From an uncultured Fodinibius sp. (GTDB taxonomy: Bacteria > Bacteroidota > Rhodothermia > Balneolales > Balneolaceae), in contig CAJXOG010000010.1 in the NCBI GenBank assembly GCA_913057775.1, positions 40,523 through 104,522 of the forward strand: a stretch of 64,000 nt of DNA, in the 5' to 3' direction. A model generated the notes under the pieces. That model was not told the DNA's origin. It did not search any database and saw only the letters and a list, made by a program, of their open reading frames with translations. Position numbers and translations under genes: made by a program. The number at the start of each line of letters is the position of its first letter. Position 1 is the first letter of the stretch. This document shows, one piece after another, positions 1-64,000 of the stretch.

Positions 1-78
1 CTGTCCTGCCATTAGACGACCGGGCAATTATATGCCTTTTTCAACAGATGCAGATGATATGAATTTACACGTTCTGAA

Positions 79-1272
79 TCAAGAAGAAATTACACTTTTA
101 AAAACTTTACAATCCTGACAATTGCGGGGGCGACAATAGGATCTCAGCTGATAGATAGATCCAAGTTTTTGTTTATATAGAGAAGGGGATACATCGGTAT
201 TGTCAAAAAGTTTAAGGAGGGAAGAGGGAATGTGGGCCTCATGCTTTTGCCAAAGTGACCAGCAATGATTTTTAAGCTCTTCTTTGAAAAACAGATTTCC
301 TAGAAAATACATCGAAGGCAGAAACACTGTTCCGAAAAGAATAGAAGCCCGTTCTTGGCCAACACTTGGTTTTGTTTGGATTTCATCGAGTAGATCTTGC
401 CACAATTCTTTGGGACTATTTTGCAGCCATTCTTCGAAAGGGCAGTGGTGGATCTGCCAAAAAAGTTCTGTTCCTTGTTGAATGCGGAGCCGTGGGTGGT
501 TACCAGGGCGGCATCCTTTATGGTTCCATTTAATGGATTCTTGGATGGTATTTTTACTATCAGTATTGATTCCCGAAAGTTTTATAGCACGAATGCGAAA
601 CGCATTCTTTGAAAAAGTGTCAATATTTTCTTTGTAGAGAAGGTTGGCCAACTCGCGCATTTGATATCGATTGTGAGATATCCCAAGACCGTCAAGAAGG
701 CCGGTGATGAGCATTTTTATCCACCCCCGGGATGGAGGCAGTGAAGCATCGTAAAAAGCCAGCAGATCATCTACCTTTTCTTCAAAATATTCTTTGTGAG
801 CTTTTTGCAGCTGTTGAGCAAAAGCTTCGTCTGATATGAAAGAAAGTTGACCTGCACAGGGCAGTTCGGGTTTGCTTTGATATTGTTTCAGGAAAGACTG
901 CAGTGGTTGGGAAAAGTACGGGGCTAAACAAAGAGTAGGAATTTGTGTTTTATCACTTCTGAAGCTTTGGCATTCGGTAGAATTAAAAACTACGTGCAGA
1001 ATGACATTGTCAAAACCGGGATCAGTGTGGTGATTATGTGCCTTCCAATCAGATAGCGACCAGTGCAACTCAATATTTCCAAACCAGCGCAGGTTTTCGA
1101 TGGTTATTTCCGCAGATAAAAAGTCGGGCCCGTCCGATTTATTAATATGCCCCGTATTGTGTATCCAGACCTTTTGGCCGTCAACTGTTTTAAGATTACG
1201 AAAGTTGAAATGGCGGTTTTCCCAAATCCAATGAAGCAACTTCTCGTGATATGGAGAGGTTGACTTACTCAT
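79..1272 (-). CDS. DUF2851 family protein
   Basis: 397-aa ORF. The N-terminal block EKLLHWIWENRHF...GPDFLSAEITIENLRWFGNIELHWSLSDWKAHNHH...DNVILHVV matches the conserved DUF2851 signature as I remember it. Its ATG overlaps the stop of the upstream small ORF (ATGAGTAA). Confidence 0.7.
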   Translation of the reverse strand: MSKSTSPYHEKLLHWIWENRHFNFRNLKTVDGQKVWIHNTGHINKSDGPDFLSAEITIENLRWFGNIELHWSLSDWKAHNHHTDPGFDNVILHVVFNSTECQSFRSDKTQIPTLCLAPYFSQPLQSFLKQYQSKPELPCAGQLSFISDEAFAQQLQKAHKEYFEEKVDDLLAFYDASLPPSRGWIKMLITGLLDGLGISHNRYQMRELANLLYKENIDTFSKNAFRIRAIKLSGINTDSKNTIQESIKWNHKGCRPGNHPRLRIQQGTELFWQIHHCPFEEWLQNSPKELWQDLLDEIQTKPSVGQERASILFGTVFLPSMYFLGNLFFKEELKNHCWSLWQKHEAHIPSSLLKLFDNTDVSPSLYKQKLGSIYQLRSYCRPRNCQDCKVFKSVISS

Positions 1273-1558
1273 TCAGAATATTATCATCGCTTAATGGGAT
1301 AGTATCGGTGGCTTCATATAGATTGGGTATATTTTGTTGAATGCCTTGGTGGATATGCTTACGGAGCTTCTGGAGTTCTCGAGAATTTTTTCGTTTGGCT
1401 ATACGGCGCTATATTTTTGCCCACCGGTTCAAACCCAATGCGTTTTCTGACAACCAAGCTCTGTTTTGCTCTCCTTTCTTGGGTGATAACAGGAAGCCGG
1501 CAGCCAACCCTCCTAAAAATGAGGTGGTAAATAACAGGAAGTTTGTTTTGCGACTCAT
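1265..1558 (-). pseudogene. YtxH-like small membrane protein gene interrupted by a single in-frame TAG (1409..1411)
   Basis: Hand translation of the minus strand gives MSRKTNFLLFTTSFLGGLAAGFLLSPKKGEQNRAWLSENALGLNRWAKI-TAG-RRIAKRKNSRELQKLRKHIHQGIQQNIPNLYEATDTIPLSDDNILNE-TAA. The frame is the same on both sides of the TAG. A GAGAGG SD-like motif lies 6 nt upstream of the ATG. The N-terminal TM helix plus PKKGEQNR resembles the YtxH motif. Each half is under 60 aa, so the gene is absent from the ORF track. Confidence 0.5.
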
Positions 1559-1674
1559 AATGAACCTCTCTTTCTATTTTTTATTTGTCTTAACTATTAA
1601 TAATGTACAAAGCTGTTTCTTTATTATAAATTATTTGTAATAGTTTATTTTTAACAAATAAAGAGTCAAAGGTA

Positions 1675-2184
1675 ATGAGTTCCGGATCAGAATTAGTATT
1701 AATGAACAGGGACCGCATTTCGCGATCCCTAAACCGAATGGCACACGAAATAGCGGAGCACAATGTAGATGACGCTCCAATCGATCTTTTTGGAATAGGT
1801 GAACGAGGATATGCTGTTGCCAAAGCTCTGGAGGATATTTTAAATCCTATATTTAATGATAAAGTAAGATTATCTCATTTTACACTAAAAGAGAAAAACT
1901 CACATCATACGTTGGAAGAGATTGAATCACAGAAGAATCACTATCCCGTAATTGTAGATGATGTTATTTTTTCGGGTGAAACAATGTTTCAGGCCCTGAA
2001 AATTATTTCAAACTATGTTAAACCTTCGGAAATTCATACTGCAGTATTGATTGATCGCGGCCATCGTAAGTTTCCAATAAAAGCAGAATTTTATGGAATG
2101 GAGTTGCCTACAAAATTAGACGAGCATGTCGCAGTAGTCGTAGAAAATCAACAGTTGCAAAATGTTAAGCTGACAAAATATTGA
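1675..2184 (+). CDS. pyrR: bifunctional pyrimidine operon regulator / uracil phosphoribosyltransferase PyrR
   Basis: 169 aa. It has the PRPP-binding motif VIVDDVIFSGETM. The blocks RISRSLNRMAHEIAEHN and AVLIDRGHRKFPIKAEFYGMELPT parallel canonical PyrR blocks. Confidence 0.85.
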   Translation: MSSGSELVLMNRDRISRSLNRMAHEIAEHNVDDAPIDLFGIGERGYAVAKALEDILNPIFNDKVRLSHFTLKEKNSHHTLEEIESQKNHYPVIVDDVIFSGETMFQALKIISNYVKPSEIHTAVLIDRGHRKFPIKAEFYGMELPTKLDEHVAVVVENQQLQNVKLTKY

Positions 2185-2271
2185 ATAACGAAACTTTTAT
2201 AGGGTTAAAAATGTCCATATATTCGAGCTGAAAAATAAATAACCAAGGCGATTTTATTTCCAAATTATTTT

Positions 2272-3210
2272 ATGAAAAAATATTTTTCATTTGTTCTCTT
2301 CCTTTGTATTACTGTTTTAATAACCCCGCCGGCTTTAAGTCAAGAGGCTATTGAAATAAGTCGACTACTCGAAAATGATAGTGATATTTCCGTGCGGGAT
2401 ATGTCGAATGTGAACAGTAAAGTTGTGGTAGCCGATACCCTTCGAGGCTGGTCGTTGGATTGGGTGGGTGGCTTGAATGGATCACAGGCTTCGTATGATA
2501 ATTGGAGTCAGGGTGGTGTTAATACGATTAGTGTTACTGCTTCCACTGTTTTTAATGCGAAGTACCGAAAAGGTAAATTTGCTTATGCATTGGCAACCAA
2601 CTTTAAATATGGTAAGTCACGGATAGAGGATGAAGGGACACGGAAAACGGATGACCGTATTGCCATAAATAATAAATTCAGTTATCTGTTTGATGATGAA
2701 CGGTGGAGTGCCTTTGGCAATATCAATTTTAGCACGCAGTTTGATCAGGGATTTGATTATTCTACCGATCCCCCTACCGTGATATCTCGATTTTTTGCCC
2801 CGGCTTATTTTACACAGATTGGAGGTATCGCTTTTCAACCGGAAGATTATTTTACTGCTGAAGCAGGTTTGGCAATGAAGGAAACTATTATTTCTGATAC
2901 AGATTTGTCTACACGCTATGGACTTGAGCCGGGTGAAAGCTTCCGATTTGAGCCGGGTTATTCCTTAGCGATGAACTTTGAAAAGAAAATAGTGTCTAAT
3001 GTTCGATTAATTAGCTCCGTTGAAACCTTTACGAATATGCAGCGTCATATAGACAATACTGATGTCAACTTCTCGAACGAGCTGATAGGGAAAATAAATG
3101 ATTACCTCAATATGTCATTCCAGTTTGTAATGGTTTATGACAGCGATTTTTCTCGAGAGGTACAAATTAAGCAAGTACTTTCTGCCGGTCTTTCGTATAG
3201 CATACTTTAG
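2272..3210 (+). CDS. DUF3078 domain-containing outer-membrane beta-barrel protein
   Basis: 312 aa with a signal peptide (MKKYFSFVLFLCITVLITPPALSQ). The motif GWSLDWVGGLNGSQASYDNWSQGG is typical of DUF3078, and alternating beta-strand-like composition runs to the C-terminus. Confidence 0.7.
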   Translation: MKKYFSFVLFLCITVLITPPALSQEAIEISRLLENDSDISVRDMSNVNSKVVVADTLRGWSLDWVGGLNGSQASYDNWSQGGVNTISVTASTVFNAKYRKGKFAYALATNFKYGKSRIEDEGTRKTDDRIAINNKFSYLFDDERWSAFGNINFSTQFDQGFDYSTDPPTVISRFFAPAYFTQIGGIAFQPEDYFTAEAGLAMKETIISDTDLSTRYGLEPGESFRFEPGYSLAMNFEKKIVSNVRLISSVETFTNMQRHIDNTDVNFSNELIGKINDYLNMSFQFVMVYDSDFSREVQIKQVLSAGLSYSIL

Positions 3211-3241
3211 ATATTTTTGTAGGAAATATATTGATTGCAAC

Positions 3242-3268
3242 AAAAAAGCCCCGATTTGGGGCTTTTTT
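3242..3268. terminator. bidirectional rho-independent terminator between convergent genes
   Basis: AAAAAAGCCCC-gattt-GGGGCTTTTTT forms a perfect 11-bp stem (GC core) flanked by an A-run and a T-run. It lies between the stops at 3210 (+) and 3298 (-). Confidence 0.85.
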
Positions 3269-3297
3269 GTTTTAGTGTAAGTTTATTCAAGTGGAGC

Positions 3298-4827
3298 CTA
3301 TTCTACATCAAACTCAATGCCTTGGGCCAATGGCATTTCATCACTCCAGTTGATAGTATTTGTTTGTCGTCGCATATAAGCTTTCCATGCGTCAGAACCG
3401 GATTCGCGTCCACCGCCGGTTTCTTTTTCGCCACCGAAAGCACCGCCAATTTCAGCACCGCTGGTACCTACGTTAATATTGGCAATACCGCAATCCGAGC
3501 CACGAGCGCTTAAGAAGGTTTCAGCTTCCCGCATATTTAGTGTAAACATAGAAGAGCTAAGTCCCTGCTTAACACCATTATGCTTGGCAATGGCTTCGTC
3601 CAGATCACTGTATTTAATCAAATACAGGATCGGAGCAAACGTTTCTTCCTGTACAATGTCGTACTCATTTTCAGCAATCACGATAGCGGGATTTACATAA
3701 TGTCCTCCGTTAAGCTTCTTCTTTTCCAGTACTTCTCCACCGTAAACAAGTTCTCCGCCGGCCTCTTGAACTTCTTTAAGGGCCTGTTGCATGCTCTCGG
3801 CTGCTTGCTCATCAATAAGCGGACCTACCAATGTGTCTTCATCCAGCGGATTACCGATATTCACATCTTTGTAAATTTCAACCAGGCGATCTTTCAGTTC
3901 ATCAAAAACATCTTCGTGGACAATAAGGCGCCGCGTAGAAGTACAGCGTTGACCACAGGTTCCTACGGATCCAAAGACGGTTGCCCGGGCTGCCATTTCG
4001 AGGTCGGCATTTTCGGAAACGATTATTGCGTTGTTGCCGCCAAGCTCAAGAATAGTTTTGCCGAGTCTAGCACCAACGGTTTTGGCTACTTCTTTACCCA
4101 TCCGTATAGAACCGGTTGCTGAAATAAGGGGAATGCGTTGATCTTCCGTCATCCATTCACCAACTTCGCGTCCGCCGGTAATGAGGTTAAAAATACCTTC
4201 GGGAAGATCATTTCGCTTTAATACCTTGGAAATAATATTTTGGACGGCAATACCGCACAGGGGAGTTTTCTCGGATCCTTTCCAGATCATCACATTTCCA
4301 CAGATAGCGGCAATCATAGCATTCCAACTATAGACAGCAACCGGGAAATTAAAAGCCGAAATAATGCCGGTAATACCCAGCGGATGCCATTGTTCATACA
4401 TGCGGTGCTTGGGGCGTTCCGACTGCATGGTTTTACCATAAAGCATGCGTGATTGGCCTACAGCAAAGTCGCAGATGTCAATCATCTCTTGAACTTCGCC
4501 GAGCCCTTCTTGATAGATCTTGCCCATCTCATAGGTAACCAAGCGTCCGAGATCTTCTTTATGTTTACGTAGTTCGAGTCCTATTTGTCGGACTATTTCA
4601 CCGCGTTTTGGAGCGGGGATCATGCGCCACTCATTAAATGCTTCCTGTGCTTTGGCCACTACTGTATCGTAATCTTCGCGGGAAGTTACAGTAGTGTCGG
4701 CTATTTGGGAGCCGTCAATTGGCGTGCGACTCGATATCGTTTCTTCACTTCCTGATCCAAAAAACTTTTGCCCAGTGCTTGTGCCCAGGTTCGTACCTTC
4801 GATACCTAATTTCTTGAGAAAATCCAT
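3298..4827 (-). CDS. aldehyde dehydrogenase family protein (ALDH7 / piperideine-6-carboxylate dehydrogenase-like)
   Basis: 509 aa. It has the catalytic-region motifs ELGGNNA and GTCGQRCTS. The N-terminal region (EWRMIPAPKRGEIVRQIG...GKIYQEGLGEVQEMIDICDFAVGQSR) resembles the antiquitin-type ALDH7 family. Confidence 0.85.
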   Translation of the reverse strand: MDFLKKLGIEGTNLGTSTGQKFFGSGSEETISSRTPIDGSQIADTTVTSREDYDTVVAKAQEAFNEWRMIPAPKRGEIVRQIGLELRKHKEDLGRLVTYEMGKIYQEGLGEVQEMIDICDFAVGQSRMLYGKTMQSERPKHRMYEQWHPLGITGIISAFNFPVAVYSWNAMIAAICGNVMIWKGSEKTPLCGIAVQNIISKVLKRNDLPEGIFNLITGGREVGEWMTEDQRIPLISATGSIRMGKEVAKTVGARLGKTILELGGNNAIIVSENADLEMAARATVFGSVGTCGQRCTSTRRLIVHEDVFDELKDRLVEIYKDVNIGNPLDEDTLVGPLIDEQAAESMQQALKEVQEAGGELVYGGEVLEKKKLNGGHYVNPAIVIAENEYDIVQEETFAPILYLIKYSDLDEAIAKHNGVKQGLSSSMFTLNMREAETFLSARGSDCGIANINVGTSGAEIGGAFGGEKETGGGRESGSDAWKAYMRRQTNTINWSDEMPLAQGIEFDVE

Positions 4828-4978
4828 AGCTTTGGCTTCGTGATTTGTTAAATTTTGACCTTAAAATAAGGATCATTTTCATGATATGAAGCTCAGTTCG
4901 CAAATAATTTTCATCTGATATTTTACGTGATTTGCTCACAAGCATTCCAACTATAAATAAGAACCAAGCAGCTATACA

Positions 4979-5773
4979 TTGAATTTATCAACGGCATCTA
5001 ATCGACAACAGACCCTTCTTCGTAAATTAAATCGCAAAAAGTATCGCTATAAAGAGCGTCTATTTCTTTTGGAAGGAGCTCGTGCGGTACAGCAGGTGAT
5101 TGTGAATCAAGAGATACATATACGGACCTTGTTTTTTGACGAAAGTCAGCGGTACTGGGAGCAGGCCGACTGGAAAAGGATGACCAATGAATTGGAGGTA
5201 GCTACTTTATCACAAGAGCTATTTATGGAAGTCTCGGATACCGATACCCCGCAGGGGGTACTGGCGTTGTGTGAGATGCCTTCGGAGATAACAACTGAGG
5301 AATTAGCCTCCCAATCTGGGTTAATTGTTGCACTGGATGGATTGCAGGATCCGGGGAATCTGGGCACGATCATTCGTACCGCCGGCTGGTTTGGGGTTTC
5401 GGGTATCATCTCGGGAAAGGGTACGGTGGATATGTTTCATCCCAAAGTAGTGCGGGGTACGGCCGGGGCAACGGGTACGATCCCATTTATGAATGGAAAA
5501 TTATCCGAGGTTTTTGATACGCTTGAAAGTAAGGACTGGCAGGTTTTTCTGTTAGATTCCGGTTCGCAATCACGACCACTGCAAGAAATATCATCCATTA
5601 CAAAAGGAGTAATTGTGGTTGGTAATGAAGGGCACGGTATTCGTGATACGCTGATGACGGAGAGCAGAAGTCGTGTGCGGATTTCGTCACCGGTTGCCCG
5701 GCAAAATGTGGAGAGTTTGAATGCGGCAATTGCTGCCTCGATTGCACTGTATGATTTATCCGGTAAAATCTGA
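4979..5773 (+). CDS. TrmH/SpoU family RNA 2'-O-methyltransferase
   Basis: 264 aa with a TTG start. SpoU motifs are present: ALDGLQDPGNLGTIIRTAGWFG, VVGNEGHGI and SLNAAIAASIALY. Confidence 0.8.
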   Translation: MNLSTASNRQQTLLRKLNRKKYRYKERLFLLEGARAVQQVIVNQEIHIRTLFFDESQRYWEQADWKRMTNELEVATLSQELFMEVSDTDTPQGVLALCEMPSEITTEELASQSGLIVALDGLQDPGNLGTIIRTAGWFGVSGIISGKGTVDMFHPKVVRGTAGATGTIPFMNGKLSEVFDTLESKDWQVFLLDSGSQSRPLQEISSITKGVIVVGNEGHGIRDTLMTESRSRVRISSPVARQNVESLNAAIAASIALYDLSGKI

Positions 5774-5881
5774 ATTATTTAATTAAAAAATTGGCAAGTA
5801 TTGATTCTGACTGGCTTATTCGATAATCTGTTAGAAACATTTGCATAGTGGCTGTTTATTCCAATCTAAATTATTTTTGGT

Positions 5882-7210
5882 ATGGCTAAATCCAAGAAAA
5901 AGAAAATTTACGTTCTGGATACTTCGGTATTACTGTATGATTCTGAGGCAGTGAAGAATTTCCAGAAAAATGATATCGCTATTCCCATTACGGTACTCGA
6001 AGAGATTGATACGTTTAAAAAGGGCAATGATGTTATAAATCTGCATGCGCGGGAGTTCAGTCGCTATCTCGATAAGATATCCGACAAGAATTTATTGCAG
6101 AAGTGGATTCCCCTGAATGGTAAGACGCACGGCAAACTACGGGTTATCAGTAATGAAAATAGCGAGCTTGATGCGTCAAAAGTGTTTGGAAATGAAAAAA
6201 ATGATCACCGCATTTTGAATTCAGTGCTAAAGCTGATAGAGGAGGAACCGGAGAAGAAGGTGATTCTGGTTTCAAAGGATATCAATCTGCGGATTAAAGC
6301 GCGGTCGCTGAATATTGATGCCGAGGATTACGAAACGATCCAGATAAAAGATCTTGATCACTTGTATCAGGGCAAGAAAGAAGTTGCCTGTGACGATGCC
6401 ATCATTGATAAAATGTATGAGGATGGGAGGTTGCCCTATACCGATTTACAGGAGGAGAAGCCCAATAACAATCAGTTTTTTATCTTGAAAGGACAGTCGG
6501 GTTCGGCATTGGCATACTTTAATAAAGAAAGTGATTCTATAGAGCTGGTACAAAAGAGAACGGCCTATGGCGTAACGCCCCGTAATGCGGAGCAGACGTT
6601 TGCGCTAAACGCTATTCTGAATCCGGATAATTTGCTGGTGACGATTACTGGTGCGGCTGGTACAGGGAAAACTCTGCTGGCACTGGCCGGTGCGTTGGAA
6701 CAGCGACGAAACTTTCATCAGATATTTTTAGCTCGTCCCATTGTGCCGTTAAGTAATAACGATATAGGCTATCTGCCGGGCGATATCAACTCTAAGATTG
6801 ATCCCTATATGCAACCGCTCTGGGATAATTTGTCGTTTATCAAAAATCAGTTTTCCGAGAGCAGCAAAAAGTTTCAAAAGGTGGATGAGATGCTGGAAAA
6901 TGATAAGCTGCGCATTATTCCGCTGGCGTATATTCGCGGACGCAGTTTGTCGAACGTAATTTTTATTGTGGATGAGGCTCAAAACCTGACGCCGCATGAA
7001 GTGAAAACAATTATTACTCGAGCAGGCGAAAATACGAAAATTATTTTCACAGGGGATATTTTCCAGATCGATACACCATATCTGGATACCCAAAGCAACG
7101 GTCTATCGTTTTTGGTGGATCGCATGCATGATAATGAACTCTATGCGCATATCAACCTGGAGAAGGGAGAGCGATCTGAGCTGGCAAACCTGGCCAGTAA
7201 GTTGCTATAA
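5882..7210 (+). CDS. PhoH family ATPase with N-terminal PIN domain (YlaK-like)
   Basis: 442 aa. It has a PIN-like N-terminus (IYVLDTSVLLYD...ITVLEEID), Walker A ITGAAGTGKT and Walker B IFIVDEAQNLT. Confidence 0.85.
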   Translation: MAKSKKKKIYVLDTSVLLYDSEAVKNFQKNDIAIPITVLEEIDTFKKGNDVINLHAREFSRYLDKISDKNLLQKWIPLNGKTHGKLRVISNENSELDASKVFGNEKNDHRILNSVLKLIEEEPEKKVILVSKDINLRIKARSLNIDAEDYETIQIKDLDHLYQGKKEVACDDAIIDKMYEDGRLPYTDLQEEKPNNNQFFILKGQSGSALAYFNKESDSIELVQKRTAYGVTPRNAEQTFALNAILNPDNLLVTITGAAGTGKTLLALAGALEQRRNFHQIFLARPIVPLSNNDIGYLPGDINSKIDPYMQPLWDNLSFIKNQFSESSKKFQKVDEMLENDKLRIIPLAYIRGRSLSNVIFIVDEAQNLTPHEVKTIITRAGENTKIIFTGDIFQIDTPYLDTQSNGLSFLVDRMHDNELYAHINLEKGERSELANLASKLL

Positions 7211-7346
7211 ATTTATGCCACAGATATTTAAAGGGTAACGAAGATTTTTCATTTCACTGTGATCTATTCAAAATGACAGTTCTAATTTTCCTGTCATCTC
7301 GACTGCAGGGAGAGGTCGTTTGTTTTGAATCCGTTGAGATCCAATA

Positions 7347-8573
7347 CTAACTTATATCCTGGGCGGCAATCCAGCCGGTGGTCCAGGCTGACTGGAAATT
7401 ATATCCGCCGGTGATGCCGTCGATATTTAGTACTTCCCCGGCAAAATAGAGATTAGATATTTTTTTGCTCTCCATGGTACCCATGTTTACCTCATCCAAT
7501 GGGATGCCGCCGCTGGTGACAAACTCTTCTTTGTAAGTGGTCTTTCCCTCGATGTCATAAGTTGCGTTCGTGAGTTGTTCTGTGAGGTGATGGATGTTTT
7601 CATTGGAGAGTTCAGCCCATCTTCTTTTGGGATCAATCTCAGCCAGTTCCAAGAATCGATTCCACAAACGGTTAGGGATAGGAAAGGAGTCTTGTTTTTG
7701 TGCAGTTTTTCGGGCATTGATATCCCGAAGCTTTTTAAGCTTTAGTTGAACTTCTTGTGAATTAAGAGGATACAACCAGTTGACCTGGATAGTAAAATCG
7801 TAGTTTTGTTCATAGAGATATCTTGCTGCCCATGACGACGTTTTTAGCACGGCTGGGCCGCTCAGCCCCCAGTGTGTAATTAAAATAGGACCATCATGTT
7901 GATAGGAGGTACCCGCAATACTGACAGATCCGTTGCTCACTGAGATACCGGTAAGATCCTCAAAAATTTTTTCTTTGAAATTGAATGTAAATAATGACGG
8001 TACCGGTTCAATAATTGAATGTTCCAGATCTTCCAGCCACTCATAAGTACTGCGCCGATTGGAGCCGCCCGTGGCAATAACTACGGAATCAAAAATCTGG
8101 GGTTCATGGCCGCGAATGGATAACTTAAATCGCTCATCGTCCGTGGGTTGTATTGCTTCAATCCGATAGCGGGTGCAAATATCCACGCCATGTTTATCAG
8201 CTTCCCTTTTCAGGCAATTAATGATTGTTGCCGAGTCATCGGTGGTGGGAAACATGCGTCCGTCGCTCTCTGTTTTAAGTTCAACGCCCCGATTCTCGAA
8301 CCAAGATACCGTATCTGCCGGTTGAAATTGCTCAAAAGCCCAGCGGAGTTCGCGGCCACCTCTGGGATAAGCTTTTGACATTATTTCCGGATCGAAACAA
8401 TGGTGGGTTACATTGCAACGTCCGCCGCCTGAAATGCGAACTTTGGAAAGGACTTCGCGACTTTTTTCAAAAATAGTGACGTTGAGATCGGGATTCAGGC
8501 GTGCTGCGTTTACAGCAGCAAAAAATCCGGCAGCTCCACCGCCAATAATGGCAAGTTTGTTAGATGTTGGCAT
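7347..8573 (-). CDS. NAD(P)/FAD-dependent oxidoreductase, HI0933/BaiN-like flavoprotein
   Basis: 408 aa. It has an N-terminal dinucleotide fold IIGGGAAGFFAA...FEK, then GGGRCNVTH, and a C-terminal YFAGEVLNIDGITGGYNFQ typical of the HI0933 family. Confidence 0.8.
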   Translation of the reverse strand: MPTSNKLAIIGGGAAGFFAAVNAARLNPDLNVTIFEKSREVLSKVRISGGGRCNVTHHCFDPEIMSKAYPRGGRELRWAFEQFQPADTVSWFENRGVELKTESDGRMFPTTDDSATIINCLKREADKHGVDICTRYRIEAIQPTDDERFKLSIRGHEPQIFDSVVIATGGSNRRSTYEWLEDLEHSIIEPVPSLFTFNFKEKIFEDLTGISVSNGSVSIAGTSYQHDGPILITHWGLSGPAVLKTSSWAARYLYEQNYDFTIQVNWLYPLNSQEVQLKLKKLRDINARKTAQKQDSFPIPNRLWNRFLELAEIDPKRRWAELSNENIHHLTEQLTNATYDIEGKTTYKEEFVTSGGIPLDEVNMGTMESKKISNLYFAGEVLNIDGITGGYNFQSAWTTGWIAAQDIS

Positions 8574-8578
8574 ATTTA

Positions 8579-9400
8579 CTAAAGGTGGATGAACTCAGAA
8601 GTTATTGTATCGCCCCAGAATACGTTCGCATGAGCATCAAAATCATCGGTAGAATCGGTGGTTAGAAACCTACGTTTTCCGTTTTGTGAGCATTTCTCTT
8701 CAATTTCCGGATGTCGGTTTAAATAATCGCCCAGACTTTTAGAGACAATCTCACCTTGGCTTAGAATGGTGATATCATCTTGAACAAACTGCTTAATTTT
8801 GTCAATTAGCAGTGGATAGTGAGTACAAGCTAGTAGCAGAGTGTCTATTTTTTTGGACTGAGACAGGATTCCGTCTATATGTTGTTTTACGAAATAGTCG
8901 GCGCCTTCACTGTCAAACTCCTGATTTTCCACAAGAGGTACCCACATAGGGCAAGGTTCCTGGTGGATTGTCAATTTGGGGAACTGCTTTTTGATTTCCA
9001 TCACGTATGATCGGGAATTTACGGTACCACTTGTTCCTAGAATACCCACATGTCCGGTTTTAGAGTAGTTGCCAATTACTTCGGCGGTGGGACGAATAAC
9101 ACCAAGTACTCTTCGTTCGGGATCGATATTTGGCAAATCCTTTTGTTGGATCGTTCGAAGAGCTTTGGCCGAGGCAGTATTACAGGCCAGTATTACCAAG
9201 TGACAATTTTGGTCAAAAAGATAGTTGACACACTCCAGCGTGTAGTGATAAATGGTTTCGAACGAGCGGGTTCCGTAGGGAGATCGCGCGTTATCGCCGA
9301 GGTAGAGATAGTCATATTGTGGTAGCTCGCTGACTATATCTTTCATAACCGTCAGGCCACCGAAGCCGGAGTCAAAAATACCGATAGGGGTAGAGCGCAT
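8579..9400 (-). CDS. murI: glutamate racemase
   Basis: 273 aa. It has IGIFDSGFGGLTV and the two catalytic Cys motifs ILACNTAS and LLLACTHYP. Confidence 0.9.
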   Translation of the reverse strand: MRSTPIGIFDSGFGGLTVMKDIVSELPQYDYLYLGDNARSPYGTRSFETIYHYTLECVNYLFDQNCHLVILACNTASAKALRTIQQKDLPNIDPERRVLGVIRPTAEVIGNYSKTGHVGILGTSGTVNSRSYVMEIKKQFPKLTIHQEPCPMWVPLVENQEFDSEGADYFVKQHIDGILSQSKKIDTLLLACTHYPLLIDKIKQFVQDDITILSQGEIVSKSLGDYLNRHPEIEEKCSQNGKRRFLTTDSTDDFDAHANVFWGDTITSEFIHL

Positions 9401-9484
9401 GTAATGTGTTAGGAATTAATGATCGTGATGTTAGAAGCAAGACCTAAAACTAAGAAAAATATCTAACTTCCTAATTCATATTCC

Positions 9485-12400
9485 CTAATTAAGCTGTCGG
9501 GCAAGGACTACTGTCTTTTTGAAACTCAGGTCGCTTCCTGAGGCACTATCATAGGCTTCAAAAACAACGATATAAATGCCGATACGGTTGCGGCTGTTGT
9601 CATCTTTTCGCCCATCCCAGATAAGCTGTCCTTCAAATCCGGATTGTTCGCCGTCGGCCAATGTACTCACTAGACGTCCATAGCGATCATAGATACGGAC
9701 TTTTATCAGATAGTCCTGTTGGTCGAGCTTATAGTTGATAAACAGGTTGTCTTCATAACCGTCATCATCCGGAGAAAAAGGATTGGGATTAAAACTGATA
9801 CCTGTTTCTTGGTTTATTTCACCATTTTGCTGATAGATAGAGTTCTCTGAAGTTGGCGTACCGCCTTTTTCAGTTACACTGGATCCCCAGTTTGCCTCAT
9901 CACTACTTGGTCCATCAGGGGCAATACGTTCGAGGGCAATGCCACGGGTATCGATAATGTTGGGATTGTGCCAGTTTTCATCATAAAAAACGGAATCGAT
10001 GGTTGTGCCTGTGCTGTCGGCTAAGTAAATAGCGTCACCAGAGGAAGCTAAGCTTAAACTGGATCGATCTGCCCGTATAATGGATTGTATATTTGGTGAT
10101 GCCAGATCGAAAAAGACAGCAGTTTGACTCTCCTCAAAGTTTGAACCCTCATCGGCATGGATAAGTACATATCCTTGCGGAAGAACCCATTTTGCCGTTG
10201 TAGATACGGGACGAATATCACGAACATCCCCGTTTTCATCAGGTTCGTCATGTAGAAATAGCCCTTCGAGAGAAATGGCAAAATCTTGGGTATTCCGAAG
10301 CTCAATATACTCAGTTTGATCCGGCTGATTATCATCGGCATCGGTCAGAGGATTAAACATAATTTCATTGATAACCAAGTCTCCGTTTTGAAGTGGTTGT
10401 GCTACCGTTATCTCGGAACTTGTGGTTGTATTTCCCTTTACATCGCTAATATTTTCTGCCTGGATTGTTTTGCTATTCTCATTGATATTATCACTCTTTG
10501 ACGCAGGGGAAGTTAGAAAAATTACATTAGCACTGGTTGAGTCAAAATCAGTTATCGAAAGACGTTCTCCTTCGGCATAAAAAGCAGTATTATCAGTTAA
10601 ACGTATAAATTCATTAAACCGAATTTCATAATTTCTATTACCCATTACCTTCGAAAAAATCATCTGCGGAGAATCGGTGTCTTCCTGAAAAGTAATATTT
10701 TGATTTCCTGCCGAGATGCCGTTTCCAGAGCTGTTGGTCTGCCAGTTTGAGGCATCATTTGAAGCCGCTAGTGGGTCTTTACGTTCGAGAGAAGATCCAT
10801 CGATATTGCCACCCCAGCTTTGGTAGTATCGCAATGAATCAATTGGTACACCATTTTTATTTCTGATATAAACGTCATCGGGTGTGCTATTATTTAATGA
10901 TGGAAATCCGCTTATAGCTATAGCATTGGGAATTCCTGCCGCAAAATTTTGATTCCCGGTAAGCACGATATATTCACCGGCTTCGAGTTGTAGGGGATCT
11001 TCAATGGTGGTTTCACCACTGTAATCACCGATCACCCATTCGGTTAAATTGAAATTCTTATCCGTTGTATTGTATAGTTCAATAAAATCGGCTTTTCCTT
11101 GAGATCCCGGGTTATACAATATTTCATTAATAACGATTTGTCCTGATTGGGCCTCATCAATTTGCAGGTATCCAAGCTCCCGGGTAGCGCTTGTCAAGGT
11201 ATTACCAAAAATGTCAGAGATATTAGAAACAGTTACTTCATAAATTTGTCCGTCAGTAAGTGTTTGTTCTAGGAATAGGATTACCGTTTCATCGTGTACT
11301 GATATCAACTGAATTCCGATTGGCGGGGAGAGCTGGTAATTTTGCTCATCTGTTGCTGATGAGGGGGCTACCTTTTCTGAAAATGTGAGTTCAATCTTGT
11401 TGTTATCAATGCTAATTAGGTTCTCAAAAGTAGGTGGCGTTTGATCTTTGGGCACCTCATTTTGTGATCCCGGGGTACCAAATCCACTGGGAGCATTGCT
11501 CCAGTTTTCGCGAAATGTTCCTGAGACCTCTGTCGTACGTCTTTCAAGTGCCACTTCACTACCACCCCAGTCAGAAGTGTATTGCAGGGAATCCAACAAT
11601 GTGCCACTTTGATTTCGTACGATGATCTGATCGCCGCTGTTGTTCAGGGCAGGGAAATTACCCATCGTAGTCAGTGCAATATCGGGATGATTGGTCAATA
11701 GCGTATTGTCAGGTGCAATTACTGCAAAGCTATCTGGAGGTACTATAAAACGTGCGTTGGTAATAGTTGCCTGAATACCGCGATTATCGCTTAAGGTCCA
11801 TCCCTGAAGGTTTAATGACTTGTTAGAAGTATTGTAAATTTCAATGTACTCGGTACTCCCGGGTGGGGGGACAAAATTAAATTCATTCACAAACACATCA
11901 CCGGAATCGGCATTGGAAACTTCATAATAGGTAAAGGAGGTATCCACAGCGGAAATTTTATTCCCAAATAGATCTGTAATATTTTCTATTCCAAGAGTGT
12001 ATGTTTCCGCATTTTGTAACTGATTATCGAGTGTTAAGAGAGCAGTGTCGGGGGCTGAAAATTGTGCGCCCGAGATATTGGGAGAATCGGTGATAGAATA
12101 ATTGCTGATATCTTCTGCTGAGTTCTCATCTAACTGTTCGGAAAAGATGAGTGCTAATTCTGTGTTGCTCAGGATTTCAAACTGCTCAACGGTTGGAGAT
12201 TCAGTGTCAGGCTCAATATCGTTTGGTGACCCCGGCGTACCAAATCCGTTTGGACTGTCGCCCCAGTTGCTTTGATAGGAACCTGAAACATCAACAGTGC
12301 GGCGTTCGAGGGCTATTTCATCACCGCCCCAGCTGGAGGTGTAACCCAGAGAATCCAGCAGCTTACCGTTTTTGTCCCGGATGATTATTTTGTCGCCGCC

Positions 12401-14368
12401 GTTATTGAGAGCTGGGAAATCGCCCATGGTCAACAGCGCAATAGTGGCATATTCGGATTCGATAGTGTTATCGGGAGCAACCACCACAAAACTGTACGGT
12501 GGAATAATAAATTGACCATTGGAAATTGTTCCTTCAAAACTATCTCGGTTATCACTGAGTGTCCATCCCTGCAAATCAAGTGATTTGTCGGAGTGATTGT
12601 AGATCTCGATATATTCGGAGCTGTTTGCCGGTGGTGCGTACATAAATTCGTTAATAGCAACATCGCCGGAATCCACTGGGGACGGATCGTAAAATGTGAA
12701 GGAGGTATCGATCGAAACGATGGTATTATCAAAGATATCTGTAGCATTCCCGATGGATAGGGAATAATCCTGAGCATTTTGCAGGTTCGATCCCAGAGAG
12801 AGTTCTACAGTATCAGCTGCGGTCTGAACGATTGATGAAATACTGTTATTAGTGATCCCATAGTTGCCGGTTTGATCAAGCCGCTCATTAAAAATCAGTT
12901 GCAGTGTTTGTGTAGATAGAATGTTCAGACCAGTGAACTTGGGTGGTGCATTATCTTCGGCCACCTCATTGGACATACCCGGCGTACCGCCATCGGGATT
13001 GGGAGAATCTCCCCAATTTTCTTGATAGATACTCGGAGCAGAAGATGACCGGCGTTCCAGTGCTATATCTGTACCACCCCAATTTGAGCTATAAGTTAGA
13101 GAATCAGCTTTAGCTCCAGTATCAGTAATCAATTGTACTGCATCAGGTGTTGTATTATTAAGGGCGGGGAAGTCGGCTTCGTGATAGGCTCTATTCCCAA
13201 AAAGATTGTTCAGTTCGGCAGTATCCGCTGAAATAACTAAGAAACTGTCAGGTTCTATGGGAATGGGATCGGAGCCTAAACTGGAACTGCTGTTGTTATC
13301 TGCTATTTGCCAATTGGCAAGATTTAGGTACTTGTTACTGGTATTCCAGATCTCGATATATTCTTCGTTGATTGTCGTCGGATAATCATAAGCAAATTCG
13401 TTGATGATGATATCTCCCTGGGTGTAAGTGTCGAAAAATTGAAACTCAAAATTAGTATTGGGATCAATAGTACTGCCATCATTGTCAGCTATATCACTAA
13501 CATTCAGGGTATATTTTCCACCGGGGATAGAATTATTATACGTGAGTTGAACGATATTCCCTGTAATACTTGTGTTGCTGGGACCTCCGATATTGGGCGT
13601 AATGCTAAAGTCTGATATTTGAACACTGGCAGGATCTACATCCAGATTAAAAGAGACATCAATGGTTTGATTATCTACGATGGTAACATTTTGGATATCG
13701 AGAGGTGGATTAACTTTAGTTACCTGAATATCGTCATATTCGAACAGGTTGGACCGGGTGCTGGTATAATCACTAAATAGGCCGATAAATTCACTTTGGG
13801 TATATGTATTATCTGTTACTGTTCCCTGCGAGCTATATGAGGTACCTCCGTCAGGATCGGCAAAAATTTCCCAATTTCCATCTAAATCTCTGTTCACGCG
13901 GATGCGAACGGTTACAGGGTCAGTATCAATAAGCCCATCGGGTCCATCTATAATTTTTGTTGTACTGTTACCATCCTGACGATAAAGGCTTACTTCGTCT
14001 TCGGTATCGCCAATTTGAACAAAATATCCATCAACATTGCCTTTCATATTTTGGCTATCAGCTATAATATAGATTCTTGACAGGTTGCTGCTGGACGGAT
14101 TGAAATCCAGCTCAATATATGCTTCCCATTCGCCATAGGCAGCTGTTGATGGTGTACTGATTACAGCTTCAGCAGTTTCACCGGGTGCATCGAGCTGAAG
14201 CATATTTAAAGCATTTACGATATGTTTGGATTCACTATCTGTCCAAGTGGGATTATTTAAAAAATCACCGTCACTGAAATCCTCATCAATGATAACGGTT
14301 TGTGCAAGTACCTCTGCAGAAATGAAAGCGGTTAGAAAGAAACAAAGTGCTGTAATTTTATGTCGCAT
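9485..14368 (-). CDS. giant secreted lamin-tail-domain (LTD) repeat protein with C-terminal sorting-type beta-sandwich
   Basis: 1627 aa with signal peptide MRHKITALCFFLTAFISAEVLAQ. There are five LTD signatures: IIINEFAYDYP/EEYIEIWN, VAINEFMYAPP/SEYIEIYN, VFVNEFNFVPP/TEYIEIYN, IVINEILYNPG/ADFIELYN and LVINEIMFNPL/TEYIELRN. Each ends in ..ALER.. and they alternate with Ig-like spacers. The C-terminus FNPNPFSPDDDGYEDNLFINY...VRIYDRYGRLV resembles FlgD-Ig / T9SS-type C-terminal domains. Confidence 0.8.
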   Translation of the reverse strand: MRHKITALCFFLTAFISAEVLAQTVIIDEDFSDGDFLNNPTWTDSESKHIVNALNMLQLDAPGETAEAVISTPSTAAYGEWEAYIELDFNPSSSNLSRIYIIADSQNMKGNVDGYFVQIGDTEDEVSLYRQDGNSTTKIIDGPDGLIDTDPVTVRIRVNRDLDGNWEIFADPDGGTSYSSQGTVTDNTYTQSEFIGLFSDYTSTRSNLFEYDDIQVTKVNPPLDIQNVTIVDNQTIDVSFNLDVDPASVQISDFSITPNIGGPSNTSITGNIVQLTYNNSIPGGKYTLNVSDIADNDGSTIDPNTNFEFQFFDTYTQGDIIINEFAYDYPTTINEEYIEIWNTSNKYLNLANWQIADNNSSSSLGSDPIPIEPDSFLVISADTAELNNLFGNRAYHEADFPALNNTTPDAVQLITDTGAKADSLTYSSNWGGTDIALERRSSSAPSIYQENWGDSPNPDGGTPGMSNEVAEDNAPPKFTGLNILSTQTLQLIFNERLDQTGNYGITNNSISSIVQTAADTVELSLGSNLQNAQDYSLSIGNATDIFDNTIVSIDTSFTFYDPSPVDSGDVAINEFMYAPPANSSEYIEIYNHSDKSLDLQGWTLSDNRDSFEGTISNGQFIIPPYSFVVVAPDNTIESEYATIALLTMGDFPALNNGGDKIIIRDKNGKLLDSLGYTSSWGGDEIALERRTVDVSGSYQSNWGDSPNGFGTPGSPNDIEPDTESPTVEQFEILSNTELALIFSEQLDENSAEDISNYSITDSPNISGAQFSAPDTALLTLDNQLQNAETYTLGIENITDLFGNKISAVDTSFTYYEVSNADSGDVFVNEFNFVPPPGSTEYIEIYNTSNKSLNLQGWTLSDNRGIQATITNARFIVPPDSFAVIAPDNTLLTNHPDIALTTMGNFPALNNSGDQIIVRNQSGTLLDSLQYTSDWGGSEVALERRTTEVSGTFRENWSNAPSGFGTPGSQNEVPKDQTPPTFENLISIDNNKIELTFSEKVAPSSATDEQNYQLSPPIGIQLISVHDETVILFLEQTLTDGQIYEVTVSNISDIFGNTLTSATRELGYLQIDEAQSGQIVINEILYNPGSQGKADFIELYNTTDKNFNLTEWVIGDYSGETTIEDPLQLEAGEYIVLTGNQNFAAGIPNAIAISGFPSLNNSTPDDVYIRNKNGVPIDSLRYYQSWGGNIDGSSLERKDPLAASNDASNWQTNSSGNGISAGNQNITFQEDTDSPQMIFSKVMGNRNYEIRFNEFIRLTDNTAFYAEGERLSITDFDSTSANVIFLTSPASKSDNINENSKTIQAENISDVKGNTTTSSEITVAQPLQNGDLVINEIMFNPLTDADDNQPDQTEYIELRNTQDFAISLEGLFLHDEPDENGDVRDIRPVSTTAKWVLPQGYVLIHADEGSNFEESQTAVFFDLASPNIQSIIRADRSSLSLASSGDAIYLADSTGTTIDSVFYDENWHNPNIIDTRGIALERIAPDGPSSDEANWGSSVTEKGGTPTSENSIYQQNGEINQETGISFNPNPFSPDDDGYEDNLFINYKLDQQDYLIKVRIYDRYGRLVSTLADGEQSGFEGQLIWDGRKDDNSRNRIGIYIVVFEAYDSASGSDLSFKKTVVLARQLN
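9880..13420 (-). repeat. five tandem, diverged coding modules (about 255 aa / about 765 nt each: LTD + Ig-like spacer) inside the giant ORF
   Basis: The codons for the INEF motif recur at roughly 13.41, 12.67, 11.90, 11.13 and 10.37 kb. Modules 2 and 3 align over their full length at the protein level (DSGDVAINEF... versus DSGDVFVNEF...), but the nucleotide sequences are clearly diverged. Confidence 0.7.
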
Positions 14369-14442
14369 ATTGGTTTACCCCGAAAAAAATTTAAAGAAGA
14401 ACAATATAGGAGCGGATTAATGACAAGTAAATCAAGCTTGCC

Positions 14443-14483
14443 AAAAAAAAAGAGGGTGAAACTGCTATCCACAGCTTCACCCC
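14443..14483 (-). terminator. strong rho-independent terminator on the minus strand, 75 nt upstream of the giant ORF start
   Basis: The minus strand reads GGGTGAAGCTG-tggatag-CAGTTTCACCC followed by CTCTTTTTTTTT. This is an 11-bp stem with one G-U pair followed by T9. No annotated minus-strand gene ends here. Confidence 0.7.
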
Positions 14484-14636
14484 GGAAGGACATTTGATAT
14501 TACTCTCTATTTCAACGGCTTATACGCTTTTACACGTTTCTATTAGTAAGACCATTGAGATGGCAAATCCTTACAAAATTTTTTCAATAATTTTCATATA
14601 CTCCTTTCGATCAGCCATAAATACAAAACACCCATA

Positions 14637-15044
14637 ATGAATTACTCCTCCAGTCCATCAGTTCCTGTTGAAATACCGAATATTAATCATGGATTCCAGG
14701 TTGCAAAGGGTTTATTAAAAGTAAAAGAAGATGGACTTCATTTTGAGTTCGAAGTCAAGGATAGTTTTGTAGGCTTGGTGACATCCGGTGTTCAGTCGTC
14801 GGTGGTTTCCTATGCCGATTTGGAAGATCTGCGTTTTGAGAAAGGGTGGTGGAGCGCAAAGATTATTTTGGAAGGTACTTCTATGAAGGTTTTCGAGGAT
14901 TTGCCCGGAAGTGAGCAAGGCCGGCTTAAGTTAAAAGTCAAGCGATCCGATCGCGAGGATGCCCAAAATGCCGTTTCATCAGCTCGTGTTCACCTCTCTG
15001 AGTACAAGCTCAAAGAACTGGATGATGAGAATACTGAAGGGTAG
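14637..15044 (+). CDS. hypothetical protein (135 aa)
   Basis: The ORF has balanced, non-repetitive composition and fills the gap between two minus-strand genes. No motif was recognised. Confidence 0.45.
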   Translation: MNYSSSPSVPVEIPNINHGFQVAKGLLKVKEDGLHFEFEVKDSFVGLVTSGVQSSVVSYADLEDLRFEKGWWSAKIILEGTSMKVFEDLPGSEQGRLKLKVKRSDREDAQNAVSSARVHLSEYKLKELDDENTEG

Positions 15045-15106
15045 GTTTTGGAATCAATAAACCTGCCGGAACTTTGAATTCCGACAAGTTTAGAGATTCA
15101 AAAAGA

Positions 15107-16165
15107 TTAGCTGATATACCCTTTCGCACATAAAAGTTCGGCGTTTAGAATGGCACCGCCGGCTGCACCGCGAATAGTATTATGGGCCATAGCCACATAT
15201 CCCAAATCCATGACGGTACCTTGGCGAAGTCGCCCGACAGCCGTTTGCATTCCGCCTTCACGATCAGCATGGAGTCGTGGTTGAGGATAGCGATCTTCTT
15301 TATATAATCGCACGGGATTAGACGGGGATGAGGGTAAGTCCAGGTTCGCAATGGGGTTCTGCCAGTCTGTAAATGCTTTTTCGGCTTCTTTAATAGAAGA
15401 TGGTACATTTTTCAGTTTCACTGATACCGAAAGGAGGTGTCCCTCAATCGTAGGGACGCGCACAGCTGTAGCTTGAATGGTGAAATCATTAAAGTTCACA
15501 GAGTCATCAGAGAGTGTACCCAAAACCTTTGTTGCTTCGGTCTGTACCTTAGATTCTTCACCCCCAATATAGGGTACTACATTAGCTACAATATCCATAC
15601 TTGAAACGCCGGGATAGCCGGCTCCTGAAACCGACTGCATAGACGTTACGATCAGAGAATCTATGCCAAAGGCATCATGCAATGGACGTAATGACATCGA
15701 AAGTGGTACGGATACACAATTCGGATTGGTAACAATCCAACCGCTACCATTTGGATCAAATGATTGTTTTTTGATGAGATCAGCATGGTCCGGATTCACT
15801 TCAGGAACCAGCAGTGGTACTTGGTCGTGCATCCGGTAGTTCTTGGCATTAGAGATTACGGGAATACTTGCTTTGGCAAAAGCTTGTTCAATATCTCCGG
15901 CTACTGATGAGTCTAATCCCGAGAATACGAAATCTACTCCTTTGAACTTATCGGGATCACATTCTTGAACGGTAAGTTCAGCTGCATTCGAGGGTATTTC
16001 AGTCTTCTCTATCCAGTGAGCGGCCTGCTTATATTTTTTTCCGGCTGATCGTTTTGAGGCTCCTAATACTTTAACAGTGAACCATGGATTATTGTAGAGC
16101 AAGCGAATAAATTTTTGTCCGACGGCCCCGGTAGCACCGAGCACGCCAACTTGATACGAATGCAT
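15107..16165 (-). CDS. asd: aspartate-semialdehyde dehydrogenase
   Basis: 352 aa. It has the N-terminal VGVLGATGAVGQ Rossmann motif, an NPNC active-site Cys context and C-terminal HNTIRGAAGGAILNAELL. Confidence 0.9.
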   Translation of the reverse strand: MHSYQVGVLGATGAVGQKFIRLLYNNPWFTVKVLGASKRSAGKKYKQAAHWIEKTEIPSNAAELTVQECDPDKFKGVDFVFSGLDSSVAGDIEQAFAKASIPVISNAKNYRMHDQVPLLVPEVNPDHADLIKKQSFDPNGSGWIVTNPNCVSVPLSMSLRPLHDAFGIDSLIVTSMQSVSGAGYPGVSSMDIVANVVPYIGGEESKVQTEATKVLGTLSDDSVNFNDFTIQATAVRVPTIEGHLLSVSVKLKNVPSSIKEAEKAFTDWQNPIANLDLPSSPSNPVRLYKEDRYPQPRLHADREGGMQTAVGRLRQGTVMDLGYVAMAHNTIRGAAGGAILNAELLCAKGYIS

Positions 16166-16348
16166 AAATGAATCTTGTTTAAAACTGTTGTTTGGGTTTT
16201 AATGGAATTGATGGGGAAAAGGATTCCCAACTAAATGTTATAAAAGCCTTTAAAATACGGATAAAAGGATAATTAATTAAAGCAGTAATTTTTTTCTATC
16301 TTTGGGCATCTTAAAAATCATTGTTAAACCCAAATTTTTAGTACGTAC

Positions 16349-17818
16349 ATGTCAGTTACCGAACTTGATAGCTTAGATACACTTGTTTCGTTGGCGAAGT
16401 CCCGAGCCTTCATTTATCAATCCTCAGAAATATACGGTGGACTTGGTGCCGTCTACGATTATGGTCCGTTGGGTACAGAGCTCAAACGTAATATCCGCGA
16501 CTTTTGGTGGAAAGAGATGACCCAGCGACATGACAATATTGTGGGGCTCGATTCAGCTATTTTTATGCATCCTAAAGTGTGGGAGGCCAGCGGTCACTTG
16601 GAAGGATTTAATGACCCCATGATTGATGACAAACAGTCAAATAAGCGTTATCGGGCGGACATGCTCATTGAGAATCACATTGCAAAATTGCGCAGTGATG
16701 GCAAGGCCGATAAGGCAGATGAGTTGCAGGAATTGCTTGATACAGCAGGATCGCGTAAAGGAGTTTGCGAGGACTTATATCAAATTATTATGGATGAAGA
16801 AATTCGTGCCCCTGAATCCGGCGCGTTTGAGTGGACTGAAGTACGTCAGTTTAACCTGATGTTTAAAACACAGTTCGGTGCTACGTCTTCCGGAGGGGGT
16901 GACGATGACGCGGTTTATCTGCGTCCCGAAACGGCACAGGGTATTTTTGTGAATTTTAAAAATGTTATGGATACGGCCCGTCAACAGGTTCCGTTTGGAA
17001 TTGCCCAGATTGGAAAGGCCTTTCGTAATGAGGTGGTTGCCCGGCAGTTTGTCTTCCGCATGCGGGAGTTTGAACAGATGGAGATGCAGTATTTTGTAGA
17101 GCCCGGGACCGATAAAGAGAGTTATGATCATTGGTTGAAAAAACGACTTGACTGGCATAAGAAGTTGGGTATTCGTGAAAGCAAGCTCCGTACCCATCCA
17201 CACCCCGAGGATAAATTGGCGCACTATGCCGAACAAGCGGCTGATATACAGTATGAATATCCCATTGGCTGGCAAGAGGTTGAGGGAGTGCATAACCGCA
17301 CCGATTTTGATTTGAGTCAGCACATGGAATATTCAGGCAAAAAGCTGGAGTATTATGACCAGCAAAAGCAGGAAAAATATGTCCCTTATGTAATTGAGAC
17401 CTCTATTGGATTGGATCGTACGGTGATGATGGTACTGTGTGATGCCTATAGAGAAGAGGAGGTGGATGGAGATACCCGGACGGTATTAAAAATGAATCCG
17501 CAGCTGGCGCCTACGAAAGTAGGCATCTTTCCGCTTATCAAAAAAGATAAGCTACAGGATCTGGCCCACAAAATTACTGATGATCTGCGCGAAGATTACA
17601 ACGTGCTTTATGATGAATCCGGATCAATTGGCAAGCGCTATCGTCGCCAGGATGAAGCGGGTACGCCGTTCTGCATTACCGTTGATTTTGATGGAGTTGA
17701 ATCGGAGGGCGAAGATACGGTCACGATCCGTTATCGCGATGATATGACGCAGGATCGCGTGCCTGTCAGTCGATTGAAGGAAGTCATTGATGAAAAGATG
17801 AAGAGCTGGAACGGCTAG
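16349..17818 (+). CDS. glyQS: glycine--tRNA ligase (dimeric alpha2 type)
   Basis: 489 aa. It has YGGLGAVYDYGPLGTELKRNI, class II motifs (FRNEVVARQFVFRMREFEQMEMQYF; GLDR) and an anticodon-binding C-terminus (GKRYRRQDEAGTPFCITVD). Confidence 0.9.
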   Translation: MSVTELDSLDTLVSLAKSRAFIYQSSEIYGGLGAVYDYGPLGTELKRNIRDFWWKEMTQRHDNIVGLDSAIFMHPKVWEASGHLEGFNDPMIDDKQSNKRYRADMLIENHIAKLRSDGKADKADELQELLDTAGSRKGVCEDLYQIIMDEEIRAPESGAFEWTEVRQFNLMFKTQFGATSSGGGDDDAVYLRPETAQGIFVNFKNVMDTARQQVPFGIAQIGKAFRNEVVARQFVFRMREFEQMEMQYFVEPGTDKESYDHWLKKRLDWHKKLGIRESKLRTHPHPEDKLAHYAEQAADIQYEYPIGWQEVEGVHNRTDFDLSQHMEYSGKKLEYYDQQKQEKYVPYVIETSIGLDRTVMMVLCDAYREEEVDGDTRTVLKMNPQLAPTKVGIFPLIKKDKLQDLAHKITDDLREDYNVLYDESGSIGKRYRRQDEAGTPFCITVDFDGVESEGEDTVTIRYRDDMTQDRVPVSRLKEVIDEKMKSWNG

Positions 17819-17857
17819 CAGATCATGCGTTTGATCTGCAGATAGGCTTTTTTTGGC
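17818..17857 (+). terminator. probable rho-independent terminator of glyQS
   Basis: GCAGATCA-tgcgtt-TGATCTGC forms an 8-bp perfect stem that starts at the stop codon. It is followed 8 nt later by CTTTTTTT. Confidence 0.55.
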
Positions 17858-18021
17858 GGCACAAGGTTTTTATGGCTAAACCTCTTCTTTTAGCCACTTG
17901 GTTCTATACAATCCGTAGCAGCTGTACCCTTTGAAGTCTTCGTGTAGTAGGAAGATACGGATCGAGAAGGATTAACTTGCGCCAATATATTTTATTAGAA
18001 GGAGTACTAAAATTCGGGAGT

Positions 18022-19428
18022 CTATTGATCCTTTTTTATCCATTGCTCAATCGTTTGTAAAAATCCATCCATAAACTCTTTTTCCAGCTTCCCGTATTCC
18101 TGCACCTGCCCGGTTTTAGCTTTTTGGAACAGATGGTTGGCTTGATCAAAGACTTGTACTTTGTAATCTACTCCGGCTGTTTCCAGTGCTTGGTTGATGG
18201 GGGCTTTATTCATCTCTACGGGAACCTGGGTATCTTTACCGCCGAACAGCACCAGTACTGGGATGTCCAGTTTTTTAAGATCGCTCGTGGGCTCATAAGA
18301 AAAAAGGGATTGAAACTGTGGACTCTGGAAAGTTTGCTGAAGCTGGTGGGCTTGATTAGCTGCCAGATTATTGGCTTGTATGCTGTCGGCACCAGCAGCC
18401 ATCTGGATAGCCGCGAACCGTTTCCGGTACTCTTTGCGGGCATCAGATATTCCTTTGTCGGCACGAATAGCTTCCATGAGTGCTTCCCGCGCTGCGATTT
18501 CCTGTTCAACCAGCTGAGTGTCAACAGACGCATTTTGAAATCGGTGCTTTGCCTGAAATTGCAGTACCTCTCTAAGCGACACGCCTGTTGAAGCCATTAA
18601 AATAAACTTGTCAACATATTTATGTTCAGCCGCTACTTTACCGCCCACCACACCGCCCTGGCTATGGCCTAAAAGAATAATTTCATCAAAATTAGGGCCG
18701 CGGCTATCGGTAAACTCTTTGATAATTGCTTCCACATCATCGGCCAGTATGCTCAGCGTAGCGTTATCGAAATTTCCGGTAGATTTTCCTACACCTCGGT
18801 CGTCATAACGAAAGGTGGCGATGCCAGCGACGGTTAGGGAATCAGCCAGCGAGGCAAAGGGCTTGAAATTGGTAATAGGCTGCAGGCTTTCGTCGCGATC
18901 CTGCGCTCCACTGCCGGAGATCATGATGACTAGCCGGTCAGTTTGCTTCTCCTTGGGCCAGGTAAGGGTGCCGCCAATATTGACGGAATCATTTTCAATT
19001 ATCAGGTCGGTATGATTATAAGGCTTTGACTCCTTGTTTATTTTCTTATCGGATGTATCAGTTTTTGGCTGATAGCGGTTCATCTCAAACGGAAACTGCA
19101 TACCGCGCTGGTGAAAAGTGCCCGCGATGGCCGATTCGCCCCGGAAAGCTCCCTTGAATTTGGCCAAACCAGGTCCGGCCTGAAACTTGAAGAAAACAGA
19201 ATCGGGTGCTTTAGCTGTGATACCCTGCAGCGGAATATCACGTCCTCCTTGTTGCGGGATATCGATAGTGCCATGGAGCGAATCATCACCCGTAAAATGC
19301 GTTTTGATGACAAGTTGCTGATCCTGCACATTAATGTGTCCCTGCCAGTTGCCTTTGAGCTTTGTTTCCTGGCCGTAGGCAGACGACATGCATAGAAATA
19401 GAATGAGAGTAGCAAGTGTTTTTTTCAT
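18022..19428 (-). CDS. secreted alpha/beta hydrolase
   Basis: I placed the start at MKKTLATLILFLCMSSAYGQ (signal peptide), the second Met of the 481-aa ORF. The nucleophile elbow is LLGHSQGG, and the C-terminal half is typical of dienelactone-hydrolase/S33-like folds. Confidence 0.75.
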   Translation of the reverse strand: MKKTLATLILFLCMSSAYGQETKLKGNWQGHINVQDQQLVIKTHFTGDDSLHGTIDIPQQGGRDIPLQGITAKAPDSVFFKFQAGPGLAKFKGAFRGESAIAGTFHQRGMQFPFEMNRYQPKTDTSDKKINKESKPYNHTDLIIENDSVNIGGTLTWPKEKQTDRLVIMISGSGAQDRDESLQPITNFKPFASLADSLTVAGIATFRYDDRGVGKSTGNFDNATLSILADDVEAIIKEFTDSRGPNFDEIILLGHSQGGVVGGKVAAEHKYVDKFILMASTGVSLREVLQFQAKHRFQNASVDTQLVEQEIAAREALMEAIRADKGISDARKEYRKRFAAIQMAAGADSIQANNLAANQAHQLQQTFQSPQFQSLFSYEPTSDLKKLDIPVLVLFGGKDTQVPVEMNKAPINQALETAGVDYKVQVFDQANHLFQKAKTGQVQEYGKLEKEFMDGFLQTIEQWIKKDQ

Positions 19429-19598
19429 AATTCCGAAGATTTGTTTCAATAAAACCTTACGAAACAAACATATTAGCTGTACGGTAGAAGTTCTAAAAAT
19501 ATATAATACGGGATAGTGAGGAACTTTACGTGGCTCTGCCTGAGCTTATAAATTAATGTACGGTCTTTAAAGTACAGCTAAGTTGCTTACCTCATGTT

Positions 19599-20312
19599 CT
19601 AATCGTCCATGACTGAGATAATATGTTCTTCTTTGAGAAGTGGCTGGCCTTTGTAGCGCCGGAACAGCTGAGCAGTGGCCACCACATCTTTTTCGCAGTA
19701 CTTGGCAATACGCTCTACATCATTGTCTTCCCAGTACACGCGAGCAACATCTTCTCCTGAAATATCGTCTTTAGGGGAAGGAATATTGAAAATATTAGTC
19801 AATAGGCTAAGAGAGGTATAATGTTTATAATCCCCGAATTTCCATAATTCCATAGTGTCAAGATGATTGATTTCCCAGGGCTTTTTACCTGCAATATCCA
19901 AAAGGGAAGGCAGGCTTAGGCCGTTTATTAACATGCGGCGCGCGATATAGGGGAAGTCAAACTCCTTACCGTTGTGGGCACATAAAAGATCGTTGTTAGA
20001 ACTGTAATGGTTCTTCAACAGCTGGTTAAAGTTCGTTAAAAGCTCTTTTTCATCATCGCCATAAAAAGATTTAAGACGAAGTTTATTTTGCTGGATAAAG
20101 CCAACCGAGATACAGACGATTTTTCCAAACTCCGCCAGTATGCCAGCAGTATCGTAGATGTCTTCGGCTGATTGGTCTTCTTTACGTTTAAATTTGGTTT
20201 TGTCGTCCCACAGCTCCTGTTTTTCTTCATCAAGGTCGTCAAAGTGGTACACCTGCGGCACGGTTTCAATATCTAAAAAAAGAATCTTAGAAGTTTTAAT
20301 ATGATCAAGCAT
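19599..20312 (-). CDS. 3'-5' exonuclease, RNase H-like (PolB-exonuclease-domain related)
   Basis: It has ILFLDIETVP (ExoI-like DxE), HNGKEFDFPYI and CEKDVVATAQL (ExoIII-like). The start was chosen at MLDHIKT (20312); an in-frame ATG further upstream at 20354 is an alternative. Confidence 0.65.
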   Translation of the reverse strand: MLDHIKTSKILFLDIETVPQVYHFDDLDEEKQELWDDKTKFKRKEDQSAEDIYDTAGILAEFGKIVCISVGFIQQNKLRLKSFYGDDEKELLTNFNQLLKNHYSSNNDLLCAHNGKEFDFPYIARRMLINGLSLPSLLDIAGKKPWEINHLDTMELWKFGDYKHYTSLSLLTNIFNIPSPKDDISGEDVARVYWEDNDVERIAKYCEKDVVATAQLFRRYKGQPLLKEEHIISVMDD

Positions 20313-20376
20313 AGGCAGAAAAAAATGCCGCAAATGCGTAGGCATCTGCGGCATAATAATTTAAAAATGAATGTTA

Positions 20377-20946
20377 TCAGTTAGAGCCTGCATTGGCAAC
20401 GCCAATTACACCACATCCCATGCGTGCTCCAGCAGCACCGGTCGGTTGAGATTCGAGGTCATCTTCACCGGCATGGATAATGATACCGCGTCCCATTATA
20501 CTTTCGGAACCATTAAGGGTAATAGTATTATCTACATAATTGATGGTGGCATTTCCATCAGCATCAGCTTCGAGGTTGCCCATGTCGCCTACATGACGGC
20601 TTTCGGCATCAGGACCGGCATGTGAGTTATCAGCGGGATTGTAGTGTCCGCCGGCTGAAGTACCATCTGCAGCCCGACAATCACCGTACTGGTGAATATG
20701 GAAACCGTGCTTGCCTTCTTCCAATCCTTCAAACTCACCTTGGACACGCACGCTATCGTCTTCTTGTTCAAAAGTAACGGTTCCGGTAACGTCTCCATTA
20801 TCGGTAGGATGAACAACTGCCACAGCTTTGGTGAAATTGGTTGCTGGTTCAGTGGTTGTTTCCTCCTGTTCCATCTCCTGTTGTGCACAACCTATAGCAA
20901 AAAAGAGCAGTACAAATGATAGCAAATACTTTTTTAATGATTGCAT
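20377..20946 (-). CDS. sodC: Cu,Zn superoxide dismutase, lipoprotein
   Basis: 189 aa. It has the lipobox FAIGC, the metal-binding motif GFHIHQYGDC, then GGHYNP and HAGEDD. Confidence 0.9.
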   Translation of the reverse strand: MQSLKKYLLSFVLLFFAIGCAQQEMEQEETTTEPATNFTKAVAVVHPTDNGDVTGTVTFEQEDDSVRVQGEFEGLEEGKHGFHIHQYGDCRAADGTSAGGHYNPADNSHAGPDAESRHVGDMGNLEADADGNATINYVDNTITLNGSESIMGRGIIIHAGEDDLESQPTGAAGARMGCGVIGVANAGSN

Positions 20947-21161
20947 GAGTTAATATGATTTTTGGTTTTTATTAATGTTCCAATCCTTATCCCATAACAA
21001 GAGCTAATGTATTGGCATTCAATGTAAGTTAAAAATGCGTATCTGGATATATGGATGGTAGATAATTACCTAAGAGATTTTCCATGAATGCATGAGTGCT
21101 GATTGATTTATATCTTATCACATTGTTGATGTAATTGAAAACCTACAAATCCTTATTAATT

Positions 21162-21590
21162 ATGGCAGAAGAACCAACACCGCTTTTTCATTTAGCATTT
21201 CCGGTTTCCGATCTGGAAGAAACACTCACTTTTTATCGGGATATCTTAGGCTGTGATACAGGACGGAGTTCAGATCACTGGATCGATTTTGATTTTTGGG
21301 GGCACCAGGTTGTGGCGCATCTAAGTCCTGAGGAAGCGGGCAAATCGAGCATGAATGATGTGGATGGCCACGCCGTACCGGCCAAGCATTTTGGATTAAT
21401 TTTAGAGTGGGAACAGTGGGAGGAGCTGGCCGATCGGTTAGAGAACGAAGGTGTTGATTTTATTATTGAACCGTACGTTCGATTTGAGGGCAAGCCCGGT
21501 GAACAGGCTACGATGTTTTTTAAGGATCCCAGTGGCAACGCGCTTGAATTCAAGGCCTTTCGAAATAAAGATCAGATTTTTGCAACATGA
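21162..21590 (+). CDS. VOC (glyoxalase/bleomycin-resistance/dioxygenase) family protein
   Basis: LFHLAFPVSDLEETLTFYRDILG is a typical VOC N-terminal beta-alpha-beta-beta-beta unit. The ATG at 21162 is preferred to the upstream TTG at 21135. Confidence 0.75.
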   Translation: MAEEPTPLFHLAFPVSDLEETLTFYRDILGCDTGRSSDHWIDFDFWGHQVVAHLSPEEAGKSSMNDVDGHAVPAKHFGLILEWEQWEELADRLENEGVDFIIEPYVRFEGKPGEQATMFFKDPSGNALEFKAFRNKDQIFAT

Positions 21591-21594
21591 TAAT

Positions 21595-21644
21595 AGTATT
21601 GAGTAGTGAGTATTGAGATGCTGGTTTTCTCACTACTTAATACT
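21595..21644. terminator. long hairpin between convergent genes (probable bidirectional terminator)
   Basis: AGTATTGAGTAGTGAG (21595..21610) pairs with CTCACTACTTAATACT (21629..21644). This is a 16-bp stem with one G-T wobble and an 18-nt loop. No clean T-run follows, hence the moderate confidence. Confidence 0.5.
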
Positions 21645-21656
21645 CATAACTCACTA

Positions 21657-23621
21657 CTATTCACTAAACTCCTCTTCGATTTCACTCATTTTTATCGCCA
21701 GTTCTTCCCATTCGGCGTAGATTTCAACGAGTTTTCCCTTGAGTTTTTCGTACTCCATGGAGATCTCTTTTACTTGTTCCTCGTCGTCATAGAAGTCCGG
21801 TTCGGCCATTAGATTCTCGATCTCCTCTTTACGCTCTTCGAGCTTCTCAATTTTTTCTTCCAGCGGATCCATTTTCTTTTTCAGCGGCTTTAGCTTGTCA
21901 TGCCTTTTTTGCCGCTTTTGGGCAGTAATTCGCCGTTCTTCCTTGCGCGACAATCCATTATTGGACGACTCAGATTTGTTGTTATCCGAAGTAGGATCTT
22001 TTTCGGCCTTCTCTCGCTCTTCCGCCTTTTCCAGGTAGTAAGAGACGTTTCCGTAGAACGTGTTGGTCTCATTAGGACGTACTTCCAGCACTTTATCCAC
22101 AATGGGGTCCAGAAAATCCCGATCGTGACTTACAATCATATAAGTGCCTTCGTACTGGTCAAGTGCCTGCTGCAAAATTTCCTTGGATTGCATATCCAAA
22201 TGGTTTGTGGGCTCGTCAAAAATCAGGAAGTTCGCAGGTTGCACCAGCATCCGTGCCAAGGCAAGGCGACTTTTCTCTCCGCCTGATAGTACTGATACTT
22301 TTTTAAATACGTCATCACCTTGGAAAAGGAAACATCCCAAAATGGTACGCAGGCGGGTTTCATCAGTTTTGGGCGCGGCCTCCCGCATAATTTCAAATAC
22401 TGTTTTGTTGAGATCCAGCTCATCGGCTTGGTGTTGGGCAAAATAGGAGGTTGTCACATTATGACCGGGTTCGCGTTCACCGGCATCAAAGTCTTCAAGT
22501 CCGGCAAGCATGCGAATCATGGTCGATTTTCCCGCGCCATTGGGACCCACAACCGCAATTTTATCCCTGCGATCAATGGAGTAGGAGAGATCATCGAAAA
22601 CAATATTATCATCGTATTGCTTTCGGACATCGTTAAGCTTCATCACCACAGCGCCGCTGCGTTCTGGTGGTGGAAATTCGAAGAAAATTTCCTCTTCCCG
22701 CTCGTCGAGCTCAATTTTATCCATTTTTTCCAGCTGCTTAATGCGACTCTGCACTTGAGCGGCCTTGCTGGCGTTATAGCGGAACTTGTCGATAAATTCT
22801 TGTATCTCTTTGATCTCCTGCTGTTGATTTTCATAGGCTTTGCGAAGGTGCTCTTTTCGCTCGGCATGCTTTTCCTCGTAATAATCGTAATTGCCGGCAT
22901 AATCATGTAAGTCACCGCGCTCAAGAGCCAGCGTGCGGGTGGTGATTTTATTCAGGAAAGCCTTGTCGTGCGAGACAATAATGACTGCACCCTCGTAGCC
23001 ATTCAAAAACTGTTCGATCCAGCGGAGCGATTCAATATCCAAGTGGTTCGTAGGCTCATCCAACAATAGGTACATGGGACGCTGAAGCAGGAGTTTGCCA
23101 AGCGCGATACGCATCAGCCAGCCTCCGCTGAATTCAGTGGTCGAACGCTCAAAATCATCCGGCGTAAACCCAAGCCCCATCAATACTTTTTCAATATTTG
23201 ATTCCAGCGCATAAGCTCCGGATTGTTCAATACGATTCTGGAGCTTTCCTACCTGTTCCATAGCTGCGTTATACTCTTGACTCCCTTCCTCAAGCGTAGC
23301 TAACTCTTCGCGTGCTCGTTGCACTTTTTCTTCGAGCTCCTGGATATCGGCAAAAGCACTTTCCATCTCTTCATAGACCGTAAGATTAGGGTCAGGATCT
23401 ACGCCATCTTGCGGCAGATAGCCGACGGTAGCTGCTTTCGACATGGTAATATTCCCACCATTGGGTTCAACTTCCCCGGCGATAATTTTGAGCAGCGTGG
23501 ATTTACCGGCACCATTCGGACCTACGAGTCCAACCCGTTCACCGGGATTAATAATGGTGCTGATGCCGTCGAGTAGCGTTTCGTCGCCGAATGATAGAGA
23601 TATGTTTTCGAGTTGAAGCAA
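21657..23621 (-). CDS. ABC-F family ATPase (Uup/YheS-like)
   Basis: It has two ABC cassettes: Walker A GPNGAGKST twice, signatures FSGGW and LSGGEKSR, and Walker B LLLDEPTNHLD / LIFDEPTNHLD. There are no TM segments, and the C-terminal tail is a Lys/Glu-rich coiled coil. The start is probably the TTG giving MLQLENISLSFG; the track ORF extends to 23663. Confidence 0.85.
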   Translation of the reverse strand: MLQLENISLSFGDETLLDGISTIINPGERVGLVGPNGAGKSTLLKIIAGEVEPNGGNITMSKAATVGYLPQDGVDPDPNLTVYEEMESAFADIQELEEKVQRAREELATLEEGSQEYNAAMEQVGKLQNRIEQSGAYALESNIEKVLMGLGFTPDDFERSTTEFSGGWLMRIALGKLLLQRPMYLLLDEPTNHLDIESLRWIEQFLNGYEGAVIIVSHDKAFLNKITTRTLALERGDLHDYAGNYDYYEEKHAERKEHLRKAYENQQQEIKEIQEFIDKFRYNASKAAQVQSRIKQLEKMDKIELDEREEEIFFEFPPPERSGAVVMKLNDVRKQYDDNIVFDDLSYSIDRRDKIAVVGPNGAGKSTMIRMLAGLEDFDAGEREPGHNVTTSYFAQHQADELDLNKTVFEIMREAAPKTDETRLRTILGCFLFQGDDVFKKVSVLSGGEKSRLALARMLVQPANFLIFDEPTNHLDMQSKEILQQALDQYEGTYMIVSHDRDFLDPIVDKVLEVRPNETNTFYGNVSYYLEKAEEREKAEKDPTSDNNKSESSNNGLSRKEERRITAQKRQKRHDKLKPLKKKMDPLEEKIEKLEERKEEIENLMAEPDFYDDEEQVKEISMEYEKLKGKLVEIYAEWEELAIKMSEIEEEFSE

Positions 23622-23769
23622 GAATATAAGTTCTTTAAAATTGGCACTTAATATAACCATCAAAGCAGTGGAGCTAAATGATTTTTTGGGATTTTTTTTG
23701 ATAAACCTAGAATCATGGATTCTGTGATGGAAGCTTTTTAATCAGGTACAATTGTTCTATTTTTGACCT

Positions 23770-24852
23770 ATGTATTTACTGATATTTTATTTGGCGCTTG
23801 CGATCGGGGTATCGTTTATGTGTTCTATATTGGAGGCAGTGCTTCTCTCGGTAAGCCATTCCTATATTGCTATCATGGAGCGAAAGGGGAATACATCGGG
23901 TAAACTTCTCCATAGTTACAAGGAAGATGTCGATCGGCCGCTTTCCGCCATTCTTAGTTTAAATACCATAGCCCATACCGTTGGCGCTGCCGGAGTGGGT
24001 GCACAGGCGCAAATTGTTTTTGGGGATGCTTATGTAGCTATTACTTCAGCCGTGCTAACATTTTTAATTTTAGTGCTTTCTGAAATTATTCCTAAAACGA
24101 TTGGGGCAACGTATTGGCGAAGTTTGGCACCAATGGCTGCTAAAACACTTCGCGTACTTATGTTTTTAATGTATCCCCTGGTAGTGATGTCGCAAGCGAT
24201 TACAAGATGGCTTGCACAGGATGAAAAGGTCCCCAGTTTTAGTCGTGAGGAATTCGGAGCCATGGCTGATCGTGGGGTAGAAGAGGGTATTTTTGAAGAG
24301 GAAGAATCGCGCATCTTTAAGAATTTGATTCGCTTTAATTCACTTCGGGTCAAAGATATTATGACCCCCCGTACGGTGGTAGTTGGTTTTGATGAAACGC
24401 TGAAGGTGAGTGATGTTAGTGAAAATTTAGAACGGCTTCATTTTTCGCGGCTTCCCGTTTATGGTGCCGGTCGTGATGAAGTAACTGGCTACGTGCTTAA
24501 AAATGATTTGTTGCTGATGTTGGCTCGCGGGGAAACGGATAAAGAGTTAAAAGAATTTAAGCGTGATATTCTTATTGTCCCTGAGGTGATGCCGCTACAG
24601 GATTTCTTTGAACAACTGATGAAAAAGCAGGAGCACATCGCCATAGTAGTAGATGAGTACGGTGGTTTTGCTGGTGTTGTAACAATGGAAGACCTTGTGG
24701 AAACGCTTCTGGGGATGGAGATTATTGACGAGGTAGATACCATTGAAGATATGCAAAAGATGGCGCGCAAAAAATGGATGGAGCGGGCAAAAAGGCTGGG
24801 TATTGTTTCCGAGGATACCGAAGAAGCCCCATCACTGGATTCAGCTTCATAA
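23770..24852 (+). CDS. CNNM/DUF21 transmembrane protein with CBS pair (hemolysin-family / putative Mg2+/Co2+ efflux type)
   Basis: 360 aa. It has four N-terminal TM helices, then tandem CBS-like segments (VKDIMTPRTVVVGFDE...; IAIVVDEYGGFAGVVTMEDLVETLLG). No CorC_HlyC tail is present. Confidence 0.8.
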   Translation: MYLLIFYLALAIGVSFMCSILEAVLLSVSHSYIAIMERKGNTSGKLLHSYKEDVDRPLSAILSLNTIAHTVGAAGVGAQAQIVFGDAYVAITSAVLTFLILVLSEIIPKTIGATYWRSLAPMAAKTLRVLMFLMYPLVVMSQAITRWLAQDEKVPSFSREEFGAMADRGVEEGIFEEEESRIFKNLIRFNSLRVKDIMTPRTVVVGFDETLKVSDVSENLERLHFSRLPVYGAGRDEVTGYVLKNDLLLMLARGETDKELKEFKRDILIVPEVMPLQDFFEQLMKKQEHIAIVVDEYGGFAGVVTMEDLVETLLGMEIIDEVDTIEDMQKMARKKWMERAKRLGIVSEDTEEAPSLDSAS

Positions 24853-25399
24853 TAGTACTATGCTTGCTTATACAATTTTTGGTATTACTTGTGTAGCACA
24901 TACCTTTATTGTTTGACTTATTAACAATCAAACAACTGTACAAGATAACAGGTTTAACAGAGGTCGTTCTATTCTATTTTAAATGGGACTTACATCTTTT
25001 TACTGTTTCCGGTTCGCCATTTGTACTATTATTTATGAGGTTTTGAATGAAGGATATTTGATATCGTTTTGGATGATGGAAATATTTAATTGGTCTTTTC
25101 AGAAAAGAGCCTTTATAGTTTGTATTCCTAGAAGGGGGATAACGAAGATAGTTAGCATCGGATATTAATAATAGAAGGGAAGGAGGAGTTCTGCTGGATG
25201 CCAACTTAACCCTGGGCAGAATTTTATCACGAATTGGGATGGATATAATTAAGGTATTTAATAGTATCTATTTTGATTTAATATTTTTAATTATAAGATA
25301 CTGGTCTGCTAATAATATTACCGCAACCCTTTATTAGCTTTAAAGTGAGTGGAGTATTAGTTCAGGATTACTGATTACAATATCGGCTTTCGCTAACAT

Positions 25400-25960
25400 A
25401 TGAATATCGCAAAAGGAAAAACAGACGAGGCTGGCAACAATCTGGTGGAAAGGATTCGCGAGGGGGACGAGCAGGCTTTTGAAAAGCTCTTTTGTGAGTA
25501 CTATTATGATTTGTGTTCTTTTGCTTATCAGTTTACAAGCTGTAACGAACGGGCTAAAGATCTTGTACAAGATGTGTTTATAAAAATCTGGAATCGCCGC
25601 GAAAAGTGGAAAGTGCACCGTTCTGTTAAAGCCTATCTTTTGAAAGCGGTTCGCAATACTGCAATTAATCATATTAACGAAAGAGGGCATCGAAATGAAG
25701 TCCGAGAGACCCTTTCAAGAGAGAAGCTGCAAAATATAAAGCCATCAGTTGATTTCGGACTTGATAAAAAGGATGAGTTAGTTGATCAAATATGGGAAGC
25801 TGTTGTAGCGATGCCTGAACGCCGCCGCAGGGTATTTATCCTTTATCACCGGCACGGACTTAGCTATGACGAAATTGCTGAAGTTTTGGATATTAGTCGC
25901 AAGACTGTTGAAAACCATATGGGGTTGGCACTTAAAGATATTCGCGCACAAATAGGATGA
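25400..25960 (+). CDS. ECF-type RNA polymerase sigma-70 factor
   Basis: 186 aa. Region 2 is FEKLFCEYYYDLCSFAYQF...AKDLVQDVFIKIW and the region 4 HTH is LSYDEIAEVLDISRKTVENHM. Confidence 0.85.
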   Translation: MNIAKGKTDEAGNNLVERIREGDEQAFEKLFCEYYYDLCSFAYQFTSCNERAKDLVQDVFIKIWNRREKWKVHRSVKAYLLKAVRNTAINHINERGHRNEVRETLSREKLQNIKPSVDFGLDKKDELVDQIWEAVVAMPERRRRVFILYHRHGLSYDEIAEVLDISRKTVENHMGLALKDIRAQIG

Positions 25961-26123
25961 GCTAATACTTTTGGCCGGTTCATTTTTGTAGAAAAACCTT
26001 TCTTAAAACCTTTTCAGTATTCTTTAAATACGGATTTTAGTCACCCAAAATTTTAATTGGGGGTAGCGCTTTTCACAACTGTCTTATAGATGAAGAAAAG
26101 ATCGATCATTAAAAGACATTGTG

Positions 26124-27188
26124 ATGGAGCTAAATGGAAAAGAGTATCAATTGATTGCCAACTACTTGGCGGGCGAATGTACCGATCAGGAACGAAGAAG
26201 GGTTGAGCAGTGGATTGATCAGAGTCAAGAGAATAAGAGACAGTTTCAGAAATTAAGGCGCATCTGGCAGCTTTCCGGTAAGGCCGTTTCATCTGAGGAT
26301 ATGGAGTGGAATATTGATAAAGAATGGAATCGGCTGGGCAGGCAAATAAATAAACAGAAGGATTCATCAATCAGTAAGGATTCAGATGAAAAGCGCTATT
26401 GGTCTTTTCGGAGTTCATCCATTCATTCGGGAACTCAGAAATTTATTCGAATAGCTGCAGTTTTTTTAGTCGCCGGACTTTTTGGAGTACTCTCATACCA
26501 GAGTTGGCATCCATCTGATCAAAAACAACAGGAGCAGGTATTGCGACAAATTAGTACTGATAATGGACAGCGAGCCAACCTTACACTGGCCGATGGTACT
26601 GAAGTTATGCTCAATGCTGATAGTGAACTTAAACTTCCCACAAAATTTGCTTCTGATGTTCGTGAAGTCCATCTGGATGGTGAGGCCTATTTTAAGGTGT
26701 CAGAGAATAAGGACAAGCCTTTTTTAGTGTACTCTAACGAGTCAACGGTTCGGGTTTTGGGGACGGCTTTTTCTGTACGGGCATATCCTGAGGACCAGCA
26801 GGTGCAAGTTGTTGTTGAAGAAGGACGGGTTTCGTTTGGGCATAAAAAAGAATCTGAGGATCAAAAAGCTATTTTAAATCGCAATGAGTTGGGAACATTT
26901 GATCTCTCAACAAGTACTGTAGCCACTCGAACAGTGGAAGATATTGAATTATATATGAGCTGGCGAAATGGCTATTTGAAATTTGAAAAGAACCGATTGA
27001 ACGATGTAGCGAAGGCATTGGAGCGGAGATATGACGTGGAGGTCTTTTTTGAGGATCCGGCTCTAAAGGAGCTTCAGCTAACCGCATATTTGAAGAGTCG
27101 GTCGCTCCGAAATGTACTGGATGTGATTACGACATCTTTAGAAATTCAATATCAATTAGATGAGAATAAAGTCACTTTTATAAAATAA
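26124..27188 (+). CDS. FecR family anti-sigma factor
   Basis: It has an N-terminal anti-sigma segment (LIANYLAGECTDQERRRVEQWI), one TM helix (IAAVFLVAGLFGVLSY) and a FecR periplasmic domain (LADGTEVMLNADSEL...GEAYFKV...VRVLGTAFSV). It lies directly downstream of the ECF sigma gene. Confidence 0.85.
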   Translation: MELNGKEYQLIANYLAGECTDQERRRVEQWIDQSQENKRQFQKLRRIWQLSGKAVSSEDMEWNIDKEWNRLGRQINKQKDSSISKDSDEKRYWSFRSSSIHSGTQKFIRIAAVFLVAGLFGVLSYQSWHPSDQKQQEQVLRQISTDNGQRANLTLADGTEVMLNADSELKLPTKFASDVREVHLDGEAYFKVSENKDKPFLVYSNESTVRVLGTAFSVRAYPEDQQVQVVVEEGRVSFGHKKESEDQKAILNRNELGTFDLSTSTVATRTVEDIELYMSWRNGYLKFEKNRLNDVAKALERRYDVEVFFEDPALKELQLTAYLKSRSLRNVLDVITTSLEIQYQLDENKVTFIK

Positions 27189-27300
27189 TTCGGTGAGATA
27201 TAAAAATGATGTTTTGTAACCGGTTTCACTAAAACAGAAAACTTAGTAACTCAAAAGCGATAGTTTCTTAAATAAAAAAATCAATCCAAACGGAGGTTCT

Positions 27301-30300
27301 ATGAAAGAATCGTTATTGCATATTTTATCAAAGTCGGTGCTCTGGTGCCTGGCGGTATTGTTGGTTTCGCCAGTAAGCCAGGCGTATACGGCCGATGCTC
27401 AGGGACAGTATCTAACGTCTGCTGCAAATGAGTCTATCAACAAATCATTTTACTCGGTTAGCAAGTATTCCGATCGCATCCCGGAATTACAGGGAATCAT
27501 TTCAGTTGACGTGGAGAATGCGCCGATACGAGAAGTGTTGGAAAATATTGTATCGCGAGCAGATCTTGGCATAGCTTATAATGCCGAAATGCTTTCGTTA
27601 GGACAGCCGATAACCGTTAATATGAAAAATGTGACTGTAGCTAACGCTCTGCAAAAGGTGCTCAGGAACACCTCTTATGAAGCTGTTATCTCTAAAACGA
27701 GAGAAATTATATTGCGGGACCGTCCTGACCCTCCGCCACTGGTAATACAGTTTGAGCAAGAGATTTCCGGTACGGTAACGGATGCGGAGACAGGAGATCC
27801 ACTACCTGGTGTTAATGTGATGGTTCCCAATACAACGGTTGGTACATCAACCAATGAGAGTGGCGAATATTCAATTTCAGCCCCTGATGAGGCTGATAGC
27901 TTAGCATTTTCTTTTATTGGATATCAGCGCCAGGTTGTCCCCATAAATGGACGAAGTACTATTAATATTCAGCTCCAATCCGAGGTACAAACGTTTGGAG
28001 ATGATGTGGTAGTAACGGCATTGGGAATCACACGTGATGAACGATCCATTGGATATTCATCCCAGGAAGTGGGAGGAGATGAACTTACCTATTCCCAAGA
28101 TCAAAATGTAATTGGAGCTTTGTCAGGTAAAATTGCAGGAGTGCAAATTTCGGGATCTTCCGGAGCAAGTATGGGAGGTACTCAGACTATTAAAATTCGT
28201 GGCGTTAACTCGTTAAGCGGTGAAGGTCAACCGTTAATTGTGGTTGATGGAACCCCTATTTCCAATCAAAATTTTGCGGGAAGCGGAGGAGCTGATTTCG
28301 GTAACTTGGCACAGGATGTAAATCCCAATGATATTAAATCAGTAAACGTGCTTAAAGGACCTGCTGCTTCTGCCTTGTATGGTATTCGTGGACAATACGG
28401 TGTAGTTATGATTACTACCAAAAGTGGGGCAGGACAAAGAGATCTATCTGTTGAATTCAGTTCCAGTTTTGAAGTACAACGTGCCGGAAACTTTATGGAA
28501 TATCAGAATAAATACGGTGCAGGTTACTCATTAGACTTTCCTACACTTTCAAATGGTGATCCTTATGTACCTACAAATTGGGATGAAAGCTGGGGTCCTC
28601 GTATGGATGGAACCATGGTTCGAGAATATTTTAGTTTTTATCCACAGGATCCACGATATGGAGAGTTAACTCCCTTTAATCCACAGCCGGATAATGTTAA
28701 GAACTTTTTTGAAACCGGTTTTAAATCGAACCAAGCTATTTCAATTTCCGGAGGAGGAGATGATAGCAATTATCGTTTAAGTTTCAATGATTCCAGGACG
28801 GATGGAGTTTATCCCAATACCGAACATCATCGAAATAACCTGGGTGTGAGCGCTGGAATTGATGTAAGTGAGGATTGGAGATTCTCCACAAATATTAATT
28901 ATGCAAGAAATAGTGGGCAACGTCCGCCTCAGGGGTATGGATATGGATCCCAATACTTTCGACAATGGTTCCAACGCAATGTGAGCATGGAAGAACTAAA
29001 AGATTACAGATATGATGACGGCACTGTAAAACACTGGAATATTGGGATTCCTTCACAAGGAGAAACACCAAGTGCTGTTTATTGGGATAATCCATATTTT
29101 CTGGCTTATGAAAATGAAACAACGGATGATCGAAATCGTGTATTTGGTGACTTCGGAGTAGAATATAATGTGCTGCCCGAACTTACATTGAATGCATCAT
29201 TGCGCGGGGATGTATATGTACAGCATATTGAGTGGAAGTCCGCTGTAGGCGGTACGGGAACATCCGGCTATACGGTTGGCAAATACGAAAACCGGGAAAT
29301 GAACTACGATATTTCAGCTCAATATGTTAATGACTGGGGCGCTTTTTCAATAGATGCTACTGTTGGTGCAAACATGTACGATCGTGATTACTCCTTCTTG
29401 CGTCAGTCAACGGTAGGCGGACTGTCAACACCGGGTTATTATAATATTGCGGCTTCGGTTGATCGGCCCGATAACACATCTTACGAACTTGAAAAGCAGA
29501 TTTACAGTGCATATGGTCTGGTTTCTCTGGGATATGATGAGACCTATTTCGTTGACCTTAGTCTTCGAAATGACAAAACATCTACTTTGCCGGAGGATAA
29601 TAATTCCTATTGGTATCCATCAGTTTCAGGTAGTTTCGTATTCAGCGAACTTGTCGATTGGGAGCCGCTCACTTTTGGTAAACTTAGGTTAAGTTATGCG
29701 CAAGCAGGCTCTGACTTGAGTCCTTATCAAACATCAGCGGTCTACAGTATTGGTACTGTATATGATGGTACGAATACGCTGTCGGTACCTAACAATCTGA
29801 ATAATCCAGAGATAGAGCCATCGTTCTCACATTCGTATGAAGGTGGTGTTGACCTTAACTTCTTCGGCCGCTTGAAATTAAGCTTTACCTATTACGAGCA
29901 GCAGAACGAAAATCAGATAATACCTTTAGATATATCCGGAACCAGTGGATATAATACTGCTACTATAAATGCCGGTCTTATTGAAAATAGGGGCATCGAG
30001 GTTGAACTTTCGGGTACGCCTATTGAGTCAAGAGATTTGGTTTGGAACTCAAAATTTAACTTGGGTAGAAATCAAAATGAGGTTGTTGAACTTCATCCGG
30101 ATATCGATGTTTATACGCATAATAGTAGCGTGTATTCGGGAACTGCAAGTTATATGAACTCCTATGAAGGAGAAGAATACGGTGCTCTGGTAGGTCAGGC
30201 TTATGAGCGTGATGAAGAGACTGGCAAAATTTTGTTGGATAATAATAATTTGCCGATCTGGACGGATGCTACCCACAATTTTGGAAGTGTTCTTCCAGAA

Positions 30301-30858
30301 TTTACCGGAGGATTCCAAAATTCGTTCCAATACAAGAACTTCAGCCTAGCTACGATGATTAGCTTTCAGTCGGGCGGACAATTCTTTAGCTGGTCGCGAA
30401 TGTTGGCCCACAAGACAGGTTTGGCTCCGGCTACGGCAGCTGTCAATGATCGTGGTGCAAATGTTCGTGATCCCCTTGGTGAAGACGGTGGTGTTCATGT
30501 AGAGGGTATTTCAGCCTCTACCGGACAAGAAGTTTCCACCTATGTTGATGCACGCGATTATTACAGAGGTGTACTGGGCGACGATATCTACGAAGATTGG
30601 GTCACCGATGCTTCGTATATCAAGCTAAGCGAAGTTAAATTCGGATATACATTTGGCAACGATCTGATGGATAGATTGCCCATCCGTTCAGCTGAAGTTG
30701 CTGTTTATGCTAAAAATCCGGTTATGATTTGGCAGGCAGCACCAAAAGGCCTGGATCCCTCAGAGCTGTCAACAGGAAGCCAGGATATCACCTGGACAGA
30801 GACTGGACAGTTGAATACCGTCCGCACATTCGGCTTGAACTTAAGCTTAACTTTCTAA
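27301..30858 (+). CDS. SusC/RagA family TonB-linked outer membrane protein with N-terminal STN signalling domain
   Basis: 1185 aa. After the signal peptide comes an STN-like domain (ISVDVENAPIREVLENIVSRADLGIAYNAE...), then a CarboxypepD_reg-like domain (ISGTVTDAETGDPLPGVNVMV), a TonB-box/plug (DDVVVTALGI...), and a C-terminal beta-barrel ending in LSLTF. A GGAGG SD lies 5 nt upstream of the ATG. Confidence 0.9.
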   Translation: MKESLLHILSKSVLWCLAVLLVSPVSQAYTADAQGQYLTSAANESINKSFYSVSKYSDRIPELQGIISVDVENAPIREVLENIVSRADLGIAYNAEMLSLGQPITVNMKNVTVANALQKVLRNTSYEAVISKTREIILRDRPDPPPLVIQFEQEISGTVTDAETGDPLPGVNVMVPNTTVGTSTNESGEYSISAPDEADSLAFSFIGYQRQVVPINGRSTINIQLQSEVQTFGDDVVVTALGITRDERSIGYSSQEVGGDELTYSQDQNVIGALSGKIAGVQISGSSGASMGGTQTIKIRGVNSLSGEGQPLIVVDGTPISNQNFAGSGGADFGNLAQDVNPNDIKSVNVLKGPAASALYGIRGQYGVVMITTKSGAGQRDLSVEFSSSFEVQRAGNFMEYQNKYGAGYSLDFPTLSNGDPYVPTNWDESWGPRMDGTMVREYFSFYPQDPRYGELTPFNPQPDNVKNFFETGFKSNQAISISGGGDDSNYRLSFNDSRTDGVYPNTEHHRNNLGVSAGIDVSEDWRFSTNINYARNSGQRPPQGYGYGSQYFRQWFQRNVSMEELKDYRYDDGTVKHWNIGIPSQGETPSAVYWDNPYFLAYENETTDDRNRVFGDFGVEYNVLPELTLNASLRGDVYVQHIEWKSAVGGTGTSGYTVGKYENREMNYDISAQYVNDWGAFSIDATVGANMYDRDYSFLRQSTVGGLSTPGYYNIAASVDRPDNTSYELEKQIYSAYGLVSLGYDETYFVDLSLRNDKTSTLPEDNNSYWYPSVSGSFVFSELVDWEPLTFGKLRLSYAQAGSDLSPYQTSAVYSIGTVYDGTNTLSVPNNLNNPEIEPSFSHSYEGGVDLNFFGRLKLSFTYYEQQNENQIIPLDISGTSGYNTATINAGLIENRGIEVELSGTPIESRDLVWNSKFNLGRNQNEVVELHPDIDVYTHNSSVYSGTASYMNSYEGEEYGALVGQAYERDEETGKILLDNNNLPIWTDATHNFGSVLPEFTGGFQNSFQYKNFSLATMISFQSGGQFFSWSRMLAHKTGLAPATAAVNDRGANVRDPLGEDGGVHVEGISASTGQEVSTYVDARDYYRGVLGDDIYEDWVTDASYIKLSEVKFGYTFGNDLMDRLPIRSAEVAVYAKNPVMIWQAAPKGLDPSELSTGSQDITWTETGQLNTVRTFGLNLSLTF

Positions 30859-30868
30859 GAGTATAACT

Positions 30869-32251
30869 ATGAAGAAACTAATTTTATCCATAACGGTCAT
30901 TGCATTTCTGGTTAGTAGCTGCGAAATAGCAAGCTTTGATGACGATATAAATACTAATCCGAATTTACCGAGTGAAGCTGAAGCTTCGCAGCTTATTGCT
31001 AATGCGATGCTTTCGCTGCCATCATTGAGCTCTTCACCACAGGGAGAGTACAATGCGCAGTATCTGTCTGAAATCATTTATATTGATGATTCTCTTTATC
31101 CCGAGGGTACAACCAGCTTTTACTGGATGTACCAGGGACCACTGATGAATCTTCAAACAGCCATAGAAAATACAAATAATGCTAATGAAGCGGCTGTTGC
31201 CAAGATTCTTAAAGCCTATTACTTCTGGCACATGACAGATCGATGGGGGGACATCCCTTATTCTGAAGCGTTGAATGGGACAGAAGATTTTACTCCGGCC
31301 TATGATACGCAGCAAGAGATTTATGAAAATCTCTTTGCATTGTTGAAGGAAGCCAGAGATCAGCTCGAAGTAGGTGGCGGACTTTCGAATGATATTATGT
31401 ATGACGGTGATATCGAAAAGTGGAGAAAGTTCGGTAACACCGTTCGCATGTTGATGGCACTTCGTTTATCTGAAAGAGATGCAACATGGGCCGAAGATGA
31501 GTTCACCAATGCCATGGATGATGGAATTATGACATCTAATGATGATAATTTCGTATTCCAACATCTGGCCGATGAAAACAACGAAAACTACTGGTACAAT
31601 CAGATCATACGCCAATCCCGGGTGTGGTGGGCGCTGCCAGTGAGATTAATCGACATGATGGAGCCGAACAATGATCCCAGGCTCTCAGTTTATGGAGAAC
31701 TGGCTGCAAGTACCGGCGATTATACTGGTTTGCCGTATGGTAACCCTAATGATGTTGAGGCCGATGACTACTCACTATTAGGAACGGATATCTACGAGCA
31801 GGATGCCCCTGTTTATCTGGTTACCTATGCACAAGCCAAATTTGCATTAGCTGAGGCGGCTGAGCGTGATTGGACTACAGATACCCCCGCAACACATTAT
31901 AATGAGGCTATTGAAGTTTCTATTATGCAGTGGACGGGTAATAATGCAGGTGTTCAAAGCTATCTAAATGAGCCGGATGTTGTTTATGATCCTGCCAATG
32001 GCATCGAGATGATATCGGAGCAGCGGTATCTGCATCTGTTCATGCATGGATATGAAGCATGGGCCGAATATCGTAGAACCGGATATCCCGATAATATGGT
32101 AAACCCACAAGGCAGAGATATACCGTTGCGACAGGCTTATACCTCTGATGAGGCATTGAACAATACCGATAACTATGAGGAAGCGGTTGATCGTCAGTTT
32201 GGAGGCGATAACTCAATTTACGGTCGCTTATGGTGGGATGTAGAGAATTAA
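30869..32251 (+). CDS. SusD/RagB family nutrient-binding outer membrane lipoprotein
   Basis: 460 aa and starts 10 nt after the susC-like stop. It has the lipobox LVSSC, and the helical/TPR-like composition and size are typical of short SusD-like proteins. Confidence 0.8.
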   Translation: MKKLILSITVIAFLVSSCEIASFDDDINTNPNLPSEAEASQLIANAMLSLPSLSSSPQGEYNAQYLSEIIYIDDSLYPEGTTSFYWMYQGPLMNLQTAIENTNNANEAAVAKILKAYYFWHMTDRWGDIPYSEALNGTEDFTPAYDTQQEIYENLFALLKEARDQLEVGGGLSNDIMYDGDIEKWRKFGNTVRMLMALRLSERDATWAEDEFTNAMDDGIMTSNDDNFVFQHLADENNENYWYNQIIRQSRVWWALPVRLIDMMEPNNDPRLSVYGELAASTGDYTGLPYGNPNDVEADDYSLLGTDIYEQDAPVYLVTYAQAKFALAEAAERDWTTDTPATHYNEAIEVSIMQWTGNNAGVQSYLNEPDVVYDPANGIEMISEQRYLHLFMHGYEAWAEYRRTGYPDNMVNPQGRDIPLRQAYTSDEALNNTDNYEEAVDRQFGGDNSIYGRLWWDVEN

Positions 32252-32306
32252 GCAAATACGAAATAAATATTGCTTACTAATTATTAAACTATACCAATAG
32301 ATTTAC

Positions 32307-32341
32307 AAAAGGCACAGGAGTTAGATTCCCTGTGCCTTTTA
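32307..32341 (+). terminator. rho-independent terminator after the SusC/SusD pair
   Basis: AAAAGGCACAGG-agttagattc-CCTGTGCCTTTT has a GC-rich 8-bp core stem extended by A/T pairs and is followed by a T-run. Confidence 0.8.
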
Positions 32342-32376
32342 TATATCATCAATAATTATCTAAAAGATTTAATGCA

Positions 32377-33561
32377 ATGAAATATCGATTTGTATCAACA
32401 TCACTAATAATTTTTCTGTTTGTCTCTCTGATGGCTTGTGGGCCATCCCAAAAACAGGATATTCAACAGAAAATTACGAACACTTCGCAACACTTTGCAC
32501 CCGACAGCAGGGTGGCATTATTTGATGTAGAAGCAGAATCTAATAATGGGGAATGGGTGCTGAAGGGAGAAACGAATCTTCCGAAAGCCAAAGCCGCATT
32601 GCTCGATTCACTTTCAGCAATGAATATTACGACTGTTGACAGTATCAATGTGCTGCCAGATGATGGGCTTGAGGGAAAGACACTGGGAATTATTAACAAC
32701 TCAGTAGCGAACCTTCGATCGCGCCCTTCCCATCCCGCACAACTCGTAACTCAGGCCACATTGGGTATGCCCGTTAAGGTTCTTAAAAAAGAAGGCAGCT
32801 GGTATTTTATACAGACACCGGATGATTATTTGTCGTGGGTTGATTATGGAGGTATTCATCAAATGAGCCAAAAAGAATATGAAGAGTGGAAATCAGCGGA
32901 TAAAATTATTTATCTCGAAACCAATGGTTATGCATTTGAACAGCCGAATCGCGAATCATTAAAAGTATCTGATTTGGTAAGTGGAAGCATCCTCAAAGTT
33001 ACAGGGACAGAAGGAAATTATTATGAGGTTAGTTATCCCGACGGGCGAACCGGTTTTGTAAGCCGTTCTGAGGCTCGATCTTTTGACGATTGGAAGGCTT
33101 CCGTCCAAGCATCAGAGAATCAACTGGTGCAGGAGGCAAAATCAATGAAAGGGGCACCTTATTTGTGGGGAGGAACATCCTCCAAAGGCATGGATTGCAG
33201 TGGCTTTACCAAGACGATCTATTTTATGAATGGCTGGATTATTCCGCGAGATGCGTCTCAGCAAGTTCATGCAGGTGAATTAGTTGACTCTACCGGTAAC
33301 TTTGAGAATTTGCGACCGGGTGATTTGCTGTTTTTTGGAAGTGAGGCAACCGAAGAACGGGATCGACGTGTTGTGCACGTGGGCATGTGGATTGGTAATG
33401 ACGAATTTATTCATTCTGCAGGCCGGGTTAAGGTGAGCAGTATTGATCCTAAAGCGGAAAACTACGATGAGTATAATCTCAATCGCTATCTTGAATCCCG
33501 TCGATATCTGCAGCATAAAGAGGGTAACATTATTGACGTGGAAGATATGTATGAGATATAA
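32377..33561 (+). CDS. NlpC/P60 (C40) peptidase lipoprotein with SH3b-type N-terminal domains (YkfC-like architecture)
   Basis: 394 aa. It has the lipobox LMACG and SH3b-like segments (GIINNSVANLRSRPS...PVKVLKKEGSWYFIQTPDDYLSWV). The catalytic region is GAPYLWGGTSSKGMDCSGF...HVGMWIGNDEFIHS. Confidence 0.8.
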   Translation: MKYRFVSTSLIIFLFVSLMACGPSQKQDIQQKITNTSQHFAPDSRVALFDVEAESNNGEWVLKGETNLPKAKAALLDSLSAMNITTVDSINVLPDDGLEGKTLGIINNSVANLRSRPSHPAQLVTQATLGMPVKVLKKEGSWYFIQTPDDYLSWVDYGGIHQMSQKEYEEWKSADKIIYLETNGYAFEQPNRESLKVSDLVSGSILKVTGTEGNYYEVSYPDGRTGFVSRSEARSFDDWKASVQASENQLVQEAKSMKGAPYLWGGTSSKGMDCSGFTKTIYFMNGWIIPRDASQQVHAGELVDSTGNFENLRPGDLLFFGSEATEERDRRVVHVGMWIGNDEFIHSAGRVKVSSIDPKAENYDEYNLNRYLESRRYLQHKEGNIIDVEDMYEI

Positions 33562-33633
33562 TTTATATGAGTTTAATCACAAAACGCCTTTGAGAATTTG
33601 TTCCCGAACGCGCTTTTAAATTTTAGGTCGACA

Positions 33634-34530
33634 ATGAAACCACTTGTGCATTTGTCGAAGATAAGTCTTGTCTTAATTCTCGTAATGGCTTGTTCTTCGA
33701 ATCCCGATACAATTGTTGATTTGAAAACTGAAATACGACAGAATCTATCCACTCTTGATGGTCAGTTTGCTGTTGGATTTAAAACAATTGGAACCGATCA
33801 GCAAATATTTATCAACGAGCGAGAGATGTTTCATGCCGCAAGCACGATGAAAACTCCGGTGATGATCGAACTATTCAAGCAGGCTGAGGCCGGTCATTTT
33901 TCGCTGGATGATTCCATTGAAGTCAAAAATGAGTTTCGAAGTATTATCGACAGCAGTCGTTACCAAATGGATATTAATGAGGATAGTGAGGGAGAGCTGT
34001 ATGATTTAATTGGGCAAAGACGACCTATACGCACATTGATTAGTGACATGATTACCATCAGCAGTAACCTGGCTACAAATATCCTTATTGAAAAAGTTGG
34101 TGCGCAGAATGTGACGCAGACCATGCGTTATTATGGGGCTGACAGTATTAAGGTGTTACGTGGTGTGGAAGATATTAAAGCGTTTGAACAAGGTTTAAGC
34201 AACCGCACTACTGCTTTTGATGAAGTAGCTATCTATGAAAAACTGGCCCGTGGCGAGGCAGTCAGCAGGGAGGCATCCGAAGAAATGATTGCTATTCTCA
34301 AGAATCAGAATTTTAACGAGATGATTCCTGCCCAATTGCCCGACGACGTTGAAGTAGCTCACAAAACAGGATGGATTACGGGTGTAAATCACGATGTGGG
34401 GATTGTCGATCTTCCAGATGATCGCCGCTATGTATTGGTACTTTTATCAAAAGAAGCAGAAAGCCGCGATGATGTGCTTGCTACATTTGCAGACATTTCT
34501 CGATCAATTTTTGATTTCGTTACAAAGTAA
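33634..34530 (+). CDS. class A beta-lactamase-fold serine hydrolase, lipoprotein
   Basis: The start is at MKPLVHLSKISLVLILVMACSS (lipobox). Three active-site motifs occur in the correct order: STMK (SxxK), SSN (SxN) and KTGW (KTG). Confidence 0.75.
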   Translation: MKPLVHLSKISLVLILVMACSSNPDTIVDLKTEIRQNLSTLDGQFAVGFKTIGTDQQIFINEREMFHAASTMKTPVMIELFKQAEAGHFSLDDSIEVKNEFRSIIDSSRYQMDINEDSEGELYDLIGQRRPIRTLISDMITISSNLATNILIEKVGAQNVTQTMRYYGADSIKVLRGVEDIKAFEQGLSNRTTAFDEVAIYEKLARGEAVSREASEEMIAILKNQNFNEMIPAQLPDDVEVAHKTGWITGVNHDVGIVDLPDDRRYVLVLLSKEAESRDDVLATFADISRSIFDFVTK

Positions 34531-34546
34531 CTCAAAAAAATATTTA

Positions 34547-35560
34547 ATGATTGATGTGATTCAACTGGGGCTTGGTCCCATAGGGCAACAACTAACTCGC
34601 TATCTTGTAGAACGAAAAGGAATTTCAATTGTTGGGGCGGTTGATCCCGATCCCCAAAAAGTGGGCAAAGATCTGGGTAATTATGCCGAAATTGAAGCGC
34701 TTAGTAGTTCCATTTCATCTGATCTGAATTCGTGTCCAGCCGTTGATCAAGCTGATATTGCAGTCATATCTACAGTATCATCCTTGGAAAAGATGGAAGC
34801 CCAAATTCGAGAGGCTGTAGATTGTGGTTTGGATGTCGTATCAACGTGTGAGGAGCTTTCCCATCCCTGGCAAACGCAGCCCGAGCTGGCCCGACGTATT
34901 GATGACTATTGCAAACAGCAGGGCGTTAGCTGTGTTGGCACTGGTGTTAATCCCGGATTTTTGATGGATTTTCTGCCTTCCGTGCTAACGTCGGTTTGTC
35001 GAGAGGTAAAGCATATTAAAGTAGAGCGCGTGCAAGATGCACGTCCGCGCAGAAAACCATTCCATGATAAGATTGGTGTGGGGCTTACTCAATCGGAATT
35101 TGAAGAGAAAAGAGAAGGAATACGGCATGTGGGGTTGCCGGAATCTGTGTATTTGATTGCTGATGCCATGAATTGGGAGCTGACGAATGTGGATGAAATA
35201 CTAGAATCGATACAGGCTGAAAGTCCAATCCAAACGGAAAGTGGCATGGTAAGCCCTGGAAATGTTGCAGGGGTGCGACAGGTCGCGCGGGGATACCAGA
35301 ATGATCAGGAAGTTATTAGGCTGGTCTTTGAAGCAGCCGTCGGAATAGAAGAATCTCATGATAGTATTTATATAACCGGGGATCCTACATTTAATTCTAC
35401 CGTCGATGGTGGAATAAACGGGGATATCGCAACTTCTGCTATTATAGTGAATGTGATACGATCGATAAGGAGAGCTGCTCCGGGCCTCAAGACCATGCTT
35501 GATATAACAGCTCCTACTTATTTTAGTGGAATTAATGAAAAGGGTTTAGCTAAATATTAA
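34547..35560 (+). CDS. DapB-fold NAD(P)-dependent dehydrogenase (dihydrodipicolinate-reductase-like / amine dehydrogenase family)
   Basis: The start is at MIDVIQLGLGPIGQQLTRYL, a Rossmann GxGxxG-type motif. The track ORF's first 51 codons overlap the preceding gene and were discarded. There is no signal peptide. The family call rests only on the N-terminal fold motif and size. Confidence 0.55.
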   Translation: MIDVIQLGLGPIGQQLTRYLVERKGISIVGAVDPDPQKVGKDLGNYAEIEALSSSISSDLNSCPAVDQADIAVISTVSSLEKMEAQIREAVDCGLDVVSTCEELSHPWQTQPELARRIDDYCKQQGVSCVGTGVNPGFLMDFLPSVLTSVCREVKHIKVERVQDARPRRKPFHDKIGVGLTQSEFEEKREGIRHVGLPESVYLIADAMNWELTNVDEILESIQAESPIQTESGMVSPGNVAGVRQVARGYQNDQEVIRLVFEAAVGIEESHDSIYITGDPTFNSTVDGGINGDIATSAIIVNVIRSIRRAAPGLKTMLDITAPTYFSGINEKGLAKY

Positions 35561-35577
35561 TCTTCAGTTTAAGTAAG

Positions 35578-36951
35578 ATGGGAAAGAAATTATTGGTATC
35601 AATTTTTTTAATAACTTTGTTGGCAGCCGGGTGTCAATCTACAGAGGAAATTACCAGGGAGCAGCCCAAAACAGAGCAAAAGGAAGTAGCTCCGTTGGCA
35701 ACAATGATTGATACCTCTCAGGTTTTTTCGGCAAATCTTACAGGATTTGCCCTCTATGACCCGGATACTGATTCAATGATTCACAGCCAGAACGGGAATC
35801 GCTATTTTACCCCTGCCTCCAACACCAAGCTTTTTACTTTCTATACCGGATTGAAGCTGTTGCCTGACTCCATCAAAGCGCTGGAATACGAAGTGCGCGG
35901 GGACTCACTGATTTTCTGGGGAACGGGTGATCCATCGTTTTTACATCCCGATTTTGGCAATAAGAAGGTCTACGACTTTCTAAAAAAACGGGATGAAGAT
36001 CTCTACTTCTCTGATTCCAATTTTGATGATGAACTGTTGGGGCCGGGATGGTCTTGGAGCGATTATCAACATTATTATCAGACCGAAAAGGTACCGTTTC
36101 CTATCTTTGGCAATATAGCTCGATTTACTATTCAGGAAATTGAACTTCGCAAGATTGCTGAAACGGATAGTGGACTGGCGGTCTCTCCCAAATATTTCCA
36201 GTCATTTGTAGAAGAAAACGAACACCGTGATGATTTTCTTCACCGGGGGATGACAAACAATACGTTTTCCTATAAATCTGAGGCCGATACCAATACTTAT
36301 ACGATTGATAAACCGTTTCATTACAGCCCCGAATTGTTTACTGATATGTTGTCGGATACCCTCGATAAAACAGTTGAATATGTTGAGATCGAGCGTCCGA
36401 AATCTCCCCAAAAAATATATAGCATAAAATCGGATACAGCATATAAGCGGATGCTGCAGCCGAGTGATAATTTTATTGCCGAACAACTGTTACTGGTAAC
36501 GGCTTCTGAGCTGGGGAAGCCCCTGAACTCCAGAACTGTTATCGAAAAAATGAAGGAAGAATATTTGGATATCCTACCCAGAGAACCGCAATGGGTGGAT
36601 GGGTCGGGATTATCGCGCTATAATATGTTTACGCCCGAGTCTATGATTCGCCTCTTGGGAGCTATTGATGATGAATTTGTGGCTGATAAAAAGTTGTTTC
36701 ATTTGCTTCCTGCAGGAGGAGAGCGCGGAACAATAAGTAGTTGGTATGCCCCTCGTGACGACAAAGAAAAACCGTACGTTTTTGCAAAGACAGGCACCCT
36801 AAGCAACAACCATTCACTGAGTGGTTATTTATTGACCAAAAGTGGCAAGAAGCTATATTTTAGTTTTATGAATAATCACTATGTGGGATCTTCTTCCAAC
36901 GTTAAAAAAGAGATGGAAAAGGTACTATGGTATATTCACAAAAACTTCTGA
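35578..36951 (+). CDS. D-alanyl-D-alanine carboxypeptidase/endopeptidase, PBP4 (peptidase S13) family lipoprotein
   Basis: 457 aa. It has the lipobox LAAGC and the motifs SNTK (SxxK), SDN (SxN) and KTGT (KTG), spaced as expected for PBP4-type enzymes. Confidence 0.8.
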   Translation: MGKKLLVSIFLITLLAAGCQSTEEITREQPKTEQKEVAPLATMIDTSQVFSANLTGFALYDPDTDSMIHSQNGNRYFTPASNTKLFTFYTGLKLLPDSIKALEYEVRGDSLIFWGTGDPSFLHPDFGNKKVYDFLKKRDEDLYFSDSNFDDELLGPGWSWSDYQHYYQTEKVPFPIFGNIARFTIQEIELRKIAETDSGLAVSPKYFQSFVEENEHRDDFLHRGMTNNTFSYKSEADTNTYTIDKPFHYSPELFTDMLSDTLDKTVEYVEIERPKSPQKIYSIKSDTAYKRMLQPSDNFIAEQLLLVTASELGKPLNSRTVIEKMKEEYLDILPREPQWVDGSGLSRYNMFTPESMIRLLGAIDDEFVADKKLFHLLPAGGERGTISSWYAPRDDKEKPYVFAKTGTLSNNHSLSGYLLTKSGKKLYFSFMNNHYVGSSSNVKKEMEKVLWYIHKNF

Positions 36952-36979
36952 GTTTAGTATTTATTAAATAAAGAGATGA

Positions 36980-38326
36980 TCAGCTGAATAGTTTTTGATG
37001 AATATCTTTAACAACAGGGAGTACCTGATCTTTACTAACGACAAGATTAAGATTCCCTTTGGACTTACTGTAGGAGATTAAATTTTGTGGTACGTTTTTA
37101 ACCTGGGAAAGAATATCTTCAACCAAGAATTTGTCGCTGTTGCAGCCAACCAGGCTGATAATTCCCTGATTGTTTAATACGTCTACTGATCCATAGCCAT
37201 TAAGTTGTTCAATAGCATCGTCAAGATTAGCACCATTTTCGATACCAATAGAAACAGATGCCTCCGTTGTTGTTACGACGTCAACGGCCAGATGATGCCA
37301 GCGCAGGATATCAAAAACTCCCGCCAAAAATTCGTATCCCATTACCGTTTGTGATGATGTGACTGTAAGTATTGTACAGTTTTCTTTATAGGTGATCGCT
37401 TTAACAGGTCCGCCGTTTGTAGATTCTGTGGAAATACAGGTGCCGGGTTCATCGGGTTCAAAAATATTTTTTACCCAGACGGGGATCTGTTTTTTAGATG
37501 CCGGTTTGGTCGTGGAGGGATGTAATACCTTGGCACCAAAATATGCCAGTTCTGTGGCTTCTTGAAAACTGAGCTGTGAGATTGGTCTTGCCTCAGGTAC
37601 AAAGCGGGGATCACAGGTATAAATGCCACTTACATCAGTCCATATTTCAATAGTTTCAGCATCAAGAGCTGCACCGACAAGACTTGCGGAGTAATCGGAG
37701 CCCTCGAATCCCAGAGTGGTAGTATGGCCGTTTTCATCCATACCATAAAAACCACCCATTACAGGGATCTTGCCCTTTACAACCTGTTCTTTAAGGGATG
37801 CAGCTTGATTGGCTATATAATCTTCATCGGGATTGGCTTGTCCGAAATCAGAGTCAGTGCGAATAATATCGGCAGCATCAATCCACTGGGTAGCGATACC
37901 TGCAGCTGACGCACACTGAGCGAATAAATAGGATGACAACTTTTCTCCGATAGAGGCTACCGCATCCTTTTCTTGCTCAGTCAGTTCCTGCTCATCATTG
38001 ATGGCGTCAAGCTGGGTGTTCAGTTCCTCAATATGTTGATCGATCCAGGTACTACAATTCTCAATTAGGGGCGTCTTATTCTGATGGTCATTTAAAAATT
38101 CTGTGACTAATTTGTTGTGACGCTGTTTGATATCTGCAGCAATACTCCGGGCTTCTTCGATATCATCGAGTGCCGTTGTTGCTGCTTTTATGAGCTCACG
38201 GGTTGTTCGAGCCGTAGCAGAAACAACTACAATAGGAGATTCGTAGCGTGAAATGATATCAATTACTTGTTGCCAGGTTTTGGCATCACTCATTGAAGTA
38301 CCGCCGAATTTGAGAATGTGCATCAA
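36980..38326 (-). CDS. lysC: aspartate kinase
   Basis: 448 aa. It has the N-terminal KFGGTSM, an amino-acid-kinase core (IPVMGGFYG...TTLGFEGSDYSA...IWTDVSGIYTCDPR) and C-terminal ACT-like repeats. Confidence 0.85.
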   Translation of the reverse strand: MMHILKFGGTSMSDAKTWQQVIDIISRYESPIVVVSATARTTRELIKAATTALDDIEEARSIAADIKQRHNKLVTEFLNDHQNKTPLIENCSTWIDQHIEELNTQLDAINDEQELTEQEKDAVASIGEKLSSYLFAQCASAAGIATQWIDAADIIRTDSDFGQANPDEDYIANQAASLKEQVVKGKIPVMGGFYGMDENGHTTTLGFEGSDYSASLVGAALDAETIEIWTDVSGIYTCDPRFVPEARPISQLSFQEATELAYFGAKVLHPSTTKPASKKQIPVWVKNIFEPDEPGTCISTESTNGGPVKAITYKENCTILTVTSSQTVMGYEFLAGVFDILRWHHLAVDVVTTTEASVSIGIENGANLDDAIEQLNGYGSVDVLNNQGIISLVGCNSDKFLVEDILSQVKNVPQNLISYSKSKGNLNLVVSKDQVLPVVKDIHQKLFS

Positions 38327-38403
38327 CCGCTAGTTTTTAGTGATAATTTGATTATGAGCGTAAAAAAATAGGGAAGAGCCGATTTTACAAGCAAAAATTT
38401 AAC

Positions 38404-39462
38404 CTATTGCAGCGTAGATAGTCGTTTGAATCCCTTACTTTCAAGAAGGGATTTTTGAGCATTCAAAAACTCTCTTACTTGGTTGATGGGGATGGCTTGA
38501 GTGATTCCATAATTAATACGAGTTTTTTGTTGTACAAAAACTGAATCGGAATAGGGGCGGGTTATTCGGGTGTAGTTATCGTTTTCGGGACGAGGTACGA
38601 GTATTTGTTCTCTGGTAGCCGTTGATGAGCTTGCCATCCCTACCCATTGGAAAGATTTAAAATTATTGTTGCTGGCTAAAATCAATCCCCCGCTTATACC
38701 CGGATTAAAAGTAGCATCAGTAACAAAAAAACGATCATTATAACTTTCTGAGGAGCTGGCCAATCCCCGGGTAACCATAGGATAGCTTTTGGGAAATCCA
38801 AGCACATAAATCAATGAACCCAATTGTAGAAAATCACTGTTTCCGGCTTTTACTGAGAGGGGATATAAGCCCAAATTTCCTACTTGTTCAAATTCAACGT
38901 TCAATAGGGCTAGGTCGAAACGCTTATTTGTAGCTAAAACTTTGAACGGCTGCAACTCAGAAGAAGTGTATACAAGATTAGTTTGATTCTTTTTAATACT
39001 GATAGATTCAATATAGGTCTCTTCAGGTATATCCGGTCCTTTGTAATAGGTAATCATCGTATCGGGAAAAAAGACCGTATGTTGACAGGTGACCAGCAGT
39101 GAGTTGTTATTATTTTGGTCGAGGATAATAGCAGTACCGCTCGTACTTTCTTCTGAGGATGTTTGTGATGTGGCAATATCTTTTGGATTGTTGGTTTTAA
39201 CATCGGCCAACGTTATGGCTTTGCCGCTAAAGTTAAAGTTGTTGTAAAATCCGGTAGATACAATTCGAACGACTGATTGTTGGGCATTTTTTAATTGAGA
39301 GCTGATATCTCGGTGCGGGAATGCGGAAGTATAGTATTCAGAATATTCTGTTTGAGGCTGCTGATCAGAAGATTCTGTAGAAATAGATTGCTGAGAGCTA
39401 CTACAGAAAGTAAGTGTTAAAGCAATTGTAAATAGCGATGATATTGCTAACCAATTTTTCAT
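38404..39462 (-). CDS. trypsin-like serine peptidase domain lipoprotein
   Basis: 352 aa. It has the lipobox LTFCSS and a candidate triad in canonical order: TCQHTV (His), DLALLNV (Asp) and NPGISGG (Ser). No PDZ domain was seen. Confidence 0.55.
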   Translation of the reverse strand: MKNWLAISSLFTIALTLTFCSSSQQSISTESSDQQPQTEYSEYYTSAFPHRDISSQLKNAQQSVVRIVSTGFYNNFNFSGKAITLADVKTNNPKDIATSQTSSEESTSGTAIILDQNNNNSLLVTCQHTVFFPDTMITYYKGPDIPEETYIESISIKKNQTNLVYTSSELQPFKVLATNKRFDLALLNVEFEQVGNLGLYPLSVKAGNSDFLQLGSLIYVLGFPKSYPMVTRGLASSSESYNDRFFVTDATFNPGISGGLILASNNNFKSFQWVGMASSSTATREQILVPRPENDNYTRITRPYSDSVFVQQKTRINYGITQAIPINQVREFLNAQKSLLESKGFKRLSTLQ

Positions 39463-39605
39463 GGTATTGTTGTTTAATTAATCATAACCAATAACTAAAA
39501 TAACACGATTAAATGAATTTTACCGAATTGCTCTATTTAAGTCTACAAAACCTCTATCCATTTTTAAAACGGATTGGCGAAACGGGTAGTATATATTGCA
39601 ATATT

Positions 39606-41465
39606 TTATTTTGACTGCTCAGGGCCAGAAGCGTCAATAGAGGTAGTTTCCTGCTTTATTTGTTGTCGGATTTCATCATCCAGATAGATATAAAATGCCT
39701 GATCGCCATTGGTGGGGGAGGGAGGATTGTCAATTGTATAGGGACGAATCTCGTTGTTAGAGGTGATTAAAAAAAGCGGGATATATTGCTCTCCAATTTG
39801 CTCTTCAAATTCAGTTGCAGGATTTTCCTCATTAAATTGCATCGATTGGATTGCTGTATGTTTTGAAAAGAAACGTGATAAATTTTCAAAATTTAAACGT
39901 TCATGAAACAAAATTCGCCCACTTAGGTGACTCGTTACATCTTTATTTTCCATCTGTCCCTGTGTATTGGGGGCAAGCTGAAAAACGTGGGACCGACCGA
40001 ATATTTCTCCAAATCGAAGGGCGGCAAGTGAGTTTGTTTCATCATTGGGCGTTAAAGAAATCATTCGTCCAACGCCATCAAGATTTAATTCTTCTAATGC
40101 AAATTCTGATAGGATATTTCCGTGGTATGTTTTAAGTCCCTTAGATCTGGCACGGCTAATATTTTTCCAGTTCGAATCTGCAACTAGCACTTTAAACCCT
40201 TCATCTTTAATTGCTTTCGCAATTTTCAATGCCCAGCTGTGGGCACCAAGAATTAAAAGTCCATTTGGCACAGGTTTAGCAACACCTAACTTGCGGGCTA
40301 CCCATGCAGCGGGGAGACCGTAAATAGTGACTGTGCCGATAATTACAAGAAAAACAATAGGCACCAGCTGGTCGGCATGTTCAAAACCATTTTGAGCTAA
40401 ATTTATCGCAAAAATAGAAGAGATAGACGCCGCTACAACACCACGAGGTGCCATCCAGCACAGGAAAAGTTTTTCACGCCAATTGATATCTGCAAAGTAT
40501 GTAGAAATGTACACGCCAATTGGTCGTGCAATAAGAATGAGAATAGCAAGAAAGGCTGCGAGGCTCCAGCTTAAATTTTGGATTAAACTGCTTAACTCTA
40601 CCCGTGCTGCCAGAAGTATAAATAGAGCAGACAGCAGGAGTACTCGCAAGTTTTCTTTGAATTCTGTGATGTGATGAATACGAGCTGTTTTTTGATTTGC
40701 TAATGCGATACCCATTAAGGTAGTAGCCCAGAGACCCGATTCATGTTGAAGCATATTCGAAATGGTAAATACGGTGACAACGACCATAAGATTTACCGGG
40801 TTCTGCAGGTAATCGGGAAGAAGGTGACGCTTTAGTAAAAAATAGATCAACGCAGCTCCCCCCAAACCTACCAGTGTACCAAATAAAATTGTTTTCATGA
40901 TACTCATAACGGCAACACTGGTGGCGGCAGAAAAACTGGTACTTAAAATTACTTCAAAGACAAGAACAGCAAGCATGGCTCCGATGGGATCAATGACAAT
41001 GCCTTCCCATTTAAGAATAGAACCTACCTGCCCAGAGGGACGAACCTGACGAAGTAAGGGAATAATAACGGTGGGTCCGGTAACTACAAGAATGGCTCCG
41101 AGCAGTATGGCGAGTTCCCAGTCGAATACAAATAGGTAGTAAGCCGAAACGGCGGTAATGCCCCAAGTTAAGACCACTCCTATACTTACCAAGTTACCAA
41201 CAGTACTGCCAATATCTTTAAGTTCAGAAAAACGAAGGCTTAAGCCTCCTTCGAAAAGGATAATAGCAACAGATACAGAAATAAAAGGCGAAAGCAGATC
41301 ACCCATTAATTGGTCTGGATCAAGAAGTCCAAAGACCGGTCCTGCAAGAACTCCGCTGATAAGCAATAGGAGAATAGCGGGTAACTTAAAGCGCCATGCA
41401 ACCCACTGTGCACCAATACCAAACAGTAGAATACTTGTTATACCAATTAAGAGATGTTCGCCCAT
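39606..41465 (-). CDS. CPA1-family cation:proton antiporter with C-terminal TrkA-N/RCK-like domain
   Basis: 619 aa. About 12 TM helices form a Na_H_exchanger-type core (FEGGLSLRF..., APRGVVAAS). The cytoplasmic tail LLILGAHSWALKIAKAIKDEGFKVLVADSN resembles a Rossmann/RCK_N fold with a degenerate glycine motif. Confidence 0.75.
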   Translation of the reverse strand: MGEHLLIGITSILLFGIGAQWVAWRFKLPAILLLLISGVLAGPVFGLLDPDQLMGDLLSPFISVSVAIILFEGGLSLRFSELKDIGSTVGNLVSIGVVLTWGITAVSAYYLFVFDWELAILLGAILVVTGPTVIIPLLRQVRPSGQVGSILKWEGIVIDPIGAMLAVLVFEVILSTSFSAATSVAVMSIMKTILFGTLVGLGGAALIYFLLKRHLLPDYLQNPVNLMVVVTVFTISNMLQHESGLWATTLMGIALANQKTARIHHITEFKENLRVLLLSALFILLAARVELSSLIQNLSWSLAAFLAILILIARPIGVYISTYFADINWREKLFLCWMAPRGVVAASISSIFAINLAQNGFEHADQLVPIVFLVIIGTVTIYGLPAAWVARKLGVAKPVPNGLLILGAHSWALKIAKAIKDEGFKVLVADSNWKNISRARSKGLKTYHGNILSEFALEELNLDGVGRMISLTPNDETNSLAALRFGEIFGRSHVFQLAPNTQGQMENKDVTSHLSGRILFHERLNFENLSRFFSKHTAIQSMQFNEENPATEFEEQIGEQYIPLFLITSNNEIRPYTIDNPPSPTNGDQAFYIYLDDEIRQQIKQETTSIDASGPEQSK

Positions 41466-41720
41466 GAATTGCGAGGAATAATTTTTGATTGTTCTAAAAG
41501 GTGAAAATCTATAAATGAGGTGTTAGAAACAAAATTATTCCATATTTCTTATTGAGTTATATATGAAGACATGTTCTTTGTTTAAAACAAGTAGGGAATG
41601 GAGCTTTCAAATATTACTATAGAATTAAAAATATTTAAAAACCGCTCTAATAATTTTAGGAATAATACAATCCTTGTATTTTAGTGTTCCCAATTAATAT
41701 AAACTGTCAAACAAAGACTG

Positions 41721-41972
41721 ATGAACAGCCAAATAAAAAATAAACTTATCGCAGAATTTGCTTGGTTGTTCGGAATTATTATCGTATCAGCTGCATTGGA
41801 GTATACTATTATCGTATTTTTTAACCTACATCCGATATTAAGTGTTAAGATACAGGGATTTATCGGTCTTGTTGTAGTCGCATATATCATTCGCATGGTA
41901 GCCCGTATGGGTAAACAGGGAATTATTTCTTTTGAGGATGAGGGACAGGAAGAACCCGGTGAACGGGGATAA
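41721..41972 (+). CDS. small hypothetical membrane protein (2 predicted TM helices)
   Basis: 83 aa with two hydrophobic stretches (FAWLFGIIIVSAALEYTIIVFF; FIGLVVVAYIIRMV) and an acidic tail. It lies just upstream of the permease genes on the same strand. Confidence 0.4.
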   Translation: MNSQIKNKLIAEFAWLFGIIIVSAALEYTIIVFFNLHPILSVKIQGFIGLVVVAYIIRMVARMGKQGIISFEDEGQEEPGERG

Positions 41973-42043
41973 CACATCTCAATAGATCATAATTAATAAG
42001 CTGTTTTTCAATTCTGAATAGCTAAAACCACAATTATTTTACT

Positions 42044-44170
42044 TTGGCAGAACTGAAAGATTCCAAAAAACTTAATAAAACACTTGGAGCATTTGATGTA
42101 TTCGCAATAGCAACGGGAGCTATGTTTAGTTCCGGTTTGTTTTTGTTGCCGGGCTTGGCTGCAAGCGTTACAGGGCCATCGGTGTTCCTGGCTTATCTGG
42201 TTTCGGGTATATTAGTATTACCCACTATGTTGAGTAAGGCAGAGCTTGGGACGGCTTTTCCCCGGGCTGGCGGCACTTATTATATTATTGATCGTACTTT
42301 AGGCCCATTGATGGGGAGCATTGGTGGATTTGGTTCGTGGTTATCCCTGGTTTTCAAGAGTGCTTTTGCACTCATCGGAATGGGTGCATATATATCGATC
42401 TTTTTTGATGTGCCTATAACACCGATTGCGATTATTCTCACTATTGCCTTTGGTGCACTTAATGTTTTTGGCGCAAAAGAAACAAGTAAGCTGCAGAATA
42501 TCCTTGTTATCACTCTGCTCTCGGTTATGGCTTTTTACCTGGTACAAGGGTTTTCGCACCTTTTTTCTTTAAGCATGTTGGATATCCATCGAGAGAAGTT
42601 TACCCCCTTTTTTAAGGATGGGATGCAAGGTTTCTTTGCTACGGTAGGGATGGTTTTTGTCTCTTATGCCGGGCTTACTAAGGTTGTAAGTGTGGCAGAA
42701 GAGGTTGAAGATCCGGATAAAAATATACCGCGGGGAATGTTTTTGTCGATACTAACCGCCATTGTAGTATATGTTGCCGGCGTAATTTTGATGACATCCG
42801 TATTGGAGCCTGAAGCTTTTTATCAGGATTTAACTCCTGTTGCCACCGCCGGTAATGTGTTTTTAGATTGGCTGCCGGGAGATACAGGCCTTATTTTAGT
42901 GGTTATTGCTGCCATTGCTGCATTTGCCTCCACCGGTAATGCCGGTATTATGTCGGCCTCTCGATTCCCATTGGCTATGGCCCGTGATAAGTTGGTTCAC
43001 GCTAACTTTTCGAAGTTAGGTAAGTTCGATACTCCCGTCTATTCTATCGTTGCTACGACTGGGATGATGATATTTTTACTATTGGTCTTTAATGTTAAAG
43101 AAGTGGCCAAGCTGGCCAGTGCTTTTAAGTTACTGTTGTTTGGGCTCCTCAACTTGGCTGTTATTGTGATGCGGGAAAGCCAAATTGAAGAGTATGATCC
43201 CGGCTATAAGTCACCGTTTTATCCCTGGGTGCAAATGCTGGGTATGTTAACGTCGGGGCTGCTGATTTTCGAGATGGGGCTTCTGTCTATCTTGTTTACG
43301 GTAGCTATCACCATTCTGTCGGTAGCCTGGTATTATTATTATGCCTATGGTGAGATTGATCGGCAGGGAGCTATATTTCATGTGCATGAGCGATTGGGAC
43401 AATATAAAGATCGCGGTCTTGAGCATGAGATGCGCCACATTTTACAGGAGAAAGGTTTGCGCGACGAAGATCCATACGAGCTGGTTGTTAGTAAGGCTAC
43501 AATCTTTGATGTGACTGATGATCAGATATCCTACGAAGATATTGTGGAAAAAGCCTGTACCACCCTGTCAACAAAAGTGAGTATGAAGAAAGAAGAGTTA
43601 ATTAAAGCATTCCAAAATGAAGATGATTTTGGAGCACTTTCGATCGGAAATGGAGCTGCGTTAAATCATACAAGAATACCTGTTGAGTCAGAGCCGGAGT
43701 TGTTTATAGTGCGAATAAAAGACGGGTTGGTTACACGAGACACCTGTTTTGAGGATAATGGCAAAGATGAGGAGAAGCATAAGTTTTATGCCCTGTTCTT
43801 TTTAGTCAGCTCAGAAAAGGATGCTACGCAGCACCTGCGATTTTTGGCGCATATGGCTGAAATGATTGATCAGAAGAATTTTTTTGAACGCTGGGTTTCA
43901 GCAAAAGATGAAGCAGAGCTTCGGGAAGTATTACTACGGAACGAACGGTTTATCAATATTTATGTTCGTTCAGATGATAAAACAGCCAAGTTGATTGGAA
44001 AGAAAATATATGAGGTAGATCTGCCCGGAGAAAGCCTTGTGGCCATATTGGAAAGAGGGGAAAGTGTTAATATTCCCCATGGCAATACTGAAATCCGCGA
44101 GGGAGATAAATTGTCTATCATTGGCCAAACAGAGGATATTGAGGAGATAAAAGAACTCAAAAATAAATAG
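42044..44170 (+). CDS. APC-superfamily permease fused to PTS EIIA(Ntr)-like and TrkA-C (RCK_C) domains
   Basis: 708 aa with a TTG start. About 440 aa form a 12-TM amino-acid-permease-like core. An EIIA-2-like segment follows (FGALSIGNGAALNHTRI ... FYALFFLVSSEKDATQHLRFLAHMAEMI ... AELREVLL) that parallels PtsN GIGNGIAIPHG ... LLFALLVP...HL..L. Its His codon is at 43667..43669. The C-terminus is RCK_C-like (KLIGKKIYEVDLPGESLVAILERGESVNIPHGNTEIREGDKLSIIG). Confidence 0.75.
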   Translation: MAELKDSKKLNKTLGAFDVFAIATGAMFSSGLFLLPGLAASVTGPSVFLAYLVSGILVLPTMLSKAELGTAFPRAGGTYYIIDRTLGPLMGSIGGFGSWLSLVFKSAFALIGMGAYISIFFDVPITPIAIILTIAFGALNVFGAKETSKLQNILVITLLSVMAFYLVQGFSHLFSLSMLDIHREKFTPFFKDGMQGFFATVGMVFVSYAGLTKVVSVAEEVEDPDKNIPRGMFLSILTAIVVYVAGVILMTSVLEPEAFYQDLTPVATAGNVFLDWLPGDTGLILVVIAAIAAFASTGNAGIMSASRFPLAMARDKLVHANFSKLGKFDTPVYSIVATTGMMIFLLLVFNVKEVAKLASAFKLLLFGLLNLAVIVMRESQIEEYDPGYKSPFYPWVQMLGMLTSGLLIFEMGLLSILFTVAITILSVAWYYYYAYGEIDRQGAIFHVHERLGQYKDRGLEHEMRHILQEKGLRDEDPYELVVSKATIFDVTDDQISYEDIVEKACTTLSTKVSMKKEELIKAFQNEDDFGALSIGNGAALNHTRIPVESEPELFIVRIKDGLVTRDTCFEDNGKDEEKHKFYALFFLVSSEKDATQHLRFLAHMAEMIDQKNFFERWVSAKDEAELREVLLRNERFINIYVRSDDKTAKLIGKKIYEVDLPGESLVAILERGESVNIPHGNTEIREGDKLSIIGQTEDIEEIKELKNK

Positions 44171-44327
44171 TTAACCCCGATGTCTGGGAACCGATAACAG
44201 ATTAAGTAAGTCTTGTATTCAATATTGATATTCTTTCAATAAAACAGAGAAGAAGTTTTTTTAAGAAAATGGCTTATTTTCTTAAACTCTGAATTAAAAT
44301 TTAATAACCGTTTTAATCTAAAAGAGC

Positions 44328-46451
44328 ATGCAGCACGAAAAACTGGAAAAGCAACTTGGGTTGTGGGATGTATATGCAATCGCTACGGGAGCAATGTTTA
44401 GTTCCGGATTTTTTCTATTACCGGGTATTGCTGCAGCAATAACAGGTCCATCGGTGTTTATTGCATATTTTGTTTCAGGGCTTCTTGTTTTACCGACTAT
44501 GTTTAGTGTAGCAGAGTTAGCTACGGCTATGCCTAAAGCAGGGGGGACGTATTACATTATTGATCGGAGCCTTGGACCCGTGATGGGTACCATTGGCGGC
44601 TACGGTTCTTGGTTGGCCCTAGTGTTAAAAAGTGCATTTGCGTTGATCGGAATGGGCGCTTATATCTCCATTTTTATCGACCTTCCCATTTTGCCGGTAG
44701 CAATAGTATTGACCGTTGTTTTTGGTGTCTTGAATATTTTTGGGGCTAAGGAGACTACTGCCCTGCAGAAAGTATTGGTTGCCGCCCTGATAAGTATCAT
44801 GACCTTTTATATTGCCCAGGGATTATTCTCCGTTTTCTCTGCTGATTTCTTTGAAGTTACCCGTAATCAGTTCACACCACTTTTTATTGATGGGGCCACT
44901 GGTTTTTGGGCTACAGTAGGGATGGTTTTTGTATCCTATGCCGGACTCACAAAAGTTGCTAGTGTGGCTGAGGAGGTAAGAAATCCCGATAAAAATATTC
45001 CGTGGGGTATGTTCCTCTCTATCATGTCGGCCATATTCGTGTATGTAGCCGGGGTATTTATCATGGTTTCAGTGTTAGATCCCAGTGAATTTCGTGAAGA
45101 TCTTACTCCCGTTGCTACGGCCGGAGAAGCTTTTATGAGTTGGTTGCCGGGAGATCTGGGTATCATACTTGTTGTAATAGCTGCGGTAGCCGCATTTGCC
45201 TCTACCGGAAATGCGGGCATCATGTCGGCCTCAAGATATCCCTTGGCAATGGCCCGAGACAAGCTTATTGACAACCGGTTTTCAAAAATTGGTACAAAGG
45301 GTACTCCTGTGATTGCCATTATTGCTACTGTTCTGTTGATGATTTTCTTTCTCGTAGCTTTTAATGTTGCCCAAGTAGCGAAGTTGGCCAGTGCTTTTCA
45401 GCTACTTTTGTTTGGATTACTGAACTTGGCCGTAATTGTAATGCGTGAAAGTAAAATTGAGGAATATGATCCTGGTTTTAACTCACCGTTTTATCCTTGG
45501 GTGCAGATTATTGGGATGATTCTCTCGGCTGTTCTTATTCTGGAAATGGGTCTCCTATCAATTCTCTTTACCCTGGTAGTGAGTATTTTTAGTATAGGAT
45601 GGTTTTATTACTATGCATACGGTAAGATCGATCGCGAAGGGGCTATCTTTCATGTAACGGCTCGTCTGGGTAAACGCAAAGATCATGGATTGGAGCGAGA
45701 AATGCGGGGCATACTTCGGGAGAAGGGGCTTCGTGAAGAAGATCCTTATGAACATGTAGTGGCCAGTGCTGCGGTTATTGATGAGCCAAATAAAGAGCTG
45801 AGTTATAAGACGATTATCAAACAGGCTTCAGATATTTTGGCTGATCGGTTGGATATGAATCAGGGATTTCTTGTCAATAGCTTTTGCAAGGCTCAGGATA
45901 TGGGAACAATACCGCTCGGCAATAGCACAGTTATTAATCATATTCGAGTTGATGAAGACTTCGAGCCACAGATGGTACTGGTGCGTATTCCGGAAAGTAT
46001 TGCTGTTTCTACCGAGGGATTTGAAGTGCTTGATGAGGATGAAACAGGAGAAGTTGAAAACTTGTGTGCAATGATCTTCTTGGTAAGTTCATCTGAGAAC
46101 TCTAGTCAGCACTTGCGACTAATTGCACACTTAGCTGAGATGATTGACAGTAGACACTTTATTGAGCGATGGAAAAGTGCGGACAATGAATCAGAGTTGC
46201 GAGAAATTCTTCTTAGGGATGAACGCTTTATCAATATTACGATCAGTAGAAGTAATGAAACTCAAAAGCTTATTGGCAAAAAGATCATGGAGATTGATCT
46301 GCCCGGTGAAAGTCTTATTACGATTCTGAAGCGAAATGGTAAAATCAAGATACCGCACGGAAATACTGTCTTAGAAGAAGATGATGAGATATCTATTATC
46401 GGAGAGGTGGAAGATATAGGGGAGATTAGAAAATGGCGTAAGTCAGAATAA
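44328..46451 (+). CDS. APC-superfamily permease fused to PTS EIIA(Ntr)-like and TrkA-C (RCK_C) domains (tandem paralog)
   Basis: 707 aa and collinear with the upstream paralog over its full length. The EIIA-like motif is IPLGNSTVINHIRV with the His codon at 45939..45941. The RCK_C tail is KLIGKKIMEIDLPGESLITILKRNGKIKIPHGNTVLEEDDEISIIG. Confidence 0.75.
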   Translation: MQHEKLEKQLGLWDVYAIATGAMFSSGFFLLPGIAAAITGPSVFIAYFVSGLLVLPTMFSVAELATAMPKAGGTYYIIDRSLGPVMGTIGGYGSWLALVLKSAFALIGMGAYISIFIDLPILPVAIVLTVVFGVLNIFGAKETTALQKVLVAALISIMTFYIAQGLFSVFSADFFEVTRNQFTPLFIDGATGFWATVGMVFVSYAGLTKVASVAEEVRNPDKNIPWGMFLSIMSAIFVYVAGVFIMVSVLDPSEFREDLTPVATAGEAFMSWLPGDLGIILVVIAAVAAFASTGNAGIMSASRYPLAMARDKLIDNRFSKIGTKGTPVIAIIATVLLMIFFLVAFNVAQVAKLASAFQLLLFGLLNLAVIVMRESKIEEYDPGFNSPFYPWVQIIGMILSAVLILEMGLLSILFTLVVSIFSIGWFYYYAYGKIDREGAIFHVTARLGKRKDHGLEREMRGILREKGLREEDPYEHVVASAAVIDEPNKELSYKTIIKQASDILADRLDMNQGFLVNSFCKAQDMGTIPLGNSTVINHIRVDEDFEPQMVLVRIPESIAVSTEGFEVLDEDETGEVENLCAMIFLVSSSENSSQHLRLIAHLAEMIDSRHFIERWKSADNESELREILLRDERFINITISRSNETQKLIGKKIMEIDLPGESLITILKRNGKIKIPHGNTVLEEDDEISIIGEVEDIGEIRKWRKSE

Positions 46452-46532
46452 GGATGATGAAAATTCTATTATCCTACAATTGCGCAAAATGTTATATTCA
46501 ACAACTAAATTTTAAAGCAAAACAATAGGAAA

Positions 46533-47891
46533 GTGACAGATAATAGCAACGGTTTAACACAAAAAATTAAGAGTTTTTTCCAAAGAGACTCAGCGGCAGG
46601 TATGATGCTTTTGTATGCTACCATACTTGCCTTGGTTGTGGCAAATAGCCCGCTTTATGAATGGTATCATCATTTCTTGGAGCTTCATATCTCTATAGGG
46701 GTTGGAGATCTAATGATTGATGAATCAGTTCACCATTGGATTAATGATGGATTGATGGCCGTATTTTTCCTGCTCGTTGGGTTAGAGATTAAACGTGAGC
46801 TAAAATATGGAGAGCTTTCAACCGTTCAGTCCGCTTTATTGCCGGCTGTAGCTGCAGTTGGGGGAGCCGCATTGCCGGCGTTAATGTTCTGGGGTTTAAA
46901 TGCAGGAACGGGCTATATGGATGGCTGGGCGATTCCAATGGCTACAGATATTGCTTTTGTAATTGGTATTGTAGCGCTGCTTGGTTCTCGGGTTCCGGTT
47001 TGGGCGAAGGTGTTTGTAACAGCTATTGCGGTAGTGGATGATCTGATTGCCGTTTTGGTCATTGCCTTTTTCTATACGGAATCCATAAGTATGATAGCCT
47101 TGGGCATTGCCGGTGTTTGTTTCCTCATTTTGATGCTGTTCAATTATCGCGGAGTTCATAAAATTTCTCCCTATATGATTATAGGATTTATCATGTGGTG
47201 GGCCGTACTTAAATCCGGTGTTCACGCAACCATTGCCGGAGTAATGCTTGGTTTTGTGATGCCGGCAAGCCGTGGATGGAGTCTGGAGCGTTTGAAAGAG
47301 TATGCCCAAGAAGGCTTTGACCTGTTTAAACAGGCTGAAGACGACGATATGCCTGTAACTAAAGAACAGGCACTGCATCATATGGAAGAAACAGTGGAAC
47401 ATGCTGAATCGCCGCTACACCGATTGGAGCATAAATTACACTTCTCGGTGTATTTCCTGATTATGCCAATATTTGCTTTTGCCAATGCCGGTGTTGTTTT
47501 TGATCCCGAAGTAATGGGCCATGCATTTGTTTCTACCTTAACATGGGGTATTGCAATTGGATTATTTGTGGGTAAGCAGGTAGGCATATTAGGATTTACC
47601 TGGATTCTCACGAAATTAGGGTTTACTGATTTGGCTGACAACAAGGAAACCTGGAAAGTGGTATATGGCGTCGCGCTGCTTGCCGGAATCGGATTTACGA
47701 TGTCACTTTTTATTGCTAACCTCTCGTTTGAGGCAGGATCAGAAGTTCTTGAATTTGGAAAGGTGGGAATTTTAATTGGTTCTCTTGCCAGTGGTCTGTT
47801 GGGTTATTACTTCCTGAGCCGACGTCCGGATTATGGTGCAGAAACACAACAGCCCTACGATGTACCTGAAGGAAACGAAGTGACTTCTTAA
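46533..47891 (+). CDS. nhaA: Na+/H+ antiporter NhaA
   Basis: 452 aa with a GTG start. It has the hallmark WINDGLMAVFFLLVGLEIKRE and AIPMATDIAF (the DD-motif region is ...AVVDDLIAV). Confidence 0.9.
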   Translation: MTDNSNGLTQKIKSFFQRDSAAGMMLLYATILALVVANSPLYEWYHHFLELHISIGVGDLMIDESVHHWINDGLMAVFFLLVGLEIKRELKYGELSTVQSALLPAVAAVGGAALPALMFWGLNAGTGYMDGWAIPMATDIAFVIGIVALLGSRVPVWAKVFVTAIAVVDDLIAVLVIAFFYTESISMIALGIAGVCFLILMLFNYRGVHKISPYMIIGFIMWWAVLKSGVHATIAGVMLGFVMPASRGWSLERLKEYAQEGFDLFKQAEDDDMPVTKEQALHHMEETVEHAESPLHRLEHKLHFSVYFLIMPIFAFANAGVVFDPEVMGHAFVSTLTWGIAIGLFVGKQVGILGFTWILTKLGFTDLADNKETWKVVYGVALLAGIGFTMSLFIANLSFEAGSEVLEFGKVGILIGSLASGLLGYYFLSRRPDYGAETQQPYDVPEGNEVTS

Positions 47892-47916
47892 TTTCTTACT
47901 TTACAAAATAATAGTT

Positions 47917-47946
47917 AAAAAGGCGGCCTTCAGGGTCGCCTTTTTT
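47917..47946. terminator. bidirectional rho-independent terminator
   Basis: AAAAAGGCGGCC-ttcag-GGTCGCCTTTTTT forms an 8-bp GC-rich stem with one G-T pair. It is flanked by an A-run and a T-run, between the nhaA stop (+) and the stop of the 48018 gene (-). Confidence 0.75.
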
Positions 47947-48017
47947 AATTTGAACACTTATTGAATAATTATTGGCTCGTACTCCTTAAAGAAATGCGTA
48001 AGCTTTGGAGGTTCAGA

Positions 48018-49025
48018 CTATTTGGTGATTTTGGGATTGTCAATAGATCCTTGTAGCTGAATAGTAATTCCCTCCTTGGATTTAGGGAGGGAGATGGATA
48101 AGAGTTGTTCGATGTTGTTTAATACGTTTCCGAATCTTTCCGAAAAATCAGAGAGTGAAATCTTCATATTTTGAAGTTCGGAATCTTGTAAGGGATTTTT
48201 AAGAATAATATTTCCCCGGCTGGTAAGTAAAGCCAACTCCGATTTGACAGTAGACTCAATCTGTAAGGTATCACCAGCTTGAGGTACGGGTTTTGACCGC
48301 AGCTCTGCAGATTGGAAGGGGATGGCATCGGTTGGGTAGCCAAAACCTTTTATAAAGAAACTGTACTTGTTCTGAAATGATTCGGCGGGCGTCCAAAGCA
48401 GGGAATCCAAGCGAATATGATGAGTACCTTCTTTCCAAAAGCTTGTTTGAGTTTTTGAGATAACACCTGAATAGTTCAGTTTTTGAGCTCTGACCTTTGA
48501 TAATAGGCTTTGGGGCACAGAAAATGTGATGTTGCTACCCTGGATTTCAAGAGAGTGATTGGTACCAAAAGATGATCCATTGACAGCACTTTGAATGCCA
48601 TCAAGGGCATTGCCTTGGTAGGCTATGGTAAGTGAATCGGATTTTATCTCTTGACGTTTTTCCTTGTTTGTATATGAGGGAGATTCCGCAGTAATAATTG
48701 CATTATCTAAGTGGTGTAACCCGTATTCAGCTCCCCCAAAATAGATATTGAGGAAATCGAGATAGCCGAGATCGAGCTTGAGTTGTCGGGCCCGTTCAAT
48801 GTGATTGCCAAAAATAATATTTAGGTCACTTACAGTGATATCTGCCGAAAAGGGAGCGATATCTATCTTGGAATACTGAACCGATATCGTATTTGATTGT
48901 CCCGTCTGCTCTTGGATAGCTTTGTTTATTTCCTGCTCAGCTTGTGAGGCCGCAAGGAAATGATAACCGATGATGGCTGCAGCGAAGACCAAGGCACCTA
49001 TGAGATAGTATTTTTTGTTCGTCAT
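48018..49025 (-). CDS. hypothetical membrane-anchored protein
   Basis: 335 aa with a single N-terminal TM helix (YYLIGALVFAAAIIGYHFLAA). The remainder is Ser/Gln/Leu-rich and soluble. No motif was recognised. Confidence 0.5.
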   Translation of the reverse strand: MTNKKYYLIGALVFAAAIIGYHFLAASQAEQEINKAIQEQTGQSNTISVQYSKIDIAPFSADITVSDLNIIFGNHIERARQLKLDLGYLDFLNIYFGGAEYGLHHLDNAIITAESPSYTNKEKRQEIKSDSLTIAYQGNALDGIQSAVNGSSFGTNHSLEIQGSNITFSVPQSLLSKVRAQKLNYSGVISKTQTSFWKEGTHHIRLDSLLWTPAESFQNKYSFFIKGFGYPTDAIPFQSAELRSKPVPQAGDTLQIESTVKSELALLTSRGNIILKNPLQDSELQNMKISLSDFSERFGNVLNNIEQLLSISLPKSKEGITIQLQGSIDNPKITK

Positions 49026-49040
49026 AGGATGCGCCCTGTT

Positions 49041-50300
49041 TTAATTGGTTAGTTTGTTAAGGATCTCCTCAAAAGTATATGAATCTTCTTTGCTGGCTTT
49101 CATATTCCGAAGCGTGAATTTGCCCTCAGCCAGTTCATTGCCGCCGACTATAATTACATGACGAGCATTTTCGCGGTCGGCATCTTTCATCTGTGCTTTG
49201 ATCGAGCGACCAATGTAATCCATAGATGCCGAGAGTCCGGCTTTGCGAAGTTTGGGAAGATGCTTAAGTCCCCAGTTACGGGCTTCTTCACCGAGCGTAA
49301 CGATATATACATCCAGCATTTCTTCTTCAACAAGGTCGATTCCCAGCTCTTCGCAGGCAATGAACAATCGTTCCATACCGGCTGCAAATCCCACAGCTGG
49401 AGTATGCTGTCCGCCAATTTCTTCGATCAACAGATCATAACGTCCGCCGCCGCCAAGCGCATCTTGCGCCCCCAAATCGGGACTGATAAGCTCGAAAGCA
49501 GTACGCGTATAATAATCGAGTCCGCGTACCAAATATGGATCTTCTTCGAAAGGGATTTCCAGTTCTTTCAGTAACTCTTTGACTCGGGCGTAGTGAGCCT
49601 CAGTTTCCTTTGTAAGAAAATCAGTTATAACTGGTGCATCATCAATAAAAGGCTGATCCTCTTCCTCTTTGGAATCCAGAATTCGCAGGGAATTTTTTTC
49701 AAAGCGTTCATTGGAAATGTCGCTCATATCCTCGAGATGAGGACGAAAATAATCTTTCAGTGCTTCGGTATAAGCTTTTCGACTTTCGGGATCACCAACA
49801 GAGTTAATCTTCAGGGAGGTATTGCTGATGCCAACGCGATCATAAATCGACATCATCAGTGCGATAATATCCACGTCGGCAGCGGGATCGTCGGCGCCAA
49901 TAATTTCGGCCCCAAACTGATGGAACTGTCGCTGGCGACCTTTTTGTGGTTTTTCGGCGCGGAACATCGGTCCGATGTAGTATAGATTTTGCGTTCCGCC
50001 GCGCTGCTCTAAGTGATGTTCTACAAAAGCGCGCGCCACAGGTGCGGTACACTCGGGACGCAATACATACTGATCATCACCTCTTTCAAAGGCGAACATT
50101 TCCTTGGAGACGATATCAGTTAGTTGCCCCACGCCGCGAGCGATGAGCTCGGTTTGCTCCATAATGGGTGTACGGATCTCCTCGAAGTTAAACTTTTTGG
50201 CCTCTTCGTGAATAATGCGTTCCAGTGCTTGCCATTTTTTTACTTCGCCGGGCAGGATGTCCACCATCCCCACATGCGTGCTAAAGGTCTGTTGCGCCAT
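49041..50300 (-). CDS. hisS: histidine--tRNA ligase
   Basis: 419 aa. It has class II motifs and HisRS blocks: LRPECTAPVARA, YYIGPMFRAEKPQKGRQRQFHQFG, GGGRYD and GFAAGMERL. Confidence 0.9.
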   Translation of the reverse strand: MAQQTFSTHVGMVDILPGEVKKWQALERIIHEEAKKFNFEEIRTPIMEQTELIARGVGQLTDIVSKEMFAFERGDDQYVLRPECTAPVARAFVEHHLEQRGGTQNLYYIGPMFRAEKPQKGRQRQFHQFGAEIIGADDPAADVDIIALMMSIYDRVGISNTSLKINSVGDPESRKAYTEALKDYFRPHLEDMSDISNERFEKNSLRILDSKEEEDQPFIDDAPVITDFLTKETEAHYARVKELLKELEIPFEEDPYLVRGLDYYTRTAFELISPDLGAQDALGGGGRYDLLIEEIGGQHTPAVGFAAGMERLFIACEELGIDLVEEEMLDVYIVTLGEEARNWGLKHLPKLRKAGLSASMDYIGRSIKAQMKDADRENARHVIIVGGNELAEGKFTLRNMKASKEDSYTFEEILNKLTN

Positions 50301-50416
50301 GAATATAAATCAGTTCAGTTCTAAAAATAATTCGCTCCCAAGATAAGAGTCTCCCTGTAGAAATTCTCACCCAATTTCGTAAGGAGTGCGAGCAAAAAAG
50401 GTCTTACTTATAGTTA

Positions 50417-50426
50417 GCCACAGATC
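50417..50426 (+). repeat. left copy of 10-bp direct repeat GCCACAGATC flanking the GxxExxY gene
   Basis: This is an exact copy of the sequence at 50836..50845. A further CACAGAT lies at 50429..50435. Confidence 0.5.
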
Positions 50427-50444
50427 AACACAGATTATAGACTG

Positions 50445-50822
50445 ATGAATACTTATAGACATCACAAGTTGACCAGAAAAATCATCAAGGCATATTATGA
50501 AGTTTATAATGAGCTTGGCACAGGTTTCTTAGAGTCCATTTATGAGAAAGCAATATTTATAGTTCTTATAGATGATTGTGGTCTTGAAGTCGTTGCTCAA
50601 GAATCAATTGAAGTTCGATTTAGAAATAGGATGATAGGAAAATATCAGGCAGATTTGTTAATAGAAAACAAAGTGATAGTAGAATTAAAAGCTGTTTCTA
50701 AATTGATACCAGAGCATAAAGCACAATTGATCAACTATTTAAAAGCAACGGGTATTGAGATAGGGCTCTTGATGAATTTCGGTGATCAACCAGAATTTAA
50801 GCGCTTTATTTTTAATAAATGA
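50445..50822 (+). CDS. GxxExxY protein (PD-(D/E)XK nuclease superfamily)
   Basis: 125 aa. It has the eponymous motif GTGFLESIYEKA and a downstream D..(E)LK core (ADLLIENKVIVELKA). The size is typical of the family. Confidence 0.8.
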   Translation: MNTYRHHKLTRKIIKAYYEVYNELGTGFLESIYEKAIFIVLIDDCGLEVVAQESIEVRFRNRMIGKYQADLLIENKVIVELKAVSKLIPEHKAQLINYLKATGIEIGLLMNFGDQPEFKRFIFNK

Positions 50823-50835
50823 ATGATGGTATTTG

Positions 50836-50845
50836 GCCACAGATC
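50836..50845 (+). repeat. right copy of 10-bp direct repeat GCCACAGATC
   Basis: This is an exact copy of 50417..50426. It is followed by inverted copies of the core (ATCTGT at 50866 and ATCTGTG at 50876). Confidence 0.5.
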
Positions 50846-50901
50846 TTACATTGAGATTTTTAGAAATCTGTTTTTATCTGTGTAAATTAGTGACTATCAA
50901 A

Positions 50902-51888
50902 TTACATTCCGGTTAATACAATTTTGCCGGTGTTTTTATTGTTTTGCATACGCTGGTGGGCTTGTTCAGTATCCGTCCAGTCAAACGTAGAATCAATAAC
51001 AGGAGAGAGCGTTCCGGTTCTAAACAGGGAAAGTGCTTTCTGAGCAAAATCTTTAGTGAGATCAATTTTATATTGCTCGGATCGATTGCGTAACGTTGAT
51101 CCCATAATAGATAATCGCTTGCGCAAAATAGGTATTAAGCTCAGCTCTTCGATTTTGTGTCCGCCCAGAAACGACAAATAAACGACTCGACCATCCATGG
51201 CCATTACCTCCATGTTTTTATGCCAGTAGGGCTTGCCGATGAAGTCTACAACCACATCTACCGAATCGGGACCAACGTCACTGATGATCTCTTCAGCGTA
51301 ATTTTGCTGTTTATAATTATAGGCAAAGTTTGCTCCCAACTCTTTTGCCGCATCGAGTTTGTGCTGTTTGCCGGCCGTAGCAATGATTTGGGCATCATAT
51401 AAGTGATGGGCCAGCTGAATAGCGGAAGTGCCCACGCCACTGCCTGCAGCATGAATGAGCACGGTTTCTTTTTCTTGCAGTTTTCCGAGCCAATCTAGCG
51501 CCTGAAAAGCCGTCAAAAAGGTTTCGGGAATAGCTGCGGCTTTGTCAAAAGGTAGGTTCTCCGGAATTTCCATCGCCATATCTTCGTGAATGGTGCAGTA
51601 TTCCGCATATCCACCGCCGGCCAGTAATCCAAAGACACGATCGCCTAGGTTCCACTTAGTGACTTCGTTCCCCACTTTTTCTACTATTCCAGCCATCTCA
51701 AGTCCCAGAATTTCACTTGCGCCTTTAGGAGGAGGATAGTTTCCCGTTCGCTGAAGCAGATCGGCCCGGTTGAGAGCAGTTGCTTTAATTTTTACTCGGA
51801 TGGTCTTCGCCGAAAATTCGGGATCGGGGACTGTGCCAATTTCAAGAGTATTTTGTTCATCATTGTTGATAACCTGTATTGCTTGCAT
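50902..51888 (-). CDS. NAD(P)H:quinone oxidoreductase, zinc-independent MDR family (Qor/PIG3-like)
   Basis: 328 aa. It has GNYPPPKGASEILGLEMAGIV and the nucleotide-binding motif IHAAGSGVGTSAIQLA. Confidence 0.8.
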   Translation of the reverse strand: MQAIQVINNDEQNTLEIGTVPDPEFSAKTIRVKIKATALNRADLLQRTGNYPPPKGASEILGLEMAGIVEKVGNEVTKWNLGDRVFGLLAGGGYAEYCTIHEDMAMEIPENLPFDKAAAIPETFLTAFQALDWLGKLQEKETVLIHAAGSGVGTSAIQLAHHLYDAQIIATAGKQHKLDAAKELGANFAYNYKQQNYAEEIISDVGPDSVDVVVDFIGKPYWHKNMEVMAMDGRVVYLSFLGGHKIEELSLIPILRKRLSIMGSTLRNRSEQYKIDLTKDFAQKALSLFRTGTLSPVIDSTFDWTDTEQAHQRMQNNKNTGKIVLTGM

Positions 51889-51904
51889 GGTAGTAGAAGA
51901 TCGT

Positions 51905-53401
51905 TTAATTCTTTTGAGATAAAAGTGCTTTTGCTTGATTGAGAATGCTTTGAATAAGCTGATTTAATTCATCAGAAATATTCATGGCCCACAAGGGAAG
52001 AACGTAAGTGATAGTAACCACAACAGAACGCAAAAGTATATCTAAATAGTTGTTGGCGGGATGCGGTATGAGGTAAGCGACTGTAAGTGAGAGAATCCCG
52101 ATAAAGACTATCAGTAACATTTTCCATTGGAAAGGTTGCATGGAAAAGCGCAACCATACATAGAATAATTTGAGTGTATTATAAATGATGATTGCTGATG
52201 CGGTGCCAATAGCGGCACCGACAATTCCATATATAGGAATTAACAGATAATTTAAGATTACTGTTATGATAATGAGCAGTACTGTTGAATAGAAGTCAAA
52301 TCGGTAGTGCTTGGAATTAAGGATTATTGCTCCGTTAATGCCGGTTACCATGTCAAACATATTGGCCATGCCGATAATGATAATAACCATTGCACCTCCC
52401 GAGTATTCCTTGGGCAGTATGTCCATAAGGTTATACAGGCTGGCTATGACCCCGCAGAATAGTAATCCGCCGGCTAAAACTTGGTTTAAGGAAGATCGTT
52501 TATAGATCTGTTCGATAAGATCAAAGTTGTGCTCCTTGAAAGCATCTGCAATGACCGGAGATGATATTTTATAGATGGACTGTCGGGTAATAGTAATGGC
52601 TGATCCGATATAAAATGCGATGGCATAAATTCCGGTATCATCCAGACCAGCGAGGGAGCTGAGCATGATAATATCGATATTGGAGACAATAATGGAAGCA
52701 ATACCTCCGAAAAATGAAAACAGGCTGTAGTTCATCATCTTTTGAATAAGCGACCTGTTCAAGAAATAAAAATCGGGAATGAGCGATACGTTGGAGGTCC
52801 AGAGCATATAGACAAAAAGAATAAAAAGAACGATGCCATAGTTTAGGACAAACAGAATGACAAACTGATTGAACGTAAGCCACCCCATAAAGTAGATGAT
52901 GAGTAATAAGGCCGTTAAAACACGGACAACAACATCCATCAGGAATGAAGATAGGACGGTGTCGTAGAGTGCCTGCACAAATTTGGTAATGACATGGAAG
53001 AAAAGAATGGAGAAAGCAAGCGGCAATATAAACCAGTAATAGTCGAGAAGCAGCTCTGAACGTTCTACAAAATACTGGGTGATTTGGGGGCGGAAGATAT
53101 AGAGTCCCAATCCGAGCAGTAGAAAACCAATCAACGGAACAATAAGAGATAAAAATAAGAAACCGTGATGATTCTCTTCTTTATCTCTAAAAAAGGGAAA
53201 GAATCGTATGATGGTATTTTTGATTCCCAGGCTGCCCAGCTGGGTCGAAACCATGGCCAGTGACAACAGTACGCGGGTAAGCCCATACTGCTCGGGAGTG
53301 AGAATATTGGGATACATCCAGATAGTAACCACAAATCCCAGGGCTACGCCAATATAGGAGATGATCGTGTTTTGAATGCTTTGCCTGAATATGACTCCCA
53401 A
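51905..53401 (-). CDS. MOP-superfamily polysaccharide/oligosaccharide flippase (Wzx-like)
   Basis: 498 aa with a TTG start. About 14 TM helices run throughout, and the N-terminus (FRQSIQNTIISYIGVALGFV) is typical of polysaccharide biosynthesis proteins. It is the last gene of the glycan locus. Confidence 0.7.
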   Translation of the reverse strand: MGVIFRQSIQNTIISYIGVALGFVVTIWMYPNILTPEQYGLTRVLLSLAMVSTQLGSLGIKNTIIRFFPFFRDKEENHHGFLFLSLIVPLIGFLLLGLGLYIFRPQITQYFVERSELLLDYYWFILPLAFSILFFHVITKFVQALYDTVLSSFLMDVVVRVLTALLLIIYFMGWLTFNQFVILFVLNYGIVLFILFVYMLWTSNVSLIPDFYFLNRSLIQKMMNYSLFSFFGGIASIIVSNIDIIMLSSLAGLDDTGIYAIAFYIGSAITITRQSIYKISSPVIADAFKEHNFDLIEQIYKRSSLNQVLAGGLLFCGVIASLYNLMDILPKEYSGGAMVIIIIGMANMFDMVTGINGAIILNSKHYRFDFYSTVLLIIITVILNYLLIPIYGIVGAAIGTASAIIIYNTLKLFYVWLRFSMQPFQWKMLLIVFIGILSLTVAYLIPHPANNYLDILLRSVVVTITYVLPLWAMNISDELNQLIQSILNQAKALLSQKN

Positions 53402-53481
53402 AACGGTTGTTCGTTATTTAAAAAGGTGTGAGAACTTACTAATATTTCTGATTGGTTATCATAGAAGTTGTAAAGAAGATA

Positions 53482-54447
53482 TCACAATCCGATTTTACGT
53501 TTTATAATCTTTTTAAAAGCGGGTAAGGTGTACCGTTTATCATGGATAGAAAGTTTATTGAGATAGCTCAATTTTCCGCTTAGCATAATTTTAAATGCTG
53601 TATATATTTCCTCGAGCGCTATTCGGATATGAATGCTATAGTTGTATTTATAATCTGAATAGTCATTGAATTCAAAAAGCATTTTTTTTAATGATTGGAG
53701 GTATTTATCCAGGTGTTGTGCTTGGTTGCTCAAATTACTCCAAGAGTTAGTATGTCCGCTCCGGTAGCAGCTCATTATATCCGGTAGGGCTCCGATTTTA
53801 CCGTGCTCGATAGCCAGCAGATACAGTGAATAATCGCCGACATAGGCATCCACAAACCAGTCTGGCATTTTTGTCAGTATATCGCTCCGAAAAAAGACAC
53901 TGTTTGTAGCACAAAATCCACCTCCTTTTTCAATAATTTTTTCTGGTTTGATTATTGATTGAGTCTTTATATTTGGAAAGATAGATTTCTGTAGCCCTTT
54001 TTCATCAATTATATAAGCGTTATGCAGTGACATAGAAATATCTACACTTGATTCCATGAAGTCATATTGTTTTTGCAATTTCCGGGAATCAATCCAATAG
54101 TCATCACCGTCGCAGAAAGCTATATATTTACCGCGGGCTACCTTTAGGGTTTCCAAAAAGTTATGGCGACCGGTAGGGTTACCATTAATATAGCGCACAT
54201 TTTCTCTCGAGCGCAGAAATAGCCGAATGTTCTCCGGATGTTGTTCTGCTAGCTGCTTGCAGATTTCTCGTGTTCCATCGTAGGATTCATCTTCCCCAAT
54301 AATAATTTCTATTGGGAAGTTCGTCGTTTGATCGAGGGCACCTTTCACGCATTTTTTGATGTATGCAGCATGTTGATAAGTGGTAATACAGACTGATACC
54401 TGCGGTTCTATTTCATTTATCGCTTTTTCTGTTCCAAGGTATTCCAT
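53482..54447 (-). CDS. glycosyltransferase family 2
   Basis: 321 aa. It has VSVCITTYQHAAYIKKCVKGALDQT...IIIGEDESYDGT and the DxD-type motif FCDGDDYW. Its start lies 31 nt inside the upstream sulfotransferase ORF. Confidence 0.8.
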   Translation of the reverse strand: MEYLGTEKAINEIEPQVSVCITTYQHAAYIKKCVKGALDQTTNFPIEIIIGEDESYDGTREICKQLAEQHPENIRLFLRSRENVRYINGNPTGRHNFLETLKVARGKYIAFCDGDDYWIDSRKLQKQYDFMESSVDISMSLHNAYIIDEKGLQKSIFPNIKTQSIIKPEKIIEKGGGFCATNSVFFRSDILTKMPDWFVDAYVGDYSLYLLAIEHGKIGALPDIMSCYRSGHTNSWSNLSNQAQHLDKYLQSLKKMLFEFNDYSDYKYNYSIHIRIALEEIYTAFKIMLSGKLSYLNKLSIHDKRYTLPAFKKIIKRKIGL

Positions 54448-55238
54448 CTAAAATGTTTTTCAATTTCAAGAAATCGGTCATCCGTTTTGATCTCATTTAT
54501 GATAACGGGATTAAGCTGGCTTGTCCATTCAAATCCGGTTTTATTTTTCCGGTACACATCATAGGGATCATCTGATGTGGAAGCGGTGCTTTCTTCTAAA
54601 AAAGCCTCCGTCTGTTCATTCAGGGCAAGACCTGCGAAATCAAAAGCTTCCCTGGTGTTTTTTAAAGGGTTATCAACTAGTTTTTCATAGCATAGCAGGT
54701 GAAAGCGATTTGGAAAGTTTTTCTGAAGACGTAGAAACATTCGAGTGGCATCCAGCCAACGTTCATACCCGTAGAAATCGTGTTCAGAAGTATTCTTCTT
54801 ATGAGCGTACCGCCACTCCTCTAATATATCCCATTGTTCATCGAATTCTTTTGGAGCATTATGCCAGGAATGAATGGTTCCGCAGGGATGCCGTACAATG
54901 CCAACAACCTTTATTTTTGATTGTTTTAAAAGATTGTGAATGATATCGAGGTATCGGACTTCTTTCCATACCAGATGAGTACGCTGCGTTTTGGAAAATG
55001 TTGGCGTTTGGTTGCCGCTTATATTCTGTCTTTGACAAACAAAATCGTCATTTGTTTGCAATAGCTTTTCATGAAAATGGGTAATCTCTTTTTGACTGCT
55101 CTCGGCAGTGAGACTCTCATCAAACGAATAGGCAAAAATCGGTTGATAGCGGTAAACTACATTTGGAGAGCTGTTGAAAATTTGGCCGAGCCAGGAAGTT
55201 CCCGATCGAGGTACGCCGAAAATTGCTACGTTCTGCAT
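54417..55238 (-). CDS. PAPS-dependent sulfotransferase family protein
   Basis: 273 aa with no signal peptide. The 5'-PSB-type loop FGVPRSGTSW starts at residue 7, and the 3'-PB-like segment is GIVRHPCGTIHS. Confidence 0.75.
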   Translation of the reverse strand: MQNVAIFGVPRSGTSWLGQIFNSSPNVVYRYQPIFAYSFDESLTAESSQKEITHFHEKLLQTNDDFVCQRQNISGNQTPTFSKTQRTHLVWKEVRYLDIIHNLLKQSKIKVVGIVRHPCGTIHSWHNAPKEFDEQWDILEEWRYAHKKNTSEHDFYGYERWLDATRMFLRLQKNFPNRFHLLCYEKLVDNPLKNTREAFDFAGLALNEQTEAFLEESTASTSDDPYDVYRKNKTGFEWTSQLNPVIINEIKTDDRFLEIEKHFRWNTLEQKKR

Positions 55239-55239
55239 A

Positions 55240-55941
55240 TCATACCAAGTTATAGGCTGTTAAATGATCATCGCGAATTTTCTCCGGAGCATTAAACATC
55301 ATAACATCAATAATTGATAACCCTGGTACAAAATCGTTATCGAACTGTTCGTACTCTTTTAGGGATGGCTCAATGAATTGTAGTGTGACGCCATCGTTTA
55401 GGAATTCCTCTTTGTTGTAAAGCTCTTTTCCGCCCGTGGGATTTATATAAGTTGTCATTTTCTCTTTTTTACAGATGTCGATAAGTCGTTCTGCTTTCCC
55501 AAGGTCGGTGTTATTGTATTCTTCGGAACTGACTTTAAATGTGGTATCCATGTTCAGATAACTGCTGGTTTGGCGGACACTTTGCATTGCCAAATCGGCA
55601 ATATAGCTACTTTCTGTTTGTAACACATTTTCAACGATAGGAAATATATCATCAAAAAAGGGAGCATTGCTATAAGAGAATTTGATCTTCCGTAGAAGTT
55701 TGCCCCGCTTTTTGTCTGTCATTGCATGCTTGACCTCGTTGATGAGCTTGTTCTGTGAGGCATCTTTGCATGGAATGGTAAAGTAGTTCTCCTCTCCATT
55801 TATAAGTACTTTATTTCTATTGATCCATCCCCGCGTAATAAAATTTACATCATTATAGAAGACAAAGGTATCAACCTCAGATATTAGCTGAAAATATCCT
55901 ATGTAGGGAAAAAGATATGGCTGGACAATTCCGATACTCAT
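55240..55941 (-). CDS. WbqC family protein
   Basis: 233 aa. The N-terminus IGIVQPYLFPYIGYFQLI is characteristic of WbqC-like proteins, and the gene lies in a polysaccharide-locus context. Confidence 0.7.
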   Translation of the reverse strand: MSIGIVQPYLFPYIGYFQLISEVDTFVFYNDVNFITRGWINRNKVLINGEENYFTIPCKDASQNKLINEVKHAMTDKKRGKLLRKIKFSYSNAPFFDDIFPIVENVLQTESSYIADLAMQSVRQTSSYLNMDTTFKVSSEEYNNTDLGKAERLIDICKKEKMTTYINPTGGKELYNKEEFLNDGVTLQFIEPSLKEYEQFDNDFVPGLSIIDVMMFNAPEKIRDDHLTAYNLV

Positions 55942-55942
55942 G

Positions 55943-56926
55943 TTATAAACTACTTATAAGTTCGCGCTTCAATTTCTGTCGGTCTCGGAGAAGATCCGAG
56001 GTTTTCTTATTTGATCGTATTTTTTGCTTCAGAAGCTCTTTAACCTTATTGAAATATTGATAATTGTTTTTTCCGATAGCAGGAGACCATTGTGCATCAG
56101 TTTCTAATTGATAGTCAAGTGCTTCCATCTGCTGTTTACAAACAGATTCAATAATCAAGGTTTGTTTTTGAGAAAGAATATCTACGTAATTCTTTTTGTT
56201 TGATGAGTCAATGGGTTTGTTCAGGTTCTTCCACAGCACATTCCGATTTGCTTCCTCATTATTCTGTTCATTTTGGAAGCACTGCTCGTCGACATTCATG
56301 TCCAGATATTCTAACAGTGACGTCAGAGTCTGTTCGGTATCCGTAATAAGCTCTTCATAACTTAGCTGATGATACGACAGGTTATAGGCACGATGCAATG
56401 CGAAACACTTTTTTTGATCTTCTTTCCACGATTGAGCTGCTTCATAGGCGGTAAAATAAAGTATATTATTTTTTAGCCAAGAGCTCACGACATCGCGTGG
56501 ATCACGGTGGAGAAAGAGCCAGTCTATGCCAGACAAGCTGGCCATTACAAGTCCGCTGTAATTAAACAGATGTCTTTCTTTGCATACATATCCTGCTTTG
56601 TTATCCTCCCGGGCTTTTGTAGCGTATAAGGCATCCACAGTTTCAATAAAATTTTGGGGAGCAAATTCAGAATAGATATCTTCCGCCGATATCTTAAGAT
56701 TCCAGTCACTGAATGGGTGATTGGCATATGTTATCAGCTTTGAAATAAGCGAAATGCTGTTTTCCCTTTTTCTGAGGTCTCCAAACTTTTCAATATGAGG
56801 AGTAAAGCTATCAAAAAACTGTGGAGATACCGGTGCTGAAAGATTAGGGTGGTTACCCAGAAGAACGCGCAGCAAGTTGCTGCCAGACCGTTCTGAATAA
56901 AGGATAAATACTCTTTTGAGGTCCAT
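55943..56926 (-). CDS. PAPS-dependent sulfotransferase family protein
   Basis: 327 aa. The 5'-PSB-like segment is ILYSERSGSNLL and the classical 3'-PB segment is LHRDPRDVVSSW. Confidence 0.75.
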   Translation of the reverse strand: MDLKRVFILYSERSGSNLLRVLLGNHPNLSAPVSPQFFDSFTPHIEKFGDLRKRENSISLISKLITYANHPFSDWNLKISAEDIYSEFAPQNFIETVDALYATKAREDNKAGYVCKERHLFNYSGLVMASLSGIDWLFLHRDPRDVVSSWLKNNILYFTAYEAAQSWKEDQKKCFALHRAYNLSYHQLSYEELITDTEQTLTSLLEYLDMNVDEQCFQNEQNNEEANRNVLWKNLNKPIDSSNKKNYVDILSQKQTLIIESVCKQQMEALDYQLETDAQWSPAIGKNNYQYFNKVKELLKQKIRSNKKTSDLLRDRQKLKRELISSL

Positions 56927-56929
56927 AGT

Positions 56930-58012
56930 TTAAACGCTTTTTATGATCTTACATATTTTGCCAATTGTCTTTTCAGAAAGCTCATGATAAAAGGGTAGAC
57001 ATAAAATCTGTTTCGAAATCCGATTTGCAACAGGTGTAGCATTTTTTCCATCCACGTAATCGAGATCGGAAAGCAAGGGATAGAAGTAACGGCGTGTTTG
57101 AATATTTGCTTTGGTTAACCTTGCCTGGACTTTAGTAAGCTGTTCTTCACTGTTGAACAACACAGGGTAATAGGAAAAGTTGTACTCTGCGTGGGATTGT
57201 ATGGAAGGTTTGCTAACGTCAACATCCTTCAAATAGTGGTCATAAAATTTGCTTAGTTCTTTGCGTTGAGCAAGGACCGAATCAATATACCGGAGATTAA
57301 CCAGTCCCATAGCCGCATGCAGCTCAGAATTTTTACCGTTGATGCCTACGCCGGTAAAGTTATTTAGCCCATCGTGGCCAAAATTCCGCATAAGGTTTAT
57401 TTTTTGTCGCAAGTCGGGATTATCAGTCACAATTGCTCCCCCTTCTACCGTGTGGAAAAGCTTTGTGGCGTGAAAACTGCATGTACTGATATCTCCGAAG
57501 TTAAAGATGGACTGTCCCTTGTATTTTGTTCCAAAACAGTGGGCCGCATCGTAAATAACTTTAAGTCCATGGCGGTCTGCGATGGCTTGTATACTTTCAA
57601 TATCACAAGGATTCCCATAAACATGAGTGGCAATAATAGCTGATGTTTGCGGAGTAATCGCTTCTTCAATTTTCTGCGGATCTAGGTTGAATGTATTCGG
57701 ATCGATATCAACAAAAACGGGAGTGTAATTTTCCCAAACAATGCTGCTTGTGGTTGCTACATATGAAAAAGGTGTTGTGATGATTTCGCCTTGCAGGTCC
57801 AAGGCTTTCATGGCAATTTGAAGTGCAATAGTACCATTGCTAACTAAACTGAGTTCTTCAACACCGAGATAGTTCATCAGCTTACCTTCCAACTCCTGTA
57901 CCAAAGGGCCGTTATTCGTAAGCCAGTTGCGATCCCAAATATCTGCGAGGAATGATTCGTATTCCTCACGCGGAGGTAAAAAAGGTTGTGTGACAGGTAT
58001 CTTATCTTCCAT
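56930..58012 (-). CDS. DegT/DnrJ/EryC1/StrS family sugar aminotransferase (PLP-dependent)
   Basis: 360 aa. It has the N-terminal PFLPPREEYE...GPLVQELE and the PLP-lysine context SFHATKLF, and aligns by eye to nucleotide-sugar 3-/4-aminotransferases. Confidence 0.85.
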   Translation of the reverse strand: MEDKIPVTQPFLPPREEYESFLADIWDRNWLTNNGPLVQELEGKLMNYLGVEELSLVSNGTIALQIAMKALDLQGEIITTPFSYVATTSSIVWENYTPVFVDIDPNTFNLDPQKIEEAITPQTSAIIATHVYGNPCDIESIQAIADRHGLKVIYDAAHCFGTKYKGQSIFNFGDISTCSFHATKLFHTVEGGAIVTDNPDLRQKINLMRNFGHDGLNNFTGVGINGKNSELHAAMGLVNLRYIDSVLAQRKELSKFYDHYLKDVDVSKPSIQSHAEYNFSYYPVLFNSEEQLTKVQARLTKANIQTRRYFYPLLSDLDYVDGKNATPVANRISKQILCLPFYHELSEKTIGKICKIIKSV

Positions 58013-58057
58013 TGAGTACGTTTTTTCGACAAGTCATTTTATAATAAAAGATGCTCA

Positions 58058-58807
58058 TCAGGATTTGTTAGAATGCTTGTGATAATCGTTATCAACGTTG
58101 ACCTCTAAAAAGTCGCCCAGCTTTTTCCACTTATCCGGGTCCTCAAGTTGTGTAGTAAATAGCCTTTCAGGGTTTGAGTTTTCAAAAAAAGTGATGACTT
58201 CTTTGTTATAATCCTCATAAACCTTTGTATAGTGCTTCCTTTTCCCTTTTAGGCTCATAAGGTTATCGCTTTTGTTAAGCGTGGGATGAAAGTCATCGTC
58301 ATCTTCCAGTCGATTGTAAAATTCCGGTAATCGATTATACACTTGACAGTGGCGAAAAGTATTTCCCGGGGTTTTTCCATCAGAATGTCTCAACATTGAA
58401 TCGAACCATTCCTCACTATCCCTTTGCAATAAAATAAATTTACTATTTGGAAACCGGTTAAACAGTTTTTTATACATATCGGGATGATACCACGGTGAAT
58501 CTTCAAAGGCATTATATGCTTGAAAAGCGGTAGATTTAAAAATAGCCTCATCGTTGCCTGTGGAGTAAAGATACGGCCAGTTATAATAATCTGAAACAGT
58601 CCATCCGGCTACGGAATAGCCGTGATCAGCCAAGAAGTCACCCGTTGAAGTTGTTCCTGTTCGCTGCATGGAGATGCAGAAAACCCGGTCTTTTGAAGGT
58701 TTTAACAGTTTGTTGAGTGCTCTTCTTGCAAATATGTTTACTCCTGTAGGAAAATAATCTGCTAGCTTCTCTATCATAAAATATTCATTGCGGGGAAAAA
58801 CAACCAT
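58058..58807 (-). CDS. sulfotransferase family protein (Sulfotransfer_4-like)
   Basis: 249 aa. The P-loop-like segment is FCISMQRTGTTSTGDFLADHGY, followed later by LLQRDSEEWFDS. An in-frame Met at codon 11 is an alternative start. Confidence 0.6.
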   Translation of the reverse strand: MVVFPRNEYFMIEKLADYFPTGVNIFARRALNKLLKPSKDRVFCISMQRTGTTSTGDFLADHGYSVAGWTVSDYYNWPYLYSTGNDEAIFKSTAFQAYNAFEDSPWYHPDMYKKLFNRFPNSKFILLQRDSEEWFDSMLRHSDGKTPGNTFRHCQVYNRLPEFYNRLEDDDDFHPTLNKSDNLMSLKGKRKHYTKVYEDYNKEVITFFENSNPERLFTTQLEDPDKWKKLGDFLEVNVDNDYHKHSNKS

Positions 58808-58838
58808 ATGTAAGAATTAGTAGTAATCCCCACTTTCA

Positions 58839-59639
58839 TTAGAACGAATAAGATGGAAATAACTTGAATATTAAGGCTTCTTTCTCTTTAATCAAGTCGA
58901 TATTATCCTGCGAATAGTATTTCCTGTAAGAAAAATCATCACGGCTGGTATTTACTTTGTTATGGTCGTAGATTACCTGAAGTTTTTCTTCGGGCCATCC
59001 AAACTTTTTTAGATACTGAAAAAGATCTTCACGAAGTTTTTCTTGATAGAGGAAATCGGCATCGTAAAGATGATGATTTTCCAGTTCATCAATACTATCT
59101 ATTGAGGATAGTAACTCTAAATAATTCTTTCCGAAGAGTTTGATATAGTAAAGGCTGTAAATACCGATATCCAGCGTTATATCATTTTTTTGTTTGGTGT
59201 TTTCAAGATTGTAATTCAGCACCAAATCAAGATATTCAGAAAAGTTAAGATCAGGAAAATTGGGAAATATCTGTTTGAGCCTTTCTTCTTTTAAAACCGG
59301 ATTCCTTTTCCACCAGGCAAATTTATATTGCGACACATACCGGTCAAATGGGTTTCGTATCGTGCTTACTATAGGTTTTTGCCGATGCTTTTTTGGGATT
59401 TCGTCACACCCTTGGTGCTGTGTCTTAATTTTTTCTCCCGTGTAGGCCAGTGCTTTTGACATGTATTTTTTGGAATAGTTCGTGCGTTCCCTATCAAGGA
59501 GATAATAAAAGTAGTCTGATATTTTCTTCTCTTCGGTTTTATTAGATCTGCCATTATAGATTTTTTTTAAGCACTGGGTGACAAATGATCCGGCATTCTT
59601 GGGAAAATGAATAAAAACAAAGTCGTTTGTTAAAATCAT
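58839..59639 (-). CDS. sulfotransferase family 2-like protein
   Basis: 266 aa. FVFIHFPKNAGSFV resembles the HIPKTGGT motif and IRNPFDRYVSQY resembles the RNPxDRxxS motif of Sulfotransfer_2-type enzymes. Confidence 0.65.
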   Translation of the reverse strand: MILTNDFVFIHFPKNAGSFVTQCLKKIYNGRSNKTEEKKISDYFYYLLDRERTNYSKKYMSKALAYTGEKIKTQHQGCDEIPKKHRQKPIVSTIRNPFDRYVSQYKFAWWKRNPVLKEERLKQIFPNFPDLNFSEYLDLVLNYNLENTKQKNDITLDIGIYSLYYIKLFGKNYLELLSSIDSIDELENHHLYDADFLYQEKLREDLFQYLKKFGWPEEKLQVIYDHNKVNTSRDDFSYRKYYSQDNIDLIKEKEALIFKLFPSYSF

Positions 59640-59685
59640 TGGCAGGTAAATTGTTATAAATCTGAACCGACAAATTGGAATAAAT

Positions 59686-60606
59686 TTATTGGGTAACCGA
59701 AAGGTAGCCTTCTATAATCCATTTGCGAAATTTGATAAGCATTAAAGCCTTTGGGAGTTGAAAAGCTAGCGTGTAGGGTAGAAATAGTCCCAGCGAAATG
59801 ATCATTTTGAAAAATTCGCTGGCACTTTTGGTGAACTTATCTGCTATGGTTTTGTCTTGCAGTTGTAATGCAATACTCTGGCCTAATCCAATGGCTTGTC
59901 TTTTTATATACTCCTTGGTAAGCCGCTGCTTATCAACCCGATGATACAGAGTTGCCTTGGGTACGTAATATATATCAGTGTTTGCTTTTTTCAGGCGTTG
60001 GAAAAATTCTTTTTCTTCGCTGGCTTTTAATTGGTTTCCCTTTCGGCCAAGCTCCGTATCAAAAAAACCGTACTGATCAAAAATGGAACGCTTAAATGCC
60101 ATATTTCCGCCAAAGGGATATTTCTGTTGGTTGTATTTTTTGATCGAATTTCCCAAATCGTGGTGTCCCAGTAAGGGTAGCAGAAAGTGAGACATCCAAT
60201 CGGGACGCGGATCATCAAATTGAACCTCAATTTTTCCTCCGGCACATTTTGCATTGGGATGGGTATCAAAGAAATAAAGCCAGCTATTAATAAAGTCAAT
60301 ATCGGTTGAGATGTCATCATCGAGAAAAGTGATGATCGGATTTTTAGCCTCTTTGATGCCCCGGTTACGCGCAAATGAAAGCCCCTGCTTCGGTTCTTTT
60401 ATGTATTGGATCTGGTGGTTGGGATAGTTATCAATAAAGTTGCGAACAATAGTCGGCGTTTTATCTGTTGAATTATTGTCAACAATCAAAAGTTCAAAAC
60501 GATTGGGATCGGCTTCATTTTTGAGCAGAGAATGAAGGGTGTCCTGTAGATATTGTGCCCGGTTATAGGTACATATCACAAAAGAAATGCCGGACGTTTT
60601 TGCCAT
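59686..60606 (-). CDS. glycosyltransferase family 2 with C-terminal membrane anchor
   Basis: The start was chosen at MAKTSGISFVICTYNR (60606), which is 4 nt after the YfhO-like stop. It has LLIVDNNSTDKT, the DxD motif FLDDDI and a hydrophobic C-terminal helix (MIISLGLFLPYTLAF). Confidence 0.8.
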   Translation of the reverse strand: MAKTSGISFVICTYNRAQYLQDTLHSLLKNEADPNRFELLIVDNNSTDKTPTIVRNFIDNYPNHQIQYIKEPKQGLSFARNRGIKEAKNPIITFLDDDISTDIDFINSWLYFFDTHPNAKCAGGKIEVQFDDPRPDWMSHFLLPLLGHHDLGNSIKKYNQQKYPFGGNMAFKRSIFDQYGFFDTELGRKGNQLKASEEKEFFQRLKKANTDIYYVPKATLYHRVDKQRLTKEYIKRQAIGLGQSIALQLQDKTIADKFTKSASEFFKMIISLGLFLPYTLAFQLPKALMLIKFRKWIIEGYLSVTQ

Positions 60607-60610
60607 GATT

Positions 60611-63100
60611 TTAAGCTTGACCCTTTTTCCTAAAGGATTTGACAACAACCGCAATCCCCAGAATGTATATTACAATATGCCCCGCCCAGGCAATGCGTGC
60701 GCCCCAGATATTTGATGTGGGTTCGAATATTAATCTCACAGTATGTTCACCGGCCGGAACCTCCAATCCGCGCAGCACAAAATTTGTCTTGTATATATTA
60801 GCCGGTTCCTCGTCAATGGTCGCCTTCCATCCAACGGGATAGTATATTTCGCTTAATACCAAAAATTGGTTTTTTTCGGATGAAGTGTTGAGCGTAATTT
60901 CGTTCGGTTTATAACTTTCGATAGTAACCTGAGCTGTAGTATCAACGGATGAGCTGACCGTATCCTCTGTTTCTACAATAGCTGATATGGAGGGATTAAA
61001 GTCAGCGGAAGGTTTCATCCGATTAACAGCCTGTTGAGGAGAATCAACGGTAACAACAGTATCCACAAAAAAGGCTTTTGGAAGCACATCATCGTTGCGG
61101 TATACCCGTTGGTTATTTTGACTGAATACCTCTGTATATCCCCCGAAAGGAAGTTGCTGCTGGATAGTGAGATACTTTGTATTCAGCATGTCCAAGACAG
61201 CGTGATTAAATCCGGTTTGATTGTCCATTAATAAATGGTCGATAAGATCCTGATAATGGGCCAGCTTTGCCCCCGAATATCCGCCAATGGTTGGATAAAA
61301 ATATGAGGGAATAGCATTGTTAAATGGGTTGCGATTTAAAGCAAAGGTGCGATAGGGATAACCCTCACTGGAATTAATATTTTGCATGACATATTTGTCG
61401 GCGGGTGTTTGCTGCCGTTGGATCATTTGCTCAGCTTCAAGTGTATCCGAAGCCATCTGATCTTCGTTAACATAGCGGCTGTCAACGCTGAGCATATCGT
61501 AGGCGGTAAGAGCCAGCAAGCCAATAAGCAGGTATCCTTTGCTTACCTTTCGTTTTACAAATCCAACAATAAGTCCACTGGCAAGTAACGCTAAAATAAG
61601 ATAACGGGTAGAATCACTGCTGGCCATCTCTTTGCGATCGGGTTTTAATCGCGTGTTAATAAAGTTTTGTACCCGCTGCTGTACTTGTGGATTATCAGGC
61701 GATACATTGTTCTGTTGGGCTACTTGTTGAGCATATTGCTGGAATTCGCCCGGCTTTTCAAAAGAGAGCAAGGTGTTGCTGCCGAAGGCGAAAATCACGC
61801 CAAGTCCAATAGCGAGACCCAGCGGTGTATATAATTCTTTTATAGATCTCTGTTTATCTTGGGCTATATCAAACAGAGCCTCAATGCCATATACGGCTAA
61901 CACCGCGAAGCAGAAAACTGTTGCAATGAGCCAGGTTTCGGGGACGCGGAATTTGTCAAAGTAGGGGATATAGTTGAATGCAAATTCATTAAACGCCGGC
62001 AAGTTGTGGCCAAGTGAAAATAGAAGGGTCAGCGAGCCCACGCCAAAGAAAAGGTACTTTATTTTCTTGCGATAGGCGAATAGTCCTACTAAAGCTAGAA
62101 TAAAAGCGATGGCCCCAAAATAGTGCGGACCGCTGGTAAACGATTTTGGTCCCCAGTAGGCTTCGCTGGATGATCCGCCGTATAGTCCCGGAATTATAAG
62201 GGTCAACAATTCTCCAACTCCTTGTGACCAGCTAAAGGCGTATTCTAATGTTAGTCCGCCACTGCTACCTGAAGATGCAAGCGTAGAGCCGCCCCGAGTA
62301 CTGTATTGAGAATATTCGTAAAGTCGCCAGTATAAATCGATGCTGCAGATGATTCCCAGAACGCCAGCTCCAAAGGCGATACCAGTGCGTTGTGCCCAAT
62401 CCCATAGTTCATCTTTCTTGTAAGCCAGCCAACTGTCGTACATCCACCAAAAGCCCAGCAAGTACAAAAAATAATAGGTTATCTGGGGATGGTTGGCCCG
62501 GAGCTGTAGCGTAACCGCCAGAGCAAAAGTAAAAAAAGCCAGCAGTTTTTTCTGTGATCGGGAGATCAGATAATAGCCCACGAACATCCAAGGGACAAAC
62601 GCAAAGGCCATAAACTTGGCATAATGACCGGCCTCGATAACGATGGGCAGATAGGTTGTAAATCCAATGAGAATAGCCCCAATGGTGGCCGAAAACGGGC
62701 GAATCTTCTGGACGACAAAAAAGACGTAGGCACCACTCAATAGTATCCAAAAGAATGCCAGGGGATGGGCTTGTCCGCCAATCCATTTGAAGAAAGAATC
62801 GATGCTGAGTGGTGGAGGAGGATTATGAATGACGGTTGACGGCATTCCCGAAAACATATTGGATGCCCATAGGGGGTGCTCATCGTAAGTGTCGACATGT
62901 TCTATTACAGACTCTGCACCGGCTCGCCACTGCAGAACATCGTTGCCCAGAAATTGCTTGCCGCCAAAAAATATGGCTGAATATAACAAGAGCGGCAGGA
63001 TAAAAAGCACAGCCAGCGAAATCCAATGTTTCTTGTTGGCTGATAGCTTTGAAATAAAATCTTCCTTTAAGGAATGGGTTTGCTCTTTCTTAGAACTCAA
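60611..63100 (-). CDS. YfhO family polytopic membrane protein (putative extracytoplasmic glycosyltransferase)
   Basis: 829 aa with a TTG start. The N-terminal block (GNDVLQWRAGAESVIEHV...HPLWASNMFSGMP) and the many TM helices followed by a large C-terminal soluble region and a final TM match the YfhO-type architecture as I remember it. Confidence 0.65.
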   Translation of the reverse strand: MSSKKEQTHSLKEDFISKLSANKKHWISLAVLFILPLLLYSAIFFGGKQFLGNDVLQWRAGAESVIEHVDTYDEHPLWASNMFSGMPSTVIHNPPPPLSIDSFFKWIGGQAHPLAFFWILLSGAYVFFVVQKIRPFSATIGAILIGFTTYLPIVIEAGHYAKFMAFAFVPWMFVGYYLISRSQKKLLAFFTFALAVTLQLRANHPQITYYFLYLLGFWWMYDSWLAYKKDELWDWAQRTGIAFGAGVLGIICSIDLYWRLYEYSQYSTRGGSTLASSGSSGGLTLEYAFSWSQGVGELLTLIIPGLYGGSSSEAYWGPKSFTSGPHYFGAIAFILALVGLFAYRKKIKYLFFGVGSLTLLFSLGHNLPAFNEFAFNYIPYFDKFRVPETWLIATVFCFAVLAVYGIEALFDIAQDKQRSIKELYTPLGLAIGLGVIFAFGSNTLLSFEKPGEFQQYAQQVAQQNNVSPDNPQVQQRVQNFINTRLKPDRKEMASSDSTRYLILALLASGLIVGFVKRKVSKGYLLIGLLALTAYDMLSVDSRYVNEDQMASDTLEAEQMIQRQQTPADKYVMQNINSSEGYPYRTFALNRNPFNNAIPSYFYPTIGGYSGAKLAHYQDLIDHLLMDNQTGFNHAVLDMLNTKYLTIQQQLPFGGYTEVFSQNNQRVYRNDDVLPKAFFVDTVVTVDSPQQAVNRMKPSADFNPSISAIVETEDTVSSSVDTTAQVTIESYKPNEITLNTSSEKNQFLVLSEIYYPVGWKATIDEEPANIYKTNFVLRGLEVPAGEHTVRLIFEPTSNIWGARIAWAGHIVIYILGIAVVVKSFRKKGQA

Positions 63101-63120
63101 GGCAATGGATTTAATGCAAT

Positions 63121-63154
63121 TTAAAAATATGTCATCCTGAACTTGTTTCAGGAT
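63121..63154 (-). terminator. probable terminator of gatC
   Basis: The minus strand reads ATCCTGAA-acaag-TTCAGGAT (8-bp perfect stem) followed by GACATATTTTTAA. It lies 65 nt downstream of the gatC stop. Confidence 0.5.
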
Positions 63155-63218
63155 CTAAGTTTTAGAGTATATTCAGATGCTGATCATAAATACTCGGGAC
63201 AGCATGACATGGTTAATA

Positions 63219-63506
63219 TCACTCAATAACCCGTGGCACGCGGAAATAATCGGTGTCGGCATCGGGGGCATTTTTAAGCGCATCTTCGTGAGAAAGTGGT
63301 TCTTTTGCTTTGTCATCACGCAGCCGATATTCCAAATCGATGACGTGCTCAAGTGGTTCTACATCAGATGTGTCAAGTTCTTCGAGGGTTTTCATATGGT
63401 CGAGGATCTGATTCATATCGTTAACCAGCGACTCTGTTTCCTCTTCGCTCAGTTGTAATCGAGCCAGATCAGCAACGTAGTTTACGTCCTTTTTTGTTAC
63501 AGACAT
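63219..63506 (-). CDS. gatC: Asp-tRNA(Asn)/Glu-tRNA(Gln) amidotransferase subunit C
   Basis: 95 aa. DVNYVADLARLQLSEEETESLVNDMNQILDHMKTLEELDTSDVEP is a typical GatC sequence. Confidence 0.85.
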   Translation of the reverse strand: MSVTKKDVNYVADLARLQLSEEETESLVNDMNQILDHMKTLEELDTSDVEPLEHVIDLEYRLRDDKAKEPLSHEDALKNAPDADTDYFRVPRVIE

Positions 63507-63668
63507 GTAGTTTAGATTTTAGCAATTATAAATGGCAATTAAGTTAAGAAAACAGCAGCTAAGTTTACAATTCTTTCGAAGCCTTGTGGGAACGATATTT
63601 TATTGTCAACTGCTGTGGATAGTTACTTTAATTATTGGCATTTTACGATTTAAATGAAATAATACAGG

Positions 63669-63953
63669 ATGATAAAGAAGAAAGTTACGATTGTTAATGA
63701 TGCCGGTTTGCATGCTCGACCTGCAGCCGCATTAGTAAAATTAGCATCAAAATTTGAATCCGATTTTTACATCCATTTGTATGGATACAAAGTAAATGGG
63801 AAAAGCATTCTTGGGGTGATGACTCTTGCTGCTGAAAAAGGAGCGGAGCTTGAGTTAGAGCTCGACGGACCTGATGAGAAAGAGGCTACGGAAGCTATTA
63901 CCGAGCTGATTGATGATGGATTTGGTGAAGTTTATGAGGATGAAAATGAGTGA
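63669..63953 (+). CDS. ptsH: HPr family phosphocarrier protein
   Basis: 94 aa. The active-site sequence is GLHARPA (His15 codon 63711..63713), and the Ser46-region sequence is NGKSILGVMTLA. Confidence 0.85.
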   Translation: MIKKKVTIVNDAGLHARPAAALVKLASKFESDFYIHLYGYKVNGKSILGVMTLAAEKGAELELELDGPDEKEATEAITELIDDGFGEVYEDENE

Positions 63954-64000
63954 TCAGGTAGATCATAAAGAGATGTATATTTTTGGGGCTCCTGCATGTC
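63946..64000 (+). CDS. 5' end of a gene overlapping the ptsH stop; possibly PEP-protein phosphotransferase (EI), truncated by the window edge
   Basis: The ATG at 63946 overlaps the ptsH stop (ATGAGTGA). It reads MSDQVDHKEMYIFGAPAC, and GAPAC is reminiscent of the G(I/V)xASPG start of EI. Only 18 codons are visible. Confidence 0.3.
   Translation, partial: MSDQVDHKEMYIFGAPAC

Follow-up and report, generated by a model that had tools for sequence, protein, structure and literature searches.

Tandem APC-type carriers with a fused EIIA(Ntr)-like domain and a C-terminal RCK_C domain in an uncultured Fodinibius

Two adjacent genes of an uncultured Fodinibius sp. raise the question of how a secondary carrier is controlled when a module resembling a component of the phosphotransferase system (PTS) is built into its own chain. 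They lie in the 64,000-nucleotide stretch of DNA analysed here (the window) and encode two proteins, copies A and B, with TTG and ATG as the respective start codons. BLASTP aligned 702 residues of the two proteins with 63% identity, 79% positives and only 2 gaps; thus they are paralogues collinear along their full length. In both copies, AA_permease_2, PTS_EIIA_2 and TrkA_C domains were found, each above its Pfam cut-off (Table 1). The full-length AlphaFold (AF2) model of copy A has a pLDDT of 80.9 and a pTM of 0.79, and the model of its tail a pLDDT of 86.4. The original prediction of two collinear paralogous ORFs of 707 and 708 aa, each with these three domains and with a PTS-type regulatory module covalently joined to the carrier, was therefore correct in its coordinates and domain calls.

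Table 1. Features of the carrier locus and of the presumed phosphodonor gene (window coordinates; res, residues)
Feature	Position	Strand	Evidence
CPA1 cation/proton antiporter with TrkA_N (RCK_N), divergent neighbour	39606..41465	-	Pfam
Small conserved 83-aa two-TM ORF upstream of copy A	41721..41972	+	
Copy A: APC carrier, conserved linker, EIIA(Ntr)-like domain, RCK_C	42044..44170	+	ORF, 708 aa; Pfam; AF2
Copy A AA_permease_2 match (res 14-409), LeuT-fold carrier core	42083..43270	+	Pfam E=6.6e-45; Foldseek; phmmer
Copy A conserved cytoplasmic linker (res 436-485)	43349..43498	+	Alignment; A/B identity
Copy A PTS_EIIA_2 match (res 496-631)	43529..43936	+	Pfam 46.3 bits vs cut-off 27
Copy A His542 codon (CAT), putative phospho-acceptor, GAALNHTR	43667..43669	+	Translation; profile alignment to PtsN
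Copy A His597 codon (CAC), second active-site His, TQHLRF	43832..43834	+	Aligned to PtsN His120
Copy A TrkA_C (RCK_C) match (res 646-705)	43979..44158	+	Pfam 46.1 bits vs cut-off 27
Copy B: architecture as copy A	44328..46451	+	ORF, 707 aa; Pfam; BLASTP
Copy B AA_permease_2 match (res 10-421)	44355..45590	+	Pfam E=2e-42
Copy B PTS_EIIA_2 match (res 492-629)	45801..46214	+	Pfam 46.2 bits
Copy B His538 codon (CAT), STVINHIR	45939..45941	+	
Copy B His595 codon (CAC), SQHLRL	46110..46112	+	
Copy B TrkA_C match (res 644-703)	46257..46436	+	Pfam 42.9 bits
NhaA Na+/H+ antiporter	46533..47891	+	Pfam E=6e-143; TIGR00773 past cut-off
ptsH (HPr, 94 aa), presumed phosphodonor	63669..63953	+	TIGR01003 105 bits vs cut-off 47.9

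In sequence as well as in fold, the middle domain is most closely related to EIIA(Ntr), in agreement with its initial assignment to the EIIA-2 type. A profile of the family's EIIA-like domains (best E = 2.1e-14) had PtsN/EIIA-Ntr structures as its top four matches; it places the acceptor His on the phospho-His of PtsN (GIAIPHGK in 1a6j) and the His of the QHLR motif on the second active-site His. The predicted retention of the acceptor His was confirmed in both copies, at exactly the codons first given, and the tail model matches EIIA-Ntr 2a0j with a TM-score of 0.84 (Foldseek). Copy B also showed a weak NCBIfam match to PtsN (NF008145, E = 3.6e-6), far below the cut-off. The domain is preceded by a linker with the family motif R.GAI.HVFERLG...GLE.ELR.ILKEKGLR..DPF, in which R440, G442, A443, R450, L451, G452, E462, E469, G471 and D476 are near-invariant (alignment A2). 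This linker is as conserved as the carrier core (72% identity between the copies). The EIIA-like domain is the fastest-evolving part of the protein, with 39% identity between the copies versus 71% for the core, and 54% identity where the cores of orthologues reach 92%.

The HPr encoded in the window contains the His15 (GLHARPA) and Ser46 (GKSILG) motifs, and ptsI, coding for Enzyme I (EI, 585 aa; TIGR01417, 528 bits), is located directly downstream of ptsH, just past the end of the window. This Fodinibius-like organism (Balneolaceae) is thus equipped with a phosphorelay input. Conservation of EI extends across Fodinibius/Balneolaceae, and several species encode it on contigs that also carry the transporters. 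Of the HPr/NPr gene originally proposed at this position, the HPr identity stands and the NPr type does not. Since the phosphocarrier is of the HPr and not the NPr type and EI has no GAF domain (PtsI-type), the phosphorelay is not a canonical PTS-Ntr. Both genes are 17 kb away from the transporters, beyond an unrelated polysaccharide cluster, and in none of 80 related loci does a PTS gene, including those for HPr and EI, adjoin the transporters.

We favour, with a probability of roughly 55%, a model in which these proteins are amino-acid/organocation carriers gated by a dual-input tail that responds to His phosphorylation by HPr~P and to an RCK_C ligand. EI would autophosphorylate from PEP and transfer the phosphoryl group to His15 of HPr, and HPr~P would then phosphorylate His542 (copy A) or His538 (copy B). 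With EIIB and a sugar acceptor being absent, the EIIA-like domain would act as the terminal acceptor like PtsN, and its phosphorylation state would report the PEP/pyruvate status. This state may alter the docking of the attached cytoplasmic tail (conserved linker, EIIA-like domain and RCK_C) on the carrier, which would control transport allosterically and change its rate up or down, as in LacS. RCK_C would provide the second input, probably through dimerising two chains, with c-di-AMP, a nucleotide or K+ as candidate ligands. Such a built-in tail would probably let a PEP-dependent phosphorelay tune solute uptake directly.

The principle of a carrier-fused PTS module is already known, and the novelty implied by the original prediction was overstated. 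In the lactose transporter LacS of S. thermophilus, a secondary carrier, an EIIA domain is covalently joined to the C-terminus; it is phosphorylated by HPr(His~P), contacts the carrier in its phosphorylated form and alters transport (PMC8154325), a logic like that proposed here. However, the LacS domain belongs to the EIIA-Glc class, which has a different fold from the EIIA-2/Ntr class, its carrier is of the GPH/MFS type rather than APC, and its substrate is a sugar, itself tied to PTS metabolism. In contrast to the window proteins, LacS has no RCK_C, and it is found in Firmicutes rather than in Bacteroidota-related or Gemmatimonadota lineages. The nearest relative of the middle domain in sequence and fold, PtsN, is likewise a terminal phospho-acceptor without a sugar. 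In E. coli, the CPA1 K+/H+ antiporter YcgO (CvrA) is inhibited by unphosphorylated PtsN, which binds to its C-terminal CorC + RCK region (PMC11808508), and PtsN also acts on TrkA and KdpD (PMC13104625). PtsN is a free protein of 163 aa which acts on the RCK-bearing YcgO and TrkA in trans and receives its input through EI-Ntr (GAF domain) and NPr, whereas the domain described here is in cis. The scores of the window proteins on the PtsN equivalog model fall far short of its cut-off (26.8 versus 221 bits). A fusion version of the PtsN/YcgO pair is provided by family member P0135, a CPA1 antiporter with two EIIA-2 domains and RCK_C in a single chain.

The combination of permease, EIIA-2 and RCK_C is widespread rather than rare: it is present in more than 583 loci (named genomes) from at least 10 phyla, where it is annotated only as "amino acid permease", and no publication on this family was found in the literature. 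CPA1, SulP and APC+Usp carriers also bear the EIIA-2 + RCK_C cassette, which thus represents a general gate, not one dedicated to a particular substrate. Among 111 divergent cluster representatives, 88 keep the acceptor His, with the canonical consensus G-x-A-L-P-H-x-R, and 100 the second active-site His; both residues are kept in 74 of 91 tails from named genomes. Losses of the acceptor His are clade-wise: the Salinibacter/Rhodothermales clade has Tyr instead, a Balneolaceae paralogue Phe and Myxococcota Asn. Loss of the two residues is correlated (85/3/15/8, Fisher p = 1e-4, phylogeny uncorrected), which would be expected of residues sharing a single functional site.

Alternatively, the EIIA-like domain might not be phosphorylated in vivo and might act structurally, allosterically or as a docking platform for proteins, with the conserved His involved in folding, ligand binding or pH sensing; we regard this as unlikely, though credible. 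Approximately 20% of the members keep the domain without the acceptor His and, therefore, it can work without phosphorylation. The tail model also matches the cytoplasmic domains of SLC4 proteins (5jho, 1hyn, AE2; Foldseek), which provide a precedent (Band 3/AE1, AE2, NDCBE) for a secondary carrier with a covalently linked EIIA-fold domain that regulates it without phosphotransfer. Asn replaces the canonical Pro before the acceptor His in the window copies and most Balneolales (6 of 111 representatives overall), which weighs against phospho-regulation, as do the rapid evolution of the domain and the lack of PTS gene linkage. However, the SLC4 domains are N-terminal and eukaryotic, with neither phospho-His chemistry nor RCK_C, and no sequence similarity to them was detected here, the similarity being specific to PtsN. 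Moreover, about 80% of the members, from more than 10 phyla, have the canonical PH..R and HLR motifs, which with their correlated losses and the conservation of EI and HPr in the lineage argues for phosphorylation of the domain.

The C-terminal domain, originally described as TrkA-C-like, is RCK_C by its Pfam scores in both copies and by its match to 3jxo (phmmer E = 2.5e-8; Foldseek rmsd of 1.7 Å on the tail model). The model can also be overlaid on the RCK_C of S. aureus CpaA in complex with c-di-AMP (5f29/4ys2; TM-score 0.78-0.81, rmsd 1.7 Å, 23% identity; sequence match E = 4e-4). A TrkA_C domain at the cytoplasmic end of a carrier is common to the window proteins and the RCK_C-regulated KtrA/TrkA, CpaA and KhtT, which include c-di-AMP receptors. 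These systems move K+ or Na+/H+ and usually pair RCK_C with RCK_N, whereas in the window proteins, which are APC carriers of the amino-acid type, RCK_C stands alone behind an EIIA-like domain. By analogy with c-di-AMP control of osmolyte and K+ transporters, RCK_C might dominate, with c-di-AMP (or K+ or a nucleotide) at its dimer interface closing or opening the carrier and the EIIA-like domain merely transmitting or buffering the signal. The CpaA match and the neighbouring cation/proton antiporters, one of which has RCK_N, are consistent with this, and in Haloferax RCK_N and RCK_C are split over adjacent transporters in a c-di-AMP context (PMC12699388). This explanation seems distinctly improbable, because it leaves the conserved EIIA active-site motifs unexplained and one member (P0238) has the EIIA-like domain without a TrkA_C match.

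The carrier cores are closest in sequence and fold to amino-acid carriers, including GkApcT/CAT, BasC, ApcT, AdiC and LATs. GkApcT matches with a TM-score of 0.85 and 24% identity (6f34; Foldseek on the AlphaFold model) and, by phmmer, with E = 1.6e-27. The TM1 segment GAMFSSG and the TM6 segment FVSYAGL correspond in the alignment to the unwound, amino-acid-binding segments of GkApcT (GAIIGTG and FFAYIGF, respectively), and the top NCBIfam matches are amino-acid transporter models (TIGR00909, BcaP), although no equivalog cut-off was reached. In contrast to GkApcT and other bacterial CAT (SLC7) homologues and MjApcT, the window carriers have a cytoplasmic regulatory tail, and Leu158 takes the place of the TM5 Lys that serves H+ coupling in ApcT/GkApcT. 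Thus, both copies are APC superfamily secondary carriers that most probably transport amino acids or related organic cations/osmolytes; of the two substrates first proposed, an organic osmolyte is plausible, as is an amino acid, whereas an inorganic ion is not supported.

The gene pair is flanked by the CPA1 antiporter, whose best NCBIfam match is a K+/H+ antiporter (below cut-off) and whose homologues are recurrent neighbours of the family (13 of the 80 loci, several phyla), and by nhaA, 81 nt downstream of copy B and adjacent in 5 of 80 loci. Transport of K+, Na+ or Cl- by the carriers themselves, as part of an ion-homeostasis module with these antiporters, would fit this setting, the missing TM5 Lys and the significant matches to SLC12 cation-chloride cotransporters, but is very improbable given that these matches are weaker than those to amino-acid carriers and that the TM1 and TM6 segments and NCBIfam models also point to amino acids. 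For the favoured amino-acid or organic-solute carrier, the recurrent K+/H+ and Na+/H+ antiporter neighbours suggest that organic-solute uptake is coupled to ion/osmotic homeostasis in this halophile. The 83-aa two-TM ORF, an uncertain part of the system with no match in the Pfam search, is conserved in position in four related loci (L005, L007, L026 and L011).

Two adjacent open reading frames, copies A and B, encode carrier proteins that can be aligned over their full length with just two gaps (63% identity, 79% positives). Both proteins exceeded the Pfam gathering cut-off of 27 bits for each of three domains: AA_permease_2 (154.2 bits, E = 6.6e-45, for copy A and 146.1 bits, E = 2e-42, for copy B), which places them in the APC superfamily, PTS_EIIA_2 (46.3 and 46.2 bits), and TrkA_C, the RCK_C domain (46.1 and 42.9 bits). 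The original prediction of two adjacent ORFs, collinear over their whole length and each combining an APC core, an EIIA-2-like domain and a TrkA_C-like tail, was borne out by the coordinates, the alignment and the Pfam search. The codons it had named for the phosphorylatable histidine proved exact: 43667..43669 encode His542 of copy A (GAALNHTR), and 45939..45941 encode His538 of copy B (STVINHIR).

A profile of the EIIA-like domain, built from 22 diverse members of the family sharing this architecture, was searched against known structures and gave the strongest matches to PtsN/EIIA-Ntr structures (4gqx, 2.1e-14; 3urr; 2a0j; 1a6j, 1.7e-11); the sole match beyond these four entries, 3oxp, was weak. 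The profile alignment places the family motif Gly-x-Ala-Leu-Pro-His-x-Arg on GIAIPHGK/R of PtsN, whose His is the residue phosphorylated in the E. coli protein (His73), and Gln-His-Leu-Arg on Thr-His-Leu-His, at the position of His120. Both active-site histidines are present, with the acceptor His542/His538 at the His73 position and His597/His595 at that of His120, and the acceptor is preceded in both copies by Asn, which replaces Pro. A model of the C-terminal cytoplasmic tail alone (pLDDT 86.4) matched the EIIA-2 folds 2a0j (EIIA-Ntr), 1a6j and 1a3a (IIA-Mtl) with TM-scores of 0.84, 0.74 and 0.70, respectively. Profile and fold together uphold the earlier claim that a PTS-type module is covalently attached to the carrier. 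The domain falls outside the PtsN orthologue group, scoring 26.8 bits against the NF008145 equivalog cut-off of 221, and it is fused, whereas PtsN is free-standing.

The acceptor His is retained in 88 of 111 divergent tails, the others having Tyr, Asp, Asn, Glu or Gln, and the second His in 100 of 111. Both residues occur in 85 tails, the first only in three, the second only in 15 and neither in eight, which corresponds to an odds ratio of 15 for co-retention (Fisher p = 1e-4, with the kinship of the sequences ignored). Of 91 tails taken from named genomes, 74 have both histidines, and the losses run by clade: a Pro-Tyr variant is found in Salinibacter/Rhodothermales, Pro-Asn in Myxococcota and Asn-Phe in a Balneolaceae paralogue lying in tandem with an Asn-His copy, while Hellea/Hyphomonas have lost both residues. 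Balneolales typically have Asn-His instead of Pro-His. The substitutions indicate that phosphorylation has been abandoned in some lineages, and the asymmetric Asn-His/Phe pairs on two Balneolaceae chromosomes hint that regulation is heteromeric or differs between the copies. No other region of the protein evolves as fast as the EIIA-like domain: copies A and B are 39% identical there versus 71% in the core, and for orthologues with cores 92% identical the figure falls to 54%. The 50-residue linker following the last TM helix is conserved as strongly as the core (72% identity between the copies), and Arg440, Gly442, Ala443, Arg450, Leu451, Gly452, Glu462, Glu469, Gly471 and Asp476 are invariant or nearly so among 20 diverse members. 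Together these sequences portray the EIIA-like domain as regulatory, its active site conserved and its surface free to evolve.

The HPr gene proposed in the original prediction is genuine (105 bits against the TIGR01003 cut-off of 47.9, with the His15 motif GLHARPA and the Ser46 motif GKSILG), and its product scores better as HPr than as NPr. It lies 17 kb from the carriers, behind a polysaccharide cluster rich in sulfotransferases. On contigs carrying an identical HPr, it is directly followed by a gene for Enzyme I with PEP-utilisers_N, PEP-utilizers and PEP-utilizers_C domains (TIGR01417, 528 bits) and then by one for a bifunctional phosphoglucose/phosphomannose isomerase (PGI/PMI). Matched to PtsP (PRK11061), this Enzyme I aligns from position 166 of the model onwards and hence lacks the GAF region. 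Since the Enzyme I lacks GAF and the carrier protein is HPr-like rather than NPr-like, the ptsH-ptsI pair does not represent a canonical PTS-Ntr. No EIIB or EIIC gene was seen in the 10 kb downstream of ptsH, and no other PTS genes in the rest of the window. Homologues of Enzyme I are conserved across Fodinibius/Balneolaceae, where several species carry them on one contig with the transporter genes, and the best 120 homologues are all from Balneolaceae.

We propose, with a probability of roughly 55%, that Enzyme I and HPr phosphorylate His542 and His538 and that carrier activity is set jointly by a ligand of RCK_C and by whether this terminal acceptor is phosphorylated. Phosphoryl groups would pass from Enzyme I through HPr to the EIIA-like domain, whose phosphorylation state would tune the attached carrier, and a putative RCK_C ligand would provide a second input; the sign of the effect, like the phosphotransfer, the ligand and the substrate, we infer. 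Two known systems support such a model. In the secondary carrier LacS, HPr(His~P) phosphorylates a fused EIIA-Glc-like domain, which interacts with the carrier domain only in that state (PMC8154325). In E. coli, the CPA1 antiporter YcgO is silenced when unphosphorylated PtsN binds to its C-terminal region (CorC and RCK), and PtsN also acts on TrkA and KdpD (PMC11808508, PMC13104625). The likeness to LacS is one of logic only, because the window carriers are APC rather than GPH/MFS proteins and their domain is PTS_EIIA_2 rather than EIIA-Glc (PTS_EIIA_1). The PtsN-YcgO pair has a counterpart in one representative of the family (P0135), whose CPA1 core, two EIIA-2 domains and RCK_C domain in effect fuse this pair into one chain.

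A doubtful but serious competitor is that the EIIA fold acts as a non-phosphorylated scaffold, as in the SLC4 anion exchangers, whose EIIA-fold cytoplasmic domains the tail model also matches. Such a role would suit the clades that have lost the acceptor His, and it leaves the joint retention of both active-site histidines in most tails to be explained. It is less likely that RCK_C and c-di-AMP form the dominant regulator. The tail model does superimpose on RCK_C of TrkA (3jxo, rmsd 1.7 Å, 36% identity) and on the c-di-AMP-bound RCK_C of CpaA (5f29/4ys2, TM-score about 0.8), and the same conserved EIIA active site weighs on the other side.

The nearest solved relatives of the membrane core by sequence are amino acid carriers, including GkApcT (a bacterial CAT homologue, E = 1.6e-27), plant and mouse CATs, MjApcT, BasC, AdiC and LATs. 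A full-length AlphaFold model based on a 20-sequence alignment (pLDDT 80.9, pTM 0.79) shows a LeuT-type fold, and its core matched GkApcT 6f34 in Foldseek with a target-normalised TM-score of 0.85 (rmsd 2.8 Å, 452 columns). In APC carriers, the unwound segments of TM1 and TM6 bind the α-carboxylate and α-amino groups; GAMFSSG and FVSYAGL of the window carriers align with the corresponding segments GAIIGTG and FFAYIGF of GkApcT. The TM5 lysine implicated in proton coupling in ApcT and GkApcT aligns with Leu158. None of the NCBIfam equivalog or subfamily cut-offs of APC carriers with known substrates (BcaP, ABT/TIGR00909, CAT, ethanolamine permease and others) was reached, the best scores being 183.6 bits against 556.8 for TIGR00909 and 156.8 against 690 for BcaP, and hence the substrate cannot be assigned by homology. 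The core is thus predicted to be an amino acid/organocation-type APC carrier. An inorganic ion as substrate, as the original prediction had suggested, is very improbable, because SLC12 cation-chloride cotransporters match the core less well than amino acid carriers do and the TM1 and TM6 motifs follow GkApcT; a K+/Cl- identity (SLC12-like or KUP-like) was rejected on match strength and motifs.

A survey of the architecture, proposed with the original prediction, revealed the full-length design across many phyla, with more than 583 loci in named genomes. Among the loci listed, it occurs in Balneolales, Cyclobacterium, Saprospiraceae, Chitinophagales, Rhodothermales/Salinibacter/Rubrivirga and many Gemmatimonadota, as well as in Trueperaceae, Caldilineaceae, Myxococcota, Bradymonadaceae, Phycisphaerae, Lentisphaerales, Acidobacteriota and Hellea/Hyphomonas. 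An exhaustive search of 1.84 billion cluster representatives (50% identity) with the tail alone recovered 681 clusters at E ≤ 1e-3, 248 at E ≤ 1e-10 and 70 at E ≤ 1e-30. An earlier word-indexed search with the same query had given 14 matches, mostly fragments on short contigs (1-4 kb); these tail-only representatives are probably truncated genes rather than stand-alone EIIA-RCK_C proteins. TrkA_C was detected in 36 of 38 full-length representatives, PTS_EIIA_2 in 35 and AA_permease_2 in 32. Besides P0135, where the CPA1 core is Na_H_Exchanger, the tail is attached to a SulP+STAS carrier (P0251), to an APC protein with two Usp domains (P0148) and to N-terminal regions lacking a Pfam match (P0182, P0149), and in P0150 a full RCK precedes it (APC+TrkA_N+TrkA_C+EIIA-2+TrkA_C). 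The architecture itself is not a discovery, since databases already display the domain composition, and JGI names some members 'amino acid transporter/mannitol/fructose-specific PTS IIA component (Ntr-type)'. That a secondary carrier can bear a fused PTS EIIA domain is likewise known. We found no description of an APC-EIIA-RCK_C protein in the literature, where an earlier brief mention of such fusions is possible; new relative to the literature found is the pairing of EIIA-Ntr-class and RCK_C domains on APC, CPA1 and SulP carriers.

Features of the window and of related loci
Feature	Position	Strand	Description
Copy A	42044..44170	+	708 aa, TTG start
Copy B	44328..46451	+	707 aa, ATG start
CPA1 antiporter with RCK_N	39606..41465	-	upstream, divergent; top NCBIfam K+/H+ antiporter, below cut-off
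83-aa ORF	41721..41972		directly upstream of copy A; two hydrophobic (TM) segments, conserved
NhaA	starts 81 nt after copy B		downstream neighbour
ptsH (HPr)	63669..63953
ptsI to PGI/PMI	L001 (related locus):10248-13049		beyond window end; ptsH, then ptsI (585 aa, no GAF), then isomerase
Asymmetric pair, Balneolaceae chromosome	L012:7119-7865 and 9315-10088		one Asn-His, one Phe (GVYFNFVR)
Asymmetric pair, Balneolaceae chromosome	L017:7144-7890 and 9321-10082		one Asn-His, one Phe (GVYFNFVR)
PUL-like cluster	25400..36951		ECF sigma factor, FecR anti-sigma, SusC-like TonB receptor, SusD-like lipoprotein; then NlpC/P60+SH3 peptidase, class-A-like beta-lactamase-family protein, 2,4-diaminopentanoate-dehydrogenase-like enzyme, S13 D-Ala-D-Ala carboxypeptidase
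Polysaccharide biosynthesis cluster	51905..63100		sulfotransferases 54417..55238, 55943..56926, 58058..58807; weak one 58839..59639
1627-aa protein	9485..14368	-	five Lamin-tail domains, Big_5 repeats, CHU_C type IX secretion signal

The source organism is a Fodinibius/Aliifodinibius-like member of the Balneolaceae, with best matches 94% identical. Across 80 related loci, HPr or Enzyme I genes were adjacent to family members in none, and operon linkage with the PTS was rejected. A homologue of the window CPA1 antiporter was adjacent in 13 of these loci, and tandem paralogue pairs occurred in ten, from several phyla. Cation/proton antiporters were the only recurrent functional partners among 127 nearest neighbours (Na_H_Exchanger 10, TrkA_N 8, NhaA 4). 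The 83-aa ORF, which has no Pfam match, has counterparts with 83-46% identity in the corresponding place in Fodinibius sp. SL11, A. salipaludis, F. sediminis and a Balneolaceae MAG; its product might regulate the carriers or serve them as a small membrane subunit. A scan for promoters and terminators around the pair gave counts at the level of shuffled sequence, with all terminator-like sites within coding sequence. In the CPA1 antiporter, TrkA_N covers residues 404-493 and TrkA_C was not detected; the adjacent APC proteins have RCK_C and no RCK_N. A similar split of RCK_N and RCK_C across neighbouring transporter genes has been described in Haloferax (PMC12699388).

Recognising the tail improves annotation in the hundreds of genomes that label these genes only 'amino acid permease', and it suggests that salt-adapted bacteria link their uptake of organic solutes to K+/Na+ homeostasis and to carbon and energy status. 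That the phosphorylation state of the PTS governs transport is a core idea in bacterial physiology, established chiefly in Proteobacteria (inducer exclusion; PtsN on K+ systems) and Firmicutes (LacS, HPr). The family would carry such control over to carriers of the amino-acid, CPA1 and SulP types in many environmental phyla, including several halophilic ones. With EIIA-Ntr-like and RCK_C domains in one polypeptide, it offers a tractable model for crosstalk between EIIA-Ntr and RCK-gated transporters (TrkA, YcgO). More tentatively, the EIIA(Ntr)-like and RCK_C domains might form a widespread portable gate with dual input, a PTS phospho-signal and a small ligand, added time and again to APC, CPA1 and SulP carriers in phyla traditionally viewed as having little or no PTS (Balneolota/Bacteroidota, Rhodothermota, Gemmatimonadota and others); the Balneolaceae Enzyme I-HPr pair would then serve largely to control osmolyte and ion transport, not sugar uptake. 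If so, the fusion would be a cis 'Rosetta stone' identifying EIIA-Ntr and RCK_C as direct functional partners and would clarify the disputed PtsN-TrkA/YcgO mechanism in Proteobacteria.

Elsewhere in the window, the PUL-like cluster appears to be aimed at peptidoglycan-derived peptides or D-amino acids, not polysaccharide. The polysaccharide biosynthesis cluster also holds WbqC, a DegT aminotransferase, two GT2 enzymes, a Polysacc_synt flippase and a YfhO-like protein, and its unusual richness in sulfotransferases suggests a sulfated surface glycan. The 1627-aa protein is a large T9SS-secreted surface protein.

Follow-up and report, generated by a model that had tools for sequence, protein, structure and literature searches.

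A Fodinibius locus with four unrelated sulfotransferases, predicted to make a sulfated amino-sugar surface glycan

Judged from their sequences, the ten genes at 51905-63100 of a contig from Fodinibius/Aliifodinibius (Balneolaceae), a metagenome-derived halophile, very probably direct the synthesis of a small, heavily sulfated amino-sugar glycan of the cell surface. They encode a YfhO-type GT-C transferase, two family-2 glycosyltransferases (GT2a and GT2b), four sulfotransferases (ST_A to ST_D), a DegT aminotransferase, a WbqC protein and a MOP flippase (Table 1). We lean towards the view that the locus is the species-specific form of a variable Balneolaceae envelope-glycan locus, whose product would be built, sulfated, flipped and transferred.

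From the gene families we infer the following step order, with its donor type, sugar, PAPS use, acceptor and physiological role. The two GT2 enzymes would build a short glycan on a polyprenyl phosphate carrier at the cytoplasmic face, the initiating enzyme being encoded elsewhere. For one residue, an amino sugar, DegT would carry out the synthesis, WbqC the processing and GT2b the transfer. While still lipid-linked, the glycan would be sulfated at several positions in the cytoplasm by four soluble PAPS-type enzymes, each from a different subfamily: ST_C and ST_D would modify this sugar, and ST_A and ST_B the GT2a sugar or its neighbour. The MOP flippase would then bring the lipid-linked product, now sulfated, to the periplasmic side, where YfhO may pass it on to LPS, another envelope polymer or a protein as extracytoplasmic acceptor. 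If so, the coat would be strongly anionic and strain-variable, fitting saline habitats and phage escape.

Table 1. Features of the locus, in transcription order after the inverted repeat.
Feature	Position	Strand	Length	Remarks
Inverted repeat, then T-rich run	63134..63154	-		between gatC (63219-63506, same strand) and YfhO start
YfhO-type GT-C membrane glycosyltransferase	60611..63100	-	829 aa	Pfam YfhO and DUF6541; GT-C fold (model)
GT2a, family-2 glycosyltransferase	59686..60606	-	306 aa	most likely start ATG at 60606; longest ORF from TTG at 60654
ST_A, divergent Sulfotransfer_2-like	58839..59639	-	266 aa	PSB loop HFPKNAGS; 3'-PB RNPFDRYVS; candidate catalytic His75
ST_B, Sulfotransfer_4	58058..58807	-	249 aa (longest ORF)	PSB loop QRTGTTS; 3'-PB RDSEEWFDS
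DegT/DnrJ/EryC1-family PLP-dependent nucleotide-sugar aminotransferase	56930..58012	-	360 aa	Pfam 336 bits; cassette gene
ST_C, Sulfotransfer_3	55943..56926	-	327 aa	PSB loop ERSGSN; 3'-PB RDPRDVVSS; cassette gene
WbqC-family protein	55240..55941	-	233 aa	Pfam WbqC 241 bits; cassette gene
ST_D, Sulfotransfer_1/3	54417..55238	-	273 aa	PSB loop PRSGTSW; 3'-PB RHPCGTIHS; cassette gene
GT2b, family-2 glycosyltransferase	53482..54447	-	321 aa	Pfam Glycos_transf_2 75.3 bits; DGD 113-115; cassette gene
MOP-superfamily flippase (Wzx-like, Polysacc_synt)	51905..53401	-	498 aa	Pfam Polysacc_synt 51.6 bits

Architecture and conservation of the locus

The ORF listing reproduced the ten co-directional minus-strand ORFs of the first-pass annotation in the same order. 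Its spacer range also stood, from -31 nt (the ST_D/GT2b overlap, also kept in L005 and L007) to +80 nt (GT2b/MOP), but two starts had to be corrected. The GT2a start in Table 1 is the one used by gene callers and orthologues and gives a gap of +4 nt after YfhO instead of a 44-nt overlap. For ST_B the probable start is Met11, giving 239 aa, since its orthologues (found in L004, L005 and L007) are of 234-239 aa. Two related MAGs and the cultured species Fodinibius salinus carry all ten genes, intact and in conserved order, and all ten are under purifying selection (dN/dS 0.03-0.11; MOP flippase 0.032, YfhO 0.044, ST_B 0.105). The genes are therefore real, and both observations support the proposed pathway. 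In other Balneolaceae the interior of the locus differs.

Judging by spacing alone, the ten genes appear operon-like; promoter and terminator scans of the locus region returned chance levels. The inverted repeat may be the gatC terminator and thus the upstream edge of the locus, as a consensus match only, in a region whose terminator count was not above that of shuffled controls. Neither the locus nor the scanned ORFs of the window (the whole 64,000-nt stretch analysed; every ORF of >=150 aa bar a SusC-size ORF at 27301-30858) yielded an initiating phosphoglycosyl transferase, Wzy, Wza/Wzc or a 4,6-dehydratase, and PAPS-synthesis genes (cysD/N/C) were absent from the window. The first-pass annotation had been right about these gaps in the locus, but its exclusion of a standard Wzx/Wzy route went too far, as such genes could lie elsewhere. 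The lack of an initiating transferase in the locus and of PAPS-synthesis genes in the window also weakens the pathway proposed here.

Four sulfotransferases and a portable cassette

Profiles and models identify all four candidate ORFs as sulfotransferases, not other P-loop proteins. This agrees with the first-pass annotation, all eight of whose quoted motifs are present in the translations. Three of the four passed Pfam gathering scores and matched solved sulfotransferases: ST_B (Sulfotransfer_4, 77 bits; schistosome oxamniquine-type structures, best E = 6.5e-4), ST_C (Sulfotransfer_3, 60.6 bits; CurM/OLS sulfotransferase domains 4gox and 4gbm) and ST_D (Sulfotransfer_1, 53.5 bits, and Sulfotransfer_3, 49.1 bits; SULT1A structures). 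Residues R13-S14-G15, R141, P143, D145 and S149 of ST_C were invariant in 8/8 sequences, as were P10-R11-S12-G13, R116, P118 and S124 of ST_D across six orthologues. For ST_A the Sulfotransfer_2 score was borderline (22.9 bits, cut-off 22). Its K14, H75, R95 and S103 are invariant and align in the family profile with the PSB-loop Lys, catalytic His and 3'-PB Arg/Ser of SULT1C3, and its AF2 model (pLDDT 90.7) retrieved sulfotransferases as 50 of the 50 top PDB matches in Foldseek. The ST_A family comprises 2830 representatives at E<=1e-3; 7 of 10 sampled members passed the Sulfotransfer_2 cut-off, and one of the ten (P0341) is a natural fusion of an ST_A-like and a GT2 domain. A distant ST_A relative adjoins a radical SAM enzyme, an SDR and a second sulfotransferase.

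No mutual relatedness among ST_A-ST_D was detected by BLASTP, so that 'different subfamilies' was correct. Nor has any a signal peptide, as had been noted: the soluble enzymes of the locus lack TM-like or signal-like hydrophobic segments, and in the sulfotransferases the Kyte-Doolittle mean over 19 residues peaked at 1.09. These properties support the proposed pathway, as does the fusion protein.

ST_C, DegT, WbqC, ST_D and GT2b form a portable cassette, which the first-pass annotation had overlooked. Copies with 35-58% identity are found in distant Bacteroidota (Winogradskyella, Fulvivirga ulvae and a third genome; L012-L014), where they are embedded in classical Wza/Wzc capsule loci that also include either a flippase or an ABC transporter of the Wzm/Wzt type. 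There, DegT is 54-58%, WbqC 46-50%, ST_D 35-41% and GT2b, directly after ST_D, 36-45% identical (41% in L006); ST_C orthologues of 35-40% identity occur in Winogradskyella, Fulvivirga and L014. WbqC directly follows DegT in the three outside loci, whereas here ST_C intervenes. This conservation in polysaccharide loci favours the proposed pathway. As a cassette member, GT2b is presumably the transferase for the cassette sugar; its PDB matches were 3bcv and the chondroitin polymerase C-terminal domain. DegT has preserved its PLP lysine (SFHATK), and its best matches were DesI in the PDB (2po3, E = 4e-61) and a DesI-like model in NCBIfam (271.7 bits, under the equivalog cut-off), which makes the amino sugar suggested earlier reasonable. 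WbqC had no match among solved structures, and no functional study of it was found in the literature searched.

We consider it very improbable that the substrate of some sulfotransferases, or of all four, is not a glycan but a lipid, a polyketide-like metabolite or a small phenolic, and that their genes simply happen to lie among glycan genes. Their nearest solved relatives do use small molecules or acyl-ACP (SULT1 for ST_D, CurM/OLS for ST_C, the schistosome enzyme for ST_B), and the neighbours of the distant ST_A relative point the same way. However, the four genes are tightly spaced with those for the GT2s, DegT and the flippase, ST_C and ST_D co-travel with DegT, WbqC and GT2b across distant polysaccharide loci, P0341 joins an ST_A-like domain to a GT2, and no lipid or polyketide biosynthesis genes were detected in the locus by Pfam.

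A conserved YfhO/MOP frame with variable content

The YfhO protein adopts, in its AF2 model (pLDDT 72), a GT-C fold and is a predicted transferase; the top Foldseek matches (AftD, AglB, ArnT, AftA, PglB, STT3 and EmbC) were all GT-C. It scored 35.1 bits against Pfam YfhO (cut-off 28.5), the significant match being confined to the C-terminal 84 residues. Several N-terminal TM helices are followed by a large extracytoplasmic beta-rich domain in the C-terminal part (~520-797) and a last TM helix, a topology comparable to that of B. subtilis YfhO (PMC5836110). D54, Q57 and R59, directly after TM1, are invariant. At least 1815 homologues were found, with 51-90% identity among the Balneolaceae-type matches listed. 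The MOP flippase has TM-like segments along its whole length and is the last gene of the locus in most Balneolaceae examined; orthologues (44-45% identity) occur in L009 and L011, and MOP-family flippases also in L006 and L010.

Other Balneolaceae keep the frame gatC-YfhO ... MOP-QOR-hisS around a different interior. In five architectures YfhO and the MOP flippase were constant, the genes between them differed, and each had 1-4 sulfotransferases within 10 kb of YfhO. Such gene content is typical of a serotype-like variable glycan locus, with YfhO as its conserved anchor, a role missed in the first-pass annotation. The constant frame, the GT-C fold and the topology shared with B. subtilis YfhO support the proposed pathway.

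Alternatively, this might be an ordinary Wzx/Wzy O-antigen or capsule locus with initiating transferase, polymerase and export encoded elsewhere, YfhO being an unrelated housekeeping neighbour flanking an island. Bacteroidota-like genomes commonly have their glycan genes scattered, and the cassette lies within classical Wza/Wzc loci. Tblastn with the YfhO protein gave no match in L012-L014, so there the cassette works without YfhO. Moreover, gatC adjoins YfhO in every genome with that side visible, and YfhO's place beside variable genes could therefore be positional, not functional. Both points weaken the proposed pathway. The GC content of YfhO (0.45 vs 0.345-0.414 in the nine downstream genes) sets it apart, although we also count it in favour of the pathway. 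Nevertheless, this alternative is rather doubtful: within 10 kb, the five architectures examined contained neither an initiating transferase nor Wzy, Wza or Wzc, and in L006, where the cluster is rearranged, YfhO has stayed contiguous with it, now at the opposite end and inverted, which in turn supports the proposed pathway. The published Pontiella cluster likewise unites yfhO, a sulfotransferase, vioA and a flippase (PMC7356697).

An unlikely alternative is a three-component decoration of the CsbB/GtrB-flippase-YfhO (or Arn) type, in which GT2a would load one sugar on undecaprenyl phosphate and YfhO, after sulfation and flipping, would decorate a polymer made elsewhere. YfhO family membership and the GT-C fold fit this scheme, which needs no initiating phosphoglycosyl transferase. 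The set of DegT, GT2, flippase and GT-C parallels ArnB/C/EF/T of the Arn system. The YfhO proteins that have been characterised act in Gram-positives, where they move single sugars from C55-P donors onto teichoic acids, and not on oligosaccharides in diderms; this weakens the build-sulfate-flip-transfer pathway. In favour of the decoration scheme, GT2a lies 4 nt after YfhO, comparable to csbB with yfhO in B. subtilis (PMC5836110), and its C-terminal helix is weakly hydrophobic (maximum KD19 1.47 at residues 282-300). However, the best matches of GT2a (Pfam Glycos_transf_2, 107.6 bits; DDD at residues 112-114, ORF numbering) were glycan-elongating GT2s: HpsE/EpsD/AglG-like in NCBIfam, all under cut-offs, and the chondroitin polymerase N-terminal domain in the PDB. 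ArnC and dolichyl-P-hexose transferase profiles matched only at E about 0.006, and a clear C-terminal TM helix pair is absent. By these profiles GT2a is not a clear GtrB/ArnC/CsbB-type polyprenyl-phosphate transferase, which also weakens the pathway we favour. GT2a orthologues (54-58% identity) occur in F. sediminis and F. saliphilus, but the L006 and L011 loci have YfhO without GT2a. Finally, the flippase is a 498-aa MOP protein, not of the small GtrA/ArnEF type, and one monosaccharide needs fewer enzymes than a second GT2 and four sulfotransferases.

Relation to known sulfated-glycan systems

The first-pass list of sulfated bacterial glycoconjugates was short: sulfated capsules of marine Cobetia and of Vibrio and the Salinibacter islands were already described. 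Precedents for the proposed pathway come from four systems (Pontiella, Salinibacter, Vibrio and synechan xss). Pontiella sulfatireligans F21, which makes sulfated polymers, largely N-sulfated, has a putative sulfated glycosaminoglycan cluster in which a sulfotransferase stands beside an aminotransferase of the VioA/DegT type (vioA), yfhO, a MOP protein of the TuaB type (tuaB) and enzymes of GT2 and GT4 (PMC7356697). The gene-product link is putative in both cases. It differs in belonging to another phylum (Kiritimatiellota), in having one sulfotransferase, many more glycosyltransferases, GtrA and an Und-P mannosyltransferase, and in the absence of WbqC from the published figure legend.

Salinibacter ruber, a related halophile from the Bacteroidota-Rhodothermota-Balneolota group, has hypervariable O-antigen islands enriched in sulfotransferases and glycosyltransferases (PMC6060240). 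These strain- or species-variable surface-glycan genes share the presumed phage-recognition role; the accessible text describes them at COG-category level and reports no YfhO/MOP frame, cassette or gene-by-gene analysis. In Vibrio sp. KMM 8419 the locus for a sulfated capsule spans 80 genes, with KpsMT-type ABC export and its own second cysD/N/C copies (PMC11641403). It too places sulfotransferases inside the surface-polysaccharide locus of a marine bacterium, and the structure of its sulfated product is solved. Its three sulfotransferases are dispersed, however, and it sulfates a neutral sugar (rhamnose) instead of carrying an amino-sugar cassette.

CsbB-YfhO and GtlA-GtlB, the three-component systems of teichoic acid glycosylation in Firmicutes (PMC5836110), likewise place a GT2 gene directly beside that of a YfhO-family GT-C, a protein of many TM helices in which a large extracytoplasmic domain precedes the final one. 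The present host, by contrast, is a diderm and lacks teichoic acids. Its adjacent GT2 has no clear GtrB character, YfhO resembles the family significantly only over its C-terminus, the flippase belongs to the MOP superfamily, and the locus also includes sulfotransferases and an amino-sugar module.

The synechan xss cluster of Synechocystis PCC 6803, with a proven product, has 2 sulfotransferases, 8 glycosyltransferases, Wzy and a polysaccharide co-polymerase (PMC8205485). Our locus, whose product is predicted, has 4 sulfotransferases and 2 glycosyltransferases, a YfhO-type GT-C and an amino-sugar module, but no Wzy or co-polymerase. Both combine sulfotransferases of distinct subfamilies with glycosyltransferases and a Wzx-type flippase, with sulfation presumably on the cytoplasmic side and an association with saline habitats.

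The locus and its four sulfotransferases

Ten minus-strand ORFs fill window positions 51905-63100 in the gene order proposed by the first-pass annotation, and every motif quoted there was found in the ORF translations. GT2a, one of the two family-2 glycosyltransferases, probably starts at the ATG at 60606 (306 aa), matching gene calls and orthologues, and the sulfotransferase ST_B probably starts at Met11 rather than at the start of its longest ORF. With these corrected starts the intergenic spacing ranges from -31 to +80 nt. Scans of positions 50300-64000 for sigma-70 promoters (35 versus 38 expected), the Bacteroidetes-type -7 motif TAnnTTTG (67 versus 63) and intrinsic terminators (15 versus 12) gave counts at chance level, so that the operon structure is deduced from spacing only. 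The GC content of the YfhO gene is 0.45, versus 0.345-0.414 in the nine downstream genes.

The locus is flanked by housekeeping genes, with gatC and HPr upstream and quinone oxidoreductase and hisS downstream. The gap between hisS and the quinone oxidoreductase gene holds a small PD-(D/E)XK gene of the opposite strand (PDDEXK_3; 50445-50822, plus strand), as it does in locus L001. The corresponding gap of the related MAG L005 measures only about 212 nt, so that the small gene is a strain-specific insertion.

Genes of the window locus, orthologous cassettes in distant Bacteroidota, and gene content of related Balneolaceae loci
Feature	Position	Strand	Assignment or content
YfhO	60611-63100	-	Pfam YfhO, 35.1 bits (cut-off 28.5), plus DUF6541
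GT2a	59686-60654 (longest ORF)	-	Pfam Glycos_transf_2, 107.6 bits
ST_A	58839-59639	-	Pfam Sulfotransfer_2, 22.9 bits (cut-off 22)
ST_B	58058-58807	-	Pfam Sulfotransfer_4, 77 bits (cut-off 22.8)
DegT	56930-58012	-	Pfam DegT_DnrJ_EryC1, 336 bits
ST_C	55943-56926	-	Pfam Sulfotransfer_3, 60.6 bits (cut-off 27)
WbqC	55240-55941	-	Pfam WbqC, 241 bits
ST_D	54417-55238	-	Pfam Sulfotransfer_1, 53.5 bits (cut-off 22)
GT2b	53482-54447	-	Pfam Glycos_transf_2, 75.3 bits
MOP	51905-53401	-	Pfam Polysacc_synt, 51.6 bits
Cassette, Winogradskyella	L012:10001-15228		orthologous to window 53482-58012
Cassette, Fulvivirga ulvae	L013:10001-14565		orthologous to window 53482-58012
Cassette, third genome	L014:10001-15276		orthologous to window 53482-58012
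F. sediminis (L009), YfhO to flippase end			DUF5916, one Sulfotransfer_2, two GT2s, ATP-grasp
F. saliphilus (L010), YfhO to flippase end			three sulfotransferases, GT2s, GT4
Halalkalibaculum (L011), YfhO to flippase end			two GT4s, DUF7033, four sulfotransferases, WbqC
More distant relative (L006), rearranged			ST_A, DegT, ATP-grasp, methyltransferase-like gene, GT2, GT1, PIG-L, WbqC, sulfotransferase, GT4; YfhO still at end

All four ORFs ST_A to ST_D belong to the sulfotransferase superfamily, as their motifs had indicated: each has a phosphosulfate-binding (PSB) loop, a 3'-phosphate-binding (3'-PB) segment and a Pfam score above the cut-off. The PSB loop was defined as (P/x)(K/R)xG(S/T) and the 3'-PB segment as a conserved Arg followed by a Ser 8 residues on. 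The loop reads PKNAGS in ST_A, with K14 invariant in 19 sequences, and QRTGTTS in ST_B; RSG is invariant in eight ST_C sequences and PRSG in six ST_D sequences. Invariant 3'-PB pairs are R95/S103 in ST_A, which aligns to the RNPKD..S segment of SULT1C3, R141/S149 in ST_C and R116/S124 in ST_D, and RDSEEWFDS of ST_B aligns with RDRNDWLTS of 5tiz. Even orthologues of ST_C and ST_D with only 35% identity retain these PSB and 3'-PB residues without exception. ST_B matched schistosome oxamniquine-type sulfotransferase structures, ST_C matched CurM/OLS sulfotransferase domains and ST_D matched SULT1A enzymes.

The weakest case is ST_A. Its Pfam score is marginal, and 7 of 10 sampled family members score 22-32 bits. 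As a single sequence it gave no match in the sequence search of solved structures, and its identity was settled by profile and fold searches. K14, H75, R95 and S103 are invariant in the alignment of 19 relatives, and in a profile of these relatives they align with the PSB-loop Lys, the catalytic His and the 3'-PB Arg and Ser of human SULT1C3. The AF2 model (pLDDT 90.7) adopts the sulfotransferase alpha/beta fold, and the top 50 matches of a Foldseek search of the PDB were all sulfotransferases (TM about 0.44, probability up to 1.00). The idea that ST_A represents a rare, lineage-restricted family was rejected: the word-indexed search returned 19 relatives, yet exhaustive HMMER returned 2830 representatives at E<=1e-3. 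The most distant relative of the word-indexed search (27% identity; L008:8684-12533) is flanked by a radical SAM enzyme and a short-chain dehydrogenase, followed by a second sulfotransferase, which is a natural-product-like and not a glycan setting.

The four sulfotransferases share no significant pairwise similarity, in agreement with their earlier placement in different subfamilies, and by sequence comparison each was recruited from a separate lineage rather than arising by duplication. Likewise, a TM-like or signal-like hydrophobic segment is absent from all four, as the reported lack of signal peptides implied, which places them in the cytoplasm, where PAPS would be. Enzymes of PAPS synthesis (cysD/N/C) were not found among the window ORFs scanned (at least 150 aa, except the SusC-size ORF 27301-30858).

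A full-length ST_A-like domain (30% identity, E = 2e-34) is naturally fused to a GT2 domain in P0341, a 570-aa protein of the representative library, and this Rosetta-stone link ties the ST_A subfamily to glycan synthesis. That the sulfotransferases act on non-glycan substrates is very improbable in view of this fusion and of the constant company of the cassette genes described below. ST_A to ST_D very probably are true carbohydrate sulfotransferases, the product being a sulfated surface glycan.

Conservation, a variable locus and a portable cassette

The genomes nearest to the window were Balneolaceae MAGs labelled Aliifodinibius; the scan of the genome collection recovered two close relatives, and single-protein pattern queries reach near relatives only. 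All ten genes are syntenic in the Aliifodinibius MAGs (81-93% amino-acid identity) and in the cultured Fodinibius salinus (64-75%). dN/dS against L005 was 0.03-0.11 in every one of the ten genes, which at the sequence level are real and conserved. As the locus is unchanged in F. salinus, knockouts, 35S labelling and determination of the glycan structure are feasible.

Across the Balneolaceae the YfhO gene is conserved (at least 1815 homologues) and adjoins gatC wherever that side was visible, while the genes up to the MOP flippase-quinone oxidoreductase-hisS end vary. At least one sulfotransferase is present in all five Balneolaceae architectures. Judged from predicted gene content, this layout is that of a serotype-like variable glycan locus in which the assembly genes stay constant. 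The changing content at one fixed place in the chromosome suggests that an anionic surface coat diversifies in a serotype-like way in saline habitats. WbqC adjoins a 327-aa Sulfotransfer_3 protein at L006:16673-18345 and L011:20687-22455. These proteins were considered as ST_C orthologues and rejected, because they share only 20-22% identity with it and gave no tblastn match; they form a different Sulfotransfer_3 lineage. WbqC thus recurs beside sulfotransferases of more than one lineage.

Five of the ten genes (ST_C, DegT, WbqC, ST_D and GT2b, here called the cassette) also occur together in distant Bacteroidota. Via distant ST_C homologues we reached loci in Winogradskyella, Fulvivirga ulvae and a third genome, in which orthologues of all five (35-58% identity) lie in the same order, with a methyltransferase inserted in two of the three. 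The surroundings are classical capsule loci with Wza and a Wzc-type protein carrying GNVR and AAA_31 domains; that of the third genome also has a Bac_transf initiating enzyme. Nearby export genes encode a Wzm/Wzt ABC transporter in Winogradskyella and the third genome, and a MOP flippase in F. ulvae. Since the cassette is kept inside differing capsule loci, it forms a self-contained module. Most simply, it would make, add and doubly sulfate one amino-sugar residue and plug into different export routes. The cassette suggests that a single, defined sulfated amino-sugar residue is spreading among marine and saline Bacteroidota, and could offer a ready enzyme set for sulfated, glycosaminoglycan-like sugars. 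For the uncharacterised WbqC family, for which the sequence search of solved structures gave no match and no functional study was apparent from titles and abstracts, it would also supply a first functional context and a testable role. The window locus combines the cassette with a second set (GT2a, ST_A and ST_B) and the Balneolaceae assembly pair, YfhO and MOP.

Putative assembly route and related systems

PF09586 is also annotated in homologues of the window YfhO, under the name 'YfhO family protein'; in the window protein the match to this model covers only residues 713-796. TM-like segments at residues 25-519 and 800-824 enclose a soluble stretch at about 520-797, which forms a beta-rich domain of roughly 280 residues ahead of the last TM helix. 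The sequence search of solved structures gave no match, and the protein was resolved through fold search: the top Foldseek matches of the AF2 model (pLDDT 72) were AftD, AglB, ArnT, AftA, PglB, STT3 and EmbC, with low TM-scores of 0.23-0.38. All are enzymes of the GT-C type that work with lipid-linked donors on the outer side of the cytoplasmic membrane. The window protein belongs to the YfhO family with a modelled GT-C fold. D54, in the stretch GNDVLQWR that directly follows TM1, is the same in all of 24 sequences, and model pLDDT there is below 50. The same topology of many TM helices, a large extracytoplasmic domain and a last helix has been described for B. subtilis YfhO (PMC5836110). That YfhO is the final transferase for the locus glycan is possible, and we hold this assignment tentatively, at somewhat less than even confidence. 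If it is correct, the role of the family would widen from Gram-positive teichoic-acid decoration to diderm envelope-glycan assembly. A role as a Bacteroidota O-oligosaccharyltransferase, an enzyme unnamed in the literature found, was set aside as speculation.

GT2a lies 4 nt downstream of YfhO, and the two could belong to a CsbB/YfhO- or Arn-like three-component system adding single sulfated sugars. This is improbable, as GT2a does not clearly resemble GtrB/ArnC and the flippase is a MOP protein. The best profile matches of GT2a were HpsE/EpsD/AglG, and E was only about 0.006 for the profiles of ArnC and dolichyl-P-hexose transferase; DPMS 5mlz matches only over the N-terminal 100 residues, and GT2a has a single weak hydrophobic helix (KD19 of 1.47) without a clear TM pair. 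A small GtrA/ArnE-F-type flippase is absent from the locus, where no gap exceeds 80 nt and a further small ORF would not fit, and the 498-aa MOP protein is the sole transporter-like gene product. Pfam detected nothing like ArnA or ArnD among the ten genes and assigns the GT-C protein to the YfhO and not the ArnT family. DegT, in which the PLP lysine is present, reaches 153.5 bits on the ArnB model versus a cut-off of 631 and is nearer DesI, its closest structure. A chondroitin-like reading of GT2a and GT2b was also rejected: their best PDB matches are the two halves of chondroitin polymerase, but only the generic N-terminal ~100-120 residues (nucleotide-binding region) align.

The Polysacc_synt match and multiple TM-like segments identify MOP as a Wzx-type flippase. 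An initiating phosphoglycosyl transferase, Wzy and PCP/OPX proteins (Wzc/Wza) were found neither in the ten genes nor among the window ORFs scanned, nor within 10 kb around the five Balneolaceae architectures; a 4,6-dehydratase, also listed as missing by the first-pass annotation, was likewise absent from the window ORFs scanned. The enzyme identities and the sulfated amino-sugar glycan put forward in that annotation are supported, and the parts it listed as missing are indeed absent from the locus. Its claim of a route other than the standard Wzx/Wzy one is more tentative, as this gene absence is its ground. As defining features looked for were not found, we assign the locus to neither the Wzx/Wzy, the Arn nor the three-component type. 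An ordinary Wzx/Wzy locus, whose missing parts are encoded elsewhere and in which YfhO is a bystander, is rather unlikely.

From the families, motifs, folds, conservation and modularity of the locus genes we infer the following steps. The two GT2s would build a short glycan on a polyprenyl carrier, with DegT supplying the amino sugar and WbqC also contributing, and up to four sulfates would be added in the cytoplasm. The MOP protein would then flip the glycan, and the YfhO-type GT-C would pass it to an envelope acceptor. We lean slightly towards this chain as a whole, from carrier assembly to YfhO transfer. More specifically, the locus might represent an undescribed Balneolaceae route, in which a YfhO GT-C, not of the Wzy/WaaL/PglL type, attaches a MOP-flipped, multiply sulfated lipid-linked oligosaccharide to the LPS core, a polymer or proteins, the cassette providing a disulfated, possibly N-sulfated amino sugar; this version we consider doubtful.

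To our knowledge, the genes behind bacterial sulfated glycans have been identified in only a few cases, and the acceptor is defined for hardly any bacterial sulfotransferase that acts on carbohydrates. Literature searches on Balneolaceae sulfotransferases and on Fodinibius sulfate assimilation found nothing relevant. Polysaccharide loci with sulfotransferases are already known, such as synechan xss (PMC8205485), and the points of note here are the compact four-sulfotransferase design in a host that can be cultured, the conserved cassette and the new diderm role that a YfhO-type GT-C might have. The window locus has four distinct sulfotransferases and only two glycosyltransferases, a ratio of 4:2 compared to 2:8 in xss, which suggests a very densely sulfated unit. 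The sulfated capsule locus of Vibrio KMM 8419 carries its own cysDNC copies (PMC11641403). A putative Pontiella cluster with a sulfotransferase also has yfhO, vioA and a flippase (PMC7356697), and the O-antigen islands of Salinibacter are rich in sulfotransferases (PMC6060240).

Other features of the window

Tandem paralogues at 42044-44170 and 44328-46451 (plus strand) each encode an amino-acid permease fused to PTS EIIA_2 and TrkA_C domains, and the pair is also found in L006. At 25400-36951 (plus strand), an ECF sigma factor, a FecR anti-sigma factor and a SusC/SusD pair belong to a PUL-like locus. The genes 3' of the SusC/SusD pair encode an NlpC/P60 peptidase with SH3 domains, a class-A-like beta-lactamase-family protein, a DAP_DH_C dehydrogenase and an S13 D-Ala-D-Ala carboxypeptidase, and the target of this locus looks to be peptidoglycan peptides rather than a polysaccharide. 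Finally, a 1627-aa protein (9485-14368, minus strand) with five Lamin-tail domains, Big_5 Ig-like domains and a CHU_C type IX secretion C-terminal signal is probably a large T9SS cargo, secreted or surface-attached.
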